A stretch of DNA of 64,000 nucleotides, taken from the NCBI GenBank assembly GCA_031430855.1, contig JANPCG010000015.1, positions 68,522-132,521 of the forward strand, read 5' to 3'. This document shows, one piece after another, positions 1 through 64,000 of this stretch (positions are counted from its first letter, which is position 1; every line of letters begins with the position of its first letter). The notes beneath the pieces are model-generated. The model was not told the origin of the DNA. It made no database searches and saw nothing but the letters and a program-made list of their open reading frames with translations. A program made the position numbers and the translations under genes. Origin of the DNA: Candidatus Kaiserbacteria bacterium (GTDB taxonomy: Bacteria; Patescibacteriota; Minisyncoccia; Phycocordibacterales; UBA918).

Positions 1-289
1 TGCCGCCAATTTGCGTCTTTTTGCCAGTGATTTCGCAGATTTTTGACATATAAAAGGTTTTTAGTTCGGCCATATTACCAGCTACTTCCATATATTGCAA
101 CCCCTTTCGCCCATCTACTAATCCCTCATCTGCGTTGTTGTCTGTGTCGCAGAAACTTTCACCGTACGTTTGTACGGCTCAAATTTCTACTCCTTGACGC
201 CTAGCATATGAGGGATTATTAAACGGGCTCATGTATCGAGAGACAGAGCGTTTTGCAACTACTTGTGTATAATATATAAATTACATTAT

Positions 290-931
290 ATGGAACCCAT
301 TCAAATCGCCCTGATTATTGCCCTCATTACCTCAATTATTATCCATGAGATGGCTCATGCCTACGCGGCGAACGCGCTTGGGGATCCGACGGCCCGTTTG
401 CAGGGCCGGCTTTCGCCCAACCCCTTAGTTCATATTGATCCATTAATGTCGGTGATCATCCCTGGGATTTTGATCCTCACCAACTCTCCCTTCCTATTTG
501 GGGCGGCTAAGCCGGTACCCTATAACCCGTATAACTTTAGTAATCAGAAGTGGGGGGAAGCCATTGTGGCAGTGGCCGGTCCGGTTTCCAATATTATTCT
601 CGCCTTGATTTTTGCTGGGCTTATACATATGTCTGATTTCTTGCCGGTTTCGGTCACGTTTACCCAGCTGGCGTTTCAGATTGTACTGATGAATCTCTTT
701 CTAGCCTTTTTTAACCTAGTTCCCATTCCGCCCTTGGATGGATCAAAGATCTTGCCTCGATTCCTGCCCTTTTCGCTGCGGATGTCATATGAACGGTTTC
801 GTAGCGCGATGGAGCAAAACATAGTTCTGGCCTTTGGCGTCATTATTATTGCGTTTATGTATGTCCTCGGGGCTCCGCTCGCTGCTCTCACGACTAAAGT
901 GGCACTGTTTCTCGTAAACGGTGGATTTTAA
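290..931 (+). CDS. Membrane zinc metalloprotease, site-2 protease (peptidase M50) family
   Basis: Multi-TM protein with HEMAH (HExxH) in the first TM region and a downstream LDGSKI (LDG) motif. The ORF runs 263..931; the likely start is the ATG at 290 (MEPIQIAL...), 17 nt downstream of TATAAT at 268-273. Confidence 0.6.
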   Translation: MEPIQIALIIALITSIIIHEMAHAYAANALGDPTARLQGRLSPNPLVHIDPLMSVIIPGILILTNSPFLFGAAKPVPYNPYNFSNQKWGEAIVAVAGPVSNIILALIFAGLIHMSDFLPVSVTFTQLAFQIVLMNLFLAFFNLVPIPPLDGSKILPRFLPFSLRMSYERFRSAMEQNIVLAFGVIIIAFMYVLGAPLAALTTKVALFLVNGGF

Positions 932-994
932 AGGTAGCGAGCGTATGCTTACCCTTGCAATATAAAGCTTTTGGTAGTATTCTAGCCGAGCTTT

Positions 995-1405
995 ATGGCA
1001 ACAATAAATCAATTAACAAAGAAGAAGCGTGTCGACCCGGCTACCAAGCGTAAGACGGGTGCGTTGTACATGGGCTTTAACTCAATCGAGAACAAGCCTA
1101 ATTACTACAACTCACCGTTTAAGCGTGGCGTATGTACCAAAGTGACTACCAAGACTCCGCGTAAGCCGAACTCTGCGATTCGAAAGATTGCTCGTGTTCG
1201 TCTTTCTAACGGAATGGAAATCACTGCGTATATCCCAGGTATCAAGCACACCCTCCAAGAGCACTCAGTGGTGCTCGTTCGTGGAGGTCGTGTGAAGGAC
1301 ATCGGCGTTAACTACACTATCGTTCGTGGAAAATACGATGCGACTGGTGTGGCGGAACGACGGATGGGGCGGTCACGGTACGGGGCCAAGCGTCCAAAGG
1401 CGTAA
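995..1405 (+). CDS. rpsL: 30S ribosomal protein S12
   Basis: [10 protein letters not shown]...[31 protein letters not shown]...[11 protein letters not shown] matches S12 along its full length. Confidence 0.95.
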
Positions 1406-1692
1406 TACTATTTTAAAATCGGCGATTAACTTTGTCGCACTACGGAAAATTTCGATCCTCGTACAATACGTACGTATCACTCATTTTTCCTTGCGTTTCT
1501 CGTTACTCATTCAATTTATAAAATAGTCAGTCAATAAAAGGCTGCTACGACTTAAAAAAGATTAATAGTCTATATTCGCTACAGATACTGGTTGAGATGC
1601 AAGGGTAACCTTCGGCATCAGAATATGCGAAGAATGAAAGCAGGCCTATGCCATACTCTCATTCTTAATTAAAAAAATTAAGAACTAATAAC
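1406..1692 (+). promoter_or_regulatory. Unusually long (287 nt) structured rpsL-rpsG intercistronic region, possibly the S7 autoregulatory site
   Basis: Several hairpins, for example GATGCAAGG-gtaa-CCTTcgGCATC and TTCTTAATT-a7-TTAAGAA. In characterised str operons S7 binds this spacer. Confidence 0.3.
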
Positions 1693-2163
1693 ATGCGACG
1701 TCCAATTAAAAAACGACCAGTCGTCAAACCAGACATCCAATTTGGATCTGTCGAGGTAGAACGACTCATCAACTACATCATGCTTCGCGGTCAAAAAGAA
1801 ACTGCGCGCAAGATTGTCTACGGTGCGTTTGAAGAAATCAAAAACCGAAAGGATGGAGGTGACCCAATCGAAGTATTTAATACCGCCGTACGTAACGCTG
1901 GTCCACTGATGGAAGTGCGTTCACGTAGAGTGGGAGGAGCTAACTATCAGGTGCCGCGCGAAGTACGACCAGAACGCCGTCTCGCGCTTGCCCTCCGTTG
2001 GATCATCACTGGTGCGCGTAACCAGAAAGGTGTCCCAATGCACAAGGCACTTGCGCAGGAACTCGTTCTCGCTGCCAAGGAAGAAGGAAATGCAGTGAAG
2101 AAGAAGGAGGATACGCACAAGATGGCTGAGGCGAACCGAGCGTTTGCACACTTCGCCTGGTAA
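1693..2163 (+). CDS. rpsG: 30S ribosomal protein S7
   Basis: [10 protein letters not shown]...[22 protein letters not shown]...[14 protein letters not shown] matches S7. Confidence 0.95.
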
Positions 2164-2196
2164 TTCCATTTTGAACGAACTACTTCGTTGAACTAC

Positions 2197-2243
2197 GAAA
2201 AAAGACCCTCGCTGGACACTTGTCCCACTTGGGTCTTTTTTCT
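2197..2243 (+). terminator. Rho-independent terminator after rpsG
   Basis: AAAAAAGACCC...GGACAcTTGTCC...GGGTCTTTTTT, a nested GC stem followed by a T-run. Confidence 0.6.
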
Positions 2244-2305
2244 GGTGCTCCGCGTGATTCATCTTAAATTTTGTTTTCTTGTTTTCTTGAAATGAATTAT
2301 GCAAA

Positions 2306-2566
2306 TTAATTCCATAATTTACTCAGCAGACCATCTTTTGGTGCAGCTCCTAATATATAAATGAAAATGTAACTACACACAGCGTAGACATTATCTTCGA
2401 CCTTTATCCAATCACCGTTGTAAATGTGATTAGCCTGTACGCATATGAATCCGAATAAAAGTAACAGCGGAATGCCAATGGTAACTAGAGGAACAATAAT
2501 GGGTATACAGTTTGCGAAACTTTGTTCCCAAGATTTTGATATTTTGTTTTTACGATAGGTTTTCAT
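2306..2566 (-). CDS. Small hydrophobic membrane protein (hypothetical); overlaps the 3' end of the upstream gene by 17 nt
   Basis: 86-aa ORF with one to two predicted TM helices (IPIIVPLVTIGIPLLLLFGFICV). Its overlap with 2550..3311 suggests translational coupling. Confidence 0.35.
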   Translation of the reverse strand: MKTYRKNKISKSWEQSFANCIPIIVPLVTIGIPLLLLFGFICVQANHIYNGDWIKVEDNVYAVCSYIFIYILGAAPKDGLLSKLWN

Positions 2567-3311
2567 TACTTAAATTAGCGCTTGATTCATCAAATGCGTC
2601 CTCTAGTGCCCTGAGGGCAGTCTTAATCTCTTTCGTTAGACCAAATTTTGAATCAATCACAATTTTCCAGTTAGCTCCTTGTAATAAACGTTGGTGACCG
2701 TATTCTCCAGTTTGATTTATTTGAGAGCTGGCTGGACTCTGTAACGACTCAGTATTAGTGTTTTCATTCGCCGAGATTTCTTTGGTGGCGTTCATAAATG
2801 AAGATAAAATTCCATTTTCATCAAGCAAGCGTGAAAATTTCATTGTTTCAACGAAAGCAGCGACTGCTTCCGGTGCGGCCGTGGGACTAATCCCATAATC
2901 CGCACGTAGTACATTTTGTAGCATCGCTGGTAGTTTTTCTCCTGAGTACTTGCTCAGAAGGAGAGAGTACAGATTTGGTTGCTTTGCCGCTTCGATAATT
3001 GCCATCTCTTTATCTTCATTTGAAATTGGAAATAAAATACGATTTGCGAGAATACTTACAGTATATCTGTCTCCAGTACGGTCGAGTAGGCCAAAATGAG
3101 TCATAGCCGCAATTTTTCTTGCAGAAGCTCCTGATAATCCTGAATAACCAATCCCAACAGCAGCTGCACTTCGTTTGTGCGGGCCTTGGCCCAATTTCTC
3201 TCTAAGTTTAAACACTAGTTCAACTGACTCACCTAAACCAATGCCAGGGTACGCAGTACTACGTTCCCTTTGCCGCTTAACCTCGTTACTGAGCGATTTA
3301 TCTTTATCCAT
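2550..3311 (-). CDS. Hypothetical cytoplasmic protein (253 aa), no recognisable domain
   Basis: Long ORF with coding-like composition. It is the first gene of the accessory block that interrupts the rpsG|fusA junction. Confidence 0.5.
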   Translation of the reverse strand: MDKDKSLSNEVKRQRERSTAYPGIGLGESVELVFKLREKLGQGPHKRSAAAVGIGYSGLSGASARKIAAMTHFGLLDRTGDRYTVSILANRILFPISNEDKEMAIIEAAKQPNLYSLLLSKYSGEKLPAMLQNVLRADYGISPTAAPEAVAAFVETMKFSRLLDENGILSSFMNATKEISANENTNTESLQSPASSQINQTGEYGHQRLLQGANWKIVIDSKFGLTKEIKTALRALEDAFDESSANLSNENLS

Positions 3312-3552
3312 AACTTGAAATGTTAATAATTATGAGTATATTGTACTAAAATGATAGTTATACGTCAAATATCCATATAAATAGGGATATTAATAATAAG
3401 TTATAAGTTACCGTGACTTTAGACTGTGGATAACTCAGTAATAATGGGGATAGTTTAATAAAATCATATGATTAGCTCGATTTATCACCCGGAATCTTTG
3501 CTTAAACAAGCCTTAGGCAGAAAGACAATTTGCTATACTTTGAATATCTATT

Positions 3553-3969
3553 ATGTTGCTCTATCACGCCTCAGCTCACAAATTTTCAGTCATTAAACGT
3601 AATCAGGCGACTGTGGCTGAAGGGTTAGAGGTGCCGGAAGGTGAGTTGCAAAATAAAATCTATCTCACGCCGAGTTTTGGATTTGCGATTGCGATGGCGG
3701 CTGGTCCGACTGGGATTACGAGTATTAGTGACGATGGGGCCGAGATTAGTTTTGAAAATATGAATGATTTTGATTCTGAGTCGTCAGTGTATGTCTACGC
3801 TGTTGAGAGTGAGAATCTGCCACCAGAAAAATTAGAACAGATTGATGAAAATCAATTTACGCTTGATCTGGATGAATTGCTTCCTGAGTCAGTTGCTGAG
3901 TACCAGGCCAAAGAAGTTTTTAATTATTATCGCCTCGTTGATTTTATCCATCCAGCTGATAGAGGGTAG
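3553..3969 (+). CDS. Hypothetical highly acidic protein (138 aa)
   Basis: D/E-rich ORF (..DDGAEISFENMNDFDSESS..EKLEQIDENQFTLDLDELLPE..) with no identifiable domain. Confidence 0.45.
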   Translation: MLLYHASAHKFSVIKRNQATVAEGLEVPEGELQNKIYLTPSFGFAIAMAAGPTGITSISDDGAEISFENMNDFDSESSVYVYAVESENLPPEKLEQIDENQFTLDLDELLPESVAEYQAKEVFNYYRLVDFIHPADRG

Positions 3970-3976
3970 ATTTTAA

Positions 3977-4327
3977 TTACAGACTCGCGCCGTCGTATTC
4001 GTTAACTTTGACTTGAAAAAGATCAAAGTTTTCGAGGCAGTTGAGGTTAATCATTGTCATGTAGTTACCGTTACCATCATGCCCGTGACCAAACGATTGA
4101 ACGCCGCAGACTTTGCAGAAGGTGTGGTCGATGTGGTTTTTATTGAACTGATAGGTGGTCTGCGCGTCAGCGCCCGCAAGGAGTGTGAATTCATTGTCGG
4201 GCACAAATGCGAGTAAAAAACCCTTTCGTCTGCAGTGTGAGCAGTTGCAATGCATGCCTTCAGTAAAGTCACCAGTAACGCTATAGGTTACCGCTTTGCA
4301 GTGGCAACTACCATGATATGTTTTCAT
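3977..4327 (-). CDS. GFA (glutathione-dependent formaldehyde-activating / CENP-V-like) zinc-binding family protein
   Basis: GSCHCKAV...CNCSHCRRKG...CKVCG matches the Cys spacing of the GFA family. Confidence 0.75.
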   Translation of the reverse strand: MKTYHGSCHCKAVTYSVTGDFTEGMHCNCSHCRRKGFLLAFVPDNEFTLLAGADAQTTYQFNKNHIDHTFCKVCGVQSFGHGHDGNGNYMTMINLNCLENFDLFQVKVNEYDGASL

Positions 4328-4441
4328 CAGGAAAGTATACCAAATTATTTTTTGTCCCCAGGATCATCTAGTTAATTGGAACGTGTAGTATATAGTAAAA
4401 ATATTGGGGGATAGCTGGGATACCAGCTATCCCGTTTTGCA

Positions 4442-7400
4442 TTGTTGATATTATTTACTCGTTCATCATTTATTGCCATGACTAAAATCCTAACCACTTT
4501 TAATAAAATTGTAATTATTTTATTTGTTGCAATTACGTTTATCTTAGGAGGTGTGTCGGCCTACGCTCAAACTACTTTAGTGAACAGTAAAACAGCTGTA
4601 ACTATTGAGTCGCTATTAAGACAAATTTCTGAAATTAGGGTTATGGTGCACCAGTTAGGAGGTGTACCAAAGGTGCTTGGCGCTACAACTGTTTCAACGG
4701 TGGCTGAATTTGATGCGGCGATTAAAAAAGCAGTCTCGGGTGACGTAATCTACCTTTCTCCGGGGGTATACAATCTTGATACCTTTTCAGGTGGTACCTA
4801 CCGTATTACAAATCGAATTTTTTCTGCCACCAACCCCGTAATTATTCGGTCAGCTTTAGCGAGTAATCCAGCCGTCCTTCTTGCCGGAGATCTTCAGATT
4901 TCGGGAACAACCGGTTTGCGTTTTGAAAACGTAAAAGTAACTGACGATCAGGCGGGACGTGGTTATAGTAGCCCGATGATGACTATACGAAATAGTAAAA
5001 ATATTACTTTTGCCGGTACGGTATTTCGTGGGTATGTACTTAAGTCAACAGAAGGAGTTCTGGCTTCAGTAACAACGAGTCGTGATGTGCCAATTTCAAA
5101 TTATCCATATGGCGCAGGGGTTCATGTATTCGATTCATCATATGTAATGTTTGATACTGTTGATATGGCTGATTATATTATCAATCTAGTTTTCAGTGAG
5201 TCTGATAATGTAACGCTGCGAAATTCTCATATCCATCATGTTCGCTCTGACTTTTTGAGAATTGTTGGTAGTCAAGATGTTCTTATAGATCGAAATCAGT
5301 TCAATACACCAATGGGGATCCATCGGAGTCAATTAAAAGTAGGGGCAACAGATGGTGATCACGTGGACGGTATCCAATACTACATTGCGGGTACTGGTGA
5401 AAGTATCGAAAGAGTAGTCATGAGTAATAACGTGTTTCTCGAAGCCGGTGCCAGTCATATGCAAAATATGTTTGGTCGTGGTAATGCTGGCCAAGCAGGT
5501 GATTTTATAAGAGATTTCCAATACTTTAATAATGTTGTGTACTCGACCAATCCGAAAGGTATCTCTATTGGAGATATGCAAAATGCCAAGGTGCACCACA
5601 ATACCTTCATCTATGCTGGAGGCTATGAAACTATTAGTACAAACACCTTAATTAATGCGCCAGGGATTGAATTAAATGAAATTGAGAACAACGGTACTGC
5701 GAATAAGCCTGAGTTAGCTCTAAGAAATATTGAAGTACACGACAATATCATTGGTTACACGAACGCTTTTACAAAAGAGAACGGCGTAACAATTAGAGAT
5801 GAATCAAATACCCTCAGAGGTTCAGCAAAAACTGCCTTTATGAATGAGCGAAATATTGTTATGAACAACAATATTCAAATGAGTGCAACTGCGAGCGACA
5901 TTGACTCGTTTAGTAAATTACTAAAAAATTGGAATGCAGGTATGATTGCCAATGTTAGTGACCTTGAACTGAACGAAGCCGGTAAAGTTTTTGCTAAAGG
6001 AGCGGGAAGTCCATTTAGTCATAATTCCGCAAATGCTCCAAAGCGACCACTGTTGTCTAACTCTGGTTTAGCTAGTTGGCCACCACGAGCAATATCTATT
6101 GAGGGGAAATTTCCAAATTACCGAGATACTGCTTCATACGGAGCTACTCCAGTGGGAGGCGGCTCAGTCGGGGGTGGAACACCAATTATAATTTCCGCAT
6201 CAACCACGCCAAAACTTGGAGAAACTATAATCACTATTGGTGATGCAAATGTGCGCAGTTTATATGGTTTAACAAGTGTACTACTTGGAGCTCAGCCAAT
6301 TAATAGCATAGGAACAGTTGTTAGTCCCGTATCACAAACTGCCGGTGGCTACACATGGGTTAATGTTAATTTTAGTACGGGTGTTGATGGATGGGTAGCT
6401 ACAACGCGTATTAAACTAACTACCGCTGTACCGACGCCCACTATAGTTGATACTGATAAAGATGGAGTGGCTGATGCTGTAGATAATTGTGTATTGATCA
6501 GTAATACAAATCAGCTTGATACTGATGGTGACAAAGTAGGGAACGCGTGTGATGCTACTCCTAATGGCACCGCCATACCGGCCCCGAGTGCAAATCCAAA
6601 TAATGTACTCAGTGCAGCAAAAATAATTGCTACGTCTAATAATTTTGAAATAAATCATACCGTTGATAATTTGTTTGATGGATGTCTTACGGTAGCGCTT
6701 GGTTGTTCAGCTGGGTCAGAAGTAGCTGAGACATTCTGGGTAGAATTTGATCTTGGCGCAAATTACAATTTGGCGTCTACTCGTATCTTTGGTGATACAT
6801 TGGGTACCTGGCATTCACGAACATGGAGTTTTGAAACTAAGCTCACCGCTAGTGCTACCTATCAAAAAGTATTTACGAGTGCAGATGTGTATGGTTCGAC
6901 CTGGTTTGAGCGCCCATTAGGAACAACTGGACGATACGTGAAAGTAACCGTACATGGAACGCCAGGAACAGGCAGAGTACAGGCAATGGAGTTAGAGCTA
7001 CTGGGTACCCTTGCCCCGATTGTAGTGCCTAGTCCAACTATTGATACAGACGCAGATGGAGTGGTAGATAGAGCAGATAACTGTCCGACCATACGTAATG
7101 CAGGACAGTGGGATAAAGACAGAGATGGTATTGGTAACGTCTGTGATCCTGATTACCGTACTGTAGCGACAACAACCCCACCAGTGGTAACCAATCCTCC
7201 AGTAGCATATGCAGGCACGGACAGAACTATTTATCTTCCAACAAACTCAGCTACCCCTGAAGACCAGAGTATTGAAAACTCTGAAGCCACCACCGTTACC
7301 TATCTCTGGACTCTGCGTGAAAGAGATTCTGGTACAAATGTCCCTGTTATTACCAACAGCAAAACGCTTGTTCCAACATTTAGCTCACTCTCTGCTGGTG

Positions 7401-8296
7401 ATTATATCTTTCGCTTGACCGTGACCGACAATCTCGGTCGTGTACATACAGATGATATGAAAGTAACGGTTATGAGAGCAACCCAAGATGGCACAGTTAT
7501 TACCAATCCTACGGGAGGTAGTATCACTGGTCTTAAAACCAATCCAAAAATATTATTTGTGGGTAATTCATACACGTATGCGGCCCCCGGTGGTAATCGT
7601 GAAGAAAGTGCCTCCGGTATGTTTATGAGGATGTTGAAATTAAAGGCATCGGGCGCCACTCATGATTTGTCGGTAATTGGTGGTTCAGTGATGAGCGAAT
7701 TGTGGAATTGGGTAGATAAACCAGCACAGTATAATCCAAAAACTCGCCTTGAGTCCGGTGACTACGACCTGTTGGTGCTCCAAAGTGGCGATGGCTTGCT
7801 GACAAGTGGTAGTCAAGCTGATTATGAAAAGTATTCAGATTTATTTATAAACTTAGCAAAGAACAATGGTAGCAACGTGCTGCTCTATGGTATTTGGGCT
7901 CCCGATAACATGATTAGTATTAGTAAGGGTGAGACGATTGCAACTAATGCTCACGCTTTCTACACCACTACCGCCAATCGAAACGCCACCGGTTATGCTG
8001 CTTCTGGAAAAGCATATACTGAAGCCTATAAAAAATTCACTGAGCTCTATGGTAATGGGGACGATGGGCAGACTGCTGAAAACATGTTGACTTACGATAG
8101 TGTGCACGCTGCTCCGCCGGCTGCGTACCTCGCTGCCAATATGCTGTATTTAGCTGCCTTTAATGTTAATCCACCAACCCCAAGTGAATTTTTGCCTGCT
8201 GGAGTGACAATTGCAGATGCTAAAATACTTCAAGCTATAGCCATAGAGTCACACGCAAAATATGGTATTAACGTAGCTAATTCCTGGTATAAGTAA
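4442..8296 (+). CDS. Giant secreted/surface multidomain protein (1284 aa): signal anchor, beta-helix, SH3b-like, TSP3, discoidin, PKD and SGNH-hydrolase-like modules
   Basis: N-terminal TM/signal (cleavage near AYA|QT). Residues ~80-450 carry NxxN/I-rich parallel beta-helix repeats. An SH3b-like segment (GDANVRSL...GWVATTRI) follows. Two thrombospondin type-3 Ca-binding motifs are present (DTDKDGVADAVDNC; DTDADGVVDRADNC...DKDRDGIGNVCD). An F5/8 type C (discoidin)-like block (FWVEFDLGANYNL...GRYVKV) and a PKD-like block (AYAGTDRTIYL...YIFRLTVTDNLG) follow. The C-terminal ~330 aa carries ILFVGNSYTY...DSVH, resembling an SGNH/DUF4886-type esterase. Confidence 0.8.
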   Translation: MLILFTRSSFIAMTKILTTFNKIVIILFVAITFILGGVSAYAQTTLVNSKTAVTIESLLRQISEIRVMVHQLGGVPKVLGATTVSTVAEFDAAIKKAVSGDVIYLSPGVYNLDTFSGGTYRITNRIFSATNPVIIRSALASNPAVLLAGDLQISGTTGLRFENVKVTDDQAGRGYSSPMMTIRNSKNITFAGTVFRGYVLKSTEGVLASVTTSRDVPISNYPYGAGVHVFDSSYVMFDTVDMADYIINLVFSESDNVTLRNSHIHHVRSDFLRIVGSQDVLIDRNQFNTPMGIHRSQLKVGATDGDHVDGIQYYIAGTGESIERVVMSNNVFLEAGASHMQNMFGRGNAGQAGDFIRDFQYFNNVVYSTNPKGISIGDMQNAKVHHNTFIYAGGYETISTNTLINAPGIELNEIENNGTANKPELALRNIEVHDNIIGYTNAFTKENGVTIRDESNTLRGSAKTAFMNERNIVMNNNIQMSATASDIDSFSKLLKNWNAGMIANVSDLELNEAGKVFAKGAGSPFSHNSANAPKRPLLSNSGLASWPPRAISIEGKFPNYRDTASYGATPVGGGSVGGGTPIIISASTTPKLGETIITIGDANVRSLYGLTSVLLGAQPINSIGTVVSPVSQTAGGYTWVNVNFSTGVDGWVATTRIKLTTAVPTPTIVDTDKDGVADAVDNCVLISNTNQLDTDGDKVGNACDATPNGTAIPAPSANPNNVLSAAKIIATSNNFEINHTVDNLFDGCLTVALGCSAGSEVAETFWVEFDLGANYNLASTRIFGDTLGTWHSRTWSFETKLTASATYQKVFTSADVYGSTWFERPLGTTGRYVKVTVHGTPGTGRVQAMELELLGTLAPIVVPSPTIDTDADGVVDRADNCPTIRNAGQWDKDRDGIGNVCDPDYRTVATTTPPVVTNPPVAYAGTDRTIYLPTNSATPEDQSIENSEATTVTYLWTLRERDSGTNVPVITNSKTLVPTFSSLSAGDYIFRLTVTDNLGRVHTDDMKVTVMRATQDGTVITNPTGGSITGLKTNPKILFVGNSYTYAAPGGNREESASGMFMRMLKLKASGATHDLSVIGGSVMSELWNWVDKPAQYNPKTRLESGDYDLLVLQSGDGLLTSGSQADYEKYSDLFINLAKNNGSNVLLYGIWAPDNMISISKGETIATNAHAFYTTTANRNATGYAASGKAYTEAYKKFTELYGNGDDGQTAENMLTYDSVHAAPPAAYLAANMLYLAAFNVNPPTPSEFLPAGVTIADAKILQAIAIESHAKYGINVANSWYK

Positions 8297-8510
8297 AATC
8301 AAGCAACTTCAAATAATTGATTTGGAGAATGCTTATTTCACCAACTCAGAGTAGTCTGTGACGTTATGGGAAAATAAAGAGCACGGTACCTTGGTATCGG
8401 CTTTTTGATTTACTACTAGAACTGCCGATATGGTTTTTATAGAATAAAATTTACGTTTAATTTTATAGTTAAACCGGGTAACAAGTTAGGCAATAAATTG
8501 CAAGAACATA

Positions 8511-8524
8511 TACAGACGTCTGTA
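8511..8524. promoter_or_regulatory. Perfect 14-bp palindrome TACAGACGTCTGTA about 40 nt upstream of the 8564 start, a candidate operator
   Basis: The palindrome is visible directly in the sequence. It precedes GGAGGG-N6-ATG(8564). Confidence 0.25.
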
Positions 8525-8563
8525 GTATGCTACAGGGGGCGTGTCAAATTAATGGAGGGATCC

Positions 8564-8851
8564 ATGGAAGTAAAAGATTGGGTTGGTGTCTGCAATGGTA
8601 TTGCTCTCGTGATTCTTGATGATCAAGGTCAGGTAGAGGTGGCGGAACTAGTAGCGGCTGGTAACCTGTCTCGTGCACAGCTCCTGCTCGTCGCTCATGC
8701 TGACTATCTGTATGAGGATGAAAGGTTGTCGCGCATTGAGCGCGATGAACTGCATCGTCAGCTGGGTCTCGCCGCCCGCGAGGTCGTAGAGATTCAGAAT
8801 ACCCACCAGTACATTGGAATTCGCGGAATTCTCAGTCAAAACAAAAGATGA
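8564..8851 (+). CDS. Hypothetical protein (96 aa from the internal ATG with a good SD; the ORF extends up to 8498)
   Basis: GGAGGG lies 7 nt upstream of ATG 8564. No domain recognised. Confidence 0.35.
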   Translation: MEVKDWVGVCNGIALVILDDQGQVEVAELVAAGNLSRAQLLLVAHADYLYEDERLSRIERDELHRQLGLAAREVVEIQNTHQYIGIRGILSQNKR

Positions 8852-8879
8852 GAAGATGGGAGAGAAAGGAAGTCACAAA

Positions 8880-9098
8880 CTGCGGTTGCTGTTTGTGAGT
8901 AGGCGAAAAGAAGGTTCGCAGTCTGAGTCTGTCCCCGCTTCACACGCAGGTGAGTCGCAGGTTCCAGGCCAGGCAATCAGGCGATTTTTCAATTTCGCTC
9001 ATGCTGAAGGTTCGCTGCTACGGAATCAGGTTGAGACCAGACGGACTGAAGGTTAAGGCAGCAAAAGGTCAGTCCGGTGGGCTGACCTTTTCCTTTTG
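8880..9098 (+). ncRNA. Possible small structured RNA ending in an intrinsic terminator
   Basis: GC-rich segment with repeated GAAGGTTCGC/CTGAAGGTT blocks and no convincing ORF. It ends in AAAAGGTCAG-tccggtgg-gCTGACCTTTTCCTTTT (9062-9098). Confidence 0.2.
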
Positions 9099-9238
9099 TG
9101 ATGTATTCGACTCCCCACTTTGGGGACGGGTACTTTTATTGCCCATAATTACGATGAAATGACAGGGTTATTCTACAGTACACCTCATATTTATCCCGAC
9201 CGCTCAATAAAAAATGAAACACATACGCTATACTGTAA

Positions 9239-9670
9239 GTGATGGAAAAGACTCCAAAAAAAGAGCAGTCAGAGCAGATTTCGCTCGTTGAACAAAAGCG
9301 CGTTGAAGCATTAGCTTCAGTTCTCGATGATCTTGATGTTCGATTTCCGGTAGAGATGAAGCGAACGTTTATCTCTAATGAACGGGAGTATGCGCTTACG
9401 AGTCCGGCTGATTGTATGGTGGCCTTTGCACAACAAAATCGAGAGGCAGTGGAAGCGTTATATAAAGAAATTCTTACTAAAGATGATTATCGGGCAGAGC
9501 AAGCGGTGGTAAAGATCCTTAAATTATTTGAGGCCTATGAAAAAACGGTCGCTCTTTATGCAGAACTCTCGAGTTACTATCCGGTTGCAGCTGCGCGCGT
9601 AACCGAGAAGTTGCCACCACTGTCGGAAATTACCACCCATGGTACGGAAGTATGGAATGAAATTAAGTAG
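9239..9670 (+). CDS. Hypothetical helical protein (143 aa)
   Basis: ORF with TATACT 12 nt upstream. Starts at GTG 9239 or ATG 9242. No domain recognised. Confidence 0.45.
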   Translation: MMEKTPKKEQSEQISLVEQKRVEALASVLDDLDVRFPVEMKRTFISNEREYALTSPADCMVAFAQQNREAVEALYKEILTKDDYRAEQAVVKILKLFEAYEKTVALYAELSSYYPVAAARVTEKLPPLSEITTHGTEVWNEIK

Positions 9671-9694
9671 CGTTCGTTAGTTCTTTATTTATAT

Positions 9695-10756
9695 ATGACA
9701 ATTGATTTTGATGCAGAAATTGTAGCGCACCTCGAGCAAGTCAGACGACTGCAGAAACCGTCTGGGGTATTTACTGCCTCCGCGCACGATGTAGCGACTG
9801 GATACGACAAGGCGTGGCTCCGTGATATTTATTTTATGACTCTCGGGTTTCTTGAGACGGGTGAGATTGAAGTGGTACAAAAAGCAGCCCGAGCCTTACT
9901 CGAAGTATTTGTAAAACACGAAGCAAAAATTAATTGGGCAATCGAACATCGTCCACATGAAACCTGGCAGCGCATTCATGCCCGTTTCCATCCTGAGACC
10001 TTTGAGGAATATTGGGAAGAGTGGGGAAATAGTCAGAACGATGCGGTGGGTGAAGTCCTTAATATTATTGTTGAGCTCGAATTGTGTAATGCGAGTGTAG
10101 TACAGACCGAAGACGAGCGAGAGGTGGTACAAAAAATTATCAACTACCTCGTTGCACTTGAGTATTGGCAAGATCCAGACAATGGCATTTGGGAAGAGAA
10201 TATGGAGGTCCACGCCTCATCAGTTGGTTCCTGCGTGGCGGCGCTAAAGAAAGCAAAAAATGTCCCTTGGCTTAGCGTTCCTGATGATTCGATCACTCAA
10301 GGTGAAATTGCTCTTCGTAATATGTTGCCACGCGAATCAAAAACAAAATTTGCTGACCTGGCGCTACTCTCGCTGATCTATCCATTTGCCGTGACGACAC
10401 CGGAAGAGACGGAAACTATTTTACGTAATGTAGAGTACCATCTCACTCGAGATAAAGGGGTAATTCGATATAAACTCGACCGCTATTATAATCAAAATGA
10501 AGATGGATACAGTGAAGAGGCTGAGTGGTGTTTTGGATTAGCGTGGCTCGCGATTATTTATGCCGAGCGCGGTGAGAAAGAAAAGGCCTACTACTATCTC
10601 AGGCGGGCAAAAATGACCGTTACTCCAGCCGGTCAGGTTCCTGAGCTTTACTATTCACACACTGAAATACCAAACGACAATACACCGTTAGGTTGGGCAG
10701 AGAGTATGTATGTTGTGGCGCTTCAAAAAGTAAAGGAGATGGATATTCGAGGTTAG
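9695..10756 (+). CDS. Glycoside hydrolase family 15-like (glucoamylase-related alpha/alpha barrel) protein
   Basis: WLRDIYFMTLG ... NGIWEENMEVH ... GLAWLAIIY resemble the GH15 W-x-RD and WEE catalytic-region motifs. The protein is short for a complete GH15. Confidence 0.45.
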   Translation: MTIDFDAEIVAHLEQVRRLQKPSGVFTASAHDVATGYDKAWLRDIYFMTLGFLETGEIEVVQKAARALLEVFVKHEAKINWAIEHRPHETWQRIHARFHPETFEEYWEEWGNSQNDAVGEVLNIIVELELCNASVVQTEDEREVVQKIINYLVALEYWQDPDNGIWEENMEVHASSVGSCVAALKKAKNVPWLSVPDDSITQGEIALRNMLPRESKTKFADLALLSLIYPFAVTTPEETETILRNVEYHLTRDKGVIRYKLDRYYNQNEDGYSEEAEWCFGLAWLAIIYAERGEKEKAYYYLRRAKMTVTPAGQVPELYYSHTEIPNDNTPLGWAESMYVVALQKVKEMDIRG

Positions 10757-10844
10757 TCCAAATGTCATACGAAGAAGTATTATTTTGTAATAAACAAGGC
10801 AAAAATGCGTAGTAATTAGTGTTAGAAATTAAATTACGATAGAC

Positions 10845-10874
10845 ATGACAAAAAAGCTGTATTTGCAGGAGTGA
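10845..10874 (+). pseudogene. Silent 5' fragment of msrA (ATGACAAAAAAGCTGTATTTGC...) fused to repeat-element copy 1
   Basis: At least 16 nt are identical to the start of the msrA CDS at 11160 (atgacTaaaaaagctgtatttgcC). A 1-nt deletion shifts the frame into a TGA inside the repeat hairpin. Confidence 0.4.
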
Positions 10875-10952
10875 AGAAGTGTTAAGACACTTCTGCAAGA
10901 GGTTGCCTGCTATTTTGAAGAATGAAAAATAGCGACAACCTGAACAGGTTCT
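10868..10952 (+). repeat. Structured repeat element, copy 1 (hairpin1 GAAGTGT-taag-ACACTTC; hairpin2 AGGTTGCCTGCTATTTT..AAAATAGCGACAACCT; hairpin3 TTCTGTAAGAA)
   Basis: Homologous to the segments at 11046-11130, 17544-17734, 30509-30714 and 26236-26310. Differences in the hairpin arms are compensatory. Confidence 0.6.
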
Positions 10953-11007
10953 GTAAGAACTGCATTTAGGTAAACGTTTTAATAAATACTCTTTAACAAC
11001 ACATACC

Positions 11008-11046
11008 ATGATCAAGACTGCTGTGCTGGCCGGAGGATGTTTCTAG
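11008..11046 (+). pseudogene. Second silent msrA-like 5' fragment (MIKTAVLAGGCF*) fused to repeat-element copy 2
   Basis: ggatgtttctAggg matches msrA ggatgtttctGggg (GGCFWG) with TGG changed to TAG. A hairpin of the repeat follows immediately. Confidence 0.4.
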
Positions 11047-11130
11047 GGTGAGACAGTCCGGGGGACTGTCGCAAGAGGTTAACGGCTATTTTGGAAAAAT
11101 AGCGATAACCTGAACAGCTTCTGTAAGAAG
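11046..11130 (+). repeat. Structured repeat element, copy 2 (hairpin1 GACAGTCC-ggg-GGACTGTC; hairpin2 AGGTTAACGGCTATTTT..AAAATAGCGATAACCT; hairpin3 CTTCTGTAAGAAG)
   Basis: Same architecture as copy 1 with different hairpin sequences that are still complementary. Confidence 0.6.
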
Positions 11131-11159
11131 TGGATGACCTATTCGTTAATATTTATTTT

Positions 11160-11654
11160 ATGACTAAAAAAGCTGTATTTGCCGGCGGATGTTTCTGGGG
11201 CATGGAAGACCTCTTTCGCGACCTCCACCCCGGCATCATTTCTACGGAAACAGGCTATACCGGAGGAACAAACGAAAACCCAACCTACCAAAATCATCTC
11301 GGACATGCGGAGGCGATTCAGGTCGAATACGACGCCACCAAAATTAGCTATCGCCAACTTCTCGATTTTTTCTTTCGGGTTCATAATCCAACGACGCTTA
11401 ATCAGCAGGGGAATGATCGTGGTACGTCATACCGGTCAACCATTTTCTATGGGAACGATGAGGAAAAAGCTGAAGCAGAGGCATTTATCGATCTCGTGAA
11501 TGAATCTGCACGTTGGGAAGATCCGGTTGTGACAACGCTCGAACCCCTCACCCGGTTTTGGCCTGCGGAAGATTATCATCAAGATTATTTAGTGAAGAAT
11601 CCAGGTGGATATACCTGTCACGCAATACGATTCGAATCATATTTAAAGCAGTAA
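11160..11654 (+). CDS. msrA: Peptide methionine sulfoxide reductase MsrA
   Basis: MTKKAVFAGGCFWGMEDLF...GYTGG...YHQDYL contains the GCFWG active-site motif. The ORF extends to 11130, but the start is taken at ATG 11160. Confidence 0.9.
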   Translation: MTKKAVFAGGCFWGMEDLFRDLHPGIISTETGYTGGTNENPTYQNHLGHAEAIQVEYDATKISYRQLLDFFFRVHNPTTLNQQGNDRGTSYRSTIFYGNDEEKAEAEAFIDLVNESARWEDPVVTTLEPLTRFWPAEDYHQDYLVKNPGGYTCHAIRFESYLKQ

Positions 11655-11711
11655 TTATATAAACACCAAAGTATCACAGCTGCTTTGTAAGCTGCCGTTG
11701 TATCGACTGCA

Positions 11712-12332
11712 ATGCTCGTGATGATATACTACTCGTATATGTTAAAAGCAATATATTTTTTTCTCATTGTTGCAATCATGACTGGTATTGTTGGCGTGCT
11801 CTACACTCGCTTTAATAACGAATCGTCTACCATTGTTCCTGATACTGATGAGGCCGTTATGTGTACGATGGATGCGATGCAGTGTCCGGATGGCAGTTTT
11901 GTGGGAAGAACCGCGCCCAAGTGTGAGTTCGTTTGTCCGCCAGCACCAGCAATACCAGCAGATGTTCAAGCTTCTCTCGATGCCAAGGCAGGCTTGATTG
12001 TGGTCGAATCATTAATGCCAGGATCGGTTGTTACTAATGGCATGACCGTGACCGGGAAGGCGCGCGGAAATTGGTTTTTTGAAGCGTCATTTCCGGTATC
12101 TATTGTTAATTGGGATGGACGTATCATTGCGCAAAGTATTGCTACGGCAAACGGTGAATGGATGACAACACAATTTGTTCCTTTTGCTGCCACACTAAAT
12201 TTTGAATCACCGTACAAAGAAGGTGATCCTGATTTTATGAAGCGAGGAGCGATAATTATCCAAAAAGATAATCCTTCAGGTTTGCCGGAGAATGATGATG
12301 CGATTGAAATTCCTATTACCTTTGCACCATAA
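11712..12332 (+). CDS. Membrane-anchored protein with Gmad2-like immunoglobulin-like domain
   Basis: N-terminal TM, then ...GNWFFEASFPVSIVNWDGRIIAQSIATANGEWMTTQFVPFAATLNF, which resembles the Gmad2 Ig-like fold. Confidence 0.45.
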   Translation: MLVMIYYSYMLKAIYFFLIVAIMTGIVGVLYTRFNNESSTIVPDTDEAVMCTMDAMQCPDGSFVGRTAPKCEFVCPPAPAIPADVQASLDAKAGLIVVESLMPGSVVTNGMTVTGKARGNWFFEASFPVSIVNWDGRIIAQSIATANGEWMTTQFVPFAATLNFESPYKEGDPDFMKRGAIIIQKDNPSGLPENDDAIEIPITFAP

Positions 12333-12598
12333 AGGGGTATGTCTTTGAATGGCATGGGCGTATACTATTGGTATTATAAACATAACGAATCAAGCGTGTA
12401 ATTCCCAAATTTCAGTAACGTTTACTCATTATAATTAGCTATTCTATGGCCAAAGGCGAAGTCCGACATAAAAAAGAAGCAAAGAAACCAAAAAAGGAAA
12501 AGATTAAAGACATTTAATCTAACGAAAAACCGACTGGTCAATACGACTGGTCGTTTTTTTTGTTATACTAATAGATATTTATAGGCAAATTATAAACT

Positions 12599-13213
12599 AT
12601 GAAAACTGGATATATTGTAGTGGGAGTAGGGTTGGTTGTCGTGGTAGGAGTGGTCGGATGGCTCATGTTATCAGGTGGTTCCGCACCGGTTGCTGAATCT
12701 ACTCAAACATACGTAGAGACCCCTACTGAAATTCCACCAGTCGCTGAACAATTGACGGGACAGGACACCCTCATGAATCTTTTAGGTCTCGGAAAAACAT
12801 TAGAATGCTCTTTTCAATTCAAAGATGATGGTAATCAAGGTGAAGGGACGGGATTCTTTGAGGGAAATAAAATGCGCGTTGATATGATGTACACCGCCAC
12901 GAGTGGTGAAGTATTTACTTCAAATATGATTAATGATGGCGCAACTATGTATCTCTGGTCTGATACTGAAGAAGGTAAATTCGCCATGAAAATGTCAGCC
13001 ACTCCTGATGCTGCTTCCGGTCAGGCGAGTCCACTGGATGTGCCACTTGATGCTACTACGAAGGTTTGGTATACCTGCAAACCTTGGAATGTTGACGGTT
13101 CTGTGTTTGAAGCACCACAAGACGTAACCTTTATGGATATGTCGAGTATGCAGCAACAAATGCAAGATCTCCAAAGGGGGATGGAAGATATTTCTCTGCC
13201 AACCTCGGAATAA
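12599..13213 (+). CDS. Hypothetical membrane-anchored exported protein (204 aa)
   Basis: N-terminal TM (IVVGVGLVVVVGVVGWLML) followed by a soluble domain. No known motif. Confidence 0.5.
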   Translation: MKTGYIVVGVGLVVVVGVVGWLMLSGGSAPVAESTQTYVETPTEIPPVAEQLTGQDTLMNLLGLGKTLECSFQFKDDGNQGEGTGFFEGNKMRVDMMYTATSGEVFTSNMINDGATMYLWSDTEEGKFAMKMSATPDAASGQASPLDVPLDATTKVWYTCKPWNVDGSVFEAPQDVTFMDMSSMQQQMQDLQRGMEDISLPTSE

Positions 13214-13281
13214 ATAATTATTTATCAACACCTTGGTATTTGAAATTCTGACAACGTGGAGTACTGTATAAAGTAACTGGA

Positions 13282-13320
13282 GGCCGGGGCACGCAAGTGC
13301 CCCGGCCTTTCTGTTGTTTT
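13282..13320 (+). terminator. Rho-independent terminator
   Basis: GGCCGGGGCAC-gcaa-GTGCCCCGGCC followed by TTTCTGTTGTTTT. Confidence 0.65.
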
Positions 13321-13339
13321 AAAATTATTTTATAAAATC

Positions 13340-15973
13340 ATGGCTACCAATATGTTCACAATTATCAGAACCCAAACAGCCGGTATTATACTAGCTATCG
13401 TGCTCGCAGGTATTAGCTTTAGTCTACTTGCTCCAGCAGCTTCTGCTCAGGTAGCAAATAGTAGCGTTGTGTCACAACTGCAAGCCCAGATTGCAGCCCT
13501 TATGGCACAAATTGCTGGGATGCAGAGCGGGGTTAATACCACACCTGCAATAGAAGTTTTTGCAGTAGGCTCACTGGTTCAGCCGACAGCCAATGTGCGA
13601 GTTAGGTCCTTATCTGGTACTACTGGTGTTATTTTAGGAACTGCTACTCCGGGAAGTGTTGGAAAAGTAGAAGCCGGTCCAGTAAAACAAGGCGGTGTTA
13701 ACTGGTATCGTATCACATTTAAAACTAACCTATCGGGCTGGGTCGCTGGTACTTGGCTTACTAAGGTCAACAATCAGCTGGTAGATGTGAATACATTTGT
13801 TAAAACAAATAATGGTAGTGACAATAAAATGGAACCGGGCCTAGAAGATGCTTCTATTGTAAATATTAAAGTTTTGCCTGCTAGTTTCGATAGATATGCT
13901 AATAAAGTAGTTTTGCAATTTACTCCTACCGAAGTAAATGGTGAGGATCTACCCTGGGTCGCTTTTGAGAATATTTCACTTTGGGCTAATGGCTGGAATA
14001 TTCGAAACGTTAATGCGGGTGACATGGGTCTATGGAGGAAGGTTGGAAATAGTTACCAGATAACAGTTTTTTCTGGTAACCAAAAAATTTCACCCAACCG
14101 ACCATACAATTTTGTCTTGGCAGTCACGAGTGATGTGGATACTCCAGTAGGAGATCGTTGGAATGTGACAGTGCCAGCTAAAGGCGCAGTAATTTGGTCT
14201 CAGGCAAATGGTCACATGACTAACGCTGCTGCCATGACTACGTATCCGATTGAGTTTATAAAAAGTGATGAAGAAGAAGATCAGGTATATGTCGAAGTAA
14301 TTAAAACTGAAGCGACAGTTATTGCTAACACCTTTGTTAATAGCGAATCAGGTGAATTCAAAATAAAGTTTGAAGTGACGGCCGGTGATAGCGATGTTTA
14401 TTTATCGGGAGTACCAAATGGTTTAGATTATTTCGGCCGTCCATTTTCGGAGGATAGTTTTGTGAACTTTTCTATTGTGAATGGAGACGGACGAGTGCTA
14501 GATGGATATAAACTTGAGGGGTATACAACTACGCTTACTACTACAGCTAACGATGTTGTTGCTGGTCCAGGAACAATACACTTTATTAGCGAGGGTGAAA
14601 CAGAAGAATTTACCTTTGTGGTCAAATACAAACCAGCTACTGGTATGGCCGGAGCCTATCGAGTTCAGCTAGAAGGACCACTTCGATACAGCCCTGATAA
14701 ATCATTTAATGACGGGAAACCTAATAAAACTGCAGATATTAACGAAAAAGATTCACTAACACCGCAGCTTTACCTCATTGGCGGAGCTCGATCGACTGCA
14801 AAAATTGATTCCTTTACCGTTACACCAAGTAAAATACAAGCGGGTAGTGGAGTTCCAGTTACCTTTGCGTGGAAATCATCGGGAACTGCCTACTGTTATA
14901 TAACAGAAAATCTTAATGGAGTTACTAACAATCTTGGTCTGTCTGATTTGAAAACTCAAGGTACTGTAACGTATTATGTTCCAGATAAGTATACAAACGG
15001 AACAGAAGTGCCATATGTATTAAATTGCCAAGATGCCAGTACACAAAAAGATACATTAGTGCAGGCCACTACAAAAGTAAGCCTTGTTTCTGAAATGCCA
15101 TTTGTGACTATTACAGGTATTACAACTGGAGCTACCCCGATAATTTCAGGAAATTCTGAAGAGCGAATAAGTAAACTCGGCTTTTCTATAGCGGGCCCTT
15201 CGGGTGATAAGGTGTATGCAAGTGGTGATATTGCCCCGGTGAATGGTAAATGGTCACATAAAGTTACTGCAAAGTTACAAGAGGGTAACCATGAAGTGAT
15301 TGTATATATGGAAAATAAAGAAGTTGCTCGTAAACCGTTTACAGTTGGTGGACAAACACCAATAATTATGTGCATAAGTGGTGTTAAAAAATACATTGAA
15401 GGTACAAAATTACAGCAGATTATTGTGGGTGGTCAAACAACAGTTATAGCTGATGCCTCGTATGTGTGTCGAAAAGGGAAGTGGGTGATTGAAGGTTCGT
15501 TGCCAAATTCGCCAATTACCAGTAGTTCGACTCCACGCATCACGAGTATTGTTGCCAGTCCGAGTGGGCAATATGTCGCCACGGTGGTATTGGGTCGCCC
15601 AACTACTACACGTTCAGTGATGGGACCGGTTAATTTAGGAACTATTTCCTGGGGTGATCGGGTGACTGAAAATATCTTTGGATTAGTAACTAGAAATGAA
15701 ATGGTTGTTACGAAAAATCACACCTATAGAACACCTGGTACGTACACGGTTACGGTTAAAGGTCTGAGTGGAGCAACTGCCTCGAAAACAGTGGTAGTAG
15801 GGACTTCTGGTTCAGGTACGGGAAGTAGTACTCTTCCTATGATACGACCGTCAGGTTTTGGTGGTTCATCTAGTACTTCAACAGGTATCGTTCGTGGCGC
15901 ATCAGTCGATGTCTTTGCAGAAATTAGTTCAACACTTACAACTATTAGCGAAATGCTAAAAACAATAAAGTAA
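13340..15973 (+). CDS. Large secreted protein (877 aa) with N-terminal signal peptide, coiled/Ala-Gln region and SH3b-like domain
   Basis: Signal peptide with ASA|QV cleavage site. VRVRSLSGTTGVILGTATPGSVGKVEAGPVKQGGVNWYRITF..GWVAGTWL is SH3b-like. The rest is Ig-like beta-rich sequence. Confidence 0.7.
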   Translation: MATNMFTIIRTQTAGIILAIVLAGISFSLLAPAASAQVANSSVVSQLQAQIAALMAQIAGMQSGVNTTPAIEVFAVGSLVQPTANVRVRSLSGTTGVILGTATPGSVGKVEAGPVKQGGVNWYRITFKTNLSGWVAGTWLTKVNNQLVDVNTFVKTNNGSDNKMEPGLEDASIVNIKVLPASFDRYANKVVLQFTPTEVNGEDLPWVAFENISLWANGWNIRNVNAGDMGLWRKVGNSYQITVFSGNQKISPNRPYNFVLAVTSDVDTPVGDRWNVTVPAKGAVIWSQANGHMTNAAAMTTYPIEFIKSDEEEDQVYVEVIKTEATVIANTFVNSESGEFKIKFEVTAGDSDVYLSGVPNGLDYFGRPFSEDSFVNFSIVNGDGRVLDGYKLEGYTTTLTTTANDVVAGPGTIHFISEGETEEFTFVVKYKPATGMAGAYRVQLEGPLRYSPDKSFNDGKPNKTADINEKDSLTPQLYLIGGARSTAKIDSFTVTPSKIQAGSGVPVTFAWKSSGTAYCYITENLNGVTNNLGLSDLKTQGTVTYYVPDKYTNGTEVPYVLNCQDASTQKDTLVQATTKVSLVSEMPFVTITGITTGATPIISGNSEERISKLGFSIAGPSGDKVYASGDIAPVNGKWSHKVTAKLQEGNHEVIVYMENKEVARKPFTVGGQTPIIMCISGVKKYIEGTKLQQIIVGGQTTVIADASYVCRKGKWVIEGSLPNSPITSSSTPRITSIVASPSGQYVATVVLGRPTTTRSVMGPVNLGTISWGDRVTENIFGLVTRNEMVVTKNHTYRTPGTYTVTVKGLSGATASKTVVVGTSGSGTGSSTLPMIRPSGFGGSSSTSTGIVRGASVDVFAEISSTLTTISEMLKTIK

Positions 15974-15992
15974 CAACCGTACAGAACGACAT

Positions 15993-16026
15993 AAAAACAC
16001 TCGCCCGATACGGGCGAGTGTTTTTA
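15993..16026 (+). terminator. Rho-independent terminator
   Basis: AAAAACACTCGCCCG-ata-CGGGCGAGTGTTTTT. Confidence 0.7.
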
Positions 16027-16064
16027 GTTAACAAACAGCCAAAAATAGTGTATGGTACACACCT

Positions 16065-17561
16065 ATGTCTCGCATGGATGGATTGGTCGTCTTTAGTGAC
16101 GTCTCATATGAATATGATGCAACCCGGCCAATTTTAAAAGCGGCCAATTTTGTCGTGCGACGAGGTTCAAAACTTACTCTGATGGGTCAAAATGGTGCCG
16201 GCAAAAGTACCCTTTTTGCTTTGATTATCGGCCATCTTAAAGTGGACGAGGGCGATATTAACATTCAACCACGTACCACCATTGCGGTCTCGCGTCAGAT
16301 TATTCCACGGCCTGAATTAGAACTCACCGTCCGAGCATTTTTTGAACAGTGTTTTACTGAAAAAGTCTACGATATTGACCCTAAAATTGATGACGTGCTT
16401 GAGATTGTAAACTTGGTGCCAACAGAGAAAATGAAAGAGGAATTCAAGGACCGTATAATTGGTAGCTTCTCAGGTGGTCAGCAGGCGCGCTTGCTTTTAG
16501 CACAGGCGTTGATTCAGAACCCGGATGTTCTTCTGCTTGATGAGCCAACGAATAATCTTGATGTGGCTGGGATTGACCACCTCACCTTGTTCCTAAAGGA
16601 CTACAAGAAAACGGTATTGGTAATTTCCCACGACGCTGATTTTCTTAATTCATTTACTGACGGAGTACTCTACCTGAATGTTCAAAATCGTCAGGTGGAA
16701 CAATATAATGGAAATTATCATGCGGTCTTAAAAGATATTGCAGCTCGGGTGGAAAAAGAACAACGTCAAAACGCACAGCTTGCTAAAGAAATCCAAGCCA
16801 ACAAAGACAAAATTAACTACTTCTCGAATAAGGGCGGGAAGATGCGGCTGGTTGCTAAACGGATGCGGGACGAAGTCGAGGAAGCGGAAGAGAACAAAGT
16901 CGATGTGCGGCGTGAAGATCGGACGATTCGTCCCTTTACCATTGAAACCCAGCCGGAGGTACCGGTTGATGTAGTGAAACTCTCGTCATATAAAGTAATT
17001 CGTAATCATCAGCCCAAAGACGTGGAATGTTCCCTCATTATTAAGCGTGGTTTTCATCTTCAGATTATAGGTCCAAACGGAATTGGGAAAACCACGCTCT
17101 TGGAGTCTCTGGCGTCAGGTCATGCGAAAGGGGAGCATATTGCAGAAGGGGTAAAAATTGGCTACTACCGTCAGGATTTTTCTAATCTTGAGTTTGATAA
17201 AACAGTATTTGAAACATTGATGGATTCGATGTCAAAGAAAATTGAAGAAGATATGAGGTCTGTCGCCGCTGGTTTTCTTTTAACTAATGACGTGATGAAA
17301 ACTCGCGTGGGAAATCTCTCTGAAGGACAAAAAGGGCTGGTTGCCTTTGCCAAGCTGACGATGGAGCGGCCAGGCCTCTTGATTCTCGATGAGCCAACAA
17401 ACCATATCAATTTCCGACACATCCCGGTGATTGCCGAAGCCTTAAATGAATATAAGGGTGCCATGATCTTGGTTTCTCACGTCCCTGAGTTTGTGGAGCA
17501 AATTCGTATTGATGACGTACTTGATTTGGGTAAAGAGAGCAAACGAGTGAGAAGTGACTAA
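16065..17561 (+). CDS. ABC-F family ATPase (tandem ABC domains, no TM; translation-factor type)
   Basis: Two Walker A motifs (GQNGAGKST; GPNGIGKTT), two signature motifs (LSGGQQARLLLA; LSEGQKGLVAFA) and two Walker B motifs (LLLDEPTNNLD; LILDEPTNHIN). The last 6 codons and the stop lie inside repeat copy 3. Confidence 0.85.
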   Translation: MSRMDGLVVFSDVSYEYDATRPILKAANFVVRRGSKLTLMGQNGAGKSTLFALIIGHLKVDEGDINIQPRTTIAVSRQIIPRPELELTVRAFFEQCFTEKVYDIDPKIDDVLEIVNLVPTEKMKEEFKDRIIGSFSGGQQARLLLAQALIQNPDVLLLDEPTNNLDVAGIDHLTLFLKDYKKTVLVISHDADFLNSFTDGVLYLNVQNRQVEQYNGNYHAVLKDIAARVEKEQRQNAQLAKEIQANKDKINYFSNKGGKMRLVAKRMRDEVEEAEENKVDVRREDRTIRPFTIETQPEVPVDVVKLSSYKVIRNHQPKDVECSLIIKRGFHLQIIGPNGIGKTTLLESLASGHAKGEHIAEGVKIGYYRQDFSNLEFDKTVFETLMDSMSKKIEEDMRSVAAGFLLTNDVMKTRVGNLSEGQKGLVAFAKLTMERPGLLILDEPTNHINFRHIPVIAEALNEYKGAMILVSHVPEFVEQIRIDDVLDLGKESKRVRSD

Positions 17562-17734
17562 TGTCACTTCGCAAGACCTTGCCTGCTCTTTTGGAAAAAG
17601 AGCGACAAGGTGTACCGCTTCTGTAAGAAGTAGCGACTATTGCGAACTTTGTTCCCGATTTGTCCTCCTAAGGCTAAAACGTGATTTAATATCACGTTTT
17701 AAAACCATTTGAGATATTTTGAATTAATGAAAAA
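17544..17734 (+). repeat. Structured repeat element, copy 3 (long form: hairpin1 GAAGTGAC-taat-GTCACTTC, hairpin2, hairpin3, then hairpin4 TTAAAACGTGAT-t-ATCACGTTTTAA and a conserved ATTTGAGATATTTTGAA tail)
   Basis: About 85% identical to copy 4 over about 190 nt. The ABC-F stop codon sits in the hairpin1 loop. Confidence 0.65.
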
Positions 17735-17868
17735 TATCCAAATGGTGTACTGCTCCTGTAAGGAGAAGCGCTGGAGCGTATACTCCAATACTTTTGAATA
17801 CATACGTTATTTCCGTATTTTGCACCCTTGGTCCTTGAACTGGTATACTAGGGCACGTCATTTGCTGT

Positions 17869-18894
17869 ATGAAAAATATTATCTTTGGAATCCTTCTTCT
17901 TGGCATCGTCGCTGCTTGTGGGGGTGGCGCGTATTATTTTGCCACGCAGTATTCTTTTTCCCCTTCTTTGTCTCCTGCTTCATCAGCAGAATCTAGTCAA
18001 CCACCTGCTTCAACTGGCCCCGCAACTGGCCTGGTTTTTGCAAAGCGTACGTTTGTCGTTCCGCCAACAGGAAGTACTACGACAGAGCTCCTCTATGTTG
18101 CTGCTACCAGTATCAGGGATTACCCTATGGGACGCTATACCACAGAGGACGGTCGAGCCGCTACTCTCATGGCCTACGAGGACTACGTGTCATCGTTTGA
18201 AAATAATCTCCGCGTAATTCCCATTTCTATAAATATTGGAAACGCCGGTGAGCAGTTCTACCTAGCCCTTCTCGAAGGAGAAGAGATGAAACATACGAAC
18301 TCATTCTACATAGGCGAACAAATTAGACTTCAGTCGATAACCCGATTAGGCAATCAAGTTACCGTAAATTACTTTGTACACGACCGCGATCAAACATTTG
18401 CTGAGCGACCGCGAGTTAATACCACGGCGATATACGATCTTGTTGAAAAAAAGATTGTTCAGGCTGGGCGGACACCTAAAACAGAAGCGGTTGTTGTTAT
18501 GAAAGATTTTAAGGGTAAGTATTTGTGGGTAAAAACAGTACCAAAAGATGGCGATGAGGTGACACCCAATCAACCAGATAAATTCGGTGTACTCTTTAAT
18601 ACCAATCAAATTGAAATTCAAACAGACTGTAATTTAGGAAACGCGAGCTTCAGTGCCGAAGCTGGTTCGTCTACGGTATTTACCCTGGGTGAGATTGCGG
18701 CCACCAAAATGTTCTGTGAGAGTGCACAAGAAACGATTTATTTTGATATGTTTAAACAAGTTGACCGTTATGAAGAAGCAGAAAATGGTGATCTCACACT
18801 CTACTTCCGTGACGATGCTGGATATATGGAATTTGTCCCAGCCGGCAAAACACTTGAGTTTGAGGCAACTTCAACCACCGCCACGTCTTCGTAA
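17869..18894 (+). CDS. Lipoprotein with C-terminal META (HslJ-like, DUF306) domain
   Basis: Lipobox LLLGIVAAC. The C-terminus TDCNLGNASFS...ATKMFCESAQETIYFDMFKQVDRYEE matches the META-domain pattern. Confidence 0.55.
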   Translation: MKNIIFGILLLGIVAACGGGAYYFATQYSFSPSLSPASSAESSQPPASTGPATGLVFAKRTFVVPPTGSTTTELLYVAATSIRDYPMGRYTTEDGRAATLMAYEDYVSSFENNLRVIPISINIGNAGEQFYLALLEGEEMKHTNSFYIGEQIRLQSITRLGNQVTVNYFVHDRDQTFAERPRVNTTAIYDLVEKKIVQAGRTPKTEAVVVMKDFKGKYLWVKTVPKDGDEVTPNQPDKFGVLFNTNQIEIQTDCNLGNASFSAEAGSSTVFTLGEIAATKMFCESAQETIYFDMFKQVDRYEEAENGDLTLYFRDDAGYMEFVPAGKTLEFEATSTTATSS

Positions 18895-18909
18895 ATTGAG
18901 TACATATAA

Positions 18910-18948
18910 AGAAGCCGGCAAGTTGTCCTTGCCGGCTTTGTGTTTGTA
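18910..18948. terminator. Bidirectional terminator between the convergent META lipoprotein gene and nadV
   Basis: AAGCCGGCAAG-ttgtc-CTTGCCGGCTT flanked by A-rich and T-rich runs. Confidence 0.55.
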
Positions 18949-18957
18949 TTGGCTCTG

Positions 18958-20352
18958 TCACAACTGAGCACGCTCTCTGATGGTCGCAAACGAGTCGTCG
19001 ACCAGCAGTTCGCCGTTCTGGTAGATCGGCCGCATCACCACATCGTCTTGGTTGAGGGTGGATGCGTAGTCCTCGGATACCGTACGGTATCCGCATGAGC
19101 CGATTCCACACTGGTAGACGAGGGCGAGACGGCCGCGCTTGCTGGCTTTGCGGTGGTCGGAAATTGGGTCTTTGTAGACTTCCCTCCAAACCCCGTTCTG
19201 CTTTACGGCGCTCGCCTTCATTGCGAATTGCATGGTGTCCCGGTCAACTTTCTGCAGCAGACCAGCACCCATACCAAACGCAATGTTGTCAGTCGAGATC
19301 ATTTCTGCCTCGAGGTTCGCGAGGATGGTCTCGAGAGATGCCAGGTTGATTCCGTCACCCTGAATCACTCGTACACACGAGGGAAGTACATGATACCCCT
19401 TCGAGTTCGTGGTGGAGCCAAAGGTTTTCATGAGGCGTTTGATCACCTCAATCGGCATCGTTGTGGGATCGCCCGAGTCTGGACGAATCACCAACGTACC
19501 CCCCATCGACATCACTTCCGACCGTAGTTCGCCGCCCCATAGCACGTCGACGGCATGGTAAATGTCGTAGCTGTCAGAGACGACGGCAACGAGTTTTCCT
19601 GCTCCCCCAAACTGGGAGAGCATGTTGCGGTAGGCATCGACCTCACTCTCCTTTCCCCAGGCGGTGATAGTAGAGTGTTCGGCTGCCGGGATTGAGAATC
19701 CCGGCATGTCTGCCTGGTAGTACCGGCGCGCTGTCATGAGACCCGAAATCGTATCGGTCCCCATGAAGTTCACCAGGTGTGCCATGCCGCCTAGGCCTGC
19801 CGCTTCTTCGCTCGTTGCACCACGCGCGCCAAAGTCGTGGAGCTTGAACGCAATCTGTCCATCTGGATCGTCCGAAGAGCGAACCAGGGAGGCGTAGATC
19901 AGTTCCTTCGCTTTCCGCGAGAGGCTGGCCACCGTGGTCGGGTACCAGATCGCCCGCAGGTAGCTCGTTTCAAGGTACGAGGTGAGCCAGGGGAGTTCCG
20001 GGTCGGTGTTCACTACTTGTGAGAGAACGTTCCGAGTCGGAATGACCGCCCCTTCCGGCGCCGCTTCGATGGTGACCGGAAGAAAGCCGCCGTACTTCTT
20101 GATGATGCGGTCGACGCCGGCCACGTTTGGTTCGAAGCCGTGAGCGCGCGCAATCATTTCCCACTCATCCCGGTCACCATTGGTGATAGGGGTGAGTAAG
20201 TTTTTCTTGATCCACGCTTGTGGTCCGAGAAAGACCGCGTTGTCGAAGGGTCCACCACGGGCTTCGATGTACGAAGACACGTGGGTGGTTCCGGGCGGGT
20301 ACTGACGAAAGTGCGACAGTTTGTAGCTGTCGACATCAAGTAAGATAGACAT
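18958..20352 (-). CDS. nadV: Nicotinamide phosphoribosyltransferase (NAMPT/NadV)
   Basis: N-terminal MSILLDVDSYKLSH (NAMPT DSYK motif). Size and the rest of the sequence fit NAPRTase-family type II PRTases. The start is taken at ATG 20352, 2 nt after the nadM stop; the ORF extends to 20451. Confidence 0.8.
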   Translation of the reverse strand: MSILLDVDSYKLSHFRQYPPGTTHVSSYIEARGGPFDNAVFLGPQAWIKKNLLTPITNGDRDEWEMIARAHGFEPNVAGVDRIIKKYGGFLPVTIEAAPEGAVIPTRNVLSQVVNTDPELPWLTSYLETSYLRAIWYPTTVASLSRKAKELIYASLVRSSDDPDGQIAFKLHDFGARGATSEEAAGLGGMAHLVNFMGTDTISGLMTARRYYQADMPGFSIPAAEHSTITAWGKESEVDAYRNMLSQFGGAGKLVAVVSDSYDIYHAVDVLWGGELRSEVMSMGGTLVIRPDSGDPTTMPIEVIKRLMKTFGSTTNSKGYHVLPSCVRVIQGDGINLASLETILANLEAEMISTDNIAFGMGAGLLQKVDRDTMQFAMKASAVKQNGVWREVYKDPISDHRKASKRGRLALVYQCGIGSCGYRTVSEDYASTLNQDDVVMRPIYQNGELLVDDSFATIRERAQL

Positions 20353-20354
20353 GA

Positions 20355-21275
20355 TCAGGTTCCTTTCATTGTCCTGAGATACATGAGTAACATTTCGCCG
20401 AGCGGTTGATGCGATGTTATCAAGCGCTCGGAGAGTTCGTTTACGGGACACCAGTAGATGGCGTCAATGTCATCACTTGCCGACGCTTGGCCCCAGGTGT
20501 GCGTGAGCACAAAGAGGTCAGTCATCACTTCATCTGGTTCGTCGCGGTATCTGAAGTCACGGATGCGCCGTGATCCCACGAGAATCGGATTGTCGACCTT
20601 GATGGCGCCCAGTTCCTCGGTCGCTTCACGGATTGCTGCCGCCCCCCGAGATTCGTCTGTCGGATCAACGAAGCCACCAATGAAACGCCATCGGCCGCCA
20701 TCTTCACGTTTCTGTCCGAGCCAGACATGTGTTCGTCCACCGTCCATCACCGCCATATCGACGGTTGAGAAGACGATGGGAAAACGAGTCATCGACGCCG
20801 CAATAAAGCCACGTCTGTAGTCACGACCAGGTGGGTAGTGTCCCGCCAGGTGTTCAGCCTTGATCTGGTTTCGGATTGTCGTTCCCGATGGAGCATCGAC
20901 CGGATCGATAACGCGAACGGGAAAGATGCCAGAATAGTAACCAGCAAAACCATCCCGCGATGCGTAGAGGGTAACCGACTCATTCGGGAAATAGGTCCGA
21001 ATGAGTTGGTCGAGACTTTTGCTCCATTTCGCGTCAGACGGTTGGTCGTGCAAAGTAACGACTCGCGTGACGGTAGGAATTTCTTCCTGGACCATCGCTA
21101 CCCGGATATCTCCGGGCAAGGGGTGAACCGGTCCGGGGATTTTCACCCGATCGCCGATTACGACCAAACTGTGATCATTTTCTGATTGCATGGTAGCAAT
21201 CAAGTGACGGTGTCCGGCATGTAGGGTGTCAACCTGCAGCCGGGCAACGACAACGCCAACGGTAGAAGTTTTCAT
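20355..21275 (-). CDS. nadM: Bifunctional NMN adenylyltransferase / Nudix hydrolase (NadM-Nudix)
   Basis: N-terminal GVVVARLQVDTLHAGHRHLI carries the nucleotidyltransferase (H/T)xGH motif. C-terminal REATEELG is the Nudix box. AGGAG SD upstream. Confidence 0.75.
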   Translation of the reverse strand: MKTSTVGVVVARLQVDTLHAGHRHLIATMQSENDHSLVVIGDRVKIPGPVHPLPGDIRVAMVQEEIPTVTRVVTLHDQPSDAKWSKSLDQLIRTYFPNESVTLYASRDGFAGYYSGIFPVRVIDPVDAPSGTTIRNQIKAEHLAGHYPPGRDYRRGFIAASMTRFPIVFSTVDMAVMDGGRTHVWLGQKREDGGRWRFIGGFVDPTDESRGAAAIREATEELGAIKVDNPILVGSRRIRDFRYRDEPDEVMTDLFVLTHTWGQASASDDIDAIYWCPVNELSERLITSHQPLGEMLLMYLRTMKGT

Positions 21276-21318
21276 AGAGGTTTCTCCTAATTGTGAGTGT
21301 CAAAGAACCGAAAGATGC

Positions 21319-21343
21319 AGTTAGTGTTAATATAACACTAACT
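21319..21343. promoter_or_regulatory. Perfect 11-bp-arm palindrome AGTTAGTGTTA-ata-TAACACTAACT in the nadM-nadV promoter region
   Basis: Visible directly in the sequence. A second related palindrome lies 76 nt downstream (21419-21450). Candidate NrtR-type operator. Confidence 0.3.
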
Positions 21344-21418
21344 AAAGACAGAACGTATGGCGCACACGGTGTGCACCAGCCCCTGTCCGTATCTATCTAT
21401 GAACAAGGATAGCAAATC

Positions 21419-21450
21419 AGTTAGTTATTGTCAAATATACAATAACTAAG
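21419..21450. promoter_or_regulatory. Second palindrome AGTTAGTTATTGT-caaatat-ACAATAACTAA upstream of nadM
   Basis: Its arms share AGTTAGT with the first palindrome. Confidence 0.3.
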
Positions 21451-21511
21451 CTGTGGATACTTATTTTTGGTTTCCGTATGTCCGAAGTTTCAAGCGGAGT
21501 TCTTGCGAGAC

Positions 21512-23569
21512 TCACTTTTTTCGTTGTAAGATTCGAGCGATTATGAGAGACGCTACAAAGATACCGAAGGAGAGCAAAAGAAAAGTAGTATTGACGGCCT
21601 CTGTACTAAAACCATGTTCAGAAATCTCAGTCACACTCAAAGAGGCTCCGACCGCAACAAAGGTCGTAATCCCCAGGATTGAACCTACAATGGTGGCAAT
21701 TATGTACGGCATAAATGGGATACGCAAAAACCCCGCTCCGTAATTAACTCCGTCGTACGGCAGGAAGAGAAGCCTCATGGTAAGAATGGTCATAAATGGT
21801 TTCGTGCGACAGGCACTACTAAATCGGCCAAAGAGTGATGAAGATGATTGGGGTGAAGGGTTACTAAAATATCGACCAATGGCGTACGCGAGTGTAGCCG
21901 AGAGATTCGCTCCGATGAGGGTGTAGAAGACACCTCCCCATAAGCCAAAAAATACACCGGAAAGGACAGTGAGAATGGTTCCTGGAATAAATGTTATTGG
22001 ACGAAGGGTATAGGCGATAATATATAGTACGGGTCCCCAAGCAGTTTTAGTAATGAGGTCAAAAAGCTTGATTGCGAGTTCGGTTACCGTGAGTCCTGTC
22101 CGCGCTTGATACGAAAATACCGCAATAATAAGCCCGACCCAGACACTTAATACGATGAGTTTCGGTAAAAATCGTTTCAGTATATTGCGACAATCGGTAC
22201 GGAGACTTTTAACTTGGGCAGCAAAGAAATAATCACCAGCTTTTTTTATAAGCAGACTATAGGTAGGGTACGCAAACATCGTTCGACGGAGTTTCCATAA
22301 TGAAAGGTTATGTTCCATCGCGACGGTAAAAACGGCGAGGAGTTCACCCGCCTGTGGGCCAGCCGTATGGACACCCAAAATTTTTCCTGAGAAACGCCGT
22401 GCAATTACGACTACTATTCCTTTGGTGGCACTGTCGGTTCGAGCACGGTCATTTACACTCAAGGGTACTTCAATTCGGTGGATGCGCTCACTGCCGTAGA
22501 GAGTAATTGCTTCAGTTTCCGATAGTCCAATCTGCGCGAGTTCAGGGTCGGTGTAGGTTACTTTGGGTACGTGTTTAGTTTTAATGCGAGTTAGTCCCTT
22601 GGTTGCGATCCGAGCAACAACTTGTCGTGCGATATCATCGGCTTGATGGGTAAATTTAAATCTATCCGCACAATCACCAAGTGCATATATATGATGGTTA
22701 CGAGTTTGGTAATTATGATTAACCGAAATTCCAAATTCAGTCGAAGTAACGTTAGCTACTTCAAGTCCCGTCGGAAGATTAGGAATTCTACCAATCGCAA
22801 CGAGAACTTTATCAAAGGGGACGCCTATAACTTCTCCCCCGGACCCTGTTTCAATAGTGGCAGTTTTAGACCCAACTGAGGCGAGGTGAGCTTCTCCAAT
22901 AAAAGTAATTCCGAGTGTATCAAAATGATGTTGAATGACTGAGGCAACACTCAAGTCCTCTAATTTTCCGAGTGTGAGTCCGCTATCGACAATCGTTACC
23001 TGACTTCCTAAGAGGGCTAACGCTTGCCCCATTTCGAGACCAATTGGTCCAGCTCCAATGATGAGTGTTCGCTTCGGTATATCTTCGAGTGTAAAAAGAT
23101 TTTGGTTAGTAAGGATGTCTGAGTCGTTAAGTCCGGGCACCTCAATTTGTCGAGGTCGTGAACCGGTTGCAATTATGGCGGTATTAAATCGATATGATGT
23201 TCCATTAACCGAAAGAGTTTGTTTACCGGTAAAGATAGCCTCTCCCATAATGACGGTAATACCCTTAGCCAAAAAGGCAGCGGGATTTTCTTCTTGTGAA
23301 AATTCATTAACGACGTTGCGAACGTATGAAAACGCCCCCCGTCTGAAATCTTCTGTGTGGCCATTTATACCGGAGATTGAGATGGCGGTTGCGTAGGTTT
23401 TGGCGTGGTGGAGGAGCGCCTTGCTTGGAATACAGCCCGAATGTGTACATTCACCTCCGATGTGTTCACGTTCAATTAACAGAACAGATTTACCGATGTT
23501 TCGCAGTCCAACTGCGGCGGTGAGTCCACCTGATCCCGCTCCAACTACGATGACGTCAAAATGTTGCAT
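21512..23569 (-). CDS. Fusion protein: class I FAD-dependent pyridine nucleotide-disulfide oxidoreductase (N-terminal) + DedA/TVP38 membrane domain (C-terminal)
   Basis: N-terminus MQHFDVIVVGAGSGG...GGECTHSGCIPSK has a FAD Rossmann fold and a CxxxxC redox disulfide. The C-terminal ~230 aa is multi-TM with ...RPITFIPGTILTVLSGVFFG..., typical of DedA/SNARE-associated proteins. Confidence 0.75.
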   Translation of the reverse strand: MQHFDVIVVGAGSGGLTAAVGLRNIGKSVLLIEREHIGGECTHSGCIPSKALLHHAKTYATAISISGINGHTEDFRRGAFSYVRNVVNEFSQEENPAAFLAKGITVIMGEAIFTGKQTLSVNGTSYRFNTAIIATGSRPRQIEVPGLNDSDILTNQNLFTLEDIPKRTLIIGAGPIGLEMGQALALLGSQVTIVDSGLTLGKLEDLSVASVIQHHFDTLGITFIGEAHLASVGSKTATIETGSGGEVIGVPFDKVLVAIGRIPNLPTGLEVANVTSTEFGISVNHNYQTRNHHIYALGDCADRFKFTHQADDIARQVVARIATKGLTRIKTKHVPKVTYTDPELAQIGLSETEAITLYGSERIHRIEVPLSVNDRARTDSATKGIVVVIARRFSGKILGVHTAGPQAGELLAVFTVAMEHNLSLWKLRRTMFAYPTYSLLIKKAGDYFFAAQVKSLRTDCRNILKRFLPKLIVLSVWVGLIIAVFSYQARTGLTVTELAIKLFDLITKTAWGPVLYIIAYTLRPITFIPGTILTVLSGVFFGLWGGVFYTLIGANLSATLAYAIGRYFSNPSPQSSSSLFGRFSSACRTKPFMTILTMRLLFLPYDGVNYGAGFLRIPFMPYIIATIVGSILGITTFVAVGASLSVTEISEHGFSTEAVNTTFLLLSFGIFVASLIIARILQRKK

Positions 23570-23905
23570 ATGCGGGCGATTTCAATTTATGGATAAGGTG
23601 TACATCCATAATACCCTATTCTTCCGATTCCTTATCCTCGCCATTATCCCTGGAGTAGCGTACGTGTCGAAGCGGAGCTGATAAATATAATGAATCAGAT
23701 CCATGGTACCTGGTGGAGCACATGGCGCCAAATCATGGGGGGATTTTGTTACGAGCGGTAATGTTGAAGACTAAAACGGTTTATGGTAACAACGAAAGAG
23801 CTTGCGGGTAAGCTGTGTCATTGACTGTGTCGGGGCATTTTTAGATAGGCAATCATTGAGTTAGAGTCTATTGCTGATTTAGAGGTTATACCGTATAGTA
23901 CTGGC

Positions 23906-23940
23906 ACCTTGCCAAACCTTGGCAATTTTCTTTTCTCATT
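23906..23940 (+). terminator. Orphan terminator-like hairpin upstream of fusA (CCTTGCCAA-acc-TTGGCAA, then TTTTCTTTTCTC)
   Basis: Stem plus T-run with no upstream protein-coding gene on this strand. It may end a small RNA or act as an attenuator in the fusA leader. Confidence 0.3.
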
Positions 23941-24000
23941 CGCACCCCAAACCGCGTACTTTGAAAGGATAAACATTAATTAATAACGTATTTATAGTAT

Positions 24001-26172
24001 ATGGCTCGAGAATTTCCGATTAATCGCATGCGTAATTTCGGTATTGTGGCGCACGTTGACGCTGGTAAAACCACGACGTCTGAACGAGTTCTTTTTTATA
24101 CCGGAATGTCCCACAAAATTGGTGAAGTACACGATGGTGCTACGGTAACTGACTGGATGGAACAAGAGCGAGAACGTGGTATTACGATTACCGCGGCGGC
24201 GATTTCCTGTAACTGGTCTAAATCTGAAGTGGTGGACCGTAAAGATCGGTCGCAGATGTACAACTTTAACATCATTGACACTCCCGGCCACATTGACTTT
24301 ACGGCTGAAGTAAAGCGTTCAATGCGTGTACTTGATGGAGCGGTCGTCGTGTTTGACTCAGTAGCTGGGGTAGAGCCACAATCTGAAACGAACTGGGGTT
24401 ATGCTGACGAGGCTGGGGTGCCACGTATTTGTTTTGTAAATAAAATGGACCGCCTGGGAGCCGACTTTGAAAAGTCGTATGCCAGTATCCTTGACCGACT
24501 CTCAAAGAAAGCGGTTCGAATCCAACTACCGTGGGGTGCTGAGGATCAGCTCAAAGGAGTCATTGATTTGATTAAGATGAAGGCCTTTGTGTTTGAAGGT
24601 GAAATGGGGATGACTGTTCGAGAAGTAGAGATCCCTGCCGAACTACAAGCTGATGCCGAAAAATACCGCGCAGAGCTTATTGAGCGTGTAGTAGAGCATG
24701 ACGACGCGATGATGGAGGCCTTCCTCGAAGGTAATTTGCCAACCGATGCTGACCTCAAAGCAACGTTGCGTAAGGCGGTCTTGGGTAACCAGCTCTTCCC
24801 GGTGATGACGGGTTCAGCCCTCAAAAATATTGGGGTACAGCTCGTGCTCGATGCGGTGGTTGATTACCTACCAGCTCCGACTGATTTGCCACCAGTTCGT
24901 GGAATTAATCCAAAAGATGATTCAGAAGTCACCCGTACGGCGAGCGATGAAGAACCGTTCTGTTCACTCGCGTTTAAGTTGCAGACTGACCCATTTGTTG
25001 GACAGCTGACCTTCTTCCGGGTTTACTCAGGTGTGGTAAAAGCCGGAAGTTATATTTATAACTCAACCACAGGTGAACGTGAACGACTCGGGCGAATTGT
25101 ACGACTCCAAGCTGACAAGCGAACTGAAATCGAAGAGGTATACGCGGGAGAAATTGCTGCCGGAGTAGGACTCAAAGACGTGAAGACATCGCATACACTC
25201 TGTGATGAAGCAAAGCCAATCATTCTCGAACAAATTGTCTTCCCAATGCCCGTGGTAGCAATGCGCGTTGAACCTAAAACTAAAAACGACCAAGAAAAGA
25301 TGGGGACTGCACTCCGTAAACTGGCAGATGAAGATCCAACCTTTATCGTATCGTCAGATGCTGAAACAATGGAAACAATTATCGCGGGTATGGGAGAACT
25401 CCACTTGGAAATTCTTGTTGACCGTATGAAGCGTGAGTTTGGAGTTGAGGCAAACGTGGGTGCTCCTCAGGTAGCCTACCGCGAGACGATTCAGCGCGCA
25501 GCCGAAGCCGAATACAAGTACGTCAAACAATCAGGAGGTAAGGGTCAGTACGGTCACGTTAAGATCCGCATCAAGCCACTTGAAGCGCTTGATCCAGAAG
25601 CGAAGGTTGCAAAAAATGTCACTCGTGAAGATCATTTTGAGTTCGTCAACAGTATTAAGGGAGGGGTAATTCCACAGGAATTCATCCCAGCCGTTATGAA
25701 GGGTGCCAAAGAAGCAATGGCCCGCGGTCAAGTTGCTGGCTACAAAATGGAAGATGTTTCTGTCGAGTTGTACGATGGTAGTTACCATGATGTTGACTCT
25801 TCGGAAATTGCCTTTAAACTAGCCTCTATTTATGCCTTCCGTGAAGCAGCGAAGAAGGCGAGTGCCGTGCTCTTGGAGCCAGTCATGAAGATTGAAATTC
25901 GTACCCCTGAGCAGTTCATGGGCGATGTCAACGGAAATATTTCAAGTAAGCGTGGACAGGTAGAAAGTATGGGTGAATTAGGTGACAAAAAAGTGGTTAC
26001 AGCATCGGTACCGCTTTCAGAGATGTTCGGGTACACGAATACCCTGCGCTCAATGACCCAAGGTCGGGCGAGTATGACGATGACCTTTGACCACTACGAT
26101 GTTGTACCGCCAAACGTATCATTGGAGATTCGTAAGGCAAGAGGCGTCAAAGACATAGAAACCGAAGAATAA
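24001..26172 (+). CDS. fusA: Elongation factor G
   Basis: NFGIVAHVDAGKTTTSERVL...DWMEQERERGITI...DTPGHIDFT and full-length EF-G domains (723 aa). Confidence 0.95.
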   Translation: MAREFPINRMRNFGIVAHVDAGKTTTSERVLFYTGMSHKIGEVHDGATVTDWMEQERERGITITAAAISCNWSKSEVVDRKDRSQMYNFNIIDTPGHIDFTAEVKRSMRVLDGAVVVFDSVAGVEPQSETNWGYADEAGVPRICFVNKMDRLGADFEKSYASILDRLSKKAVRIQLPWGAEDQLKGVIDLIKMKAFVFEGEMGMTVREVEIPAELQADAEKYRAELIERVVEHDDAMMEAFLEGNLPTDADLKATLRKAVLGNQLFPVMTGSALKNIGVQLVLDAVVDYLPAPTDLPPVRGINPKDDSEVTRTASDEEPFCSLAFKLQTDPFVGQLTFFRVYSGVVKAGSYIYNSTTGERERLGRIVRLQADKRTEIEEVYAGEIAAGVGLKDVKTSHTLCDEAKPIILEQIVFPMPVVAMRVEPKTKNDQEKMGTALRKLADEDPTFIVSSDAETMETIIAGMGELHLEILVDRMKREFGVEANVGAPQVAYRETIQRAAEAEYKYVKQSGGKGQYGHVKIRIKPLEALDPEAKVAKNVTREDHFEFVNSIKGGVIPQEFIPAVMKGAKEAMARGQVAGYKMEDVSVELYDGSYHDVDSSEIAFKLASIYAFREAAKKASAVLLEPVMKIEIRTPEQFMGDVNGNISSKRGQVESMGELGDKKVVTASVPLSEMFGYTNTLRSMTQGRASMTMTFDHYDVVPPNVSLEIRKARGVKDIETEE

Positions 26173-26234
26173 TTAATAAAAAAGCACCCCTTCGGGGGTG
26201 CTTTTTTATTAATTATTCTTCGTATGTCTTTGAC
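26146..26234. repeat. Long (~40 bp arm) inverted repeat spanning the fusA stop codon and centred on the terminator hairpin
   Basis: GTCAAAGACATA(gaaac)CGAAGAATAATTAATAAAAAAGCACCCC-ttcg-GGGGTGCTTTTTTATTAATTATTCTTCGTATGTCTTTGAC. Confidence 0.6.
26178..26208 (+). terminator. Rho-independent terminator after fusA
   Basis: AAAAAAGCACCCC-ttcg-GGGGTGCTTTTTT. Confidence 0.85.
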
Positions 26235-26235
26235 G

Positions 26236-26310
26236 GACCCTGCGAGCTACTTTGTAACCAAGAGGAAACAAAGTAGCCACAGGGTGTACAGTTCCTGTAA
26301 GGAATCAAAC
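26236..26310 (+). repeat. Diverged copy 5 of the structured repeat element (hairpin GCTACTTTGT..ACAAAGTAGC, then GGGTGTACAGTTCCTGTAAGGAA)
   Basis: Aligns with the core of copies 1-4, GCAAGA..hairpin..GGTGTACCGCTTCTGTAAGAAG. The hairpin3 arms are compensatory (TTCC/GGAA versus CTTC/GAAG). Confidence 0.45.
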
Positions 26311-26446
26311 TGGGTTAAGTAATCAATATATTTTCTCTACGAACTTTTACAACAATGAGACCCCTTCAGGGCGCTTTTTGTTTGCCTGTAGTTTGTGCAT
26401 AACTTTTCTACATTAATTTTAGACGTCAACTATACTATATTTACGT

Positions 26447-27736
26447 ATGTTAAATATTTACAAGTGCAGTAATCGAGCAGTCGGTATTTTATTTCTAGGT
26501 TTTGTTGCTGCGGGATTTCTATTTTTTGTATCGCCAGCTTCAGCTCAGATACTCTCAGCCCAACCAGCGCCAGCTGGGTTGCCCGGTTCTTCATTTGATC
26601 TTGATGGCTACCTCTGGAGTAGTACGATTGGGTGGGTGTCACTCAATTGTCGGACAGGTAGCGCAACGGGAGCCAGTGTCTGTCCAGGCTCACCTGGCGG
26701 GGGTCCTAAATCTGATTATAAAGTTGAGGTTGATTCCTCCACGGGAGCAGTGTCTGGTTACGCCTGGAGCAGTAATATTGGGTGGATTCGTTTTGGTGGA
26801 TTAAGTAATTTCCCTTCTGAAGGAGGGAATACTCAACTTAATGCCATGATGTCGGGTAACTATAGTGCAATGACGTTATATGGCTGGGCCCGAGCCTGCG
26901 CGGGCACAAACTCTGCGGCCGGCACTTGTAGCTCAATGGGTAATAATCCAAATTCGGGCAGTTGGGATGGCTGGATTTCATTACGAGGTGCTGCGCCAGA
27001 TTATGGCATTAGTACCAATCGAACGAGGACTACTGGGGCAGGAATCGCCAGTACCTCATTTGCCTGGGGAAGTACTGTCGTGGGATGGATTGGGTTTGAT
27101 TTAATTAAATTATTACTCCCGACCGCTACCTTAACGGGTACCGGGTGTACCATTGCCGTTGGTGCGAGCACGTGTGTTGCCAGCCTTGATTGGGAATTCA
27201 GTACCGACCCTACCGTACCAAGTCGCTCCATTCGACAAACAAGCCCTGTAGTAGTAACTAATATTGGCGGCGTAATACCCCCAAATGTTGGTAGTGCAGC
27301 AATTGACTTAACTGACGGCGGAAATGTAATTAGGGCATATTCAGCTTCTACAGAACTTGCGGTGCTTACTCTTACAGGTAGTTGTAATGCGCCAAATGAT
27401 TTCTTTACTCCGCCGGGAATTTGTGACCAGTTACCACCAACCGTTACTATTTCAACTGATAAAGAAGTGATTCGGTCGGGTGAAACGGTAACGATTAGGT
27501 GGACTATCACCCCGCCTGCAGGAGCCGCTGCGCTTTCTCCGACTACCTCATGTCGAGTGTATGGCCCAGGTATGCCAACTGGCGCACAGGGTATTGGTGG
27601 AGGTAACTCTGTGTCCTTGCCGATAAATAACGCTACGGCTTTTTCAGTTATTTGTAACGGAACCTTCAGCGCTTCAATGGGGCCAGCAGATGCCCAGGTT
27701 TCGGTTGAGGTAGTACCAATAAACCAGGAGGTCTAA
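26447..27736 (+). CDS. Secreted protein (429 aa) with signal peptide and Trp-containing repeats (SxIGW[VI]xF)
   Basis: Signal peptide with ASA|QIL cleavage site. Repeats: GYLWSSTIGWVSLNC / GYAWSSNIGWIRFGG / WDGWISLRG / AWGSTVVGWIGFD. Gly/Ser/Thr-rich with several Cys. Confidence 0.6.
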   Translation: MLNIYKCSNRAVGILFLGFVAAGFLFFVSPASAQILSAQPAPAGLPGSSFDLDGYLWSSTIGWVSLNCRTGSATGASVCPGSPGGGPKSDYKVEVDSSTGAVSGYAWSSNIGWIRFGGLSNFPSEGGNTQLNAMMSGNYSAMTLYGWARACAGTNSAAGTCSSMGNNPNSGSWDGWISLRGAAPDYGISTNRTRTTGAGIASTSFAWGSTVVGWIGFDLIKLLLPTATLTGTGCTIAVGASTCVASLDWEFSTDPTVPSRSIRQTSPVVVTNIGGVIPPNVGSAAIDLTDGGNVIRAYSASTELAVLTLTGSCNAPNDFFTPPGICDQLPPTVTISTDKEVIRSGETVTIRWTITPPAGAAALSPTTSCRVYGPGMPTGAQGIGGGNSVSLPINNATAFSVICNGTFSASMGPADAQVSVEVVPINQEV

Positions 27737-27755
27737 TCTAGTAATCACCACTATC

Positions 27756-27938
27756 ATGCAACCCAGTCCTGGTATACATCGAAGTCATCTGCAACTTATT
27801 ATCAGTTTAGGTTTAATGGGTTTACTGTTGAGTATACTCGGCGGCTATGCCTATTATGGAGTGTATCCAAGTACATTTCTAAATGGCCAGATTGAAGTAA
27901 CTGAGCTCGACTCAGTCGACATATCACTTAGGGAGTAG
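27756..27938 (+). CDS. Small membrane protein (60 aa), hypothetical
   Basis: Single TM (LIISLGLMGLLLSILGGYAYYGV). Confidence 0.3.
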   Translation: MQPSPGIHRSHLQLIISLGLMGLLLSILGGYAYYGVYPSTFLNGQIEVTELDSVDISLRE

Positions 27939-27975
27939 TGACGGTCCTTATAAATCATAAATTTATCTCACAAGT

Positions 27976-28389
27976 ATGAATTCAGAACAAGATGAGTACG
28001 CGACACCAACTTCTTCAATGTCAGATCCAAGGTCTCATCAGACTTTCATTATTATTGTTTTGTTAGCAACCCTAGTCGCTATTGTGGGTGGATATATTTA
28101 TATGGGGATGTGGTGGGCGAAGCAAGCGACGGTACTGGTTGCAGTAGAAGACGTTCCGGTTACAGAAGTTTCTGTACCTGAAGAATCTGATCGTAGACAA
28201 CAAATTTTTAACGCGCTCGAGCAAGCTACGACGTCAGCTACGACTGAAGAACGAGAGGCAATTATAAATGCTCTTGAAGAAACTTCTATGACAGCATCGG
28301 AGGAACGAAAGGCGGCCATACTGGAGGCTCTCAATAGCCCGTCCTCAGCTCCAGGGGGAACTGCTACTAGTGGCGAGGGACGACCGTAA
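27976..28389 (+). CDS. Small membrane-anchored protein with acidic repeat tail (137 aa)
   Basis: TM (TFIIIVLLATLVAIVGGYIYMGMWW) followed by repeated (I/A)(F/I)NALE(Q/E)(A/T)(T/S) units. Confidence 0.4.
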   Translation: MNSEQDEYATPTSSMSDPRSHQTFIIIVLLATLVAIVGGYIYMGMWWAKQATVLVAVEDVPVTEVSVPEESDRRQQIFNALEQATTSATTEEREAIINALEETSMTASEERKAAILEALNSPSSAPGGTATSGEGRP

Positions 28390-28447
28390 TGTTTCTTACG
28401 ACGTTTTGTATTCGATTAAGGCCTGAGGGTTATGTTGCCTAATAAAT

Positions 28448-28491
28448 CCAAGACCAGAGTCTTCTCAAAGGCTCTGGTCTTGTGTTTTTTT
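28448..28491 (+). terminator. Rho-independent terminator before the tuf leader
   Basis: CCAAGACCAGAG-tcttctcaaagg-CTCTGGTCTTG followed by TGTTTTTTTAT. Confidence 0.6.
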
Positions 28492-28689
28492 ATCAATCTG
28501 GTACCATTGCCGCACCGACTCAGCTAGAAATAGCTGTATCGGAGCAATTTATACTCGCTCCTTTACACGTATTGTGTGCCCAGCCGTCCCGCGACTTGTT
28601 CTCGCCGAGACGGATGTGCAGACAAACACCGCTTTTTTATACTGTAAAAAAGCAGCTGTGTGCGGTTTATTATCTAAATTATCTAAGAT

Positions 28690-29886
28690 ATGGCTCAACA
28701 AGACTTTGACCGATCAAAGCCGCACATCAACGTAGGGACCATTGGTCACGTTGACCACGGCAAGACCACTTTAACTGCAGCGATTTTAACGGTACTCAAC
28801 CAAAAAGGAGGTGGCTATACTGCTACTACCAAGGGAGTAGATGAAATCGATAAAGCCCCAGAAGAAAAGGCGCGAGGCATCACGATTTCACTTTCACACA
28901 GTGAATATGAAACGCCGACTCGTCACTACGCACACATTGATGCTCCAGGACACGCTGACTATATCAAAAACATGATTACTGGTGCAGCCCAGATGGACGG
29001 TGCTGTACTCGTGGTGGCAGCAACTGATGGAGCGATGCCACAGACACGCGAACACGTACTTTTGGCAAAGCAAGTTGGAGTTCCAAACATTATCGTATTC
29101 CTCAATAAGTGCGATATGGTTGATGATGCAGAAATGATTGAACTCGTTGAAGAAGAACTTCGTGAACTCCTTACTAAGAACGGTTTTGATGGGGTGAATG
29201 CACCAATCATCAAAGGTTCTGGACTCAAAGCGCTTGAAGATCCAACGTCAGACTGGGGTCAGAAAGTAGTTGACCTGGTTGATGCGATGGACTCATTCTT
29301 CCCATTGCCAGTTCGTGATCTCGACAAGCCGTTTCTGATGCCGGTAGAAGACATCTTCTCAATTGAAGGTCGCGGTACCGTAGTAACAGGTCGTGTAGAG
29401 CGCGGAAAGGTAAAGGTTGGTGAGACTATTCAGATCGTTGGTATCAAAGATACGGCAGAGACGACAGTGACGGGAGTTGAAATGTTCAACAAGCAATTGG
29501 ATCAGGCGCAAGCGGGAGACAATGCGGGAATCTTGCTCCGCGGTACAAAGAAAGAAGATGTACATCGCGGTCAGGTACTCGCTGCAAAGAACTCAGTAAC
29601 ACCACACACTGAATTCGAAGCTGAAGTATACATCCTTTCAAAAGACGAAGGTGGGCGTCACACACCATTTTTCTCAGGTTACAAGCCACAGTTCTACATC
29701 CGTACAACGGACGTAACGGGTGAAGTTACTTTGATGGAAGGGGTAGAAATGACTATGCCAGGAGACACTGCAACCTTTAAGGTAAAATTGGTAGCCCCAG
29801 TTGCGCTTGAAGAAGGAGGTAACTTCGCGATTCGAGAGGGAGGGAAGACTGTAGGCGCCGGGGTTGTAACAAAAATCGTAGCATAA
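28690..29886 (+). CDS. tuf: Elongation factor Tu
   Basis: [17 protein letters not shown]...[22 protein letters not shown]... matches EF-Tu along its full length (398 aa). Confidence 0.95.
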
Positions 29887-30049
29887 CAATCGCTGAAATT
29901 AACTTATCTACTTTGTCAGAACTGCAGTTTGGTCAGTCGCCGTATAAAAATACGTCTTCTTTCCAAACTTTGCTCTTCCTCGTATCTAAGACAATTTCAA
30001 CAATTGTTTAATACAGATAAGGCAGAGAATTAAAATCACTGAAATTATT

Positions 30050-30400
30050 ATGGCAACTCCAACAACCAAAAAAACCAAAGCTGGTGCCGATGTGGTTGCA
30101 AAACTGCGTATCCGAGTGCGTGCCTTCGAGCACAAAATCCTCGATAGCTCAGTCAAGCAAATCATCGATACTGCCCTACGGTTTGACGCCGAAGTAGTCG
30201 GCCCGATTCCACTTCCAACTGAAATCAAGAAATACACCGTGAACCGGGCGTCGTTCGTATACAAAGACGCGCGAGAACAATTCGAAATGCGAACTCATAA
30301 ACGAGTTATCGACATTATGAACCCGAGTCCAAAAGTGATTGAAGCCCTCACCAATCTTTCATTGCCGTCCGGCGTGAATATTGACGTGAAGATGATGTAG
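30050..30400 (+). CDS. rpsJ: 30S ribosomal protein S10
   Basis: LRIRVRAFEHKILDSSVKQIIDTA...GPIPLPTEIKKYTVNRASFVYKDAREQFEMRTHKRVIDI matches S10. Confidence 0.9.
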   Translation: MATPTTKKTKAGADVVAKLRIRVRAFEHKILDSSVKQIIDTALRFDAEVVGPIPLPTEIKKYTVNRASFVYKDAREQFEMRTHKRVIDIMNPSPKVIEALTNLSLPSGVNIDVKMM

Positions 30401-30440
30401 TTTTTTACTCCTTAAAAAACTCCTCCCTGCATTCGCTCGG

Positions 30441-30478
30441 ACGCAAAATCCCCTACATTCGTAGGGGATTTTGCGTCG
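30441..30478. repeat. Perfect 17-bp-arm hairpin GACGCAAAATCCCCTAC-attc-GTAGGGGATTTTGCGTC downstream of rpsJ (no T-run)
   Basis: Seen directly in the sequence. It lies immediately upstream of repeat copy 4. Confidence 0.5.
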
Positions 30479-30508
30479 CTCGGCTCATTTAGTAGTAAAG
30501 CAAAACAT

Positions 30509-30714
30509 CGAGTGAGAAGTGACTAATGTCACTTCTCAAGACCTTATCGCTCTTTTGAAAAAAAGCGATAAGGCTGTAATTGCATCCTAATGCAATCTGC
30601 GGAGTGATATTAAGTCATTCCTCACCCTGCTCATTTCTCACCCCTCACCTAGGGCTGAAACGTGATTAAATATCACGTTTCAGAGCTATTTGAGATAGTT
30701 TGAAGCGTGAAAAC
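30509..30714 (+). repeat. Structured repeat element, copy 4 (long form, same hairpin1 as copy 3; hairpin2 CCTTATCGCTCTTTT..AAAAGCGATAAGG; hairpin4 CTGAAACGTGAT-taaat-ATCACGTTTCAG)
   Basis: Aligns with copy 3 along its whole length. Hairpins 2 and 4 carry compensatory substitutions. Confidence 0.65.
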
Positions 30715-30900
30715 TGTCTAAAGGTATGCAGATCCTGCGAGGAAGTTTATCCGTCTCTTCTCAACTTGATTATTTAACTACTTTAATAATGCTTTAGACA
30801 GTATTTGTGTGAACACAAAATCCTTCGTGGGGTCCATTCTGGGTGTGTGCACAAAGTCTGTGTGTAGCCGTTTTAAATGATAAACTTTGCTTAACCTTCT

Positions 30901-31425
30901 TTGTGTATGACTTTTTTTAAACCGTTTGTTATTATCCCTACTTTTCTTATCATTGCGCCACTTTTTTTAGGTTATAGTTTTATGAGTGCCCAGGTGTGGA
31001 CCAGTCCGCTAGCAACACCGCCTGCTAATAATACGAGAGCTCCGATAAATGTGGGTATCTCTGCAACCACTTTGCAAAATGGTGCTGGGTCGCTAGTCTT
31101 TAATCGTTTCGCGGCGACAGATGCTGTATGGTCAAATTCATACTGTGATTCTCTTGGGGGTAACTGTTTCTCCCCTGCTACTGGCCCAGCTATTCCAAAT
31201 CCTACCTGCGTTAACCGATCGAGTGCAATTGGTTCAAATAGCGTAACAATTTCGTGTCTGGCGGGTGAAGTAGCAATGAGTGGTGGGTGTCTTGACACCT
31301 GTTCAGGTGTCAGGACCGGTGATTGTACGGCTAAGGCAATTAATTACTCCGTACCAACAACTAACGGATGGTCATGTACGGTAAATAATCGGGCTCAGGC
31401 CACCGTACGCTGTTGCACATTCTAA
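30901..31425 (+). CDS. Exported Cys-rich protein, paralog P1 of a four-member family (conserved N-terminal module AQVWTSP..PPANN..APINVG..LVFNRFAATDAVWSNSYCDSLGGNC)
   Basis: N-terminal TM/signal followed by a conserved ~80-aa module shared with 37449-38219, 38325-39005 and 53992-54510. The C-terminal part is variable with 10 Cys. Confidence 0.6.
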   Translation: MCMTFFKPFVIIPTFLIIAPLFLGYSFMSAQVWTSPLATPPANNTRAPINVGISATTLQNGAGSLVFNRFAATDAVWSNSYCDSLGGNCFSPATGPAIPNPTCVNRSSAIGSNSVTISCLAGEVAMSGGCLDTCSGVRTGDCTAKAINYSVPTTNGWSCTVNNRAQATVRCCTF

Positions 31426-32009
31426 TTGCTGGACAAGATTATAGTAGTGACACTAACATGATTTCTCGCTCAGCTCTTTATCTTTGGATAAATCCGGTTC
31501 TAGTCGCGAGATGTCTTAGGTGGTGCCAGCAGTAGTGCGCGCAGACCTATTCCTAGAACGTCCAGTAATTAATCGCTCTCTTTTGACTAATGCTCGTGCG
31601 TGCGACGTGGTGGAAGATTGTCCAACTCAAAACTTTGAATTAATAAATATTGATTTTCCCGATGTATGACTTTGATAATGTGGGAATATAGCCAAGGTTG
31701 TGAGTGACAATCGAAGCGTGCGTATAGTGGTCGTCTCTACTCGTTTAGGATCTCTACCGTCACAAAAAACTGGACAGGATTGAGGACGACTGCTTTGGTG
31801 GGGTGCACATTAGTAATAGTTAATCACGTGTGTTTCTGAGTCCGAATTAGTTCATTCCGTTGAAGAATCTATAGCTTCGGGCTCAACTGATGTACCCATA
31901 ATACAATTATAAATAAAGTTTTTTAGAAAAGTGCTGTGAAAGAAGTAGGGGTTTTGTCCACAGATAGTATTGGTACCTTTAGATCTAGAATGTATAGTTA
32001 GTAGCAATG

Positions 32010-32040
32010 GGGGTGTGTTCCGAAAGGAGCACACCTTTTT
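32010..32040 (+). terminator. Orphan terminator-like hairpin (GGTGTGTTCC-gaaa-GGAGCACACC, then TTTTT) with no upstream CDS
   Basis: Stem plus T-run about 600 nt after the nearest upstream gene on this strand. It may terminate a non-coding transcript. Confidence 0.25.
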
Positions 32041-32079
32041 GCTGTAAAATTGTTTATCTCAAGTTAATAGAGCGTTATT

Positions 32080-34122
32080 ATGAAATCATTAGCATTTATC
32101 TTAAACCCTTTGCGTCGAAACCTGAACCTCACCTTAGTAGCTGGGGCGGCAGTGTATGTAATACTACTATTGTCTCCGAGCGTCTCGTCGGCAGCTGAAC
32201 GTCAACTTGAGCGGGGGATGTATGGTGAAGATGTGCGGTCACTACAGGTACTATTAAATAGTGATGATTCAACCCAAGTTTCAGAGAGTGGGGCAGGGTC
32301 AAGAGGTAAAGAAACAACTTTCTTTGGACGCGCAACTGAGGACGCTTTGATAAGATTCCAACAGAAAAATTTATCTAATATTCTCGATGTTTCTACATTA
32401 GGAGCTGGGATTGGTGTGTATGGCCCAATTACAAAATTGTTCGTATCGGAAAGAATGCTTGTGTCGACTATTTCAGATAAATCTCGTATCGTCGCAGACA
32501 CTTTCTCAAGTCAAAATACCAGCATATTAAACACAGCAACAACAGCTACTACCCAAATGCAAAAAGCTTCACTTGAAATAGTGGGGTTGTTAGAAGGATC
32601 TGTTGTAACTGGTGAGATTGTGGTTGAAGCAGTTTTAAAGGGTTTTATAAACACAAAAATAACCCGAGTAGTGTTTCAAATAGATAACGTAGTTGTGAGA
32701 ACAGAGAAAGTTGCCCCGTATTCTCTCGGTTCAAGTAAACCTGATTTGTCTTCAATTCCTTTTAATTTTTCTGCATTTGAGGATGGAAAACACAAGCTTA
32801 TTGTCACGGTGTTTGGAGATGAAATATCTTTATCAAATCCACGTACGAATGTTGGATTACTAAGCAAAACGCTTCTTTTTAGTACGAAAAAAAGTAGTAA
32901 GAGTCCATTTATAGTTCCTGTAGTAAAGACTAGTAAAATCGAACCGGTGAAATTACCTGCTGTGCCAATGAACTCACCTATTGCTACTCAAATTAATGCA
33001 AACGCAGTGTTATGTTCTAATGAAAATACAGAATGTAAATTCTCTGGTACAAGAGAAATCCGTTACGGTATTGGGAGTAAATTTTTTACTAAAATACTTA
33101 CTAATGGAACAGCTTGCACGAACGCAGTATTTTCTGATCCGATTGTTGGGATTAAAAAGTTATGTTACGTAGTAAATGGTACTTCAGATAGTAATAATAC
33201 TAATCAACCTATCAGTGCCGACATGCAAAAAAAGCCAGATATAATTCGGTCAACAACACCAGTAACGGTTCCCGTCGTGCCAATTACTAGAGCAGTTATT
33301 ACTCCTCCTGTTACATCTGTGCCAGCGCCAGTATCTCCAACTATAATTGCGTCAACATCAGGCAACAAAAATGTAAATGTCCTTGTAAATAAAGGAGCCG
33401 CAAGCGGCAGTCTTGGATGTGAGATTATTAATCAGTACTACGTAGAAAGTAAAAAAGTAGCAAAATATAAATGGAAGAGCTTCAATGCTGAAGAAGTCAT
33501 GGTTAATGGTAAGTCAGCCTCAGTTAATTCAGGTGTCTTGCTAACGTCGGAAATTACTTTCAATGGAACCAAAGCAACTGCCTTTGAGTTAGTCGTGAGT
33601 AAGGGAAGTGAAAGTAAGACTTGTCGAGTAATAGTGCCACCACTACTAGCGAAGTGTACAGCAACATTTACTGATAATATTCTTGATAAAACTTTAGTTG
33701 ACTATAAAGTAACTTTTCCCGCAATACCGGGAGCTCCGTACCAATCCAGTATGTATAATTCTCGAGGACTTCTACTGGCAACCTACAGTTCTGGAGAATT
33801 AGTAAATGCGACGAGTGTCACCTATACAGGAAAAATACTAAAAACTGCCGTAGCTGATAAAAAAGAAGTACAGTTTTTAACGAGAATGTATTTTCCGACA
33901 AACCTGATGGCTTCCATTCTTAATAACTCAAAATGTGTCACAAAGTACACCCCAGGCGCAGTAAATACTGTGCCTACGCAAGGAAATAATGGCTCTGGCA
34001 GCGGTCAAGCCGTAACGCCAACCATCCCCCGGAGTGGCACGACACCAGCAGCACCAAGTGCGCCAAGTAGTGGTGGTAGTTTAGGATCACCGTCATTACA
34101 AAACGGTCTATTAAATTTCTAA
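32080..34122 (+). CDS. Secreted protein (680 aa) with N-terminal peptidoglycan-binding-like domain and Ig-like/beta-rich repeats
   Basis: Signal/TM, then LERGMYGEDVRSLQVLLNSD...GRATEDALIRFQQKN (PGBD-like). A long Ser/Thr/Val-rich beta region follows. C-terminal Gly/Ser/Pro-rich tail. Confidence 0.6.
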   Translation: MKSLAFILNPLRRNLNLTLVAGAAVYVILLLSPSVSSAAERQLERGMYGEDVRSLQVLLNSDDSTQVSESGAGSRGKETTFFGRATEDALIRFQQKNLSNILDVSTLGAGIGVYGPITKLFVSERMLVSTISDKSRIVADTFSSQNTSILNTATTATTQMQKASLEIVGLLEGSVVTGEIVVEAVLKGFINTKITRVVFQIDNVVVRTEKVAPYSLGSSKPDLSSIPFNFSAFEDGKHKLIVTVFGDEISLSNPRTNVGLLSKTLLFSTKKSSKSPFIVPVVKTSKIEPVKLPAVPMNSPIATQINANAVLCSNENTECKFSGTREIRYGIGSKFFTKILTNGTACTNAVFSDPIVGIKKLCYVVNGTSDSNNTNQPISADMQKKPDIIRSTTPVTVPVVPITRAVITPPVTSVPAPVSPTIIASTSGNKNVNVLVNKGAASGSLGCEIINQYYVESKKVAKYKWKSFNAEEVMVNGKSASVNSGVLLTSEITFNGTKATAFELVVSKGSESKTCRVIVPPLLAKCTATFTDNILDKTLVDYKVTFPAIPGAPYQSSMYNSRGLLLATYSSGELVNATSVTYTGKILKTAVADKKEVQFLTRMYFPTNLMASILNNSKCVTKYTPGAVNTVPTQGNNGSGSGQAVTPTIPRSGTTPAAPSAPSSGGSLGSPSLQNGLLNF

Positions 34123-34793
34123 AATAAAGTACGAGGTACAAAAAACTCTGATATTTCAGGGTTTTTGTTAATTAAAGTGAGGTGTATAAAATTGTTTGTA
34201 TTATTGATGCTCTAATAACCATATCTTACATAAACAGTTATAAGTACATGATATATAAAAGTAATAATTAAAAATTAATTACAAGCAAATATTAAACCAA
34301 GTTCTTAAATGCTAACTCCCATGATTATAATTGTGATTTAGATAATGGTTAATCTGTAATTGTCCCACCAAAACATTATTATCGAATGAATTTATTTACT
34401 GCTAACTTAGCAAATACCCACTATCTATTTCTTGGGTTACCCGTAGAGGGTTCTCGATTGTGCTGTGGTATCGAGTTTAGATAGAGTGCTAACACATCAG
34501 CGGGAGGTAAACCTATCGGGTATATGGTGCGGGTGAGGCAGCGATTGGGGTGTCGATCAATGAGTTATTAATGTTGAGTGACGTAAAGTAATGACAGCCT
34601 GCTTGCTTTTTGTAAAAATTCACGTATAGTATCAGCAGCTTTTAAAGACCTACGTTCGTAGTAAAGACTCTCCGTGAATCTTTCCGAACCAATGGGCACA
34701 AACCGCGCTTTTACGTGTGGGACTTGTGTCCCGCGTTATATAGCGCGGTTTGTTGTACGGTCAAAAAGCGTTTATTCGTTAATTTCATTCATT

Positions 34794-35414
34794 ATGAAAT
34801 TTATAGTCGGAACCAAAGACCGTATGACGCAAGTCTTTGATGCCAGTGGTGTTTGTCACCCAGCGACAATTCTCCGGGTTGAACCGGCCGTAGTGGCGCG
34901 CATCAAGACAGTTGAATCAGATGGCTATGCTGCTGTGCAGCTCGCCTCCGGTTCACAAAAAGAATCTCGGATTGCGAAAGCCCAAAAAGGACAATTCAAT
35001 AACCCAAGTGTGGTTCGTGAATTTCGTCCGAAGGTCGCCTATAACGAAACAATTGAGGGTGTTGCCGCTGGTGACGCGCTTGATGCATCGGTATTTGCGG
35101 CTGGTGATATGGTTATCGTATCTGCCATCTCAAAAGGTAAAGGTTTCCAAGGTGTGGTGAAGCGTCACGGTTTTGCCGGCGGACGTCGCTCACACGGACA
35201 GAAACACTCAGAACGAGAACCGGGGTCAATTGGAGCAACGGGACTCAATCGTGTTATGAAGGGTATGCGAATGGCCGGACGGATGGGGGGTGACCGAATT
35301 ACGGTCAAGAATCTCGTTGTGCTCCAAGTCAACGCTGCCGAAAACCTACTGTTGATCAAAGGTGCCATTCCTGGTCGAAAGGGCACATTAGTAGAAGTAC
35401 GTGGTACTAAGTAA
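34794..35414 (+). CDS. rplC: 50S ribosomal protein L3
   Basis: MKFIVGTKDRMTQVFDASG...GKGFQGVVKRHGFAGG..SHG matches L3. The start is taken at internal ATG 34794; the ORF extends to 34674 through a structured leader. Confidence 0.9.
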   Translation: MKFIVGTKDRMTQVFDASGVCHPATILRVEPAVVARIKTVESDGYAAVQLASGSQKESRIAKAQKGQFNNPSVVREFRPKVAYNETIEGVAAGDALDASVFAAGDMVIVSAISKGKGFQGVVKRHGFAGGRRSHGQKHSEREPGSIGATGLNRVMKGMRMAGRMGGDRITVKNLVVLQVNAAENLLLIKGAIPGRKGTLVEVRGTK

Positions 35415-35424
35415 GCATTATTAT

Positions 35425-36120
35425 ATGAATACAAAATTATATACGGTTACGGGTACTGAGGCAGGATCAATTGATCTGCCAGCGTCAGTATTTGACGTAG
35501 CGTGGAATGCTGACTTGGTTCACGGGGTGGTACTGATGATGCAGGCCAATGGTCGGGCTGGTACTGCCGACACGAAAGGACGCGGTGACGTACGCGGAGG
35601 TGGAAAGAAACCGTGGAAGCAAAAAGGAACCGGACGAGCCCGACATGGTTCGTCTCGAAGTCCGATCTGGGCCGGGGGAGGAGTGGCGCATGGTCCAAAG
35701 TCAGAAAAAGACTACTCAAGCAAAATCAACAAGAAAATGCGAGCTAAAGCGCTTGCAGCTGTATTTAGTAAAAAGTTTGCTGATACGGAGATGATTTTCC
35801 TCTCAGAGCTTGCAATGACTGAACCAAAAGCTGCGCTAGGAAAAACTATCATTAAAGCGATTGCTTCAGGAACTGGATATGCTGATCTCGCTACCAAGCG
35901 AAAGAACGCAGCCGTGCTTGTTCTCGGTACACGTGATGAGATGATTGAAAAAAGCTTCCGTAACTTCGGTAATATCGAAGTTATTCAAGCGAAAGATATT
36001 AATCCGGTTGATTTACTTACGTACAAATACGTAATTATGGCGAATAGTAGTGATACCCTCAAAGTCCTCGAGACCCGGGTCGCTGCCATTGCTCCAAAAA
36101 CAACCACTAACGCAAAATAG
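35425..36120 (+). CDS. rplD: 50S ribosomal protein L4
   Basis: ...GGGKKPWKQKGTGRARHGSSRSPIWAGGGVAHGPK... matches L4. Confidence 0.9.
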   Translation: MNTKLYTVTGTEAGSIDLPASVFDVAWNADLVHGVVLMMQANGRAGTADTKGRGDVRGGGKKPWKQKGTGRARHGSSRSPIWAGGGVAHGPKSEKDYSSKINKKMRAKALAAVFSKKFADTEMIFLSELAMTEPKAALGKTIIKAIASGTGYADLATKRKNAAVLVLGTRDEMIEKSFRNFGNIEVIQAKDINPVDLLTYKYVIMANSSDTLKVLETRVAAIAPKTTTNAK

Positions 36121-36121
36121 T

Positions 36122-36496
36122 ATGGCACTCTTCAGTCGAACAAAAAAAACTGTAGAGGCAAGTGAAGGAACTACTGCAAAAGTAGTTGCGCCGACACTCG
36201 CTCGTAGTACTGATCGTAACCTCGCAAGCGTCCTCGTGAAGCCCGTGGTAACTGAAAAGGCAGTGATGCAACATGATTCCCGTGTCTATACGTTCATCGT
36301 TGCAAAAAACGCCACCAAGTTTTCAGTCAGCGACGCAGTAACTGCACTCTACAAAGTGACGCCGGTGAAAGTAAACATCGTCAATAAAAAACCAAGTAGT
36401 TCATTGTCTCGAAGTCGCGGTCGAGCGATTTCGGTTGCTGGTTATAAGAAAGCCTATGTGTACCTCAAAAAAGGAGATACCATTAATCTTGTATAA
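36122..36496 (+). CDS. rplW: 50S ribosomal protein L23
   Basis: ...VLVKPVVTEKAVMQHDSRVYTFIVAKNATKFSV...VAGYKKAYVYLKKGDTI matches L23. Confidence 0.9.
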   Translation: MALFSRTKKTVEASEGTTAKVVAPTLARSTDRNLASVLVKPVVTEKAVMQHDSRVYTFIVAKNATKFSVSDAVTALYKVTPVKVNIVNKKPSSSLSRSRGRAISVAGYKKAYVYLKKGDTINLV

Positions 36497-36498
36497 TC

Positions 36499-37359
36499 AT
36501 GAAAAAATATAAACCAACATCAGCGGGTCGTCGTGACGGCTCAGTGATTGAATACAAGAAGAAACTTACTACCACGAAGAGTAATCCTTTGAAGTCGCTT
36601 ACGATGGGTGGTAAGAGTTCAGGTGGACGCAACAACCAGGGACGTACTACGGTCCTCAATCGAGGTGGAGGAAATAAACGTACCTACCGTTTGGTAGACT
36701 TCCGCTACGATAAGAAAAATATTCCTGCGAAAGTAGAGAGTGTTGAGTATGATCCATACCGAACCGGCTTTATAGCGCTCGTTCTTTTTGCTGACGGCGA
36801 ACGTCGCTACGTCCTTGCACCACAGAATATGGTGAAGGGTGACGAGATGATTGTTTCAGAAACTGCCAAGCCGAAAGTAGGGAACCGTTTGCCGCTCGGT
36901 AATATTCCGGTTGGTACAATGGTATTTAACGTTGAAATTAAACCTGGTGCGGGAGCGAAACTCGCTCGTTCAGCTGGTAACAACGCCGAGGTGGTAGCCC
37001 AAGATAGCGGCTACACTCTGGTTAAAATGCCTTCAACCGAAATCCGAAAAATCATCAGTACTGCCTGGGCAACCATCGGTGCTGTATCAAATGAAGAAAA
37101 TCGTTTGGTTGATTTAGGAAAAGCGGGACGTGCTCGTCATCGAGGAATTCGTCCAAAAACTCGTGGAGCCGCTAAGAACGCAGTGGACCACCCACACGGA
37201 GGAGGAGAAGGAAAGGCACCGCGAGGACACCGTCGTGCTCGTACGAAGCAGGGACGACCAGTTGGAAAGGGTCAAAAGACTCGTTCACCAAAGAAGTACA
37301 GTAACAAGTTTATTGTCACAAGACGAAAACCAGGCCGATTAATGACATCACGAAAGTAG
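36499..37359 (+). CDS. rplB: 50S ribosomal protein L2
   Basis: ...GRNNQGRTTV..RGGGNKRTYRLVDF... HRGIRPKTRGAAKNAVDHPHGGGEG matches L2. Confidence 0.95.
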   Translation: MKKYKPTSAGRRDGSVIEYKKKLTTTKSNPLKSLTMGGKSSGGRNNQGRTTVLNRGGGNKRTYRLVDFRYDKKNIPAKVESVEYDPYRTGFIALVLFADGERRYVLAPQNMVKGDEMIVSETAKPKVGNRLPLGNIPVGTMVFNVEIKPGAGAKLARSAGNNAEVVAQDSGYTLVKMPSTEIRKIISTAWATIGAVSNEENRLVDLGKAGRARHRGIRPKTRGAAKNAVDHPHGGGEGKAPRGHRRARTKQGRPVGKGQKTRSPKKYSNKFIVTRRKPGRLMTSRK

Positions 37360-37365
37360 TCAAAT

Positions 37366-37440
37366 AACACAAAACACCCCCATCTGGGGGTGTTTTGTGT
37401 TTGGGTACAACTATCAGGGGTGAATATATACCGCGGTATA
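37366..37440 (+). repeat. Direct repeat unit A (terminator AAAACACCCCC-atct-GGGGGTGTTTT + GTGTTTGGGTACAACTATCAGGGGTGAATATATACCGCGGTATA leader)
   Basis: About 95% identical to 38228-38302. It contains the rplB terminator and a TTGGGT-N18-TATATA promoter-like leader for P2. Confidence 0.7.
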
Positions 37441-37448
37441 ATTATTAT

Positions 37449-38219
37449 ATGACAATTACAAAACAAGTAGCCGTTATAATTTCTATTGCGGTAATTCTAC
37501 TTGGTCTGGCTGGGTATAACTTCATGAATGCGCAAGTGTGGACTCGTCCAACATCTCAGCCGCCACAAAATAACGTTCGAGTACCTATTAACGTGGGAAT
37601 TTCGTCTACAACAATTCAAAATGCAGTAGGCTCACTCGTCTTTAATCGATTTGCAGCAACAGATGCTGTGTGGTCCAACGCATATTGTGATTCTCAGGGG
37701 CAAAACTGTCAGAATCTAGGAAGTTCAGCAACTTCAGCAATTAATTACGTGCAATATGCAAAAGACTATTGCGATTTAAATGTTCCTAATCCAGGAAGTA
37801 CAAGTCTTCACGGAGTTAAATTAGCTAAGGGCGGTTTTTATGATTTTTATGATAAAAATGGAGCAACTTCAATTTTGGAATGGACATGTAAAGGTCCGAC
37901 TTCAGAAGTAAGCTACGAGATTCAAAATGCGTGTGGTTTTAGTGTAATAAATCCGGGCAGTGTGTCTCTGAATTCCGTTAGATTAAAAAATGGAACTAAT
38001 TATGATGTGTATGATTCTAATGGAGGAACCGCGATTCTGGAGTGGAGATGTAATAGCTCTGCACCAACCTATATAAGAAATATTGAAACCGCTTGTGGTT
38101 TTAGAGTTCCAAACCCAGGGAGTATTTCTCTAAACGGGGTCGTTGACAGAAATGGTAATTTCTTTGATCTTTATGATAATAATAATGGAACCGCGCGGCT
38201 CGTGTGGAGTTGTAATTAA
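37449..38219 (+). CDS. Exported Cys-rich protein, paralog P2 of the family; C-terminal region has three ~50-aa tandem repeats
   Basis: Conserved N-terminal module (NAQVWTRPTSQPPQNNVRVPINVG...YCDSQGQNC). Then 3x [C..NPGS.SL..V.L..G..YD.YD.NG.T..L.W.C]. The ORF extends to 37395 inside the repeat leader. Confidence 0.6.
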   Translation: MTITKQVAVIISIAVILLGLAGYNFMNAQVWTRPTSQPPQNNVRVPINVGISSTTIQNAVGSLVFNRFAATDAVWSNAYCDSQGQNCQNLGSSATSAINYVQYAKDYCDLNVPNPGSTSLHGVKLAKGGFYDFYDKNGATSILEWTCKGPTSEVSYEIQNACGFSVINPGSVSLNSVRLKNGTNYDVYDSNGGTAILEWRCNSSAPTYIRNIETACGFRVPNPGSISLNGVVDRNGNFFDLYDNNNGTARLVWSCN

Positions 38220-38227
38220 ATTTGTAA

Positions 38228-38302
38228 ACACAAAACACCCCCTATATGGGGGTGTTTTGTGTTTGGGTACAACTATCAAGGGTGAATATATACCGCGGTA
38301 TA
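38228..38302 (+). repeat. Direct repeat unit B (second copy of terminator + leader)
   Basis: See unit A. It marks a tandem duplication of the terminator/leader plus a family gene. Confidence 0.7.
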
Positions 38303-38324
38303 CTAATTATAGTAAGTATTTTAA

Positions 38325-39005
38325 ATGAAATTAACAAAACATTTTACAACAATAGTACCTCTTACTGTCATTTTTCTTGGCCTGGCTGGATACGGTTTTA
38401 TCAGTGCGCAGGTATGGACTAGTCCAACCGCGACTCCTCCTGCTAATAATGCTGCTGCTCCAGTAAATACTGGTTTAACTACCCAAACATAATCGGGTAA
38501 CTTTAGTGCAAACATTGTCTCCGCTGCAACCTCAACCTGGTCACCAAGATATTGTGATGCGTTGGGTGGTAACTGTTGGGACCCTACAACTGGCGCTCCT
38601 GGTGGGGGAGATACGATTATTGTTGGGGGGCAATGCTTCGAACCAGCCTGGGCGGTAACATGTAATTGGAATTGGAGTGGTGATGGAAATGACAATAGTA
38701 CATACATTCGACCATTAAGTGTTAGTCCTACTGGAGTTTGTAATTCAGTGGGAAGATCTTACCAGTACCACACCATGATTTTAGCGCAGTGCACCGCTGC
38801 ACCAGTATATGCCTGGTCAGTTGGCGCGTATGCTTGTAACGCACCGTATGCGTACTCGTGTCAAACAACTTCAGGAACCAATGTTCGTACGGTAACATGT
38901 CAAAATCAATATGGCGGTGTCGGTGCTGATAGTCTCTGTCCTAGTCCAAAGCCTACGACTGCGGGCGGATCTTGTACGAGGAATGGTGGTGGAAGTGACT
39001 GTTAA
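38325..39005 (+). pseudogene. Family paralog P3 interrupted by a single in-frame TAA (38490-38492); otherwise intact over 226 codons
   Basis: MKLTKHFTTIVPLTVIFLGLAGYGFISAQVWTSPTATPPANNAAAPVNTGLTTQT*SGNFSANIVSAATSTWSPRYCDALGGNCWDP... is all in one frame. The downstream part is annotated as ORF 38562..39005. Confidence 0.55.
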
Positions 39006-39128
39006 TTAAATCATCTATCAAACACAAAACTCTCAGGCAACTAGCTTGAGGGTTTTGTAGTTTATGCAAAAAAAGTTTGTAGGTAAGACTTGTCAGGGAT
39101 TTCTTTAGCGATATGATACAATTTTTGT

Positions 39129-39428
39129 ATGTTTAATTTTGTTGTAGATAAGTTACGACCAAAGTCTGAGTCAGGTAAAGTGGTGACACCAGCTGAAGCG
39201 CTTGAAAATAAATCAGTATGGAGCAGCCAGAGACTTAAAGACGGAATCCGTGACTATGAAGTGCTGATGGCGTTTATGGCTGTTGATCGTGCAGCGGGAG
39301 ATTCTCAACTTCGAGAAAAAGGTCTGGATACTATTCGAGGGATTCTCGCTAGTGAATGCAGGATGACATTTACTTCTGAAGCAGAGCTCGTGCAGTTTGT
39401 GAATGATTATAGTTTGCTTACTGAATAG
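39129..39428 (+). CDS. Hypothetical protein (99 aa)
   Basis: Codon composition is coding-like. No domain recognised. Confidence 0.35.
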   Translation: MFNFVVDKLRPKSESGKVVTPAEALENKSVWSSQRLKDGIRDYEVLMAFMAVDRAAGDSQLREKGLDTIRGILASECRMTFTSEAELVQFVNDYSLLTE

Positions 39429-39504
39429 ATTTCAAACTCTTTTTATATATCCCTAGTATCATTCACTTGGTTCTGGTAAAAACCATGAACCATGCTGATT
39501 TTGA

Positions 39505-39822
39505 TTAAATGCCCGGCTTCTTCTCTCGTTCATTCCATTGAAATAGTTTAAGATTCTTGTTTGCTTTTAGGTTGTCAATGAGAAACTTAGTTCGTTTCGG
39601 TTCGACGACGTGGACAGCGATTTTTTGGACTCCGGTTCCAGATATAATCAGCTCAAAACCAGCCTGGGTGTAGACCACTGTTATAAATCGTGGTCCTGAT
39701 CTACGAGCATCAATGATACCCGGAGCAATCATTTTAATGCCAGATATTTTTCCGAGCACCCGCACGACTGTTTCGGCCGTCTCGGTTAGTGTTGTATGGG
39801 AACTCCCTCGTTTACGCGCCAT
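39505..39822 (-). CDS. Hypothetical small protein (105 aa)
   Basis: Coding-like ORF that overlaps the upstream gene by 11 nt. No confident domain. Confidence 0.4.
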   Translation of the reverse strand: MARKRGSSHTTLTETAETVVRVLGKISGIKMIAPGIIDARRSGPRFITVVYTQAGFELIISGTGVQKIAVHVVEPKRTKFLIDNLKANKNLKLFQWNEREKKPGI

Positions 39823-40423
39823 GGTTCATGTATATCATTAATAACGGTTCAGCGATAAGCCGCAATAAATACAGGACTCCAATCGACCCAACCAGTAATC
39901 GCCACTTTCCTTCATATTTTAAATAGAGGTAAGTCAGGAGCCCGAGAACGAGGATGCTATCAAATACGCTCACATATCGCCCAAACTCTACAGTATTCCA
40001 ATATGAAATAGGGCTGTGAAATTTCCAATCTAAGAACGGATAAAAGTGACGGTACGCATCCTCTGTATGGACGAAAAAATCAACGATGGTGTGAAAAAGG
40101 GCTGAAATACTAAAGTATTTAAGAAAATTCCAGCCAAAATGTACGGAAAATCCAATCAGAAGGGGCCACAAGATAAAGGAATGGGTGAGGGTGATCGGGA
40201 TACTCCAGCCGGAATTAAAGTACATATCGTCCCACATTACCTCGCCTGAATACCCTAAAATAAGCCCATAGACGATAAAAAAGACATACGTTGGAGTATC
40301 AGGAAATAAAGCCCCTAGGATAAAAGCGGACGTCCGCTGTTTTGTGGAGACTGGGTTCAGGTCTAGTTTTTCAGTTTTTTTAGCTAGTGCCCAGCTGTAT
40401 ATGAGGTGGGACGGCGTAATCAC
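39812..40423 (-). CDS. Membrane-bound metal-dependent hydrolase-like protein (YdjM/DUF457-like)
   Basis: N-terminal M..SHLIYSWALA, multiple TM helices and conserved His residues (HSFILWPLL, HFGWNF, HTIVDFFVH), as in DUF457. Confidence 0.4.
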   Translation of the reverse strand: MITPSHLIYSWALAKKTEKLDLNPVSTKQRTSAFILGALFPDTPTYVFFIVYGLILGYSGEVMWDDMYFNSGWSIPITLTHSFILWPLLIGFSVHFGWNFLKYFSISALFHTIVDFFVHTEDAYRHFYPFLDWKFHSPISYWNTVEFGRYVSVFDSILVLGLLTYLYLKYEGKWRLLVGSIGVLYLLRLIAEPLLMIYMNHGA

Positions 40424-40467
40424 GTTTTCACTATACCATCAAAATATTGAAAAAGCGCCGAAAATGC

Positions 40468-40496
40468 TTGACGCTTCGTTAAATTTCCCGTACTAT
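40468..40496 (+). promoter_or_regulatory. Sigma70-like promoter (TTGACG-N17-TACTAT) driving a ~300-nt structured leader upstream of rpsS
   Basis: Near-consensus -35 and -10 boxes with 17-nt spacing. The leader contains hairpins CGGCAC..GTGCCG and GCACACCAT..ATGGTGTGC. Confidence 0.45.
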
Positions 40497-40810
40497 AGCC
40501 CACGTTCCTAACCGCATCGGTTATCGGCACCTATCTAGTGCCGAAAGTGTCAAAACAGAGAGCAAGTAAAGTTCAATTGTTTGGGAACCTCTGTTAAGTA
40601 AGGCAGTTACCTATACTTAGCCGAGGTTCTCAAAAGAGCACACCATTCATTTCATGGTGTGCATTTATCCATAGGACGCGCATATGTGGAAAATTTCTTT
40701 TTCGCACCTGCAGATTTCACCGCTCACCTTACTTTTGTAAGGCTCGGGAAAAATCCTTGCTGCTGCGCGAAATTTCCTCACCTGCACCCGTCCTAGTTAC
40801 ATTAATAAGT

Positions 40811-41152
40811 ATGTCACGATCACTCTATAAAGGACCCCACGTAGACGAGAAGCTGATGAAGAAGATCGCCGGTAAAAAACCCGGAGAGAGTGGTGTCATT
40901 AAAACATGGGCTCGCGCCAGTATGATTGCGCCAGAAATGGTCGGTTTTACATTCGGAGTTCATAACGGAAAAGACCACGTCGCGGTTGTTGTGGCTGAAG
41001 AAATGGTAGGACATCGTCTTGGAGAATTTTCTTCAACGAAGAAGTTCCATCGCCACGGAGGTAAGATGCAGAAAGAGCTTGAACAAAAGAAAAAGGAAGC
41101 TGAAATCGCTGCTGCAAAGGCTTCTAAGTCCGCTGGACCAAGTAAGAAATAA
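40811..41152 (+). CDS. rpsS: 30S ribosomal protein S19 with Lys/Ala/Glu-rich C-terminal extension
   Basis: MSRSLYKGPHVDEKLMKKI...GHRLGEFSSTKKFHRHGG matches S19. The start is internal ATG 40811. A ~30-aa charged tail is added. Confidence 0.9.
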   Translation: MSRSLYKGPHVDEKLMKKIAGKKPGESGVIKTWARASMIAPEMVGFTFGVHNGKDHVAVVVAEEMVGHRLGEFSSTKKFHRHGGKMQKELEQKKKEAEIAAAKASKSAGPSKK

Positions 41153-41154
41153 GT

Positions 41155-41478
41155 ATGAAAGCAATTCTCAAAAATTACCGTCAATCTCCCCGCAAGGTTC
41201 GCCTGGTGGCTGATGTTGTACGAGGAAAAAAAGTGAATGATGCTATTGCAGCCCTTCAGTTTGTCGACAAGCGTTCATCTGAAGCCTTTCTAAAGGTTAT
41301 CAAGTCTGCTGCCGCGAACGCTACACAAGCGGGTGCTGACGTGTCACATTTGATTGTAAAACACGTATCAGTTGATAAAGGTATTACCCAAAAGCGTTTT
41401 ATGCCACGAGCTCGTGGTTCAGCGTCACGAATTAACAAGCGCAGTAGTCACATTACTGTGGAATTAGGTAACAAATAA
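41155..41478 (+). CDS. rplV: 50S ribosomal protein L22
   Basis: MKAILKNYRQSPRKVRLVADVVRGKKVNDAIAALQF matches L22. Confidence 0.9.
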   Translation: MKAILKNYRQSPRKVRLVADVVRGKKVNDAIAALQFVDKRSSEAFLKVIKSAAANATQAGADVSHLIVKHVSVDKGITQKRFMPRARGSASRINKRSSHITVELGNK

Positions 41479-41479
41479 T

Positions 41480-42208
41480 ATGACACACGTAGCCCATCCA
41501 TATGTTCAACGTATTGGTATCAATCGTGACTGGCGCAGTCGTTGGTTTACCACTGACCCAAAGCAGTTTCGTGAGTACTTGCGTGTAGATGCCCAAATCC
41601 GTAAATTCCTTGCTACCCGATTAAAGGGTATGTCAGTTGACACGGTTGAAATTGAGCGTGACCAAAAATCAGTTCGTATCATTATTAAAACTGCTCGTCC
41701 TGGACTCGTCATTGGTCGTAGTGGAGAAGGAGCGGTAAAGTTGAAGAAAGAAATAGACATGCTTTTCCGTAAGGCGTCGCTCACTACTAAGCCCGAAATC
41801 AAGCTTGATGTTGAAGAAATTCGTTCACCAGAATCAAGTGCCAACATTGTTGGACAAATGATTGCTGAAGGTCTAGAGAAGCGTCTTACCTTCCGTCGCG
41901 TTATGAAAATGACGATTGAAAAAGTTATGGCAAACCGTGATGTGGAAGGAGTAAAAATCATTCTTTCTGGTCGTCTTGGCGGTGCTGACATGGCTCGTAA
42001 AGAAGAACTCAAGAAAGGACGAATTCCACTTCAGACCCTACGTGCTGACATTGACTTCGCTCGCGTAACGGCTCGTTTGCCATACGGAGCGATTGGGATC
42101 AAGGTGTGGATCTATCGTGGACAAGTTTTTGCTGACCGTAAAGCTGGTCAGGCCGACACTGCACCACGCGCGACACGAATGGAAGATACTCGAAGTACTA
42201 ATCGATAA
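41480..42208 (+). CDS. rpsC: 30S ribosomal protein S3
   Basis: KH and S3-C domains: ...GRSGEGAVKLKKEI... GRLGGADMARKE..KKGRIPLQTLRADIDF. Confidence 0.95.
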   Translation: MTHVAHPYVQRIGINRDWRSRWFTTDPKQFREYLRVDAQIRKFLATRLKGMSVDTVEIERDQKSVRIIIKTARPGLVIGRSGEGAVKLKKEIDMLFRKASLTTKPEIKLDVEEIRSPESSANIVGQMIAEGLEKRLTFRRVMKMTIEKVMANRDVEGVKIILSGRLGGADMARKEELKKGRIPLQTLRADIDFARVTARLPYGAIGIKVWIYRGQVFADRKAGQADTAPRATRMEDTRSTNR

Positions 42209-42213
42209 TCTGT

Positions 42214-42648
42214 ATGTTATTTCCTAAAAAAGTAGCCCACCGCAAGTGGCAAGTTGGACGCAAGAGTCCTGAAAAATTGGCTCGTCCAGAGACTCGAGGT
42301 ATCACTGTTGCGTTTGGAGAGTACGGTCTTAAGGCTACTACTCCATCACGAGTTCGTTCAAATCAAATTGAGGCCGCTCGACGAGTGATTTCTCGCACAC
42401 TCGGTAAAACCGGAAAAATTTGGATTCGAATTTTCCCTGACAAGCCAATTACACAAAAAGCGGCAGAAGTGCCGATGGGTAAAGGTAAGGGGGACCCTGA
42501 CCACTTCGTGTTTGAAGTAGCACCCGGACGAATCTTGTTTGAAGTCGAAGGAGTTTCAGAAGAACTCGCCCGCAAGGCTTTGCGTAAAGCAGTAGCAAAA
42601 CTTCCATTAAAAGCTAAGGTGGTAACCCGTGCAGAAACCCGCGCGTAA
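42214..42648 (+). CDS. rplP: 50S ribosomal protein L16
   Basis: MLFPKKVAHRKWQVGR...GEYGLKA...RQIEAARR matches L16. Confidence 0.95.
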   Translation: MLFPKKVAHRKWQVGRKSPEKLARPETRGITVAFGEYGLKATTPSRVRSNQIEAARRVISRTLGKTGKIWIRIFPDKPITQKAAEVPMGKGKGDPDHFVFEVAPGRILFEVEGVSEELARKALRKAVAKLPLKAKVVTRAETRA

Positions 42649-42657
42649 TATATCGAT

Positions 42658-42852
42658 ATGAAATACTCTGATATACAAAAGAAAAGTGACAATGAGCTCG
42701 GAGAGCTCATTGTGGCTGCGCGTGAAGATTTGCGAGCCGAACGCTTCAAAGATAAATTTAGTAAAAAAGCTGCGACTATCCGAACTGCCAAAACAACAAT
42801 TGCTCAGGCACTCACTGAAGTCACCAGTCGCCGTAACCAGGTAAGTAAATAA
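42658..42852 (+). CDS. rpmC: 50S ribosomal protein L29
   Basis: 64-aa protein (...ELGELIVAAREDLRAERFK...) at the operon position of L29. Confidence 0.85.
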   Translation: MKYSDIQKKSDNELGELIVAAREDLRAERFKDKFSKKAATIRTAKTTIAQALTEVTSRRNQVSK

Positions 42853-42853
42853 T

Positions 42854-43117
42854 ATGAGTACCATAGAAACAGTAGTAGCCCCAAAAGGCCGCGTACTCCA
42901 AGGTACTGTTGTATCGACCAAGATGACCGATACTATTACGGTGATTGTTGACCGGTACGTAAAGCACCCAAAGTACAAAAAGTACGAACGACTTTCAAAA
43001 AAGTTCCTTGTTCATGACAAGGGAAACACAGCGAAAGAAGGTCAGCTTGTCTCAATTCGAGAAACTCGTCCGATGTCAAAGCGGAAGCATTTTGAATTGG
43101 TAACCATTAACAAATAA
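42854..43117 (+). CDS. rpsQ: 30S ribosomal protein S17
   Basis: ...RVLQGTVVSTKMTDTITVIVDRYVKHPKYKKY..KKFLVHD matches S17. Confidence 0.9.
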   Translation: MSTIETVVAPKGRVLQGTVVSTKMTDTITVIVDRYVKHPKYKKYERLSKKFLVHDKGNTAKEGQLVSIRETRPMSKRKHFELVTINK

Positions 43118-43120
43118 CAT

Positions 43121-43492
43121 ATGATTCAACCTCAAACATTGGTCCGTATTACGGACAACTCTGGTGGAAAGATGGGTCGTGTGTTCAAGGTTCTTGGTGG
43201 CTCAAAGAAGCGCTACGCAGAATTGGGTGAAGTCGTGGTGCTTGCAGTACAAACTGCAGAGCCCCGAAAAGCGGTAAAGAAAAAGGATGTGGTCTACGGC
43301 GTTGTCGTACGACAAGTAAAGCCGTATCGTCGAAAGGATGGATCGTACGTTAGTTTTGATGATAATGCGGTTGTCCTTATCGATAAGGTAAAGAAAGAAC
43401 CAAAAGCGAACCGTGTATTCGGTCCGATTCCCCGAGAGCTCGGCGAGGCCGGTTATCAGAAAATCGTCTCCTTGGCCCCAGAGGTTGTATAA
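43121..43492 (+). CDS. rplN: 50S ribosomal protein L14
   Basis: MIQPQTLVRITDNSGGK..VFKVLGGSKKRYAELGEVV matches L14. Confidence 0.95.
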   Translation: MIQPQTLVRITDNSGGKMGRVFKVLGGSKKRYAELGEVVVLAVQTAEPRKAVKKKDVVYGVVVRQVKPYRRKDGSYVSFDDNAVVLIDKVKKEPKANRVFGPIPRELGEAGYQKIVSLAPEVV

Positions 43493-43516
43493 GGAACGTA
43501 TATCTATACCAATACT

Positions 43517-43828
43517 ATGAAATTAAGAAAAGGGGACACCGTTAAGGTGATTGCTGGAAAAGATAAAGGAAAGACCGGTACCATTCTCACTGCCCTAAAG
43601 GCAACTGAGCAAGTGGTGATTGAAGGTATTAATGTTGTCACCAAGCACCAAAAGAATAAACGAACTCGTTCACGAGGACAGATTGTTACCGTAAGTATGC
43701 CGATTCACGCCTCAAACGTCGCGTTGATGGAGGGTGATAAGGCCGTACGCGCAGGCTACGTCTTTGAAGGGGAGGGAGACAAGCGAACCAAGGTCCGCGT
43801 CGCTCGACCGAGTGGTAAGAAAATATAA
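43517..43828 (+). CDS. rplX: 50S ribosomal protein L24
   Basis: MKLRKGDTVKVIAGKDKGKTGTIL (KOW motif) matches L24. Confidence 0.9.
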   Translation: MKLRKGDTVKVIAGKDKGKTGTILTALKATEQVVIEGINVVTKHQKNKRTRSRGQIVTVSMPIHASNVALMEGDKAVRAGYVFEGEGDKRTKVRVARPSGKKI

Positions 43829-43832
43829 TTGT

Positions 43833-44378
43833 ATGGAAACAACACTCACAAAAATTAATTCTGCCTACACTACCCTTAAGGGTGAGTTCGGATATCAGAA
43901 TGTGATGCAGGCACCAAAGGTAGAGAAAATTGTTGTCTCGATTGGTACCGGTCGTGTACAGGACAAGCAAAAAGAGGCACTCATCCGAGATCGACTCGCT
44001 CGTATTACGGGACAGAAGCCGGCGGCTCGTCCAGCCAAGCAATCAATTGCTGCTTTTAAGCTCCGAGCTGGTGAAATCATCGGGTACCAAACAACACTTC
44101 GTGGTGCGCGGATGCAGCACTTCCTCGATAAGCTCATTAATATTGCGTTGCCACAGACTCGTGACTTTCGCGGACTCAAAGTAACGGCAATTGATGAAAT
44201 GGGGAACATCACTATTGGTATCAAAGAACACACTATTTTCCCAGAATGTAGTGATGAAGAAATCAAAGATGTTTTCAGTTTTGCCATTACGATTGTAACG
44301 ACAGCGAAGACAAAGAAAGAAGCCGAGGCTTTCCTTCGACACATTAATTTGCCGTTAAAGAAAGAAGAATCTAAATAA
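43833..44378 (+). CDS. rplE: 50S ribosomal protein L5
   Basis: ...YQNVMQAPKVEKIVVSIGTG... RGARMQHFLDKLINIALPQTRDFRGL matches L5. The start is internal ATG 43833. Confidence 0.9.
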   Translation: METTLTKINSAYTTLKGEFGYQNVMQAPKVEKIVVSIGTGRVQDKQKEALIRDRLARITGQKPAARPAKQSIAAFKLRAGEIIGYQTTLRGARMQHFLDKLINIALPQTRDFRGLKVTAIDEMGNITIGIKEHTIFPECSDEEIKDVFSFAITIVTTAKTKKEAEAFLRHINLPLKKEESK

Positions 44379-44394
44379 AGATTCCTAAATATAC

Positions 44395-44434
44395 AAAACC
44401 CCGCACCAACTGGTGCGGGGTTTTGTTGCATTTT
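44395..44434 (+). terminator. Rho-independent terminator after rplE
   Basis: AAAACCCCGCACCA-ac-TGGTGCGGGGTTTTGTTGCATTTT. It is followed by an extended -10 (TGTATAAT) promoter-like sequence at 44443-44450. Confidence 0.7.
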
Positions 44435-44502
44435 AAAAATTCTATTGTATAATAAATAACGAAACGGTGCGCTTCTGCACCCGTAGATCTTTGGGGGTAC
44501 CA

Positions 44503-44832
44503 ATGTCTGGATTGATTGATCATACGTTCTCGTGGCCAACCGGGTGGCAGATGTTTGAGCTTGTGTGGCTCCTCGCTTTTGCGGGGTACGGCTACTATCT
44601 CTTCAAACAGAAAGGCTGGTTCAAGGAGCCGGTGACCGTCGGTTCGATGTTCTGGGAGGTGCCGCTGGCCGGTCTCTTGACGGCGTTTTTGACGACCGAC
44701 TTTCAACTTGAGGGCTTGTTCCTTATGTTGAAGTATCACTATGTGAAAGAGGTTCTCAAGCACGATCGGGTGGGGCGTAATCTCCTGATCATTGGTGCGG
44801 TGGCCCTGATTCTCTTGATTGTCATCCTCTGA
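44503..44832 (+). CDS. Small membrane protein (109 aa) inserted between rplE and rpsN
   Basis: GGGGGT SD, then ATG 44503. Three predicted TM helices. Confidence 0.4.
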   Translation: MSGLIDHTFSWPTGWQMFELVWLLAFAGYGYYLFKQKGWFKEPVTVGSMFWEVPLAGLLTAFLTTDFQLEGLFLMLKYHYVKEVLKHDRVGRNLLIIGAVALILLIVIL

Positions 44833-44946
44833 ACCAGGTGTGGAAAATTGGGCGGGCGGGATTATTTTTCCCGGCCGTCTTTTTTATTTTTTTAATACAA
44901 CAATGGGCAGCTGATAAAGGCTGCCCATTTCAATCGTGTACAGAGG

Positions 44947-45546
44947 TCATTCGCCTGATTGGCGAATGGGGACAATGTTGTCACCTGTCTTATCAAGAAA
45001 GTCTGACACAGCGGCGTTGTCAGCAGCCAGACCATGAGCCAACAGGCTATCCCGAACCATTTGATCAATCGCAAGAGCAAGCGCTCGATCAGAACGGCTT
45101 ACTTGGAGTTTCAAGGCCAGCTGAGCGTAGCGTTCGCTTACCTGTCTCGCTTTACGCAAGAGTTCTTCTCCTACGTCGAGTTCCGTATGGAGTCGGGTGT
45201 AGTGCGGGAGGTGTCGTGAGAGGGTCTCCCGCAGGACGCTCTCAACGGCGGCGTGTACGTCAAACCGCAGTTCCATCAAAGCACTGTCTTTATGCAAGAG
45301 GGCAATCTGAGACAGGGTATTTCCCATTACTGCCAAAATGAGAAACAAGACGATTACTGTCCCTCCAGCAATCAGTGTGACAGAAAACGGCGTGAGTTCT
45401 GCTTGGTAGTAGTACAGGGTACTGCCGACGAGAGAAAAAAGTATCGCTACGGAAGCGAGTACTCCCCACAGCACGACCTGTTTCCAGACCAAGCTGCGTT
45501 GGTTCATTTTATCTATTTCCGCCAGCTTAGTTAGGTGTTCGGACAT
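44947..45546 (-). CDS. Membrane protein (199 aa; two TM helices + cytoplasmic helical domain), hypothetical
   Basis: TM segments (VVLWGVLASVAILFSLVGSTLYYY; FSVTLIAGGTVIVLFLILAVM) and a C-terminal helical region. Confidence 0.45.
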   Translation of the reverse strand: MSEHLTKLAEIDKMNQRSLVWKQVVLWGVLASVAILFSLVGSTLYYYQAELTPFSVTLIAGGTVIVLFLILAVMGNTLSQIALLHKDSALMELRFDVHAAVESVLRETLSRHLPHYTRLHTELDVGEELLRKARQVSERYAQLALKLQVSRSDRALALAIDQMVRDSLLAHGLAADNAAVSDFLDKTGDNIVPIRQSGE

Positions 45547-45792
45547 GGGATGTTCCTTCAGAGGACAGATGGTTTCTCTAACTACTTTAGCGTAAACTGG
45601 TAGTTTTGCAATCTTTCAACCTTTCCTAAAACCTTGTGTTTTCTATGGATTCTGGTATTGTAGGCGGCGAAGCCTGATGCGGAATGTCTATTTTTATGAC
45701 ACCACATCGTGCTGCTAAACCCTCATGGTTTGGCGATTATTAAGGGGGTACGTCACGAATTCTACGTGATACGGCCTCGTAACCAACAATCA

Positions 45793-45978
45793 ATGGCTCG
45801 AACATCAGTTATTGTGCGCTCAAAGCGTACACCGAAGTTTGCGAGTCGCGTGGTCCGTCGATGTGAGCGCTGTGGGCGCAAGCACGGCTATATGCGTGAC
45901 TTTGATATGTGCCGTATTTGCTTCCGTGAAGCGGCTCATGAAGGACATATACCAGGTATAACCAAATCATCATGGTAG
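45793..45978 (+). CDS. rpsN: 30S ribosomal protein S14 (zinc-binding type Z)
   Basis: MARTSVIVRSKRTPKF..RCERCGRKHGYMRDFDMCRICFRE is a 61-aa protein with a CxxC...CxxC zinc ribbon. Confidence 0.9.
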   Translation: MARTSVIVRSKRTPKFASRVVRRCERCGRKHGYMRDFDMCRICFREAAHEGHIPGITKSSW

Positions 45979-46367
45979 GCGATACTATTGGCGACTTCAT
46001 TATTCAGCTTAAAAATGCCGGTGCGGTCGGGAAAAAGAACGTTAACGTTCCTTACTCAAAGCTCCGTCAGGCCGTAGCCGACAAGCTAGTCGCTGCTGGA
46101 TACGTTGAAGCAGCAGTCCCTAAGGGGAAAGTCGTTTCTGAAAAGAAACTTGAAGTGACGCTTAAATACGAAAACGGGAGTCACCGGATTCGTGGCGTGA
46201 AGCGTGTCAGTAAGCCAGGAAGACGGCTCTACACAAAAGTTGCAGATATTCACCGAGTTAAGTTTGGTCAGGGTCACCTGATCCTCTCAACCCCAGCCGG
46301 TATCCTCACGAATGATGAGGCACGAGCGGCAAATGTGGGCGGAGAACAACTCTTTATTATTTGGTAA
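45972..46367 (+). CDS. rpsH: 30S ribosomal protein S8
   Basis: MVGDTIGDFIIQLKNA... matches S8. It overlaps rpsN by 7 nt. Confidence 0.9.
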   Translation: MVGDTIGDFIIQLKNAGAVGKKNVNVPYSKLRQAVADKLVAAGYVEAAVPKGKVVSEKKLEVTLKYENGSHRIRGVKRVSKPGRRLYTKVADIHRVKFGQGHLILSTPAGILTNDEARAANVGGEQLFIIW

Positions 46368-46368
46368 T

Positions 46369-46899
46369 ATGAGTCGATTAGGAAAAATTCCAGTCACTAT
46401 CCCCGCTGGTGTTGAAGTAACACAGCAAGATACTGTACTGACGGTGAAAGGTCCGAAAGGCACCCTCACACGAGAAATTAAAAAAGATGTCCTCATGAAT
46501 ATCGAGGGTGGGGTGATTACGCTTGATCCACAAAAAACTGACCTCGCGCCAGCTTTGTGGGGTACGTACGCTGCACATATCCGTAACATGATTGAAGGAG
46601 TAACGACTGGTTTTACCCGCATTCTTGAAATTGAAGGAGTGGGATACCGCGCTGAAGTAAAAGGCACTGACCTCGTTTTGAGTGTCGGGTATTCACATCC
46701 AGTACCACTCGCAGTACCAGCCGGCATTACTGCCTTGGTTGAGAAGTCAGTGATTACGCTCACGGGATCAGACAAAGATGCTCTTGGGCAGTTTGCTGCC
46801 AACGTGCGTAAGGTGCGCAAGCCAGAACCATACAAAGGGAAGGGTATTCGCTACCGAGGAGAGTTCATTATTCGTAAACAAGGTAAAAAGGCTGTATAG
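46369..46899 (+). CDS. rplF: 50S ribosomal protein L6
   Basis: MSRLGKIPVTIPAGVEV...KGPKGTL matches L6. The start is internal ATG 46369. Confidence 0.9.
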   Translation: MSRLGKIPVTIPAGVEVTQQDTVLTVKGPKGTLTREIKKDVLMNIEGGVITLDPQKTDLAPALWGTYAAHIRNMIEGVTTGFTRILEIEGVGYRAEVKGTDLVLSVGYSHPVPLAVPAGITALVEKSVITLTGSDKDALGQFAANVRKVRKPEPYKGKGIRYRGEFIIRKQGKKAV

Positions 46900-46911
46900 G
46901 CCCGTAGCAAT

Positions 46912-47259
46912 ATGGATAAAGCACAATACAAAACTGAAAAGCGAGCCGGACGTCATGCCCGCATTCGCGCCAAAGTGTCAGGTACAGCTGAGCGACCTCG
47001 TCTCGCCGTCTACAAGAGTAATGTGGCAGTCTATGCCCAGCTCATTGACGATGTGCGTGGTGTAACAATCGCTGCCGTTGATTCACGAAAGACGAAGGGA
47101 ACAAACAGTGAAGGAGCCGTCTTTGTGGGAACTGAAATTGCGAACAAGGCAAAGACTCTTGGGGTAACTGCGGTCGTATTTGACCGTGGTGGATTCCGAT
47201 ACCAGGGAGTGGTGGCTGCTGTCGCTGATGGTGCTCGTGCTGCTGGACTGATCCTCTAA
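46912..47259 (+). CDS. rplR: 50S ribosomal protein L18
   Basis: ...RHARIRAKVSGTAERPRLAVYKSN..YAQLIDD matches L18. Confidence 0.9.
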   Translation: MDKAQYKTEKRAGRHARIRAKVSGTAERPRLAVYKSNVAVYAQLIDDVRGVTIAAVDSRKTKGTNSEGAVFVGTEIANKAKTLGVTAVVFDRGGFRYQGVVAAVADGARAAGLIL

Positions 47260-47283
47260 TTATTTATTTTAAGTCAATTTTAT

Positions 47284-47916
47284 ATGACACAGCCGGAAGC
47301 TATAACTGACACTTCGTCAGATACTGTAGTACCACCAGTGGTACCTGCAACCGATGCACCAGCTGCTGACGCTACAGCGACCACACCAGGTCGCGGTCGC
47401 GGTCCGCGTGGCGCTCAGGGAGGAGGAGATAATCGCCGAAACGAACGCCGTCCGCGCCGGACGGGTCGCCCAGAACGAACGAAGCCAGAGTTTGATCAAA
47501 AAATCATCAGTATCCGCCGCGTAACTCGCGTGATGGGTGGTGGTCGCCGATTCAGTTTCTCGGTGGCGATGGTGATTGGAGATAAGCGCGGCAAAGTTGG
47601 GGTTGGTATCGGCAAAGCCGGTGACACTCAACTCGCTATCGAAAAAGCGATTCGCGACGCCAAGAAGAATATGATTACGGTGGTAATGAATAAAGATAGT
47701 CATATTCCGCACGATGTACACGTAAAGTATGCCTCAAGTGAAGTGATGATGATGCCAGCTCCAGGACGAGGTTTGGTAGCCGGATCATCCGTCCGTAACG
47801 TACTTGAGCTCGCTGGAGTCAAAGACATTACTGCCAAGATTTTCTCTCGCAGTAAGAACAAACTTAACAACGCTCGCGCTGCAGTCGAAGCGCTCAAGCA
47901 ACTTAAAAAAGCCTAA
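47284..47916 (+). CDS. rpsE: 30S ribosomal protein S5 with ~55-aa low-complexity N-terminal extension
   Basis: ...IISIRRVTRVMGGGRRFSFSVAMVIGDKRGKVGVGIGKA... matches S5. The N-terminus is Ala/Pro/Arg/Gly-rich. Confidence 0.9.
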   Translation: MTQPEAITDTSSDTVVPPVVPATDAPAADATATTPGRGRGPRGAQGGGDNRRNERRPRRTGRPERTKPEFDQKIISIRRVTRVMGGGRRFSFSVAMVIGDKRGKVGVGIGKAGDTQLAIEKAIRDAKKNMITVVMNKDSHIPHDVHVKYASSEVMMMPAPGRGLVAGSSVRNVLELAGVKDITAKIFSRSKNKLNNARAAVEALKQLKKA

Positions 47917-47919
47917 GGT

Positions 47920-48372
47920 ATGCAACTACATGAATTAGTGCCGGCTACCAAGCGAAAGACCAAGAAGCGAATCGGTCTCGGTGGTAAACGAGGAAAGACT
48001 TCAGGTCGCGGAGGAAAGGGGCAGACTGCCCGTACCGGTAACAGTACGCGTCCAGAAATGCGTGACTTCATCAAGAAGCTACCAAAGCTTCGTGGTCATG
48101 GTAAAAACCGAGCTGATACCGTTAACAACGAACAGGTACCGGTTGTGCCAGTAAACCTAGGTGCTATTGAAGCAGCCTTCGAGAACGGTGCTACCGTGTC
48201 ACCACGATCACTCGTGACGGCTGGTTTGGTCAGTACACGACGCAAGCGTGTTCCGGTTGTAAAGATTCTCGGAACCGGTGAAATCACCAAGAAAGTAACG
48301 ATTGAGGGTTGTATGGTTTCAGCTTCAGCTGAAGCTAAGGTGGTGGCAGCTGGCGGAAAAGTAACGAAATAA
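47920..48372 (+). CDS. rplO: 50S ribosomal protein L15 (directly after rpsE; no rpmD/L30)
   Basis: MQLHELVPATKRKTKKRIGLGGKRGKTSGRGGKGQ matches L15. Confidence 0.9.
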   Translation: MQLHELVPATKRKTKKRIGLGGKRGKTSGRGGKGQTARTGNSTRPEMRDFIKKLPKLRGHGKNRADTVNNEQVPVVPVNLGAIEAAFENGATVSPRSLVTAGLVSTRRKRVPVVKILGTGEITKKVTIEGCMVSASAEAKVVAAGGKVTK

Positions 48373-48388
48373 GGTAGAATACTGCCAT

Positions 48389-49660
48389 ATGCAAACATTT
48401 CTTCGTAAGCTCTCAATTATCTTCACTGACCCAGCTATCCGTAATCGCGTGTTGTTTGTACTTGGTGCCCTCGTGGTATTTCGTCTTTTGGCAGCGGTAC
48501 CGATTCCTGGTGTTGACCAGGCGGTATTGCAGCAATTCTTTGCGAACAACCAATTTCTCGGACTCTTGAATATCTTCTCCGGTGGTGGATTATCAAATCT
48601 CTCAATTGTGATGCTCGGGGTTGGTCCGTTTATTACGGCTTCAATCATCATGCAGCTTTTGACGGTGATGTCTCCGGCGATGAAAAGCCTCTACTCGGAA
48701 GAGGGGGAGGCAGGTCGCGCAAAGTTCACCCAGTACAGTCGTATGCTCTGTTTACCACTTGCAGTCTTGCAGGGATTCGGGTTTCTTACTCTCCTCCAGA
48801 GTCAGGGTGTAATCTCAGGACTCACGACGTTTGAGTTCGGAGTTAATGTGACATTGATTGTTGCCGGTTCAGTACTTCTGATGTGGATTGGAGAACTCGT
48901 CACAGAATATGGTGTTGGAAACGGTGTATCTATCATTATCTTCTCGGGGATTGTGGCTGGCCTCCCAGCTACCTTGAGTCAGCTCCTCTTCACCTTCGAT
49001 ACTGCACAGCTCCCACTTTATATCGGTTTTGCCATCCTCGCCCTCGGTATTATCTATGCAGTGGTAGTAATGACTGAAGCAGAGCGTCCGGTGCCAATTA
49101 CATACGCCAAGCAGAGTCGGGGGGGATCAATGTATGGAGGGAGCTCTTCGTACTTGCCGCTTCGCTTGAACCAGGCTGGAGTTATTCCAATTATCTTTGC
49201 GCTTTCAATTATGCTGTTCCCGCAGATGATCTTGAATATTCTCAGTGCGTTTAATCTCTCATGGGTGCCCCGCGCGAACGAAGTAGTAACTGGTTTTATT
49301 AACAATATACCACTCTACGGAGTCACGTATTTTGTGTTGGTATTTATGTTTACCTTCTTCTACACCGCCGTGACATTTGATCCAGATGCAATTGCCAAAA
49401 ACCTCCAGCGAAACGGTGCATTCATTCCGGGGATTCGTCCTGGGGCACATACTTCAGAGTACCTCGGTAATCTGATTACTCGTCTGACGTTTGTCGGTGC
49501 GATGTTCCTCGCTTTGGTGGCGGTGCTTCCAATCGGTATGCAGTTTGCTACTGGTATTGCAGCCCTCGCTATTGGTGGAACCGCGATTCTGATTGTAGTG
49601 TCAGTAGTATTGGACCTCATCCGTCGCCTTGACGCTCAAGTCTCAATGCGCCAGTACTAA
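48389..49660 (+). CDS. secY: Preprotein translocase subunit SecY
   Basis: 10-TM protein with LGVGPFITASIIMQLL and GGTAILIVV, which match SecY. Confidence 0.9.
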   Translation: MQTFLRKLSIIFTDPAIRNRVLFVLGALVVFRLLAAVPIPGVDQAVLQQFFANNQFLGLLNIFSGGGLSNLSIVMLGVGPFITASIIMQLLTVMSPAMKSLYSEEGEAGRAKFTQYSRMLCLPLAVLQGFGFLTLLQSQGVISGLTTFEFGVNVTLIVAGSVLLMWIGELVTEYGVGNGVSIIIFSGIVAGLPATLSQLLFTFDTAQLPLYIGFAILALGIIYAVVVMTEAERPVPITYAKQSRGGSMYGGSSSYLPLRLNQAGVIPIIFALSIMLFPQMILNILSAFNLSWVPRANEVVTGFINNIPLYGVTYFVLVFMFTFFYTAVTFDPDAIAKNLQRNGAFIPGIRPGAHTSEYLGNLITRLTFVGAMFLALVAVLPIGMQFATGIAALAIGGTAILIVVSVVLDLIRRLDAQVSMRQY

Positions 49661-49845
49661 AAATTCGTCCAAAATTGCTGTATCTACTTCAGCAGTTAAA
49701 CAAAAAATACCCTCACGGTACGTCTAGTACCGCTCGGGTATTTTTTGTTTCCCTACTTCGTATCTACAGCAATTTATGAACGAATTTACGTAAATTAGCA
49801 GTCCGTGTTGTATCCTAAGATACAACACGCTTGCTCGATGGCGAA

Positions 49846-50457
49846 TTACACCATAAAGACAAAAGTGATGATAATCATCCAGTAGAACGCCAACAAGCTC
49901 TTGCTGGGCCTGACCTTTTTTTGTTGTGTAATAAGTTTTGTGACAATTAAACCAACGATAAAGTAAAACGGTATCACTTGGAGACATGATAAGTGTGAAA
50001 GTGGGCCGAGATTAGCTGGTAAATAATAGAAGATATATTTATCAAAAATGAGTAAAAATAACCCATTATAAACAAGTTCCAGGAAGACAGCTTCAGTCCC
50101 CATGACCAGACCGGCTGAAACTTCAGAAATTTTTCTTTTAATAAAGTAATGGTCACTGAAATATTTATAAAACCCTAATGAGCCCCAAATAAAAATAAAA
50201 TAGTAGCTGATATTGCCATCATGAGCTGGAAACAAACGATATTCCCAGAGCGGCGCACCTAGGATCCGTTCATAGAGAGTGTTTACAAAGACTTCACCAA
50301 TAATCCCAAATAATGAAAAAATGGTCACATACAAAAATAAGGTACTAAAACTAGGAACAATTAGTTTTTTTGAGATGAGGCAAACGATGCTGTAGAAAGA
50401 AACTAAAAACCCTAAGGCAAAAAGGGTCGTGGTAACAAAGGTGATTTCTACAGGCAT
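49846..50457 (-). CDS. Polytopic membrane protein (203 aa), hypothetical
   Basis: About six predicted TM helices. Its start is 3 nt downstream of the stop of the upstream kinase gene (50460..51092). Confidence 0.45.
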   Translation of the reverse strand: MPVEITFVTTTLFALGFLVSFYSIVCLISKKLIVPSFSTLFLYVTIFSLFGIIGEVFVNTLYERILGAPLWEYRLFPAHDGNISYYFIFIWGSLGFYKYFSDHYFIKRKISEVSAGLVMGTEAVFLELVYNGLFLLIFDKYIFYYLPANLGPLSHLSCLQVIPFYFIVGLIVTKLITQQKKVRPSKSLLAFYWMIIITFVFMV

Positions 50458-50459
50458 AG

Positions 50460-51092
50460 CTAGTACTGATTTTTAAAGGAATACCCCATCGGAATCGCAC
50501 TTCGTTCTTGTTTCCACACTTCAGTTATAAGCCAGCGACGGTAGGTGTCAAAGACTGTGAGCGCTACGGTTTGTGGGCTGTGACGGCTGGTATCAATCAC
50601 CAAATCGAAATGGGCGAGATTATATGGATCGACGTGATATAGGGTGCGGAAACGGGCTCGCTCAGCCTCCATGCGGTCACGTACTTGGTTTGTGACGTCA
50701 GCCAAGGAAGCGGTTCCTTCGCCAGCACCACTACGGGCCGTGTTGCTCACTGCATCCTTGTAGATACGGACCGTGGCAACCTCCATATCGAGATCGAGAT
50801 AGACTTTGAATGACTCGGGAATCCAATAGAAACCGAGCCTTGAATCAACGACAATATCAGATTTATCCCGCAGTGCACGCAGCATGTCGTCTACTCGGTC
50901 GTCGAGCGCATGGTCACATTTGGCTTTTTCATTGTACTCAGCGAGGGTTAGTCTTGATTTACTAAGTACTGCCCGTACCATGTCGCCGGAGGAATGTCTA
51001 GTATATGAAAGCATCTCGGCGACCTTGTCAGCAGTTGATGATTTACCGCTGCCGGGCTTACCGGAAATAGTGATGATGTGTTTTCGTTCCAT
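50460..51092 (-). CDS. Cytidylate kinase-like P-loop NMP kinase, paralog A
   Basis: ITISGKPGSGKSST (Walker A) with NMP-kinase fold spacing. Confidence 0.55.
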   Translation of the reverse strand: MERKHIITISGKPGSGKSSTADKVAEMLSYTRHSSGDMVRAVLSKSRLTLAEYNEKAKCDHALDDRVDDMLRALRDKSDIVVDSRLGFYWIPESFKVYLDLDMEVATVRIYKDAVSNTARSGAGEGTASLADVTNQVRDRMEAERARFRTLYHVDPYNLAHFDLVIDTSRHSPQTVALTVFDTYRRWLITEVWKQERSAIPMGYSFKNQY

Positions 51093-51109
51093 GTGCGTAT
51101 CTTAACACA

Positions 51110-51706
51110 TTACCCAGTCAGCCATTTTCTGTACGCATCGACTACCTGCACCGCGACAGCTAGTGGCGTTAGAGCCGAAGTATCTATAACAAGATCAAAG
51201 TTGGTTTCGTCGTAAATATGTATACCGTAATGCTCCAAGTAGCGCATTTTATGGTTCTCAATGCGCCGCCTGGTTTTTTCTAGAGTCGCCTCATAGGTGT
51301 CTGGACTGTCATGGCTCGCAACACGCAAAGCTGAATGTTTGTCATCAAATATACGTTGTGCTGAAACTTCAATGGGGACGCTGAGATGCACTTTAAATGA
51401 GTGTGGTATGAAATGAAAGCCCAAGATTGAGTCGATAATGAAGTGGTTTTCGTCACGTCCAATTCGAGTTTGCTCCTTATCAATATGGAGATCAATTGAT
51501 TTGTCGTGAGCGATGAGCGTATTAAATTCTTCTAGTGATAACCCTCGTTCCACTGCTAGATTACGGGCATAGTCGCCGGTAGAAAAACTTTGATATCCGA
51601 GCGCTTCAACTAAAAGACGTTTTACGGTTGATTTGCCACTGCCAGGGAGTCCACCTAAGGTAATAATTTCAGTTTTAACCATAATTTTGTGGTCATAGAG
51701 TAGCAT
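51110..51706 (-). CDS. Cytidylate kinase-like P-loop NMP kinase, paralog B (tandem)
   Basis: IITLGGLPGSGKSTV (Walker A). The likely start is ATG 51682. Distantly related to paralog A. Confidence 0.55.
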   Translation of the reverse strand: MLLYDHKIMVKTEIITLGGLPGSGKSTVKRLLVEALGYQSFSTGDYARNLAVERGLSLEEFNTLIAHDKSIDLHIDKEQTRIGRDENHFIIDSILGFHFIPHSFKVHLSVPIEVSAQRIFDDKHSALRVASHDSPDTYEATLEKTRRRIENHKMRYLEHYGIHIYDETNFDLVIDTSALTPLAVAVQVVDAYRKWLTG

Positions 51707-51746
51707 TTTCTTGTTTTTTTGCCTAACCTAGGTACACTAGAACCGT

Positions 51747-52340
51747 ATGGATATTAAAACTGTTATTTTTATTGGACCGCAGGGAAGTGGAAAGGGAACC
51801 CAGATTGAAAAACTCAAAGCCGTACTTGAGGCAGGTGACGAAAGGCGTCGCGTGGTTGATATTCAGACTGGTCGACGGTTCCGTGCACTTGCGGCTACTC
51901 AGGAAACGTATGCCGAAGATAAAATTGCTGCAACCTTAAGTAGTGGTGTGCTTCAGCCCGATTTTATTACAACGGTGTTGTGGGGACGGGCGATGCTTGA
52001 TCAGCTTGATACCAAGAGTCATCTCTTGATTGACGGATTTCCCCGTACGGTTGGACAAATTCCGGACCTTGAAGACGCCTTCCATTTTTTTGAACGAGGG
52101 ACAGTTGATGTGATTAATCTCGAAACCCCTGAGGAGGTGGTCCGTGTCCGGATGGAGAGTCGCGCCCGAGCGGACGATACGACTGATTCAATTGAAGAGC
52201 GGCTGCGTTGGTACCGCGGGGACACCCTTCCGGTTGTTGCGTATTACCAAAGCCGTCCACAGACGCGCGTCCATACGCTTGATGGAACGGACACGATTGA
52301 TGGTGTACACCAGCAAATTCTCAAGGCATTATTGCTCTAA
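51747..52340 (+). CDS. adk: Adenylate kinase
   Basis: VIFIGPQGSGKGTQ... LLIDGFPRTVGQ matches adenylate kinase. Confidence 0.9.
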   Translation: MDIKTVIFIGPQGSGKGTQIEKLKAVLEAGDERRRVVDIQTGRRFRALAATQETYAEDKIAATLSSGVLQPDFITTVLWGRAMLDQLDTKSHLLIDGFPRTVGQIPDLEDAFHFFERGTVDVINLETPEEVVRVRMESRARADDTTDSIEERLRWYRGDTLPVVAYYQSRPQTRVHTLDGTDTIDGVHQQILKALLL

Positions 52341-52341
52341 T

Positions 52342-53112
52342 ATGATAACCAAAAAAACATCAGCCGAAATTGAAATACTCCGTGAAGCGGGAAGTATATT
52401 AGCTAAAATTCTCAAAACACTCGCTCGTGAATTGACGCCGGGGATGACTACTTTGGATATTGATGATCGGGCAATGGAGTTAATCGAGGAGTATAACGTT
52501 GAGCCTGTATTATTGGGGTATCATCCAAGTTTTGCTGAGTATCCGTACCCAGCGGCGGTTTGTATTTCAGTTAATGAGTGTGTTCAGCATGGTATCCCGT
52601 CGGCTGAGGTTATTCTCAAAGAGGGCGATGTCGTCAATATCGATATGTCGATTGGGCTCAGTGGGATGGTGGTTGATTCAGGACTTACTGTAGGAGTGGG
52701 AGAGGTAAGTGATGTCGACCGAAAGCTAATGGCTGCTACCCAAGAAGCGCTTGCTCTTGGTATTAAGGCGGCGAAACCCGGTGCACACATCGGCGATATT
52801 AGTCACGCCATTCAGACGCTGGTTGAATCTCGGGGATTCTCATGTGTTGAGGTATTGTGTGGTCACGGTGTGGGGTATAGTATCCATGAGGAGCCCCTCA
52901 TTCCTAATACGGGGAGGGCAGGTACTGGTCCACTCATTGAGGTCGGCCATGTCTATGCGATTGAACCAATCGTGAATGTCGGGGGTGCCGATGTCTATTT
53001 TGATGATGAGGGGGATGGGTATAGTGTCTATACCAAAGACGGTTCGCATAGTGCCCACTTTGAACATACGGTAGTGATTACTGAAACAGGGGCTGAGATT
53101 TTGACAAAATAA
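52342..53112 (+). CDS. map: Methionine aminopeptidase type I
   Basis: ...EGDVVNIDMS... HGVGYSIHEEP... matches MetAP. The start is ATG 52342, 2 nt after the adk stop; the ORF extends to 52144. Confidence 0.9.
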   Translation: MITKKTSAEIEILREAGSILAKILKTLARELTPGMTTLDIDDRAMELIEEYNVEPVLLGYHPSFAEYPYPAAVCISVNECVQHGIPSAEVILKEGDVVNIDMSIGLSGMVVDSGLTVGVGEVSDVDRKLMAATQEALALGIKAAKPGAHIGDISHAIQTLVESRGFSCVEVLCGHGVGYSIHEEPLIPNTGRAGTGPLIEVGHVYAIEPIVNVGGADVYFDDEGDGYSVYTKDGSHSAHFEHTVVITETGAEILTK

Positions 53113-53205
53113 GTTATGCTTTGACACTCGTGCTGTGGGTGATATGTTTAATATGCCTAGCTGTCGTTTTTCGAAACGTTGGCTCGGCATCCTCCCTGTT
53201 GGACC

Positions 53206-53238
53206 TAGCCCCGGTACGTACCGGGGCTTCTTTTTTTA
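53206..53238 (+). terminator. Rho-independent terminator
   Basis: AGCCCCGGTAC-GTACCGGGGCT followed by TCTTTTTTT. Confidence 0.6.
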
Positions 53239-53287
53239 GAATATTCAGGTATACTGCTTTCGTTATTTAATCTAATCAAACGTCGCT

Positions 53288-53893
53288 ATGGCCAAACATC
53301 CACACCAAGAACGAACTTTTGTTATCCTTAAGCCTGATACCATTCAACGCTCACTTATTGGTGAAGTAATCAAGCGATTTGAGCGTACTGGCCTCAAATG
53401 CACCGCGATGAAGATGATTATGGCTGATGAGGAGCGTCTGTTACAACACTATAATAAAGACGAGGCGTGGTTTCTTAAAAAAGGAACCCGGATTGCTGAG
53501 GATATGGTGGCGCAAGGTCGAGCGGTAGAAAAAGAACCAATTGAATATGGAAAAGACATTATCCGGACAATTGTGCATTATATGACCGCAGCGCCAGTCA
53601 TTGCTATGGTGTTTGAAGGAAATGAAGCCGTAGCGGTAGTTTCAAAACTCGTTGGTACTACTGAACCAAAGACGTCTGATGTAGGTACTATTCGAGGAGA
53701 CTTCACGGTTGATTCGTATAGTCACTCATCGTACGAAAATCGTTCAGTTAGAAATTTGGTACATCAATCTGAATCGCCAGAAGAGGCCGAACGAGAAATT
53801 GCTATTTGGTTTAATGAAGACGAGATTCTCTCATACATAACGGCCCAAGAACGCATTATGTATGACATAAATCTGGATGGAACTAACGAATAA
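53288..53893 (+). CDS. ndk: Nucleoside diphosphate kinase with internal insertion
   Basis: ERTFVILKPDTIQRSLIGEVIKRFERTGL...NLVHQSESPEEAEREIAIWF matches Ndk. At 201 aa it is longer than typical because of an insertion. Confidence 0.8.
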   Translation: MAKHPHQERTFVILKPDTIQRSLIGEVIKRFERTGLKCTAMKMIMADEERLLQHYNKDEAWFLKKGTRIAEDMVAQGRAVEKEPIEYGKDIIRTIVHYMTAAPVIAMVFEGNEAVAVVSKLVGTTEPKTSDVGTIRGDFTVDSYSHSSYENRSVRNLVHQSESPEEAEREIAIWFNEDEILSYITAQERIMYDINLDGTNE

Positions 53894-53913
53894 ACGAGGA
53901 CGCTACTCGGTTA

Positions 53914-53938
53914 AAAAACTCCCCCTGGGGATTTTTTT
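53914..53938 (+). terminator. Rho-independent terminator after ndk
   Basis: AAAAACTCCCC-ctg-GGGGATTTTTTT. Confidence 0.6.
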
Positions 53939-53991
53939 AAATCGGGTATAAATTACCTTGGCGATAACTGTTTGATATATACTTAAAATAT

Positions 53992-54510
53992 ATGAAATCA
54001 ATCAAACCACTCTCAGTCCTCGGTATTATTTGTGTATTCTTAGTTGGGTATCAATTTATGGGGGCTGCAGTATGGACATCTCCAACCGCCTCGTCACCAA
54101 ATAATAACACTGATGCTCCTATTAATATTGGTGCAACTACTCAACAAAAGGCTGGTAATCTCCAGGCTAATATTTTTGCGGCGGGAGTACAGATGCGGTC
54201 AAATTTGTATTGTGATGAGGTTGGTTATAACTGTTTTGATCCGGCTGAAGTCGTTTCACCGAGTACGTGTCCAACCGGAGAATTTGTCACTGGATTTCGA
54301 CCAAATGGTGAGTTAAAATGTGCTACTCCTAGTGGAGGTTCGTCGAATTGTGTAATTGAACAAAGAACAGTATCAGCGTGCGTCTATGATTCCAGCAGCG
54401 TTCCTCCTTGCCCGAGTGGCTGGAATCAAATTTCCTTAAATCAAGGTGGTCGTTGTTCAACTAATAACGTAACATGGTCACGTCTATGCATAAGAAATGT
54501 TTGTAGTTAA
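53992..54510 (+). CDS. Exported Cys-rich protein, paralog P4 of the family
   Basis: ...LVGYQFMGAAVWTSPTASSPNNNTDAPINIGATTQQKAGNLQANIFAAGVQMRSNLYCDEVGYNC... The C-terminus carries 10 Cys. Confidence 0.6.
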   Translation: MKSIKPLSVLGIICVFLVGYQFMGAAVWTSPTASSPNNNTDAPINIGATTQQKAGNLQANIFAAGVQMRSNLYCDEVGYNCFDPAEVVSPSTCPTGEFVTGFRPNGELKCATPSGGSSNCVIEQRTVSACVYDSSSVPPCPSGWNQISLNQGGRCSTNNVTWSRLCIRNVCS

Positions 54511-54788
54511 TCAACGTAAACGCAAACAAAGTTACTAATTCTTTTGCGCTCAGAAAAACTTTTGGTATACTTATATTGCAACCACTGATACGTATGTTTC
54601 TGATAAGTACTTATGCAGGGCTGCCGGTAGTCTCAGTTCGCGATGAGCACTCAATTGAGACGGAGTATTCTGACCTGTTCTGGAAATGGTGCCCACCTAG
54701 AATTCTCTAGGAGCATACGTGGGTGGTTGCATGAAAGCACGTCTCATTATTGAGGCGTTTTTTCATGCCGTAATGATAGAATAGATTC

Positions 54789-55169
54789 ATGAATCGACTC
54801 ACCATTGTTACTCTGATTGTGGGTACGCTCTTTGCGGTAACGCATACTAATAATGAAATCAACCACTTATATTGGTACTACCCAGGTTTAGAGTATGTCA
54901 TGCATGTGTGGGGTGGAATAGTATTATATTTACTTCTCCAGGTATTTTTATGGCTCTCATTTATTCCCCAAAATATTGCCAGGCGACCGTTGGCTCTGGT
55001 TGGGATTTTAGTAGCAGGGATGGTTACGTGGGAACTCTATGGTATCTACCGGTATGGTGGCTTTAAACCCCACTACGTATTTGATACAAGCCTTGATCTC
55101 GTGTTTGGTATACTAGGGTGTATCATCGGATGGGTGATTTATCGACTAATGAAAAAACGCATAACATGA
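54789..55169 (+). CDS. Small membrane protein (126 aa, four TM), hypothetical
   Basis: Hydrophobic ORF that overlaps the next gene start by 4 nt (ATGA). Confidence 0.4.
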   Translation: MNRLTIVTLIVGTLFAVTHTNNEINHLYWYYPGLEYVMHVWGGIVLYLLLQVFLWLSFIPQNIARRPLALVGILVAGMVTWELYGIYRYGGFKPHYVFDTSLDLVFGILGCIIGWVIYRLMKKRIT

Positions 55170-56527
55170 AAAGTCAGCTTGGTTTTTACGGCGGAGTAGG
55201 GAGTGTCACCGGTGCAAATTTTATGCTTGATACGGGCGGGGCGGCCATTTTAATTGACTGTGGACTCGAGCAGGGGAGTCGTTTTGCTTCAGAACAAAAT
55301 ACACTCCCCTTTGTCTATAATCCGAGTGATGTTGATGTCCTTATGGTTACTCACGCGCACGCGGATCATATTGGGAGAATCCCAAAGCTGGTACGTGATG
55401 GTTTTTCCGGCGTCATTTATTCAACCAAACCAACTAAGGCACTTGCTGCCATCATGCTCGCTGACGCCTTGAAGGTGATGGAGTACGAACATGAACGCTA
55501 TGGGTATGAAGTCCTCTATGAAGCAGGAGACATCAGAGCTGCCTTAGCGTTGTGGAAAACGGTAGATTATAACGATGAAATTACACTACCTGATAACGTT
55601 ACGGCATTTTATAGTGACGCTGGGCACATTCTTGGTTCCGGGATGGTTCATTTTTCTCGGGGTGATAAAACGATAGTATTTACCGGTGATATTGGGAACG
55701 TACCGCAACCCCTTCTAAATCCACCGGTCATTCCTACTGGCTATGATTATTTAGTTATGGAGAGTGTGTATGGTGATAGGTTGCATGAAGAAGTAGCGGA
55801 ACGTACCTCACTTCTTAAGTCCTACATTGAGGACACTAGGGCTAAAGGGGGGACACTCATTATTCCGGCATTTTCTTTAGAGCGTACCCAAGGAATGTTG
55901 CTTGAGATTAATAACTTGGTTGAAAGCGGTTCCATTCAACCGATCCCCGTTTTTCTTGATTCGCCTTTAGCAATTTCAGTAACTGACGAGTATCGAACCT
56001 TTGCTTCCTATCTAAAAAATTCGGTGCAAGACCAAATTAAGGCTGGTGATGATATTTTTGATTTTGAGGGTCTGTCATTTACTCAGACAGTAAAAGAGTC
56101 TCATGAAATTGATGCCCATAAAGGCGCTAAAATCATCATTGCCGGCTCTGGCATGAGTCACGGGGGTCGGATTCGCCGTCATGAACAAAACTATCTCGGT
56201 GATCCAAAAACTACGGTACTCTTGGTTGGGTATCAATCAGCCGGTAGTCTTGGGCGGATTCTCCAAGACGGTGGTACGAAGGTAAAAATTGACGGCAAGG
56301 ACGTAAGAGTTAAAGCTAAAGTTGCGACCATTCGTGGTTTCTCTGGACACGCTGACCGTGATCAATTGCTTGGTTTGGTGGCAGAAGGGAGTGGTAATGC
56401 TAAGGCGGTCTATGTGGTGATGGGTGAAGAGCGCTCGTCACTGTTTTTGACACAGCGACTGCGTGATTATTTGGGATTAAACGCTAAGGCACCTGACCAG
56501 AATGAGGAGATTGAAATTGATTTTTAA
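55166..56527 (+). CDS. MBL-fold metallo-hydrolase of the beta-CASP RNA-metabolising family (RNase J/CPSF-like)
   Basis: VTHAHADHIGRIP (HxHxDH) plus later Asp/His motifs and a ~450-aa size. The start is taken at ATG 55166; the ORF extends to 55118. Confidence 0.65.
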   Translation: MKSQLGFYGGVGSVTGANFMLDTGGAAILIDCGLEQGSRFASEQNTLPFVYNPSDVDVLMVTHAHADHIGRIPKLVRDGFSGVIYSTKPTKALAAIMLADALKVMEYEHERYGYEVLYEAGDIRAALALWKTVDYNDEITLPDNVTAFYSDAGHILGSGMVHFSRGDKTIVFTGDIGNVPQPLLNPPVIPTGYDYLVMESVYGDRLHEEVAERTSLLKSYIEDTRAKGGTLIIPAFSLERTQGMLLEINNLVESGSIQPIPVFLDSPLAISVTDEYRTFASYLKNSVQDQIKAGDDIFDFEGLSFTQTVKESHEIDAHKGAKIIIAGSGMSHGGRIRRHEQNYLGDPKTTVLLVGYQSAGSLGRILQDGGTKVKIDGKDVRVKAKVATIRGFSGHADRDQLLGLVAEGSGNAKAVYVVMGEERSSLFLTQRLRDYLGLNAKAPDQNEEIEIDF

Positions 56528-56538
56528 TTATTGCATCA

Positions 56539-57024
56539 TTGGTTATGAAAAAACTCCTAATTTTTGGTTTCATGATTGTCATGATGTTCTCGTTCGTTCC
56601 TGTGACTCAGGCTCAAACCCGAACATCGTCCCTTGGTCTAGAAGACCGGAAAATATTAATCTTACAACTAACCCTTAAAGTTCAAGAGCTTGTGAAAGAA
56701 CTGAGTGTGCTCCTTGAGCGTCAAGATACCCTAATTCAAAGAGAAGTGAGTATGTCTCGCGTTAATGCAGAGATTTACTTTACGATGAGCCCAGAGGTCG
56801 GTTTTTTAGGGGTCTGTAGTGATGTCGTAAATCGGCTTACCAGTTCAACTCTACTTAAGCAGGAAAAGATTAACGTAAGTGCCGAAAATATTACCTGTTA
56901 CGACAGTAAAGAAAAGTATGTGTTATCAGTAAAAACATCAAAGGGATATTCTTGTGCTGACAGTACTGGTGTAATGAAAACGACCAGCGGCCCTGCTATT
57001 CTGCTTGGCTGTCTAGTCAAGTAG
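56539..57024 (+). CDS. Secreted hypothetical protein (161 aa)
   Basis: Signal peptide with TQA|QT cleavage site. Four Cys. Confidence 0.45.
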   Translation: MVMKKLLIFGFMIVMMFSFVPVTQAQTRTSSLGLEDRKILILQLTLKVQELVKELSVLLERQDTLIQREVSMSRVNAEIYFTMSPEVGFLGVCSDVVNRLTSSTLLKQEKINVSAENITCYDSKEKYVLSVKTSKGYSCADSTGVMKTTSGPAILLGCLVK

Positions 57025-57083
57025 AAGGTATAAAATGTAAAACAAAAGAAACACCTCGCGTGAGCGAGGTGTTTCTTTTGTGT

Positions 57084-57428
57084 TTATTTTGTTGCGTCAA
57101 CTACTCGCTTAAATGAATCTGGTCGCTCGAGGGCGAGAGTGGCGAGAACCTTTCGGTCAAGCTTGATTCCCTTGAGGGTGAGGGTGTTGATGAAACGACT
57201 GTACTTGATATCAAAGTGAGACAAGGCTGCATTGATACGTACGGTCCACAATCGACGGAAGTCACCTTTCTTCTTTTTGCGGTGCGCAAACGAGTAGGTC
57301 TCGGCGTGGTAGATAGCTTCGCGCGCAACTCGCTTCTTCTTTGAACGCTGGAGGCGATAGCCTTTTACTTGTTCGAGGATATTGCGACGGCGCTTGTTGG
57401 CCATCAATCCTCCTTTTACACGTGACAT
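57084..57428 (-). CDS. rplT: 50S ribosomal protein L20
   Basis: ...DFRRLWTVRINAALSHFDIKYSRFINTLTLKGIKLDRKVLATLA matches L20. Confidence 0.9.
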   Translation of the reverse strand: MSRVKGGLMANKRRRNILEQVKGYRLQRSKKKRVAREAIYHAETYSFAHRKKKKGDFRRLWTVRINAALSHFDIKYSRFINTLTLKGIKLDRKVLATLALERPDSFKRVVDATK

Positions 57429-57434
57429 ATGATA

Positions 57435-57692
57435 TTAATTAGCTGCTACGGGATGTGTCTCTGATAATGGCTTGGCTCCAGTTCCAGGAAGGAAACGGCG
57501 ACTGATACGCTTACTAAAGTTCAGAAGCTGTGTTCGCTTGCGGCGAAGTCGCTGTTGACCAGTTTGGCGGGCATTAAAGTGGTTTTGACCAGGCTTTCGA
57601 GCAACTAACTTGCCGTTCTTGGTTACCTTGATGCGCTTGCTGAATGATTTGTTTGTCTTCATAAATTTGTGTGACTGCGTAAAGTGTGGCAA
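57435..57692 (-). CDS. rpmI: 50S ribosomal protein L35
   Basis: MKTNKSFSKRIKVTKNGKLVARKPGQNHF matches L35. The start is probably ATG 57662. Confidence 0.8.
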   Translation of the reverse strand: MPHFTQSHKFMKTNKSFSKRIKVTKNGKLVARKPGQNHFNARQTGQQRLRRKRTQLLNFSKRISRRFLPGTGAKPLSETHPVAAN

Positions 57693-57780
57693 CTATAGCG
57701 TATCTGGCTTTATTTGTCAAAGGATTTTAGGTAACGAAACCCTTGCTTTTTTGTGGACTTACGGTCATTGTTAGACATAT

Positions 57781-58545
57781 ATGCAGTTAAACGGGCCCAT
57801 TTTAGATAAAGTTAAAGTAACGTTCGATAAAAACGTTGATTTCGGTGTCTTTCCCTTTAATTTGAGCGTGATAAAGAATCTAAAGGATATAACTCTAACG
57901 ACCCAAGTTACCTTTGTGGTGGGTGAAAATGGTACCGGTAAATCAACGTTTTTAGAGGCCTTGGCGGCTAGAGCAGGGTTTGGAAAAGAGGGTGGAAGTA
58001 AAAGTGTTAATTTTAGTACTACTGATACTATTCATGGTAACTACGCAGATTCACTGGCTGCTCAATTGACACTCTCATGGCGAAAGAAACCAAAAGACGG
58101 CTATTTTTTTAGAGCCGAAAGTTTTTTTAATGTAGCGAGCTTTTTTGAAACTATGGCTAAAGATCCGTTCGTAGGAGAATCTGCCTACGGTAGTTATGGT
58201 GGTAAATCATTGCATGCACAGTCACACGGAGAGAGTTTTTTATCCTTCTTTGTCAACCGTTTGGGCGGAGGCGGTTTTTACATCTTAGATGAACCAGAGG
58301 CAGCTCTCTCTCCGCAACGACAGCTTTCATTACTTAAGATCATTAATGACGTATGCAAGAATGGTGAGACTCAATTTGTCATTGCGACGCACTCACCAAT
58401 ATTATTAGCCTACCCAGGATCTACTATTTATTCTTGTGATGGGGAATCTCTAGAAATGATTGAATACGAAGACACTGAGCACTATCAAATTACAAAAGGT
58501 TTTTTGGATAATCCAAAAATTTATCTAAAGCACTTATTTGAGTAA
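57781..58545 (+). CDS. Stand-alone ABC-type (AAA_21/SMC-like) ATPase without TM or partner domain
   Basis: Walker A FVVGENGTGKST, signature-like SHGESF, Walker B FYILDEPEAALS and H-loop ATHSP. It lies between the divergent rpmI and infC genes. Confidence 0.6.
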   Translation: MQLNGPILDKVKVTFDKNVDFGVFPFNLSVIKNLKDITLTTQVTFVVGENGTGKSTFLEALAARAGFGKEGGSKSVNFSTTDTIHGNYADSLAAQLTLSWRKKPKDGYFFRAESFFNVASFFETMAKDPFVGESAYGSYGGKSLHAQSHGESFLSFFVNRLGGGGFYILDEPEAALSPQRQLSLLKIINDVCKNGETQFVIATHSPILLAYPGSTIYSCDGESLEMIEYEDTEHYQITKGFLDNPKIYLKHLFE

Positions 58546-58558
58546 AGTAAACGTTCGT

Positions 58559-59224
58559 TTAAATCATCCCTGAGTCAAGGAGTGCGTCTAAGTTCTTCTT
58601 TTTACTCTTCACAATACTCGTGTCCACCACTTTCTTTGGTTCTGGGGCAACAGGCTTGGCAGCGTCTTTTAGTTTCTGGGTCTTGGTTCCCGGCATTCGT
58701 TCGAGGGTCGTAGTGTAGCCTTTGGGGCTTTTTTTCATCTCATCTGCTATTTTGTACTCAGTCGGGATGATTTTAAGGAAACGGTCGAGACGCTCCTTTA
58801 AAAAGGCTGGTTCCATGTATTTGTAGCGACCCCACAAAAAAAGATCAACCTTTACCCGGTGTCCTTCTTCGAGCCATTCAGACGCTCGTTTAGCTTTGAG
58901 GAGTTGGTCATTTTCACCAGTTCCGATTTTTACCTGGACACTTTTAGTTTCAGTAACGTGCGACTTTGACCGCATCTCACTTTCTTTTTGACCAGTATCA
59001 TAACGATACTTACCAAAGTCCATGATTTTAGCGACCGGCGGCTTGGCATTTGGGCTAATTTCAATCAGGTCAAGATTCGCATCATCAGCTGCCTTGAGGG
59101 CAGCTTCAAGGGTGAGTACACCCAAGTTTTCACCGGCCGGACCAACTACACGCAGTTCTTTGGCGCGGATAGCGGCGTTAATTCGTGTCTTTACTTTGTA
59201 TTCGAAGGTAGAGGGTTTTTGCAA
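58559..59224 (-). CDS. infC: Translation initiation factor IF-3 with C-terminal extension
   Basis: ...LRVVGPAGENLGVLTLEAALKAADDANLDLIEISPNAKPPVAKIMDFGKYRYD... matches the IF-3 N- and C-domains. The true start may be a non-ATG codon. Confidence 0.85.
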   Translation of the reverse strand: MQKPSTFEYKVKTRINAAIRAKELRVVGPAGENLGVLTLEAALKAADDANLDLIEISPNAKPPVAKIMDFGKYRYDTGQKESEMRSKSHVTETKSVQVKIGTGENDQLLKAKRASEWLEEGHRVKVDLFLWGRYKYMEPAFLKERLDRFLKIIPTEYKIADEMKKSPKGYTTTLERMPGTKTQKLKDAAKPVAPEPKKVVDTSIVKSKKKNLDALLDSGMI

Positions 59225-59357
59225 GTTAATTGGTTTTAGAAAATAAAAAGGTGGAGGTGGCTGCGAAAAGAGGCAGCGGTGCGCGGTTATGCTGGAGTGG
59301 TGATTGTCATACTAAAACGAAGTGTCAAAAATATACCATATAAAAGTCTATTTGCAA

Positions 59358-60821
59358 TCAGGTATTGAGATACAGTCGTGCTCGTTCTTCATGTTGTTGT
59401 CGTTTTTCTGGACTCATCCGGACCAATAGCTTGGGCATCATCGAAAGGCGATGGTTTGAATTAAAGAAATCGGCATGATCTGCAATAAACTGCCAATAGA
59501 GAGCCGTCCAAAGCTCATTCCAATTACCACGTGGGTAGTCAGACATTTTTTCGATATAGCTACTACCGCTGATATATGGTTTCGTGGCAAAACTTCCGCC
59601 ATCACTAAACTGACTCATGCCATAGACATTTGGTACCATCACCCAATCATAGGCATCTACATACATTGCCATAAACCAGCGATAGACCTCATCCGGATGA
59701 ATTCGCGCTAAGAGCATAAAATTCCCCATAACCATCAGTCGTTCAATATGGTGGGTGTATCCGTACGAGAGGGCAGTCGTAATAACGTGATCGAGGGGAA
59801 AGATGTCTGTCGTGCCGGTCCAGAAGGAATCGGGAAGCAGCCGGGTGTGATTAAAAAAGTTTTTTGTACGCATCGACTTTCCGTCAACGATATAGCTTGC
59901 CCTCATAAATTCCCGCCAGCCAATGATTTGCCGGATAAAACCCTCGAGTGAATTGAGAGGTGTGGTATGAGTTTTTGCGTAGGTTATAGCAGTATCAACT
60001 ACCTGGCGCGGGTGTAATAGTCCAATATTAATAAGTGGGGAGAGAGTAGAATGAAAAATTCGGGTATGGTACTTTGAAAGTGCGTCCTCGTAGTCACCAA
60101 AGTGGGTGAACCGAGTTTCTAAAAACTCTTCTAAGTAGGCCTCTGCTCCGGCTCTTGTATACGGAAGCCAGACTGACGGGGTACCATACTGTTCGCTATT
60201 GATGCTGTCGAGCCACGTCTCAGCTGCTACGATGTCATCGTTGGTGTGCGGGCTGATATCAGGTGGCAACGGAAATTGTTTTGGCAACTTTTTGCGATTG
60301 TTACTATCAAAACTGAAAGTGCCACCGGCTGGGGTATTGTCTTCGTTCATAAGAATACCTGAGTCCTTGCGATAGGCTTCGTAAAAACGTTTCATTGAGC
60401 GTTTACTGGTGAGGAATCGTTCGCGCGCTTCGGTTTGCGTAAATATAAACAGCGGTGATTCATAGGAATGACGAGTAATCTCTTGTTTTTGTGCGGCTAC
60501 CCAAATCCGTTTCTCGAGCCAATAGTCAACGGTATCAACCACATGCATGACGGTCACTCCATCCCGACGGAGTCGCAAAAACACATCATCCGAATGACCG
60601 AGGTCACGTACCTCAAGGTACGTGACCGTATAGCCGGCCCCGACAAGTTCACTTTGATATGCTTGCATTGATAAACGGTGAAGTAAAAGCTTTTGTCGGT
60701 GACATCCAAATTCTGTCAAGAAAAGTGGTTCCTCAGCGAGGTAGACAGGGCGTCCCGGAGCGAGAGCTGGGTGGGTATGGACTGGAAACAGTTGGTTCGG
60801 GTAAATAAGAGAAACTTCCAT
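59358..60821 (-). CDS. Photolyase/cryptochrome-related protein (deoxyribodipyrimidine photolyase-related, PF04244-like)
   Basis: The C-terminal half carries ...EGFIRQIIGWREFMRASY... DAYDWVMVPNVYGMSQFSDGGSFATKPYISGSSYIEKMSDY, matching the photolyase FAD-binding region. Confidence 0.55.
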   Translation of the reverse strand: MEVSLIYPNQLFPVHTHPALAPGRPVYLAEEPLFLTEFGCHRQKLLLHRLSMQAYQSELVGAGYTVTYLEVRDLGHSDDVFLRLRRDGVTVMHVVDTVDYWLEKRIWVAAQKQEITRHSYESPLFIFTQTEARERFLTSKRSMKRFYEAYRKDSGILMNEDNTPAGGTFSFDSNNRKKLPKQFPLPPDISPHTNDDIVAAETWLDSINSEQYGTPSVWLPYTRAGAEAYLEEFLETRFTHFGDYEDALSKYHTRIFHSTLSPLINIGLLHPRQVVDTAITYAKTHTTPLNSLEGFIRQIIGWREFMRASYIVDGKSMRTKNFFNHTRLLPDSFWTGTTDIFPLDHVITTALSYGYTHHIERLMVMGNFMLLARIHPDEVYRWFMAMYVDAYDWVMVPNVYGMSQFSDGGSFATKPYISGSSYIEKMSDYPRGNWNELWTALYWQFIADHADFFNSNHRLSMMPKLLVRMSPEKRQQHEERARLYLNT

Positions 60822-60846
60822 GTATTTCTAGTATACTCGAAAAGCC

Positions 60847-60978
60847 ATGAACCAAAAAGAATCGAAAATTTGCCCCGTGTGTAAACGTCCGTTTACGAAT
60901 CGAAAATCCTGGAAAATGCGCGGTCAGTGGGAGCAGGTTGTCTACTGTAGTGAACGATGTAAAAAACAAGGAATATGA
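60847..60978 (+). CDS. DUF2256-like small zinc-ribbon protein (43 aa)
   Basis: MNQKESKICPVCKRPFTNRKSWKMRGQWEQVVYCSERCKKQGI has a CPxC...CSxRC pattern. This family is typically found beside photolyase genes. Not present in the supplied ORF track because it is shorter than 60 aa. Confidence 0.55.
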   Translation: MNQKESKICPVCKRPFTNRKSWKMRGQWEQVVYCSERCKKQGI

Positions 60979-62066
60979 ATTGGGTAGCATCATACGATGA
61001 AATAGTGGAAAAGATACGCTCTATAAACCCAGTCGCGTACGCAAGAACTCGTAATCATCTCAGCGGGCAGGTGACTCATTTGTCGCCGTATATTACTCGG
61101 GGAGTAGTAACCTTACCGCAGGTTCGTGATTTAGTACTGCAACGCTACTCTACCCATGAAGCCAAAACATTTATCCAAGAGTTGGCCTGGCGGGAGTATT
61201 TTCAAAATGTCTGGGACGAAAAGGGTGATTTGATTTGGGAGGATTTACGGTTCCCACGGAGTGATTACCGTCATCACGAGCTGGTAACCGGCATTGTTAT
61301 GGGTCAGACAGGGATCCGTGCATTAGATGAATCGGTCCTCACCTTACAGCAGACGGGGTATATTCATAATCATGAACGGATGTGGCTCTCTGCTCTCTCG
61401 AGTAATATTGCCCGAGCCGACTGGCGAATGATGAGTCGATTCATGTATTACTACCTGCTTGATGGTGATATCGCGAGTAACACCCTCTCGTGGCAATGGG
61501 TAGCCGGAACGTCAGTTAACAAGCGATACGATATGAATCAGGAACTTATTAATGGCTGTGGTGGAGTGGTTGAGAAAGATACGTATCTCGATGTTGAACG
61601 TTCAGCGGTACAATCAATTAACCTTCCTTCAGAACTCGAAGCGTCCACTCCTTTTACTTTTACAACGGAACTCCCCAAAGGGGACGCTGTCGCTTCAGTG
61701 TCAAATCAGACAATTTATTTGTACCATCCCTGGCACCTCAGTCCCACCTGGAGAAATGAAACAATTCCAGACCGGAAAATCCTCGTTCTTGAACCGAGTC
61801 ATTTCGCCCGGTATCCCGTAGATAGTAAGGTCCTCTCTTTTATAGTTGATGAAGCCCATAAACTCCATCCCACAATTGAAATGTGGGTAGGAGAAGTAGG
61901 AGATATCGACGGGTTTGGATCAGTCAAAGAAGTGTATAGTGTTGCCCATCCGGAGACTAGGCACTTCAATGCCGTCCTTGATGAACGAGAGCGACTTTTC
62001 CCGCAGGTGACAGGCTACCACCAAAGCTTCTTTAAATTCTGGCAGGAGTGTGAAAAGTTCTTATAA
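60975..62066 (+). CDS. Cryptochrome/photolyase-family FAD-binding-domain protein (lacks N-terminal alpha/beta photolyase domain)
   Basis: ...TGIRALDESVLTLQQTGYIHNHERMWLSALSSNIARADWRMMSRFMYYYLLDGDIASNTLSWQWVAGTS... matches the FAD_binding_7 region of Cry/Phr proteins. Confidence 0.65.
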   Translation: MNWVASYDEIVEKIRSINPVAYARTRNHLSGQVTHLSPYITRGVVTLPQVRDLVLQRYSTHEAKTFIQELAWREYFQNVWDEKGDLIWEDLRFPRSDYRHHELVTGIVMGQTGIRALDESVLTLQQTGYIHNHERMWLSALSSNIARADWRMMSRFMYYYLLDGDIASNTLSWQWVAGTSVNKRYDMNQELINGCGGVVEKDTYLDVERSAVQSINLPSELEASTPFTFTTELPKGDAVASVSNQTIYLYHPWHLSPTWRNETIPDRKILVLEPSHFARYPVDSKVLSFIVDEAHKLHPTIEMWVGEVGDIDGFGSVKEVYSVAHPETRHFNAVLDERERLFPQVTGYHQSFFKFWQECEKFL

Positions 62067-62879
62067 AACTTCTGACCGTTTTAGTCGTCCCGGTATAAAG
62101 TAATTTGTTTCAGCCATGTAGGTGTTGTAATCGACCGGGTATTTCTCCAAAAATATTCGCTCGAGCATTGGTCCAGTTACTTTGGTCACAATATAGGTAA
62201 TCATGAGAGGGCTCGCGAGTCCGAGGTAGCCAAACGGTAACGGGAGTACCATGAGGGCAAAACCCCACCAGACGAGCGTTTCTCCAAAATAATTGGGGCG
62301 GCGCGCATATCGAAATAACCCAGTTTTCATTATAACTGCCGGTTCTGTGCCGGCTCGCTTACGGGCGAGAAATTGATCGAGTTGGTAGTCTGAAATCGTT
62401 TCAATTATGAGTCCAATTGTAAATACGAGGCATCCCAAAATAATCCAAAGCCAATTCAGTGAATCTAAAAAGGTGATTGCGAGAATGAATGGAAGACTTA
62501 CAATCAGAATGATGAATCCTTGGAGGAGGTTAACCTGCAAAAAACTACGAATAACAAAGTATAGTTGCCCACGTTTTTGCCATTCTTCTCGCCAGGCTGC
62601 ATACCGAGCATCTTCTGGTTTGCCTTTATTTTTACGATAAATCCTAATGCTGAGTCGTGTGGCCCAAACTCCAGTAAGTCCAAGCACGAGGAGGGGGAGG
62701 ACATTCGTGGTGTGTAAAAGCATTGCCATTACGAGAGCGCTAACAAAGAATGATGGCCCATACGCGATATCCATGAGGCTATTATCTCGTTTTAGTTGAG
62801 AAATCAAAAACACCGTACTGACGTAGATGAGCAATATACTGCCAAAGACACATGTGTTAACAAGTAGGTTTTCGCCCAT
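62061..62879 (-). CDS. DUF1295 / steroid-5alpha-reductase/ICMT-fold membrane protein
   Basis: ...RRPNYFGETLVWWGFAL... (the family typically has RHPNYFGE) in a polytopic membrane protein. Confidence 0.5.
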   Translation of the reverse strand: MGENLLVNTCVFGSILLIYVSTVFLISQLKRDNSLMDIAYGPSFFVSALVMAMLLHTTNVLPLLVLGLTGVWATRLSIRIYRKNKGKPEDARYAAWREEWQKRGQLYFVIRSFLQVNLLQGFIILIVSLPFILAITFLDSLNWLWIILGCLVFTIGLIIETISDYQLDQFLARKRAGTEPAVIMKTGLFRYARRPNYFGETLVWWGFALMVLPLPFGYLGLASPLMITYIVTKVTGPMLERIFLEKYPVDYNTYMAETNYFIPGRLKRSEVL

Positions 62880-62913
62880 ACGTATTTATTCTAGCAGGTG
62901 ATAGAATAATCAC

Positions 62914-63495
62914 ATGCCTCGCGCGCGGACAACCACCGCAATAGAAGACGAAGGTGTCGTAAAAAAGCCTCGAACCACAAGGGTTCGGGCGATTTCGCCG
63001 GATGAAGATTTGCCTCCAAAAGTGCCTCGTAAACGGGCGTCAAAACAAGTGAGTGAACCAATTGCCGAAACTGAGCCTATTCGTAAAGCGCCTACAGCGT
63101 TCCGAGATCAAAAGCGCACCTCGAGTACAGGTATGAGAAATTTTGTAATTATTGTGGTGTTCTGTTTAAGTATTGTGAGTATCGGCCTTGGGATTGGTTT
63201 TAGTGACAAAGGTCAAATAAACGTTGTTGCGATTGTGAACGAACGAAACGAAAAGATTAACCGCGGGGAGGTTCGCTCGGCGACCGGCGAAGCTATAACT
63301 CAAACAATTCCGATTCAAGGAAGTGATAATCGTCCCAATGGTGGATTAATCCCGGCGGATACACCTCCACCTGCAGCATCTCCGGTTGAAACCACTCCTT
63401 CGGATAGTTCAGCTACCACAACGCCGGAATTTAATGCTTCAAGTACCGAGGAAGTTGGAGAAGAGGTAATCGCGAGCACTACCGTATCTGAGTAG
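62914..63495 (+). CDS. Hypothetical membrane-anchored protein (193 aa) with basic N-terminus and Pro/Ser/Thr-rich exterior
   Basis: Single TM (FVIIVVFCLSIVSIGLGIGF). Low-complexity flanks. Confidence 0.4.
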   Translation: MPRARTTTAIEDEGVVKKPRTTRVRAISPDEDLPPKVPRKRASKQVSEPIAETEPIRKAPTAFRDQKRTSSTGMRNFVIIVVFCLSIVSIGLGIGFSDKGQINVVAIVNERNEKINRGEVRSATGEAITQTIPIQGSDNRPNGGLIPADTPPPAASPVETTPSDSSATTTPEFNASSTEEVGEEVIASTTVSE

Positions 63496-63525
63496 GACTA
63501 CTTCAGTAACAAAACAGCTGCCCAC

Positions 63526-63972
63526 TTAGGCAGCTGTTTTTGGTATGCATTTATCACAGCGACATCCTTTTGATTTTATGTGCGTATTCCAAAACTCTTT
63601 GCCGTAGTTGTAGTTTAGTTCTTCTCCAGATTTAATACCGCGTTTGGCGTAAATACGAATGTATTTTTCATCCTCATCGATTTCGGGATAGCAGTTTGGC
63701 CTACAGGAGTGATTAATATATCGAGCAGGATTCTCTCTTCCTTTTCCATCGATCACATACTCGTCATTTAATTGAAAGAGATACTGTCCACCACGACGAT
63801 TTGCTTCTGCTTCGGTAATTTTCTCACCGGTATACTCAATAATAAAATCTCCCTTTTTAATTGGTTGTGTGGTAAAGAGTCCCAGTCCATGGGCGCCTCG
63901 TTTTACGGTAAATGCAGTTGTCATAACGGGCAACAGTATAGCAGAATTCAACGTTCCCAACAGTGCCTGCAT
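63526..63972 (-). CDS. SET-domain protein (lysine methyltransferase-like)
   Basis: ...GLGLFTTQPIKKGDFIIEYTGEKI...NHSCRPNC...GEELNYNYG...CRCDKC carries the SET signatures NHSCxPN and ELxxxY, plus a post-SET Cys cluster. Confidence 0.75.
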   Translation of the reverse strand: MQALLGTLNSAILLPVMTTAFTVKRGAHGLGLFTTQPIKKGDFIIEYTGEKITEAEANRRGGQYLFQLNDEYVIDGKGRENPARYINHSCRPNCYPEIDEDEKYIRIYAKRGIKSGEELNYNYGKEFWNTHIKSKGCRCDKCIPKTAA

Positions 63973-64000
63973 GGGTTACTACATATGCAGGTTATAGACG

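Follow-up and report, generated by a model that had tools for sequence, protein, structure and literature searches.

The mosaic adhesive trimer (MAT) fibres of Bdellovibrio bacteriovorus carry a signal peptide, an invariant N-terminal domain without a PDB homologue and variable tips; docking to the surface of the predator is proposed for the N-terminal domain, and a Peptidase_S74 domain is present in 13 of 21 MATs (Caulton et al., 2024, PMC10769870). Polymorphic toxin systems also join a conserved N-terminal trafficking part to recombining C-terminal cassettes and occur as multiple paralogs (Zhang, Aravind et al., 2012, PMC3482391). Phage tail fibres and receptor-binding proteins show the same combination of a conserved attachment end with a variable tip. 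In Patescibacteria, host recognition and attachment are largely unknown beyond type IV pili (PMC11623550, PMC10633639). Here we describe paralogous genes found in a window (the whole stretch of DNA analysed) of 64,000 nt from Candidatus Kaiserbacteria bacterium (GCA_031430855.1, contig JANPCG010000015.1, 68,522-132,521) and the family to which they appear to belong.

Among described systems the MAT fibres come closest, as a functional analogy. Both have a family-invariant N-domain directly after the signal peptide (here a putative one), without a PDB homologue and proposed to sit at the producer's surface, followed by variable, swappable C-terminal tips; both have many paralogs per genome, with Peptidase_S74 in some of them, and both are found in a bacterium that must recognise other bacteria. 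However, the N-domain described here is about 57 aa long and without predicted regular structure, whereas that of MATs is beta-rich and measures about 130 aa. Our family consists mostly of short, Cys-rich proteins (median head length 141 aa) with no long fibre shaft; a single one of the 149 members scanned has S74, and the four window copies have none; and MAT genes have not been reported in ribosomal operons. The likeness to phage tail fibres extends to Collar (PF07484), Gp53-like_C (PF21882) and Peptidase_S74 (PF13884) domains in some members and to tail-fibre PHROGs matched by the long ones, but the family has a Sec-like signal and is chromosomal, among housekeeping genes, and the window copies are without these domains. 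Polymorphic toxin systems differ in that no toxin domain (Pfam, 149 members) and no adjoining immunity genes were seen here. Modular adhesins whose anchor end is conserved are a known kind of protein, whereas the domain itself and its placement in breaks of ribosomal operons appear to be new: we found neither the family nor the operon slots described in the literature searched, and the module had no match in the libraries searched.

By ORF listing and translation the window holds exactly four paralogs, c1 to c4, all on the + strand (Table 1). A block HMM run against the six-frame translation of the window matches these four and none besides, and together with the alignment it agrees with the first-pass annotation, which had listed four ORFs at these places sharing an N-terminal hydrophobic segment and a conserved block. 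Each copy consists of a signal-peptide-like N-terminus, a conserved module of 55-59 aa and a disulfide-rich head unrelated to the other three. The c1 ORF opens with TTG at 30901, which had been taken as its start; most likely, translation begins at the ATG at 30907, because this agrees with the 172-aa database protein P0001, found identical or 99% identical on four other contigs. The proteins are Cys-rich, as had been noted, with totals of 10, 8, 12 and 11 in c1 to c4; two Cys lie in each module, c4 has one extra in its signal segment, and the heads have 8, 6, 10 and 8, where about ten had been given for each C-terminal region.

Table 1. Coordinates of the features discussed; positions are those of the window, except for the last line, which refers to contig L001.
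Feature	Position	Strand	Remarks
rpsJ	30050-30400		gene before the c1 slot
rpsJ/rplC variable slot	30401..34793	+	c1 and the 680-aa exported protein
c1	30907..31425	+	172 aa, intact
c1, parts	signal-like 30907-30990; module 30991-31167; head 31168-31422	+	8 Cys in head
680-aa exported protein	32080-34122		weak PG_binding_1 and Big_7 hits
rplB	36499-37359		gene before the c2/c3 slot
rplB/rpsS variable slot	37360..40756	+	c2, c3, then conserved residents
Terminator-like hairpin	37367..37400	+	just 3' of the rplB stop; 15-bp stem, loop ATCT
TATAAT box	37437-37442		6 nt before the c2 ATG; read from sequence
c2	37449..38219	+	256 aa, intact; P0002 is a truncated copy
c2, parts	signal-like 37449-37532; module 37533-37709; head 37710-38216	+	6 Cys in head
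c2 head repeats	37770-37889; 37932-38051; 38094-38213 (span 37770..38213)	+	regex; internal BLAST matches via P0002
Terminator-like hairpin	38230..38260	+	between c2 and c3; 13-bp perfect stem
c3	38325..39005	+	226 codons, interrupted by an in-frame TAA
c3, parts	signal-like 38325-38408; module 38409-38576; head 38577-39002	+	10 Cys in head; C-terminal TSP1-like stretch
In-frame TAA in c3	38490..38492	+	codon 56, Lys of the Q-x-K motif
orf99	39129-39428	+	conserved resident of the rplB/rpsS slot
DUF2103-like gene	39505-39822	-	conserved resident of the rplB/rpsS slot
YdjM/PLPC-like membrane protein	39812-40423	-	conserved resident of the rplB/rpsS slot
ndk	53288-53893		gene before c4
Terminator-like hairpin with T-run	53913..53938	+	after ndk; read from sequence and alignment
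TATACT box	53978-53983		8 nt before the c4 ATG; read from sequence
c4	53992..54510	+	172 aa, intact
c4, parts	signal-like about 53992-54069; module 54070-54234; head 54235-54507	+	8 Cys in head
Intact c3 allele	8241-8921		on contig L001

When a profile built from the four modules was searched exhaustively with HMMER, 707 cluster representatives came up at E <= 1e-3, 135 of them at E <= 1e-10, which sets the size of the family at 707 or more clusters at 50% identity. Among the 150 hits listed, the proteins are 68-520 aa long and the first module copy starts within about 70 residues of the N-terminus in nearly all, mostly at residues 17-30. Word-indexed protein searches were weak, recovering only the query itself, or 13 hits with a 149-sequence alignment and 3 with a module-only alignment; a narrower alignment used as locus query gave 3 genome loci and 13 metagenome loci. 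The few available source names are Candidatus Paceibacteria, Patescibacteria group and, once, 'uncultured Candidatus Saccharibacteria'. We place c1 to c4 in a large family of Patescibacteria (CPR), probably from the class Paceibacteria. No relative was found when the viral contigs of IMG/VR were scanned with peptide patterns of the module.

The N-termini of c1 to c4 have one or two basic residues and about 20 hydrophobic residues and end in G-Y-x-F-(M/I)-x-A. When the family is aligned on its invariant Trp, one or two K/R precede an uncharged run with a median of 21 residues. At the junction, G or S stands 6-7 residues upstream of the presumed -1 position, followed by Y, N/S/Q and F; the presumed -3 is M, I, L or S, the presumed -2 is S, G or A, and -1 is Ala in at least 90% of members, with 0-2 residues between this Ala and the Trp. 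The -3/-1 rule for signal peptidase I asks for a small residue at -1 and tolerates an aliphatic one at -3. As the junction agrees with this rule and shows no prepilin, lipobox or twin-arginine motif, it has the look of an ordinary Sec/signal-peptidase-I site for which a dedicated peptidase would not be needed; the dedicated processing site that the first-pass annotation had suggested here finds no support, and no peptidase gene is linked to the copies. Unusually, the hydrophobic segment keeps its aromatic G-Y-x-F end across the family, which makes an uncleaved signal anchor a live alternative to cleavage.

Other export routes were considered for the same segment. Family N-termini carry no twin-arginine motif, and a lipoprotein was rejected, as there is no lipobox and neither c1 to c4 nor the family consensus has a Cys at the junction or close to it. 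A pilin or pseudopilin N-domain, which had been suggested as the familiar domain that might lie behind the block, was rejected as well: the expression G[FMYW][TS][LI][ILVP]E had no match in the six-frame translation of the window, Pfam N_methyl (PF07963) matched neither the four copies nor the 149 members, and the hydrophobic stretch precedes the A-x-W junction, with Pro/Asn-rich sequence after it.

In the window the protein alignment of the block reads (Q)(V)W-T-x-P-T-x-x-P-P-x-N-N-x-x-A-P-(I/V)-N-x-G ... Q ... G-(N/S)-(L/F) ... (W/R)-S-x-x-Y-C-D-x-x-G-x-N-C, and the core of the module can be written W-T-x-P...PP..N..AP-I-N-V-G...Q.K.G.L...YCD..G.NC. Across 149 members, conservation is complete or at least 90% at A(-1), W, P, N, P, Q, G, Y, C, G and C, and the usual length is 57 aa. 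Longer members (P0114, P0118, P0156, P0157) show that the module is bipartite, with a part A, W..P...PP..N...P-I-N-x-G...Q-x-K-x-G-x-L, and a part B, (R/W)-S-x-x-Y-C-D-x-x-G-x-N-C: in these proteins a beta-rich domain is inserted between the two parts, or part B is repeated. Part A also stands without part B at the front of P0158, a 596-aa tail-fibre-like protein. In agreement with the earlier statement that the block fits no described domain, the module went unmatched in Pfam, NCBIfam and PHROGs and among PDB sequences, and PDB sequence searches with the module profile, a c3-type protein and c2 gave nothing. In an AF2 monomer model of c1 built from the 149-sequence alignment, residues 9-26 form a confident helix, the module reaches pLDDT 71-85 without regular secondary structure (low confidence with a shallow alignment) and the head is poorly predicted.

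Among c1 to c4 the modules are 51-69% identical in nucleotides, rather than the 75-80% reported by the first-pass annotation, and 48-77% identical in amino acids. Synonymous differences are saturated (pS 0.57-0.87; dN 0.18-0.55), and for c1/c2 and c2/c3 pS is too high for distance correction and hence gives no dS. The four pairs with estimable dS have dN/dS of 0.22-0.41, which argues for purifying selection on the module, as had been claimed, while the saturated synonymous sites point to old paralogs and not to recent duplicates.

The heads of c1 to c4 are 85-169 aa long. As the first-pass annotation had stated, they are unrelated to one another: BLASTP of each window head finds relatives elsewhere and never another window copy. 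The c1 type recurs in P0022, P0048 and P0127, and the c2 type recurs in P0134 at 56% identity; the c2 head itself is made of three tandem, Cys-bounded repeats of 40 aa separated by 14-aa linkers. More than 20 proteins have the c3 type, including P0151-P0154, P0095, P0137 and the member at L005 8875-9555; TSP1_ADAMTS (PF19030) scores below the cut-off on c3 itself (E 0.062) but reaches 9.6e-10 in homologs with the same head, and P0154 and P0095 have precomputed PF19030 matches. At least 12 proteins have the c4 type; the c4 head itself starts with a CPxGxxxxGxxxxGxxxC hairpin followed by a three-strand beta sheet, the latter modelled confidently by AF2. Against PDB and BFVD the c4 model gave sub-threshold matches only, the best but weak ones being resistin and resistin-like molecules (PDB 1rgx, 1rh7) and the C-terminal Cys-rich domain of PCSK9; the common feature would be a small beta-sandwich head, rich in disulfides, that follows an N-terminal stalk.

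All four window head types are found again behind other N-modules, and head types pair with both module subtypes; for example, P0017 joins a c1/c2-like module to a c4-type head. By similarity, 191 heads formed 44 clusters, of which 30 contain a single head; the largest has 122 heads linked by common sub-modules, a sign of mosaic heads. Of these 191 heads, 96% have an even number of Cys (median 6), as would fit extracellular disulfide bonding. A Pfam scan recognised a head domain in only about 14% of the 149 members: TSP1_ADAMTS in 7, H_lectin and Gp53-like_C in 4 each, Lcl_C in 2, and Collar, Peptidase_S74, Sushi, Dermatopontin and PCSK9_C3 in one each. A diversity-generating retroelement was rejected as the source of head variation, with no template/variable repeat pair for any head within the window.

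Gene orders of the str, S10 and spc operons are normally among the most stable in bacteria. In the window, rpsL and rpsG (995-2163) are followed by about 22 kb of unrelated genes, then fusA, two exported or membrane genes, tuf and rpsJ; c1 and the 680-aa exported protein stand between rpsJ and rplC-rplD-rplW-rplB, and c2, c3, orf99 and two minus-strand genes separate rplB from rpsS, from which the order runs on to secY, map, ndk and c4. The copies had been described as lying in three breaks of the ribosomal operon, which held for c1 in rpsJ/rplC and for c2 and c3 in rplB/rpsS; c4 does follow ndk but stands at the end of the secY-map-ndk stretch and not between ribosomal-protein genes.

The first-pass annotation had also raised the idea that linkage to ribosomal loci might be family-wide, and the outcome was strongly positive: members lie co-oriented in the same breaks, namely fusA/tuf, rpsJ/rplC, rplB/rpsS, after ndk and after rplL, on the strand of the translation genes, and they do so on at least 20 independent contigs that had been retrieved by protein identity or peptide pattern irrespective of location. 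The rpsJ/rplC break is occupied in L005, L006, L010, L023, L024, L026, L027, L029, L030 and L040, rplB/rpsS in L009, L010-13, L036, L038 and L040, fusA/tuf in L016-19 and the place after ndk in L032 and L033; in L034 a member follows rplJ-rplL. Related arrangements are found in L021 (a member after rpsJ, with the rplC-rplB block missing, then orf105 and rpsS), L039 (two members just upstream of rplC, rpsJ not adjoining) and L007 (four members just upstream of rpsS, with no rplB visible on that side). The minus-strand DUF2103-like gene stands beside slot members in L007, L009, L010-13, L036, L038 and L040, and the YdjM-like gene is also present in the rplB/rpsS slot of L007, L010-13 and L036. 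Divergent members picked solely for their long contigs (P0036, P0047, P0058, P0141, P0084) adjoin ribosomal-protein genes in five of five cases. Starting from database proteins, 11 members were traced, of which two have other surroundings: P0155 follows secDF, and P0158 has a mobile-element-like context. The linkage covers lineages whose ribosomal proteins are 56-97% identical to those of the window, and synteny inherited within one class may account for it, in which case it would not hold for the family as a whole.

The content of the slots turns over rapidly. The rpsJ/rplC slot holds no member in L036, one in L006, three in L005, L010 and L040 and four in L030, and a c3-type head is found in the rplB/rpsS slot of the window and L010 but in the rpsJ/rplC slot of L005 and L026. 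Copy number and head type vary even between relatives with 92-97% identical ribosomal proteins; in the nearest ones, L036 and L040 (rplB 92% and tuf 96% identical to the window), the slot members are non-orthologous. Nonsense mutations add to this variation. The first-pass annotation treated c3 as an uninterrupted ORF and missed its in-frame TAA. The near-identical contig L001, from another sample, has AAA (Lys) at this position and an intact 226-aa gene, so c3 of the window is best read as either a nonsense allele or a sequencing error. An alternative genetic code was rejected, as the codon is TAA here and AAA in L001. A second nonsense-interrupted member, in L016, has TGA where its relatives have TCA and is carried by 11 contigs.

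Because of the Sec-type N-terminus, the even Cys counts, the module, the heads of lectin, adhesin and tail-fibre kind, the paralogs, the turnover and the nonsense alleles, we infer that these proteins are exported by Sec, act in binding at the cell surface and join one N-terminal handle to interchangeable heads, with their genes in fixed operon slots of fast turnover, a reading that we rate slightly above an even chance. The N-terminal signal would take the protein across the membrane and would then either be removed by ordinary signal peptidase I, behind the near-invariant Ala, or stay as a signal anchor. The Pro/Asn-rich module of 55-59 aa, closed by a CDxxGxNC disulfide loop, would then serve as a common handle or stalk and keep the protein on the surface of the producer, probably as an oligomer, while the disulfide-bonded head would be a swappable ligand-binding tip, plausibly for host or prey cell surfaces. 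In the fixed, co-oriented slots of the str/S10/spc translation operons, the number of copies and the kind of head change quickly, through duplication, recombination, loss and nonsense mutation. H-type lectin, the Lcl C-terminal domain, S74-capped fibres and collar domains are trimers in characterised members. Since several of the recognisable head families form trimers, an oligomeric mini-fibre is plausible, and it would explain why the module is unstructured in the monomer prediction. We hold only tentatively, and with more doubt than belief, the fuller version in which the module is a Patescibacteria-specific docking or oligomerisation domain, the heads are host-recognition tips and the slots are a functional design that couples expression to ribosome synthesis, with rapid exchange of cassettes.

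These are small proteins (heads of 85-170 aa) without a C-terminal wall anchor, and a cleaved form could simply be released. In this sense they could be secreted soluble effectors or bacteriocin-like polymorphic toxins, the N-terminal part being a trafficking or pro-domain and the Cys-rich heads the released toxins; a small size, disulfide-rich heads, a conserved N-terminus with a variable C-terminus, several fast-changing paralogs per genome and the missing anchor motif all fit, and tm126, a small and fast-evolving membrane protein after c4, is 39% identical between relatives as against 75-79% for its neighbours. However, the Pfam scan of 149 members gave no enzyme or toxin domain, and no immunity-like gene follows consistently: after c1 comes the 680-aa exported protein, after c2 comes c3, and the gene behind c3 is the conserved 99-aa ORF, so that c4 alone has a small divergent membrane protein behind it. 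The evidence favours an adhesin over a toxin, because the recognisable heads are only binding and fibre domains and a consistent immunity-like gene is missing, and we think toxins unlikely. The first-pass annotation had compared the layout with both adhesins and toxins; the conserved export or anchoring module with variable heads stood, and of the two sides of that comparison the adhesin side is the better supported.

An extended conserved module that is unstructured as a monomer is also what would be expected of a part that folds only on assembly, as in filament subunits or tip adhesins whose module is an incorporation or polymerisation signal (e.g. donor-strand-like) or a docking element for type IV pili. 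Such pili are abundant in Patescibacteria, and pilin (N_methyl) and pilus-assembly genes lie 2-6 kb from three members (L008, L014, L039), but most members have no pilus genes nearby and the window has no pilin gene; the class III (prepilin) signal with its G|F-T-L-I-E site is absent, the hydrophobic segment lies before the junction and N_methyl finds no match. We consider this reading less likely still than toxins. The least probable of those weighed here is that the proteins are abundant structural envelope components, of a cell wall or S-layer, which recognise no partner and use the ribosomal operons for high expression. The genes are indeed co-oriented inside highly expressed operons, and other residents of the slots are exported or membrane proteins too, one with a weak peptidoglycan-binding hit; yet structural proteins are normally conserved, whereas here the content is wholly different at 92-97% ribosomal-protein identity and nonsense alleles are tolerated.

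If surface binding is the role of the family, its members would be candidate host-range determinants in uncultured Paceibacteria, because the family is large, unannotated, exported by its predicted signals, modular and fast-evolving, with lectin and tail-fibre-type tips. The breaks in the str, S10 and spc operons are here conserved hot spots whose content varies between near relatives, and as slots between universal genes they could be used as markers for strain typing or host range. Should they be a functional design, hypervariable adhesin cassettes of the contingency type would be built in where the genome is most conserved and transcription is strongest.

The slots also offer a test of whether operon position sets the expression of surface proteins. 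A consensus promoter scan of the window was not above shuffled background, so what follows on promoters comes from reading the sequence. Upstream of every window copy lie a terminator-like hairpin and an A/T-rich stretch; the TATAAT or TATACT box in this stretch is only 6-8 nt from the ATG in c2 and c4 and 22 nt in c3. With a hairpin and a box this near the ATG before each of them, the copies look like separate transcription units, possibly leaderless. The 5' flank and signal region of c2 and c3 (37366-37552 against 38227-38428) are 75% identical, the single trace of recent duplication among the four copies.

The break between rplB and rpsS, with its residents, has the look of a long-established, fixed interruption in the S10 operon. 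Besides c2 and c3, two of the four paralogs of the exported Cys-rich family in the window, it holds an ORF of 99 aa and, on the minus strand, a DUF2103-like gene and a YdjM/Zn-PLPC-like gene. The DUF2103-like gene recurs there in nearly all sampled relatives and the YdjM-like gene in most of them, and a counterpart of the ORF is found in a few. In L021 (JACCDH010102761.1), a related contig, the gene order is rpsJ, a family member, orf105 on the minus strand and rpsS; the rplC-rplD-rplW-rplB block is absent from its usual position.

The str operon is also split, with ~22 kb of unrelated genes separating rpsG (1693-2163) from fusA (24001-26172). Among their products are a protein of 1284 aa bearing PKD and TSP3 domains, a GH15-like protein, MsrA, an ABC ATPase, a NAPRTase and a fusion of a disulfide oxidoreductase with a VTT domain. 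Between fusA and tuf lie genes for an exported and a membrane protein, neither of which matches Pfam. Homologs of both are found at the same position in relatives with only 31-44% identity, and the flanking fusA and tuf share 75-96% identity with the same relatives. Also, the membrane protein encoded 3' of c4, the paralog after ndk, shows only 39% identity between relatives in which the flanking ndk and beta-CASP RNase genes retain 75-79%, and it may co-vary with the adjoining family member.

On the related contigs L016, L017 and L018, a further family member, located between fusA and tuf, is interrupted by an in-frame TGA; other relatives carry TCA (Ser) at this codon. The TGA allele was present in several samples, on 11 contigs in all. 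Taken with the in-frame TAA of c3, this suggests that family members often have nonsense alleles.

Regarding expression, the promoter-like boxes end only 6 nt (c2, TATAAT) and 8 nt (c4, TATACT) before the start codons, and no Shine-Dalgarno sequence is visible ahead of either one. In this sense, the sequence suggests that both mRNAs are leaderless or near-leaderless.

The spacer between rpsJ and the first paralog, c1, contains four stems of 17, 11, 15 and 23 nt. This element is repeated between other genes, with 71% identity between 30509-30743 and 17544-17764, and in two shorter copies compensatory changes preserve the stems (such as CCTTATCGC/GCGATAAGG vs GGTTGCC/GCGACAACC). No Rfam family matched the element, which could be REP/MITE-like or a structured RNA.

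Location of the features described (window positions unless a contig is named)
Feature	Position	Strand
Unrelated genes between rpsG and fusA, split str operon	2164-24000	
Exported protein, 429 aa, between fusA and tuf	26447-27736	
Membrane protein, 137 aa, between fusA and tuf	27976-28389	
Repeated intergenic element, consecutive hairpins	30440-30694; also 17544-17764, 10869-10965, 11069-11135	
TATAAT box and start region, c2	37437-37451	
Further residents of the rplB-rpsS break (99-aa ORF and two minus-strand genes)	39129-40423	
DUF2103-like gene, 105 aa, rplB-rpsS break		minus
YdjM/Zn-PLPC-like membrane protein gene, 203 aa, rplB-rpsS break		minus
TATACT box and start region, c4	53978-53994	
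Four-helix membrane protein, 126 aa, 3' of c4	54789-55169	
Family member between fusA and tuf, split by in-frame TGA	contig L016, 8001-8885 (also L017, L018)

Follow-up and report, generated by a model that had tools for sequence, protein, structure and literature searches.

A terminator-like hairpin and promoter-like repeat upstream of fibre-like secreted protein genes inside a patescibacterial ribosomal gene cluster

Variable surface lipoproteins of mycoplasmas are encoded in gene arrays, namely vsp in Mycoplasma bovis, vlp in M. hyorhinis and vsa in M. pulmonis, and switching in these systems relies either on a site-specific inversion, with a defined site, or on a homopolymer in the promoter that undergoes slippage. 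The locus described here, which lies between the ribosomal protein genes rplB and rpsS of a member of the Patescibacteria, resembles them in having tandem arrays of paralogs in a reduced-genome bacterium, a 5' non-coding region and signal-peptide codons that are near-identical between paralogs with different mature parts, and recombination between these conserved 5' parts that yields chimeras, gains and losses. Unlike in the mycoplasmas, however, no invertase, inverted copy or slippery tract was seen, every gene appears to keep a complete promoter, the proteins are not lipoproteins, and variation is seen only between strains.

Two further comparisons concern the intergenic sequence itself. The Correia elements (CREE) of Neisseria are short intergenic repeats that give their neighbours a terminator-like structure and promoter activity, a role similar to the one proposed below. 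They are MITEs, with terminal inverted repeats, a TA target duplication and hundreds of copies in both orientations beside unrelated genes, whereas none of these MITE features was found at the present locus. Ordinary junctions in which a terminator is followed by a class II-like, activator-dependent promoter are also close to it: as here, they have a GC-rich stem-loop with a T-rich 3' side after the stop codon, and a TATAAT -10 box with a conserved site near -44 that replaces a good -35 hexamer. What distinguishes our case is that terminator and upstream element are fused and move together as one 83-nt module, and that the transcripts are predicted to be leaderless.

A fibre-like protein family within the S10 cluster

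The gene order of the S10 operon in E. coli and most bacteria, rpsJ-rplC-rplD-rplW-rplB-rpsS-rplV-rpsC-rplP-rpmC-rpsQ, is kept in the window, by which we mean the whole 64-kb stretch of DNA that was analysed. In contrast to that operon, the order is broken twice, at rpsJ|rplC by P1 and the gene of a 680-aa protein, and at rplB|rpsS by about 3.4 kb holding five genes, of which two lie on the opposite strand; there is a hairpin after rpsJ and another after rplB, and rpsS has a conserved promoter of its own with a long leader. The last gene before the second insertion is rplB, for ribosomal protein L2 (36499..37359, + strand; gene calls; Pfam Ribosomal_L2_N and L2_C, E 3e-29 and 9e-46), and rpsS follows at about 40811-41152 (Pfam S19, E 1e-30). 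Family genes do lie between the two, as the original prediction had it.

Two of these genes, P2 and P3, share with P1 a common family N-terminal region. P2 (37449..38219, + strand) encodes a 256-aa secreted protein built of a hydrophobic signal at the N-terminus, an N-domain, and three repeats that contain Cys and are ~58 aa long, and its orthologs P0001 and P0002 show 60% and 58% identity. P3 (38325..39005, + strand) is a 226-codon gene with a TSP1-like, Cys-rich C-terminus; its orthologs in L003 and L016 match PF19030 (TSP1_ADAMTS). In this strain it carries an in-frame TAA at 38490-38492. Recoding of this codon was rejected, since the sister strains L001 and L069 have AAA (Lys) there and an intact ORF; by this comparison, the TAA is a strain-specific AAA-to-TAA change. 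The third paralog, P1 (30907..31425, + strand), lies between rpsJ and rplC, has a different upstream region without the 12-mer described below, and is contained in a segment (30597-31761) that is replaced in L069.

Pfam and NCBIfam searches with P1-P3 and with the three other genes of the insertion (orf99, orf105 and orf203) returned no family or sub-threshold matches only, and a PDB profile search with the N-domain alignment returned no match. An AlphaFold2 model of P2 built from a 7-sequence alignment was unusable (mean pLDDT 34, pTM 0.20). The N-domain family is large, with 2729 representatives in an exhaustive HMMER search; such a search is needed for family size, a word-indexed homolog search with the N-domain profile having given only 14 matches. 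Its longer members match phage long-tail fibres (T4 gp34 and Mu S; PF21446, Gp34_trimer) with E ~1e-14 in the PDB and 1e-17 in Pfam, the match beginning at the common motif 'PIN.G...Q.K.G.L', and other members end in the Peptidase_S74 or H-type lectin domains of fibre tips. The relatives P0006 and P0007 match PF21446 significantly, whereas P1-P3 keep only the first conserved motif. Compared with phage fibres, P1-P3 have the short N-domain version only, and stay below the Pfam, NCBIfam and PDB thresholds; they carry a cellular-type N-terminal signal, and are encoded on a bacterial chromosome with no phage genes nearby.

The remainder of the insertion is of a different kind. Upstream of orf99 (39129-39428, + strand), which has homologs after rplB in L076 and L004, lies an extended -10 box, TGaTACAAT (39114..39122, + strand), that aligns with the TATAAT of the repeat units; its last T is 7 nt from the ATG at 39129, a leaderless geometry, and the promoter scan also lists TTGTCA-16-TATGAT at this gene. 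Both genes on the opposite strand have orthologs at the same place in L003, namely orf105 (39505-39822, - strand; weak DUF2103) and orf203 (39812-40423, - strand), which weakly matches PF00882 (Zn_dep_PLPC), its ortholog weakly matching PF04307 (YdjM). The orf99 position in L003 is taken by a 98-aa gene with no evident similarity to orf99. Judged from these relatives, the rplB-rpsS insertion has its older, conserved part at 39129..40423. Beyond it, the promoter scan finds a promoter for the rpsS-rplV-rpsC... unit, TTGACG-17-TACTAT (40468..40496, + strand), then a leader of ~310 nt; L003 conserves this promoter together with several blocks of the leader. Rfam searches of the whole window (gathering threshold) and of 30380-41000 (E<=1) gave nothing meaningful, and a tRNA scan found none.

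Hairpin, 12-mer and -10 box of the repeat unit

The unit occurs at 37367-37448 (copy 1) and 38229-38311 (copy 2), both on the + strand. It had been described as a 75-nt pair at ~95% identity (37366-37440 and 38228-38302); the pair is real, and global alignment leaves clear similarity between homologous units that extends slightly further 3', with ~94% identity over 83 nt, four substitutions and one loop indel. Sliding windows across the copies have 28-29 of 30 positions identical, and an ungapped repeat search lists the same pair as 73 nt at 93%. On the left, where the rplB tail faces the P2 tail, identity is at random level. On the right, copy 2 has a 14-nt insertion, after which identity is ~65% in the signal-peptide codons and 30-50% beyond. 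Since independent assemblies, L001 from ENA and L002 from NCBI (L002 being the window), carry the same sequence, the repeat is not an assembly artefact. Both copies, hairpin included, begin 6 nt past a stop codon, that of rplB for copy 1 and that of P2 for copy 2, and precede a paralog, P2 and P3 respectively.

Three parts make up each unit: a perfect 16-17 bp hairpin, the 12-mer TTTGGGTACAAC and, 25 nt later, a -10 box (TATAAT or TATACT). A terminator-like hairpin with a promoter-like stretch directly 5' of the family paralog, as originally proposed, is therefore present in both copies. Hairpin 1 (37366..37401, + strand) has a perfect 16-bp stem, AACACAAAACACCCCC and GGGGGTGTTTTGTGTT, around the loop ATCT, and folds at -27.8 kcal/mol (z -5.4), which 0/200 shuffles attain. 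Hairpin 2 (38226..38264, + strand) has a 17-bp stem identical to hairpin 1 and the loop TATAT; it folds at -28.9 kcal/mol alone and at -31.0 kcal/mol as part of the 53-nt stretch 38222-38274 (z -5.5; 0/200 shuffles as good). Its loop varies by strain (AGAT in L001) and its stem is kept. A third hairpin, 3' of P3 (39021..39062, + strand; -22.5 kcal/mol, z -7.7), has a 5' arm that starts with AAACACAAAAC as in the other two, and is followed in the alignment by a diverged remnant of the unit without the 12-mer.

Pairing rather than sequence is conserved in the stem. Among the 14 units in the window, L003, L016 and L062 (three genomes), the hairpin is perfect in 13, with 14-19 bp and -20 to -33 kcal/mol, and its stem ends -3 to +1 nt from the 12-mer. 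These 13 hairpins use about seven stem sequences, all paired (six among the 11 folded, and one more in two units with a degenerate motif), and compensatory changes occur in relatives at 7/13 consensus pairs. Likewise, the orthologous post-rplB hairpin in L003, L016, L062 and L076 has another stem sequence with pairing kept. Both hairpins of the repeat are stable stem-loops right 3' of a stop codon, as intrinsic terminators are; the T-tract TGTTTTGTGTTT is T-rich but interrupted, lies partly within the stem and pairs partly with the upstream A-tract, and a simple terminator consensus scan lists hairpin 2 and not hairpin 1. Most likely, the hairpins terminate upstream transcription: their T-rich 3' arm would end transcription arriving from rplB (copy 1) or P2 (copy 2).

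The same stem-loop could be imagined as the regulated terminator of a cis-acting RNA, a riboswitch or attenuator transcribed from upstream, and hairpin 1 with its upstream sequence indeed gives a Phe_leader-like match, though a very weak one (26.9 bits against a gathering score of 55, E 0.47). We find this scarcely credible, as no Rfam match reaches threshold, the sequence from hairpin to -10 box is unconserved, copy 1 leaves only 6 nt between -10 box and ATG, and the hairpin comes right after the stop codon with no upstream leader ORF and no antiterminator alternative.

We return to the reading of the hairpin as the end of one transcription unit, followed by the promoter of the next. The 12-mer lies at 37400..37411 in copy 1 and, by sequence match and unit alignment, at 38262..38273 in copy 2; the -10 boxes are TATAAT at 37437..37442 for P2, a block conserved in all units, and TATACT at 38299..38304 for P3, in alignment with the TATAAT that copy 1 and the other units have (all + strand). 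Across the 14 units, the 12-mer is exact in 12 and has two mismatches in two, the sigma-70-type -10 hexamer is TATAAT in all except copy 2, and the distance between them is always 25-27 nt, always 5' of a family gene. Only these three features are conserved, the spacer sequence being variable. The TTGGGT-N18-TATATA promoter suggested earlier, and called weak there, finds no support, since TATATA is conserved in no other unit.

How such a promoter might be recognized is suggested by what surrounds its -10 box. The promoter scan found no TTGACA-like -35 hexamer 16-18 nt upstream of the -10 box at the units, where TCAGGG, CTAAGA, TTAGAT and the like stand, and the unit alignment has no TG at -15/-14, a TGn-extended -10 being present at many other promoters of this organism. 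Several roles for the 12-mer were rejected. It is not a -35 hexamer, because its 25-27 nt spacing differs from the canonical 17 nt that exists in the same organism, as at rpsS (conserved in L003); it is not a sigma-54 element or a sigmaB-type -10, as partner elements at the right spacing are missing; nor is it a palindromic operator, having only TTG...CAA arms. Given promoters with neither a good -35 hexamer nor a TGn extension, we infer a role for the 12-mer (about -49 to -38) as an upstream promoter element that would most likely bind a dedicated activator, although to our knowledge its sequence matches no known regulator site. The family would then form a small regulon, transcribed apart from the surrounding ribosomal genes. 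Alternatively, hairpin and 12-mer, which abut strictly, could together be one recognition element of a different type, in DNA or in RNA.

Start sites can be predicted from the same geometry. For P2, the A of the ATG (37449) is 7 nt past the last T of TATAAT (37442), so its mRNA is predicted to be leaderless, starting at its AUG. For P3, the predicted start at ~38311 would leave a 14-nt leader, which has no Shine-Dalgarno motif. The original claim that the exported family has its own promoter-like leader holds for the promoter-like stretch, but not for a leader in copy 1, where the -10 box ends 6 nt before the ATG. The arrangement is common in the window, where a TAnnnT box ends 6-8 nt before the ATG of many genes and Shine-Dalgarno motifs are nearly absent.

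Every one of the 14 units is 5' of a family gene, 12 of them in two relatives with 81% nt identity in rplB. Units also follow non-family genes (rplB, an 804-aa gene) when a family gene is next; none follows an array's final family gene or lies within the closely packed g4-g5-g6 group. It is therefore the downstream gene to which the module belongs. The module is not obligatory for the family, since P1 and the P2 ortholog in L004 have other upstream sequences. When 185,579 GTDB species genomes were scanned for the pattern, matches formed clusters only in Patescibacteria contigs of this lineage, four in L016 and five in L035 and L038 (= L003). The remaining ~45 matches each stood alone, in unrelated taxa, and their number is about what chance would give. 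Singletons in a Patescibacteria contig (L015) and a Saccharibacteria contig (L037) have no adjoining family gene, and five viral contig matches, all in one phage group, have neither hairpin nor family gene; both sets were judged to be chance matches.

These distributions bear on whether a small repeat of the REP, MITE or Correia type, mobile or dispersed, inserted twice to give the two copies. A short, hairpin-bearing, intergenic sequence that is lost or gained between strains would suit such an element. However, the two copies are the only ones in the 64-kb window (a 31-mer taken from the unit has two exact matches, with none expected in 100 shuffles) and lie on the same strand, reading of the unit shows no evident terminal inverted repeats besides the hairpin and no target duplication, all 14 units precede one family, and the GTDB and viral scans revealed no such copies in other taxa or viruses. 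A generic REP element, named at the outset as the finding that would overturn a link with the family, is thus not what the unit is, and insertion of a dispersed repeat is very unlikely.

Age of the gene pair and of its flanks

The original prediction took the repeat as the trace of a recent tandem duplication of terminator, leader and gene, after which the coding parts would have had to diverge fast under diversifying selection. The units are indeed tandem and in the same orientation, each 5' of a paralog; the adjacent signal-peptide codons are still ~65% identical, and surface-protein families often evolve fast. Two observations contradict this model and make it quite improbable. First, similarity drops from 94% in the 83-nt flank through ~65% in the signal-peptide codons to random beyond, and P2 and P3, with 47% aa identity in the N-terminal region, have unrelated C-terminal parts of different domain types, three 58-aa repeats and a TSP1-like module (23% identity). 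Second, L003 has orthologs of both genes, g1 and g2, in the same order after rplB, with C-part identities of 70% (P2 and g1) and 50% (P3 and g2). Since rplB of the window and L003 share 81% nt identity, the duplication predates a 19% split, whereas the units differ by ~6%. Comparison of the rplB-rpsS junction in relatives therefore indicates that the pair is old, and only the 83-nt flank young.

The pattern in L003 is of the same type but at different borders. There, unit 1 with g1 matches unit 2 with g2 at ~96% identity over a tract that begins at the 12-mer and ends at codon 32; the hairpins and the gene bodies are different. The N-part of g1 is 92% identical to that of g2 and 45% to that of P2; conversely, its C-part is 70% identical to that of P2 and 22% to that of g2. 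Thus, inside the tract paralogs are closer than orthologs and outside it the reverse is true, as in concerted evolution, and both genomes have a sharp-bordered tract of high identity within diverged paralogs (37367-37448 in the window, with its partner at 38229-38311). As read from these alignments, the L003 flanks were homogenised independently of those in the window.

Could strong purifying selection on every base of the module have kept the copies alike with no recombination at all? Across genomes, there is clear constraint on the -10 box, the 12-mer and the structure of the hairpin. Constraint of that kind does not account for the 25-nt spacer and the stem, which are unconserved between genomes (the spacers of the window have no relation to those of L003) yet identical at 24/25 and 16/16 positions between the two copies in the window; nor does it account for the different tract in L003, which reaches into the coding region, or for the hybrid unit described next. 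Selection without recombination is accordingly unlikely. Instead, the near-identity of the copies fits recombination between the 5' flanks of adjacent genes, be it gene conversion or unequal crossing-over.

Recombinant haplotypes are present in the population. Strain L069, whose rplB is 99.4% identical (nt) to that of the window, lacks P2, keeps P3 intact and has one hybrid unit, which is of copy 1 type in its left flank and in the G that corresponds to 37417, and of copy 2 type in its TATACT and 14-nt leader. By this mosaic, L069 would have lost P2 through a crossover within the module; in principle, L069 could be ancestral and the window have arisen by insertion, but the junction falls inside the unit under loss or insertion alike. 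L062 is identical to L003 from the rplB end to codon 26, bar one indel at the hairpin top, and then continues into a different paralog body, a chimeric gene with its breakpoint at codon 26. In L016, a P3-like gene comes directly after the rplB hairpin.

The breakpoints also bear on the idea that hairpin and 12-mer form a site for site-specific recombination, attC-like or dif-like, in an integron-like array or in inversion or expression-site switching. The cassettes are gene-sized and each bounded by an imperfect palindrome and a conserved core, array content varies between close strains, and GTACAAC is one mismatch from the attC R'' core, the consensus of which is RYYYAAC. Against these likenesses, the cluster genes include no recombinase, every cassette has its own promoter (-10 box), and the four breakpoints all differ: the spacer in L069, codon 26 in L062, the 12-mer edge in L003 and the hairpin base in the window. 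Such varied positions are the behaviour of homologous, not site-specific, recombination, and we consider a dedicated recombination site improbable.

Implications for Patescibacteria and the fibre-like family

In summary of our preferred reading, to which we give a probability of roughly 65%, the 83-nt repeat serves a lineage-specific family of secreted, tail-fibre-like proteins as a compact expression module between genes, with flanks homogenised by recombination. A strong hairpin 6 nt past the upstream stop codon would end the preceding transcript; the abutting 12-mer, the variable spacer and the TATAAT-type -10 box would start the next, with the mRNA beginning at the AUG or a few nt upstream of it. 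Recombination between adjacent paralogs at their 5' flanks, by gene conversion or unequal crossing-over, would homogenise these flanks, and the same repeats would serve as substrates for gene gain and loss in the array. We regard it as a real, lineage-specific expression and recombination module of moderate interest.

Several implications follow. Patescibacteria (CPR) are mostly uncultured, and we know of almost nothing on their promoters, terminators and regulons; our search for literature on CPR/Patescibacteria promoters, leaderless mRNAs, S10 operon interruption and fibre-like surface proteins found no relevant paper. Here, the locus offers a clean and comparatively supported promoter architecture, combining leaderless geometry with a lineage-specific upstream 12-mer, and it is a natural example of the otherwise very stable S10 cluster split into separate transcription units. 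For annotation, near-identical flanks beside diverged paralogs are to be read as conversion tracts, and not as evidence of recent duplication.

For the protein family, the array content of these tail-fibre-like proteins with lectin- or TSP1-type tips changes between 99%-identical strains. If the proteins attach to host cells, recombination at the common 5' module would be a simple means of host-range variation. A bolder version, which we hold tentatively and rather doubt, is that hairpin, TTTGGGTACAAC, promoter and signal-peptide block together form a portable 'expression head' that swaps adhesin bodies after rplB, with members co-regulated via a factor recognizing the 12-mer. If true, homologous recombination at this head would often let episymbiont-type bacteria exchange tail-fibre-like adhesin bodies, gain new ones or lose them, all at one fixed position after rplB with high transcription, and the locus would represent a cassette-type system of surface or host-range variation in Patescibacteria.

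The repeat unit and its ribosomal setting

The str/S10/spc ribosomal cluster of the window, with tuf at 28690–29886 and rpsJ at 30050–30400, is interrupted twice: between rpsJ and rplC, and between rplB (36499–37359) and rpsS (about 40811–41152). The genes rplC, rplD and rplW lie between rpsJ and rplB, while rpsS is followed by rplV, rpsC, rplP, rpmC, rpsQ and further genes. The part compared with the Patescibacteria MAG GCA_043735715.1 (31449–44219, the 12.8-kb locus L002) matches that MAG's contig JAYTDW010000015.1 at every position. The first interruption contains the family gene P1 (30907–31425) and a gene for a 680-aa secreted protein (32080–34122) with weak PG_binding_1 and Big_7 matches; the latter holds 13 of the roughly 35 substitutions that separate the window from the related locus L001 over 12.8 kb, a local hot spot of strain variation. 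The second contains the family genes P2 (37449–38219) and P3 (38325–39005), orf99 on the plus strand, and, on the minus strand, the DUF2103-like orf105 and orf203, which weakly matches PF00882 (Zn_dep_PLPC).

The repeat reported between rplB and rpsS is real. Segments 37367–37448 and 38229–38311 are about 94% identical (four substitutions and one loop indel), a 31-mer from the unit occurs exactly twice in the 64 kb with none expected, and the sequence is the same in independent assemblies. The borders are sharp: similarity leftward is random, and rightward, past a 14-nt insertion in copy 2, the signal-peptide codons are about 65% identical. Both copies begin 6 nt 3' of a stop codon with a perfect 16–17 bp hairpin, AACACAAAACACCCCC-loop-GGGGGTGTTTTGTGTT, with folding energies of −27.8 and −31.0 kcal/mol (z about −5.4). 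The final T residues of the stem overlap a 12-mer, TTTGGGTACAAC, at 37400–37411 and 38262–38273, and 25 nt after it lies a −10 box, TATAAT (37437–37442) in copy 1 and TATACT (38299–38304) in copy 2. The A of the P2 start codon is the seventh base past the first box; in copy 2, the 14-nt insertion provides a short leader without a Shine-Dalgarno motif. A third hairpin (39021–39062, −22.5 kcal/mol) follows P3, with a diverged unit remnant lacking the 12-mer on its 3' side. Among near-identical strains, the hairpin loops (37382–37385 and 38243–38247) vary as ATCT, TATAT, AGAT or TATCT, and the stems remain perfect.

Intergenic repeats at 17530–17723, 30495–30704 and 10899–11131 consist of runs of short hairpins, e.g. 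GAGAAGTGACTAATGTCACTTCTC and GAAACGTGATTAAATATCACGTTTC; the copies at 17.5 and 30.5 kb are about 86% identical over about 200 nt, one copy sits between rpsJ and P1, and the block CATTTCTCACCCCT.CCTAGGGC is found again after rpsJ in the related locus L004.

Units in related genomes and their predicted promoter

In the related contig L003 (GCA_040384045.1), whose rplB is 81% identical to that of the window in nucleotides and 95% in amino acids, the rplB–rpsS gap is filled by six family genes, one 98-aa gene in the position of orf99 but with no evident similarity to it, orthologs of orf105 and orf203 (the latter weakly matching PF04307, YdjM), and then rpsS. The first four family genes are each preceded by a hairpin, TTTGGGTACAAC, 25–26 nt and TATAAT; two further units precede family genes upstream of rplC, one with the variant TATGGGTACAAT. 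A scan for TTTGGGTACAAC-N24-27-TATAAT over one genome per GTDB species returned 52 stretches, clustered only in L016, where four matches form an array directly after rplB, and in L035 and L038, which share the L003 layout and were taken to be the same contig. The remaining matches are singletons from unrelated phyla, at about the number expected by chance (18 specified bases, 1.2e12 positions). L062 came from a stricter scan, run on JGI metagenomes; matches in viral sequences were judged to be chance.

All 14 units found have a family gene on their 3' side, and 13 of them include a perfect 14–19 bp hairpin, with −3 to +1 nt between the end of its stem and the motif. The stems comprise about seven distinct sequences, all paired (six among 11 intact folded hairpins plus one shared by two degenerate-motif units, read from sequence), and 7 of the 13 consensus pairs have changed in a compensatory way. 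Conservation across genomes is confined to the 12-mer, the spacing and the −10 box. Since units also occur after non-family genes (rplB and an 804-aa gene) and are absent after the last family gene of an array and within the tightly packed g4-g5-g6 of L003, the unit belongs to the downstream gene. The refuting condition set in the original prediction, a generic REP element unrelated to these genes, therefore does not hold: the repeat is tied to the gene family.

The original prediction read the promoter, as a weak assignment, as TTGGGT-N18-TATATA. No other unit conserves this pair, and the two hexamers were misassigned. A TGn extension is lacking from the conserved −10 box, as is any acceptable −35 at 16–18 nt, although the organism does have canonical promoters, such as TTGACG-17-TACTAT before rpsS (40468–40496), itself conserved in L003. 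Therefore, the most plausible role predicted for the 12-mer, which spans about −49 to −38, is that of an upstream promoter element or an activator site; UP-element-like contacts might additionally come from the T-rich 3' hairpin arm, at about −65 to −50. Among 68 crude gene calls in the window, Shine-Dalgarno motifs are nearly absent, and many genes have a TAnnnT box ending 6–8 nt 5' of the ATG, often as TGnTAnnnT (e.g. 3977−, 9242+, 39129+, 54789+ and 62914+); orf99 is a good example (TGaTACAAT at 39114–39122, ATG at 39129). Judged by these sequences, the −10-to-ATG geometry of the unit is normal for the organism, in which leaderless mRNAs may be the rule. The motif TGGTATACTAGGG, an extended −10 with the bases following it, is common to 17841–17872 and 55106–55137, upstream of two unrelated genes, and is probably a common strong-promoter form.

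Around the rpsS promoter, two further features were observed. The overlapping orf105/orf203 pair (39505–40423, minus strand), directly 5' of it, is conserved in both the window and L003, oriented against the S10 cluster that surrounds it. The leader of about 310 nt (region 40424–40810) contains several blocks strongly conserved in L003, e.g. TGTTTGGGnACCTCTGTTAAGTAAGGCnGTTACCT and TTAGCnGAGGTTCTCAA; it has no Rfam match and is a candidate structured ribosomal-protein leader.

The family genes

P1–P3 matched no Pfam or NCBIfam family. An exhaustive profile search gave 2729 cluster representatives, and in nearly all of them the match is confined to about 105 positions at the N-terminus; a triple repeat of the P2 type is rare among them, and P2 has few close homologs. 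At the C-terminus of sampled members lies an H-type lectin domain or the tail-fibre chaperone domain Peptidase_S74. The last domain of P3-type proteins is a thrombospondin type-1 repeat (PF19030; window 38820–39005; L003 8340–8536 and 9265–9450, with E 6e-7 and 3e-8 in L003), which is uncommon in bacteria. Longer relatives of P2 have a Gp34_trimer domain and match the T4 gp34 and Mu S fibres in the PDB (E about 1e-14), the match beginning at the common 'PIN.G...Q.K.G.L' motif; the AlphaFold model of P2 was unusable. The family is best described as putative secreted tail-fibre-like proteins with exchangeable binding tips, which may act in attachment.

P3 contains an in-frame TAA (38490–38492). 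Recoding was ruled out, for the sister strains L001 and L069 have AAA (Lys) here, at a conserved Q-x-K position. By this comparison the stop is a private nonsense change of the window assembly: either P3 became a pseudogene here very recently, or the assembly consensus is wrong at this codon. The strains also differ at 38362, where Leu in the signal peptide is changed to Pro.

Ages of genes and units, and recombinant strains

The original prediction took the repeat as the record of a recent tandem duplication of terminator, leader and gene. The common part of the family proteins is a hydrophobic signal at the N-terminus plus a short N-domain, of which there are two subtypes; their C-terminal parts differ. 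By these C-terminal parts, P2 is the ortholog of L003 g1 (70%) and L004 gB (65%), and P3 that of L003 g2 (50%) and L016 g1 (48%); P2 and P3 themselves share 23%. Since both orthologs follow rplB in the same order in L003, the pair predates the split between the window and L003. Between these two, rplB differs at 19% of nucleotides but only 5% of residues, so its change is mostly at silent sites. Between the two 83-nt units the difference is about 6%, and neither spacer nor stem is related in sequence to its L003 counterpart; thus, the similarity of the units is young and is not explained by functional constraint. A recent duplication of cassette plus gene therefore does not hold, as only the flank is young. 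One part of the proposal stands: a predicted terminator-plus-promoter module, specific to the family, within the ribosomal cluster. L003 provides an independent case with other borders: its units 1 and 2 have different hairpins but agree at about 96% of positions between the 12-mer and the end of codon 32, and identity of g1 to g2 is 92% for the N-part against 22% for the C-part.

Recombinants were found among strains. In L069 (GCA_043719065.1; 99.4% nucleotide identity to the window in rplB and 98.4% in P3), P2 is missing and a single unit lies between rplB and an intact P3. This unit is a hybrid: its left flank and the G at the 37417 position are of copy 1 type, and TATACT and the 14-nt leader of copy 2 type, placing the crossover within the 24 identical bases that separate the two types. 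L062 equals L003 from the end of rplB through codon 26, save one indel at the hairpin top, and then continues into a different paralog, about 77% identical to a truncated L003 gene. In L016, a P3-type gene is immediately 3' of the rplB hairpin; in the L076 lineage (rplB 86.5% nucleotide identity), this hairpin is followed by an orf99 homolog, with no array. The breakpoints fall at differing places, which is what homologous rather than site-specific recombination would give. Elsewhere in the cluster, L069 has about 275 nt of unrelated sequence in place of 30597–31761 (P1 and its upstream region), amid 98–99% identity, a second case in which strains have gained or lost a family gene within the ribosomal cluster.

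Literature searches found no description of such a module. It is one form of a known type, the multigene surface-protein family whose members share conserved 5' modules. The best description of the unit is an 'expression head' that fuses terminator and promoter and includes a lineage-specific 12-mer. Recombination keeps the heads of neighbours alike, and through this head, in turn, fibre-like genes of a variable array are lost and exchanged.
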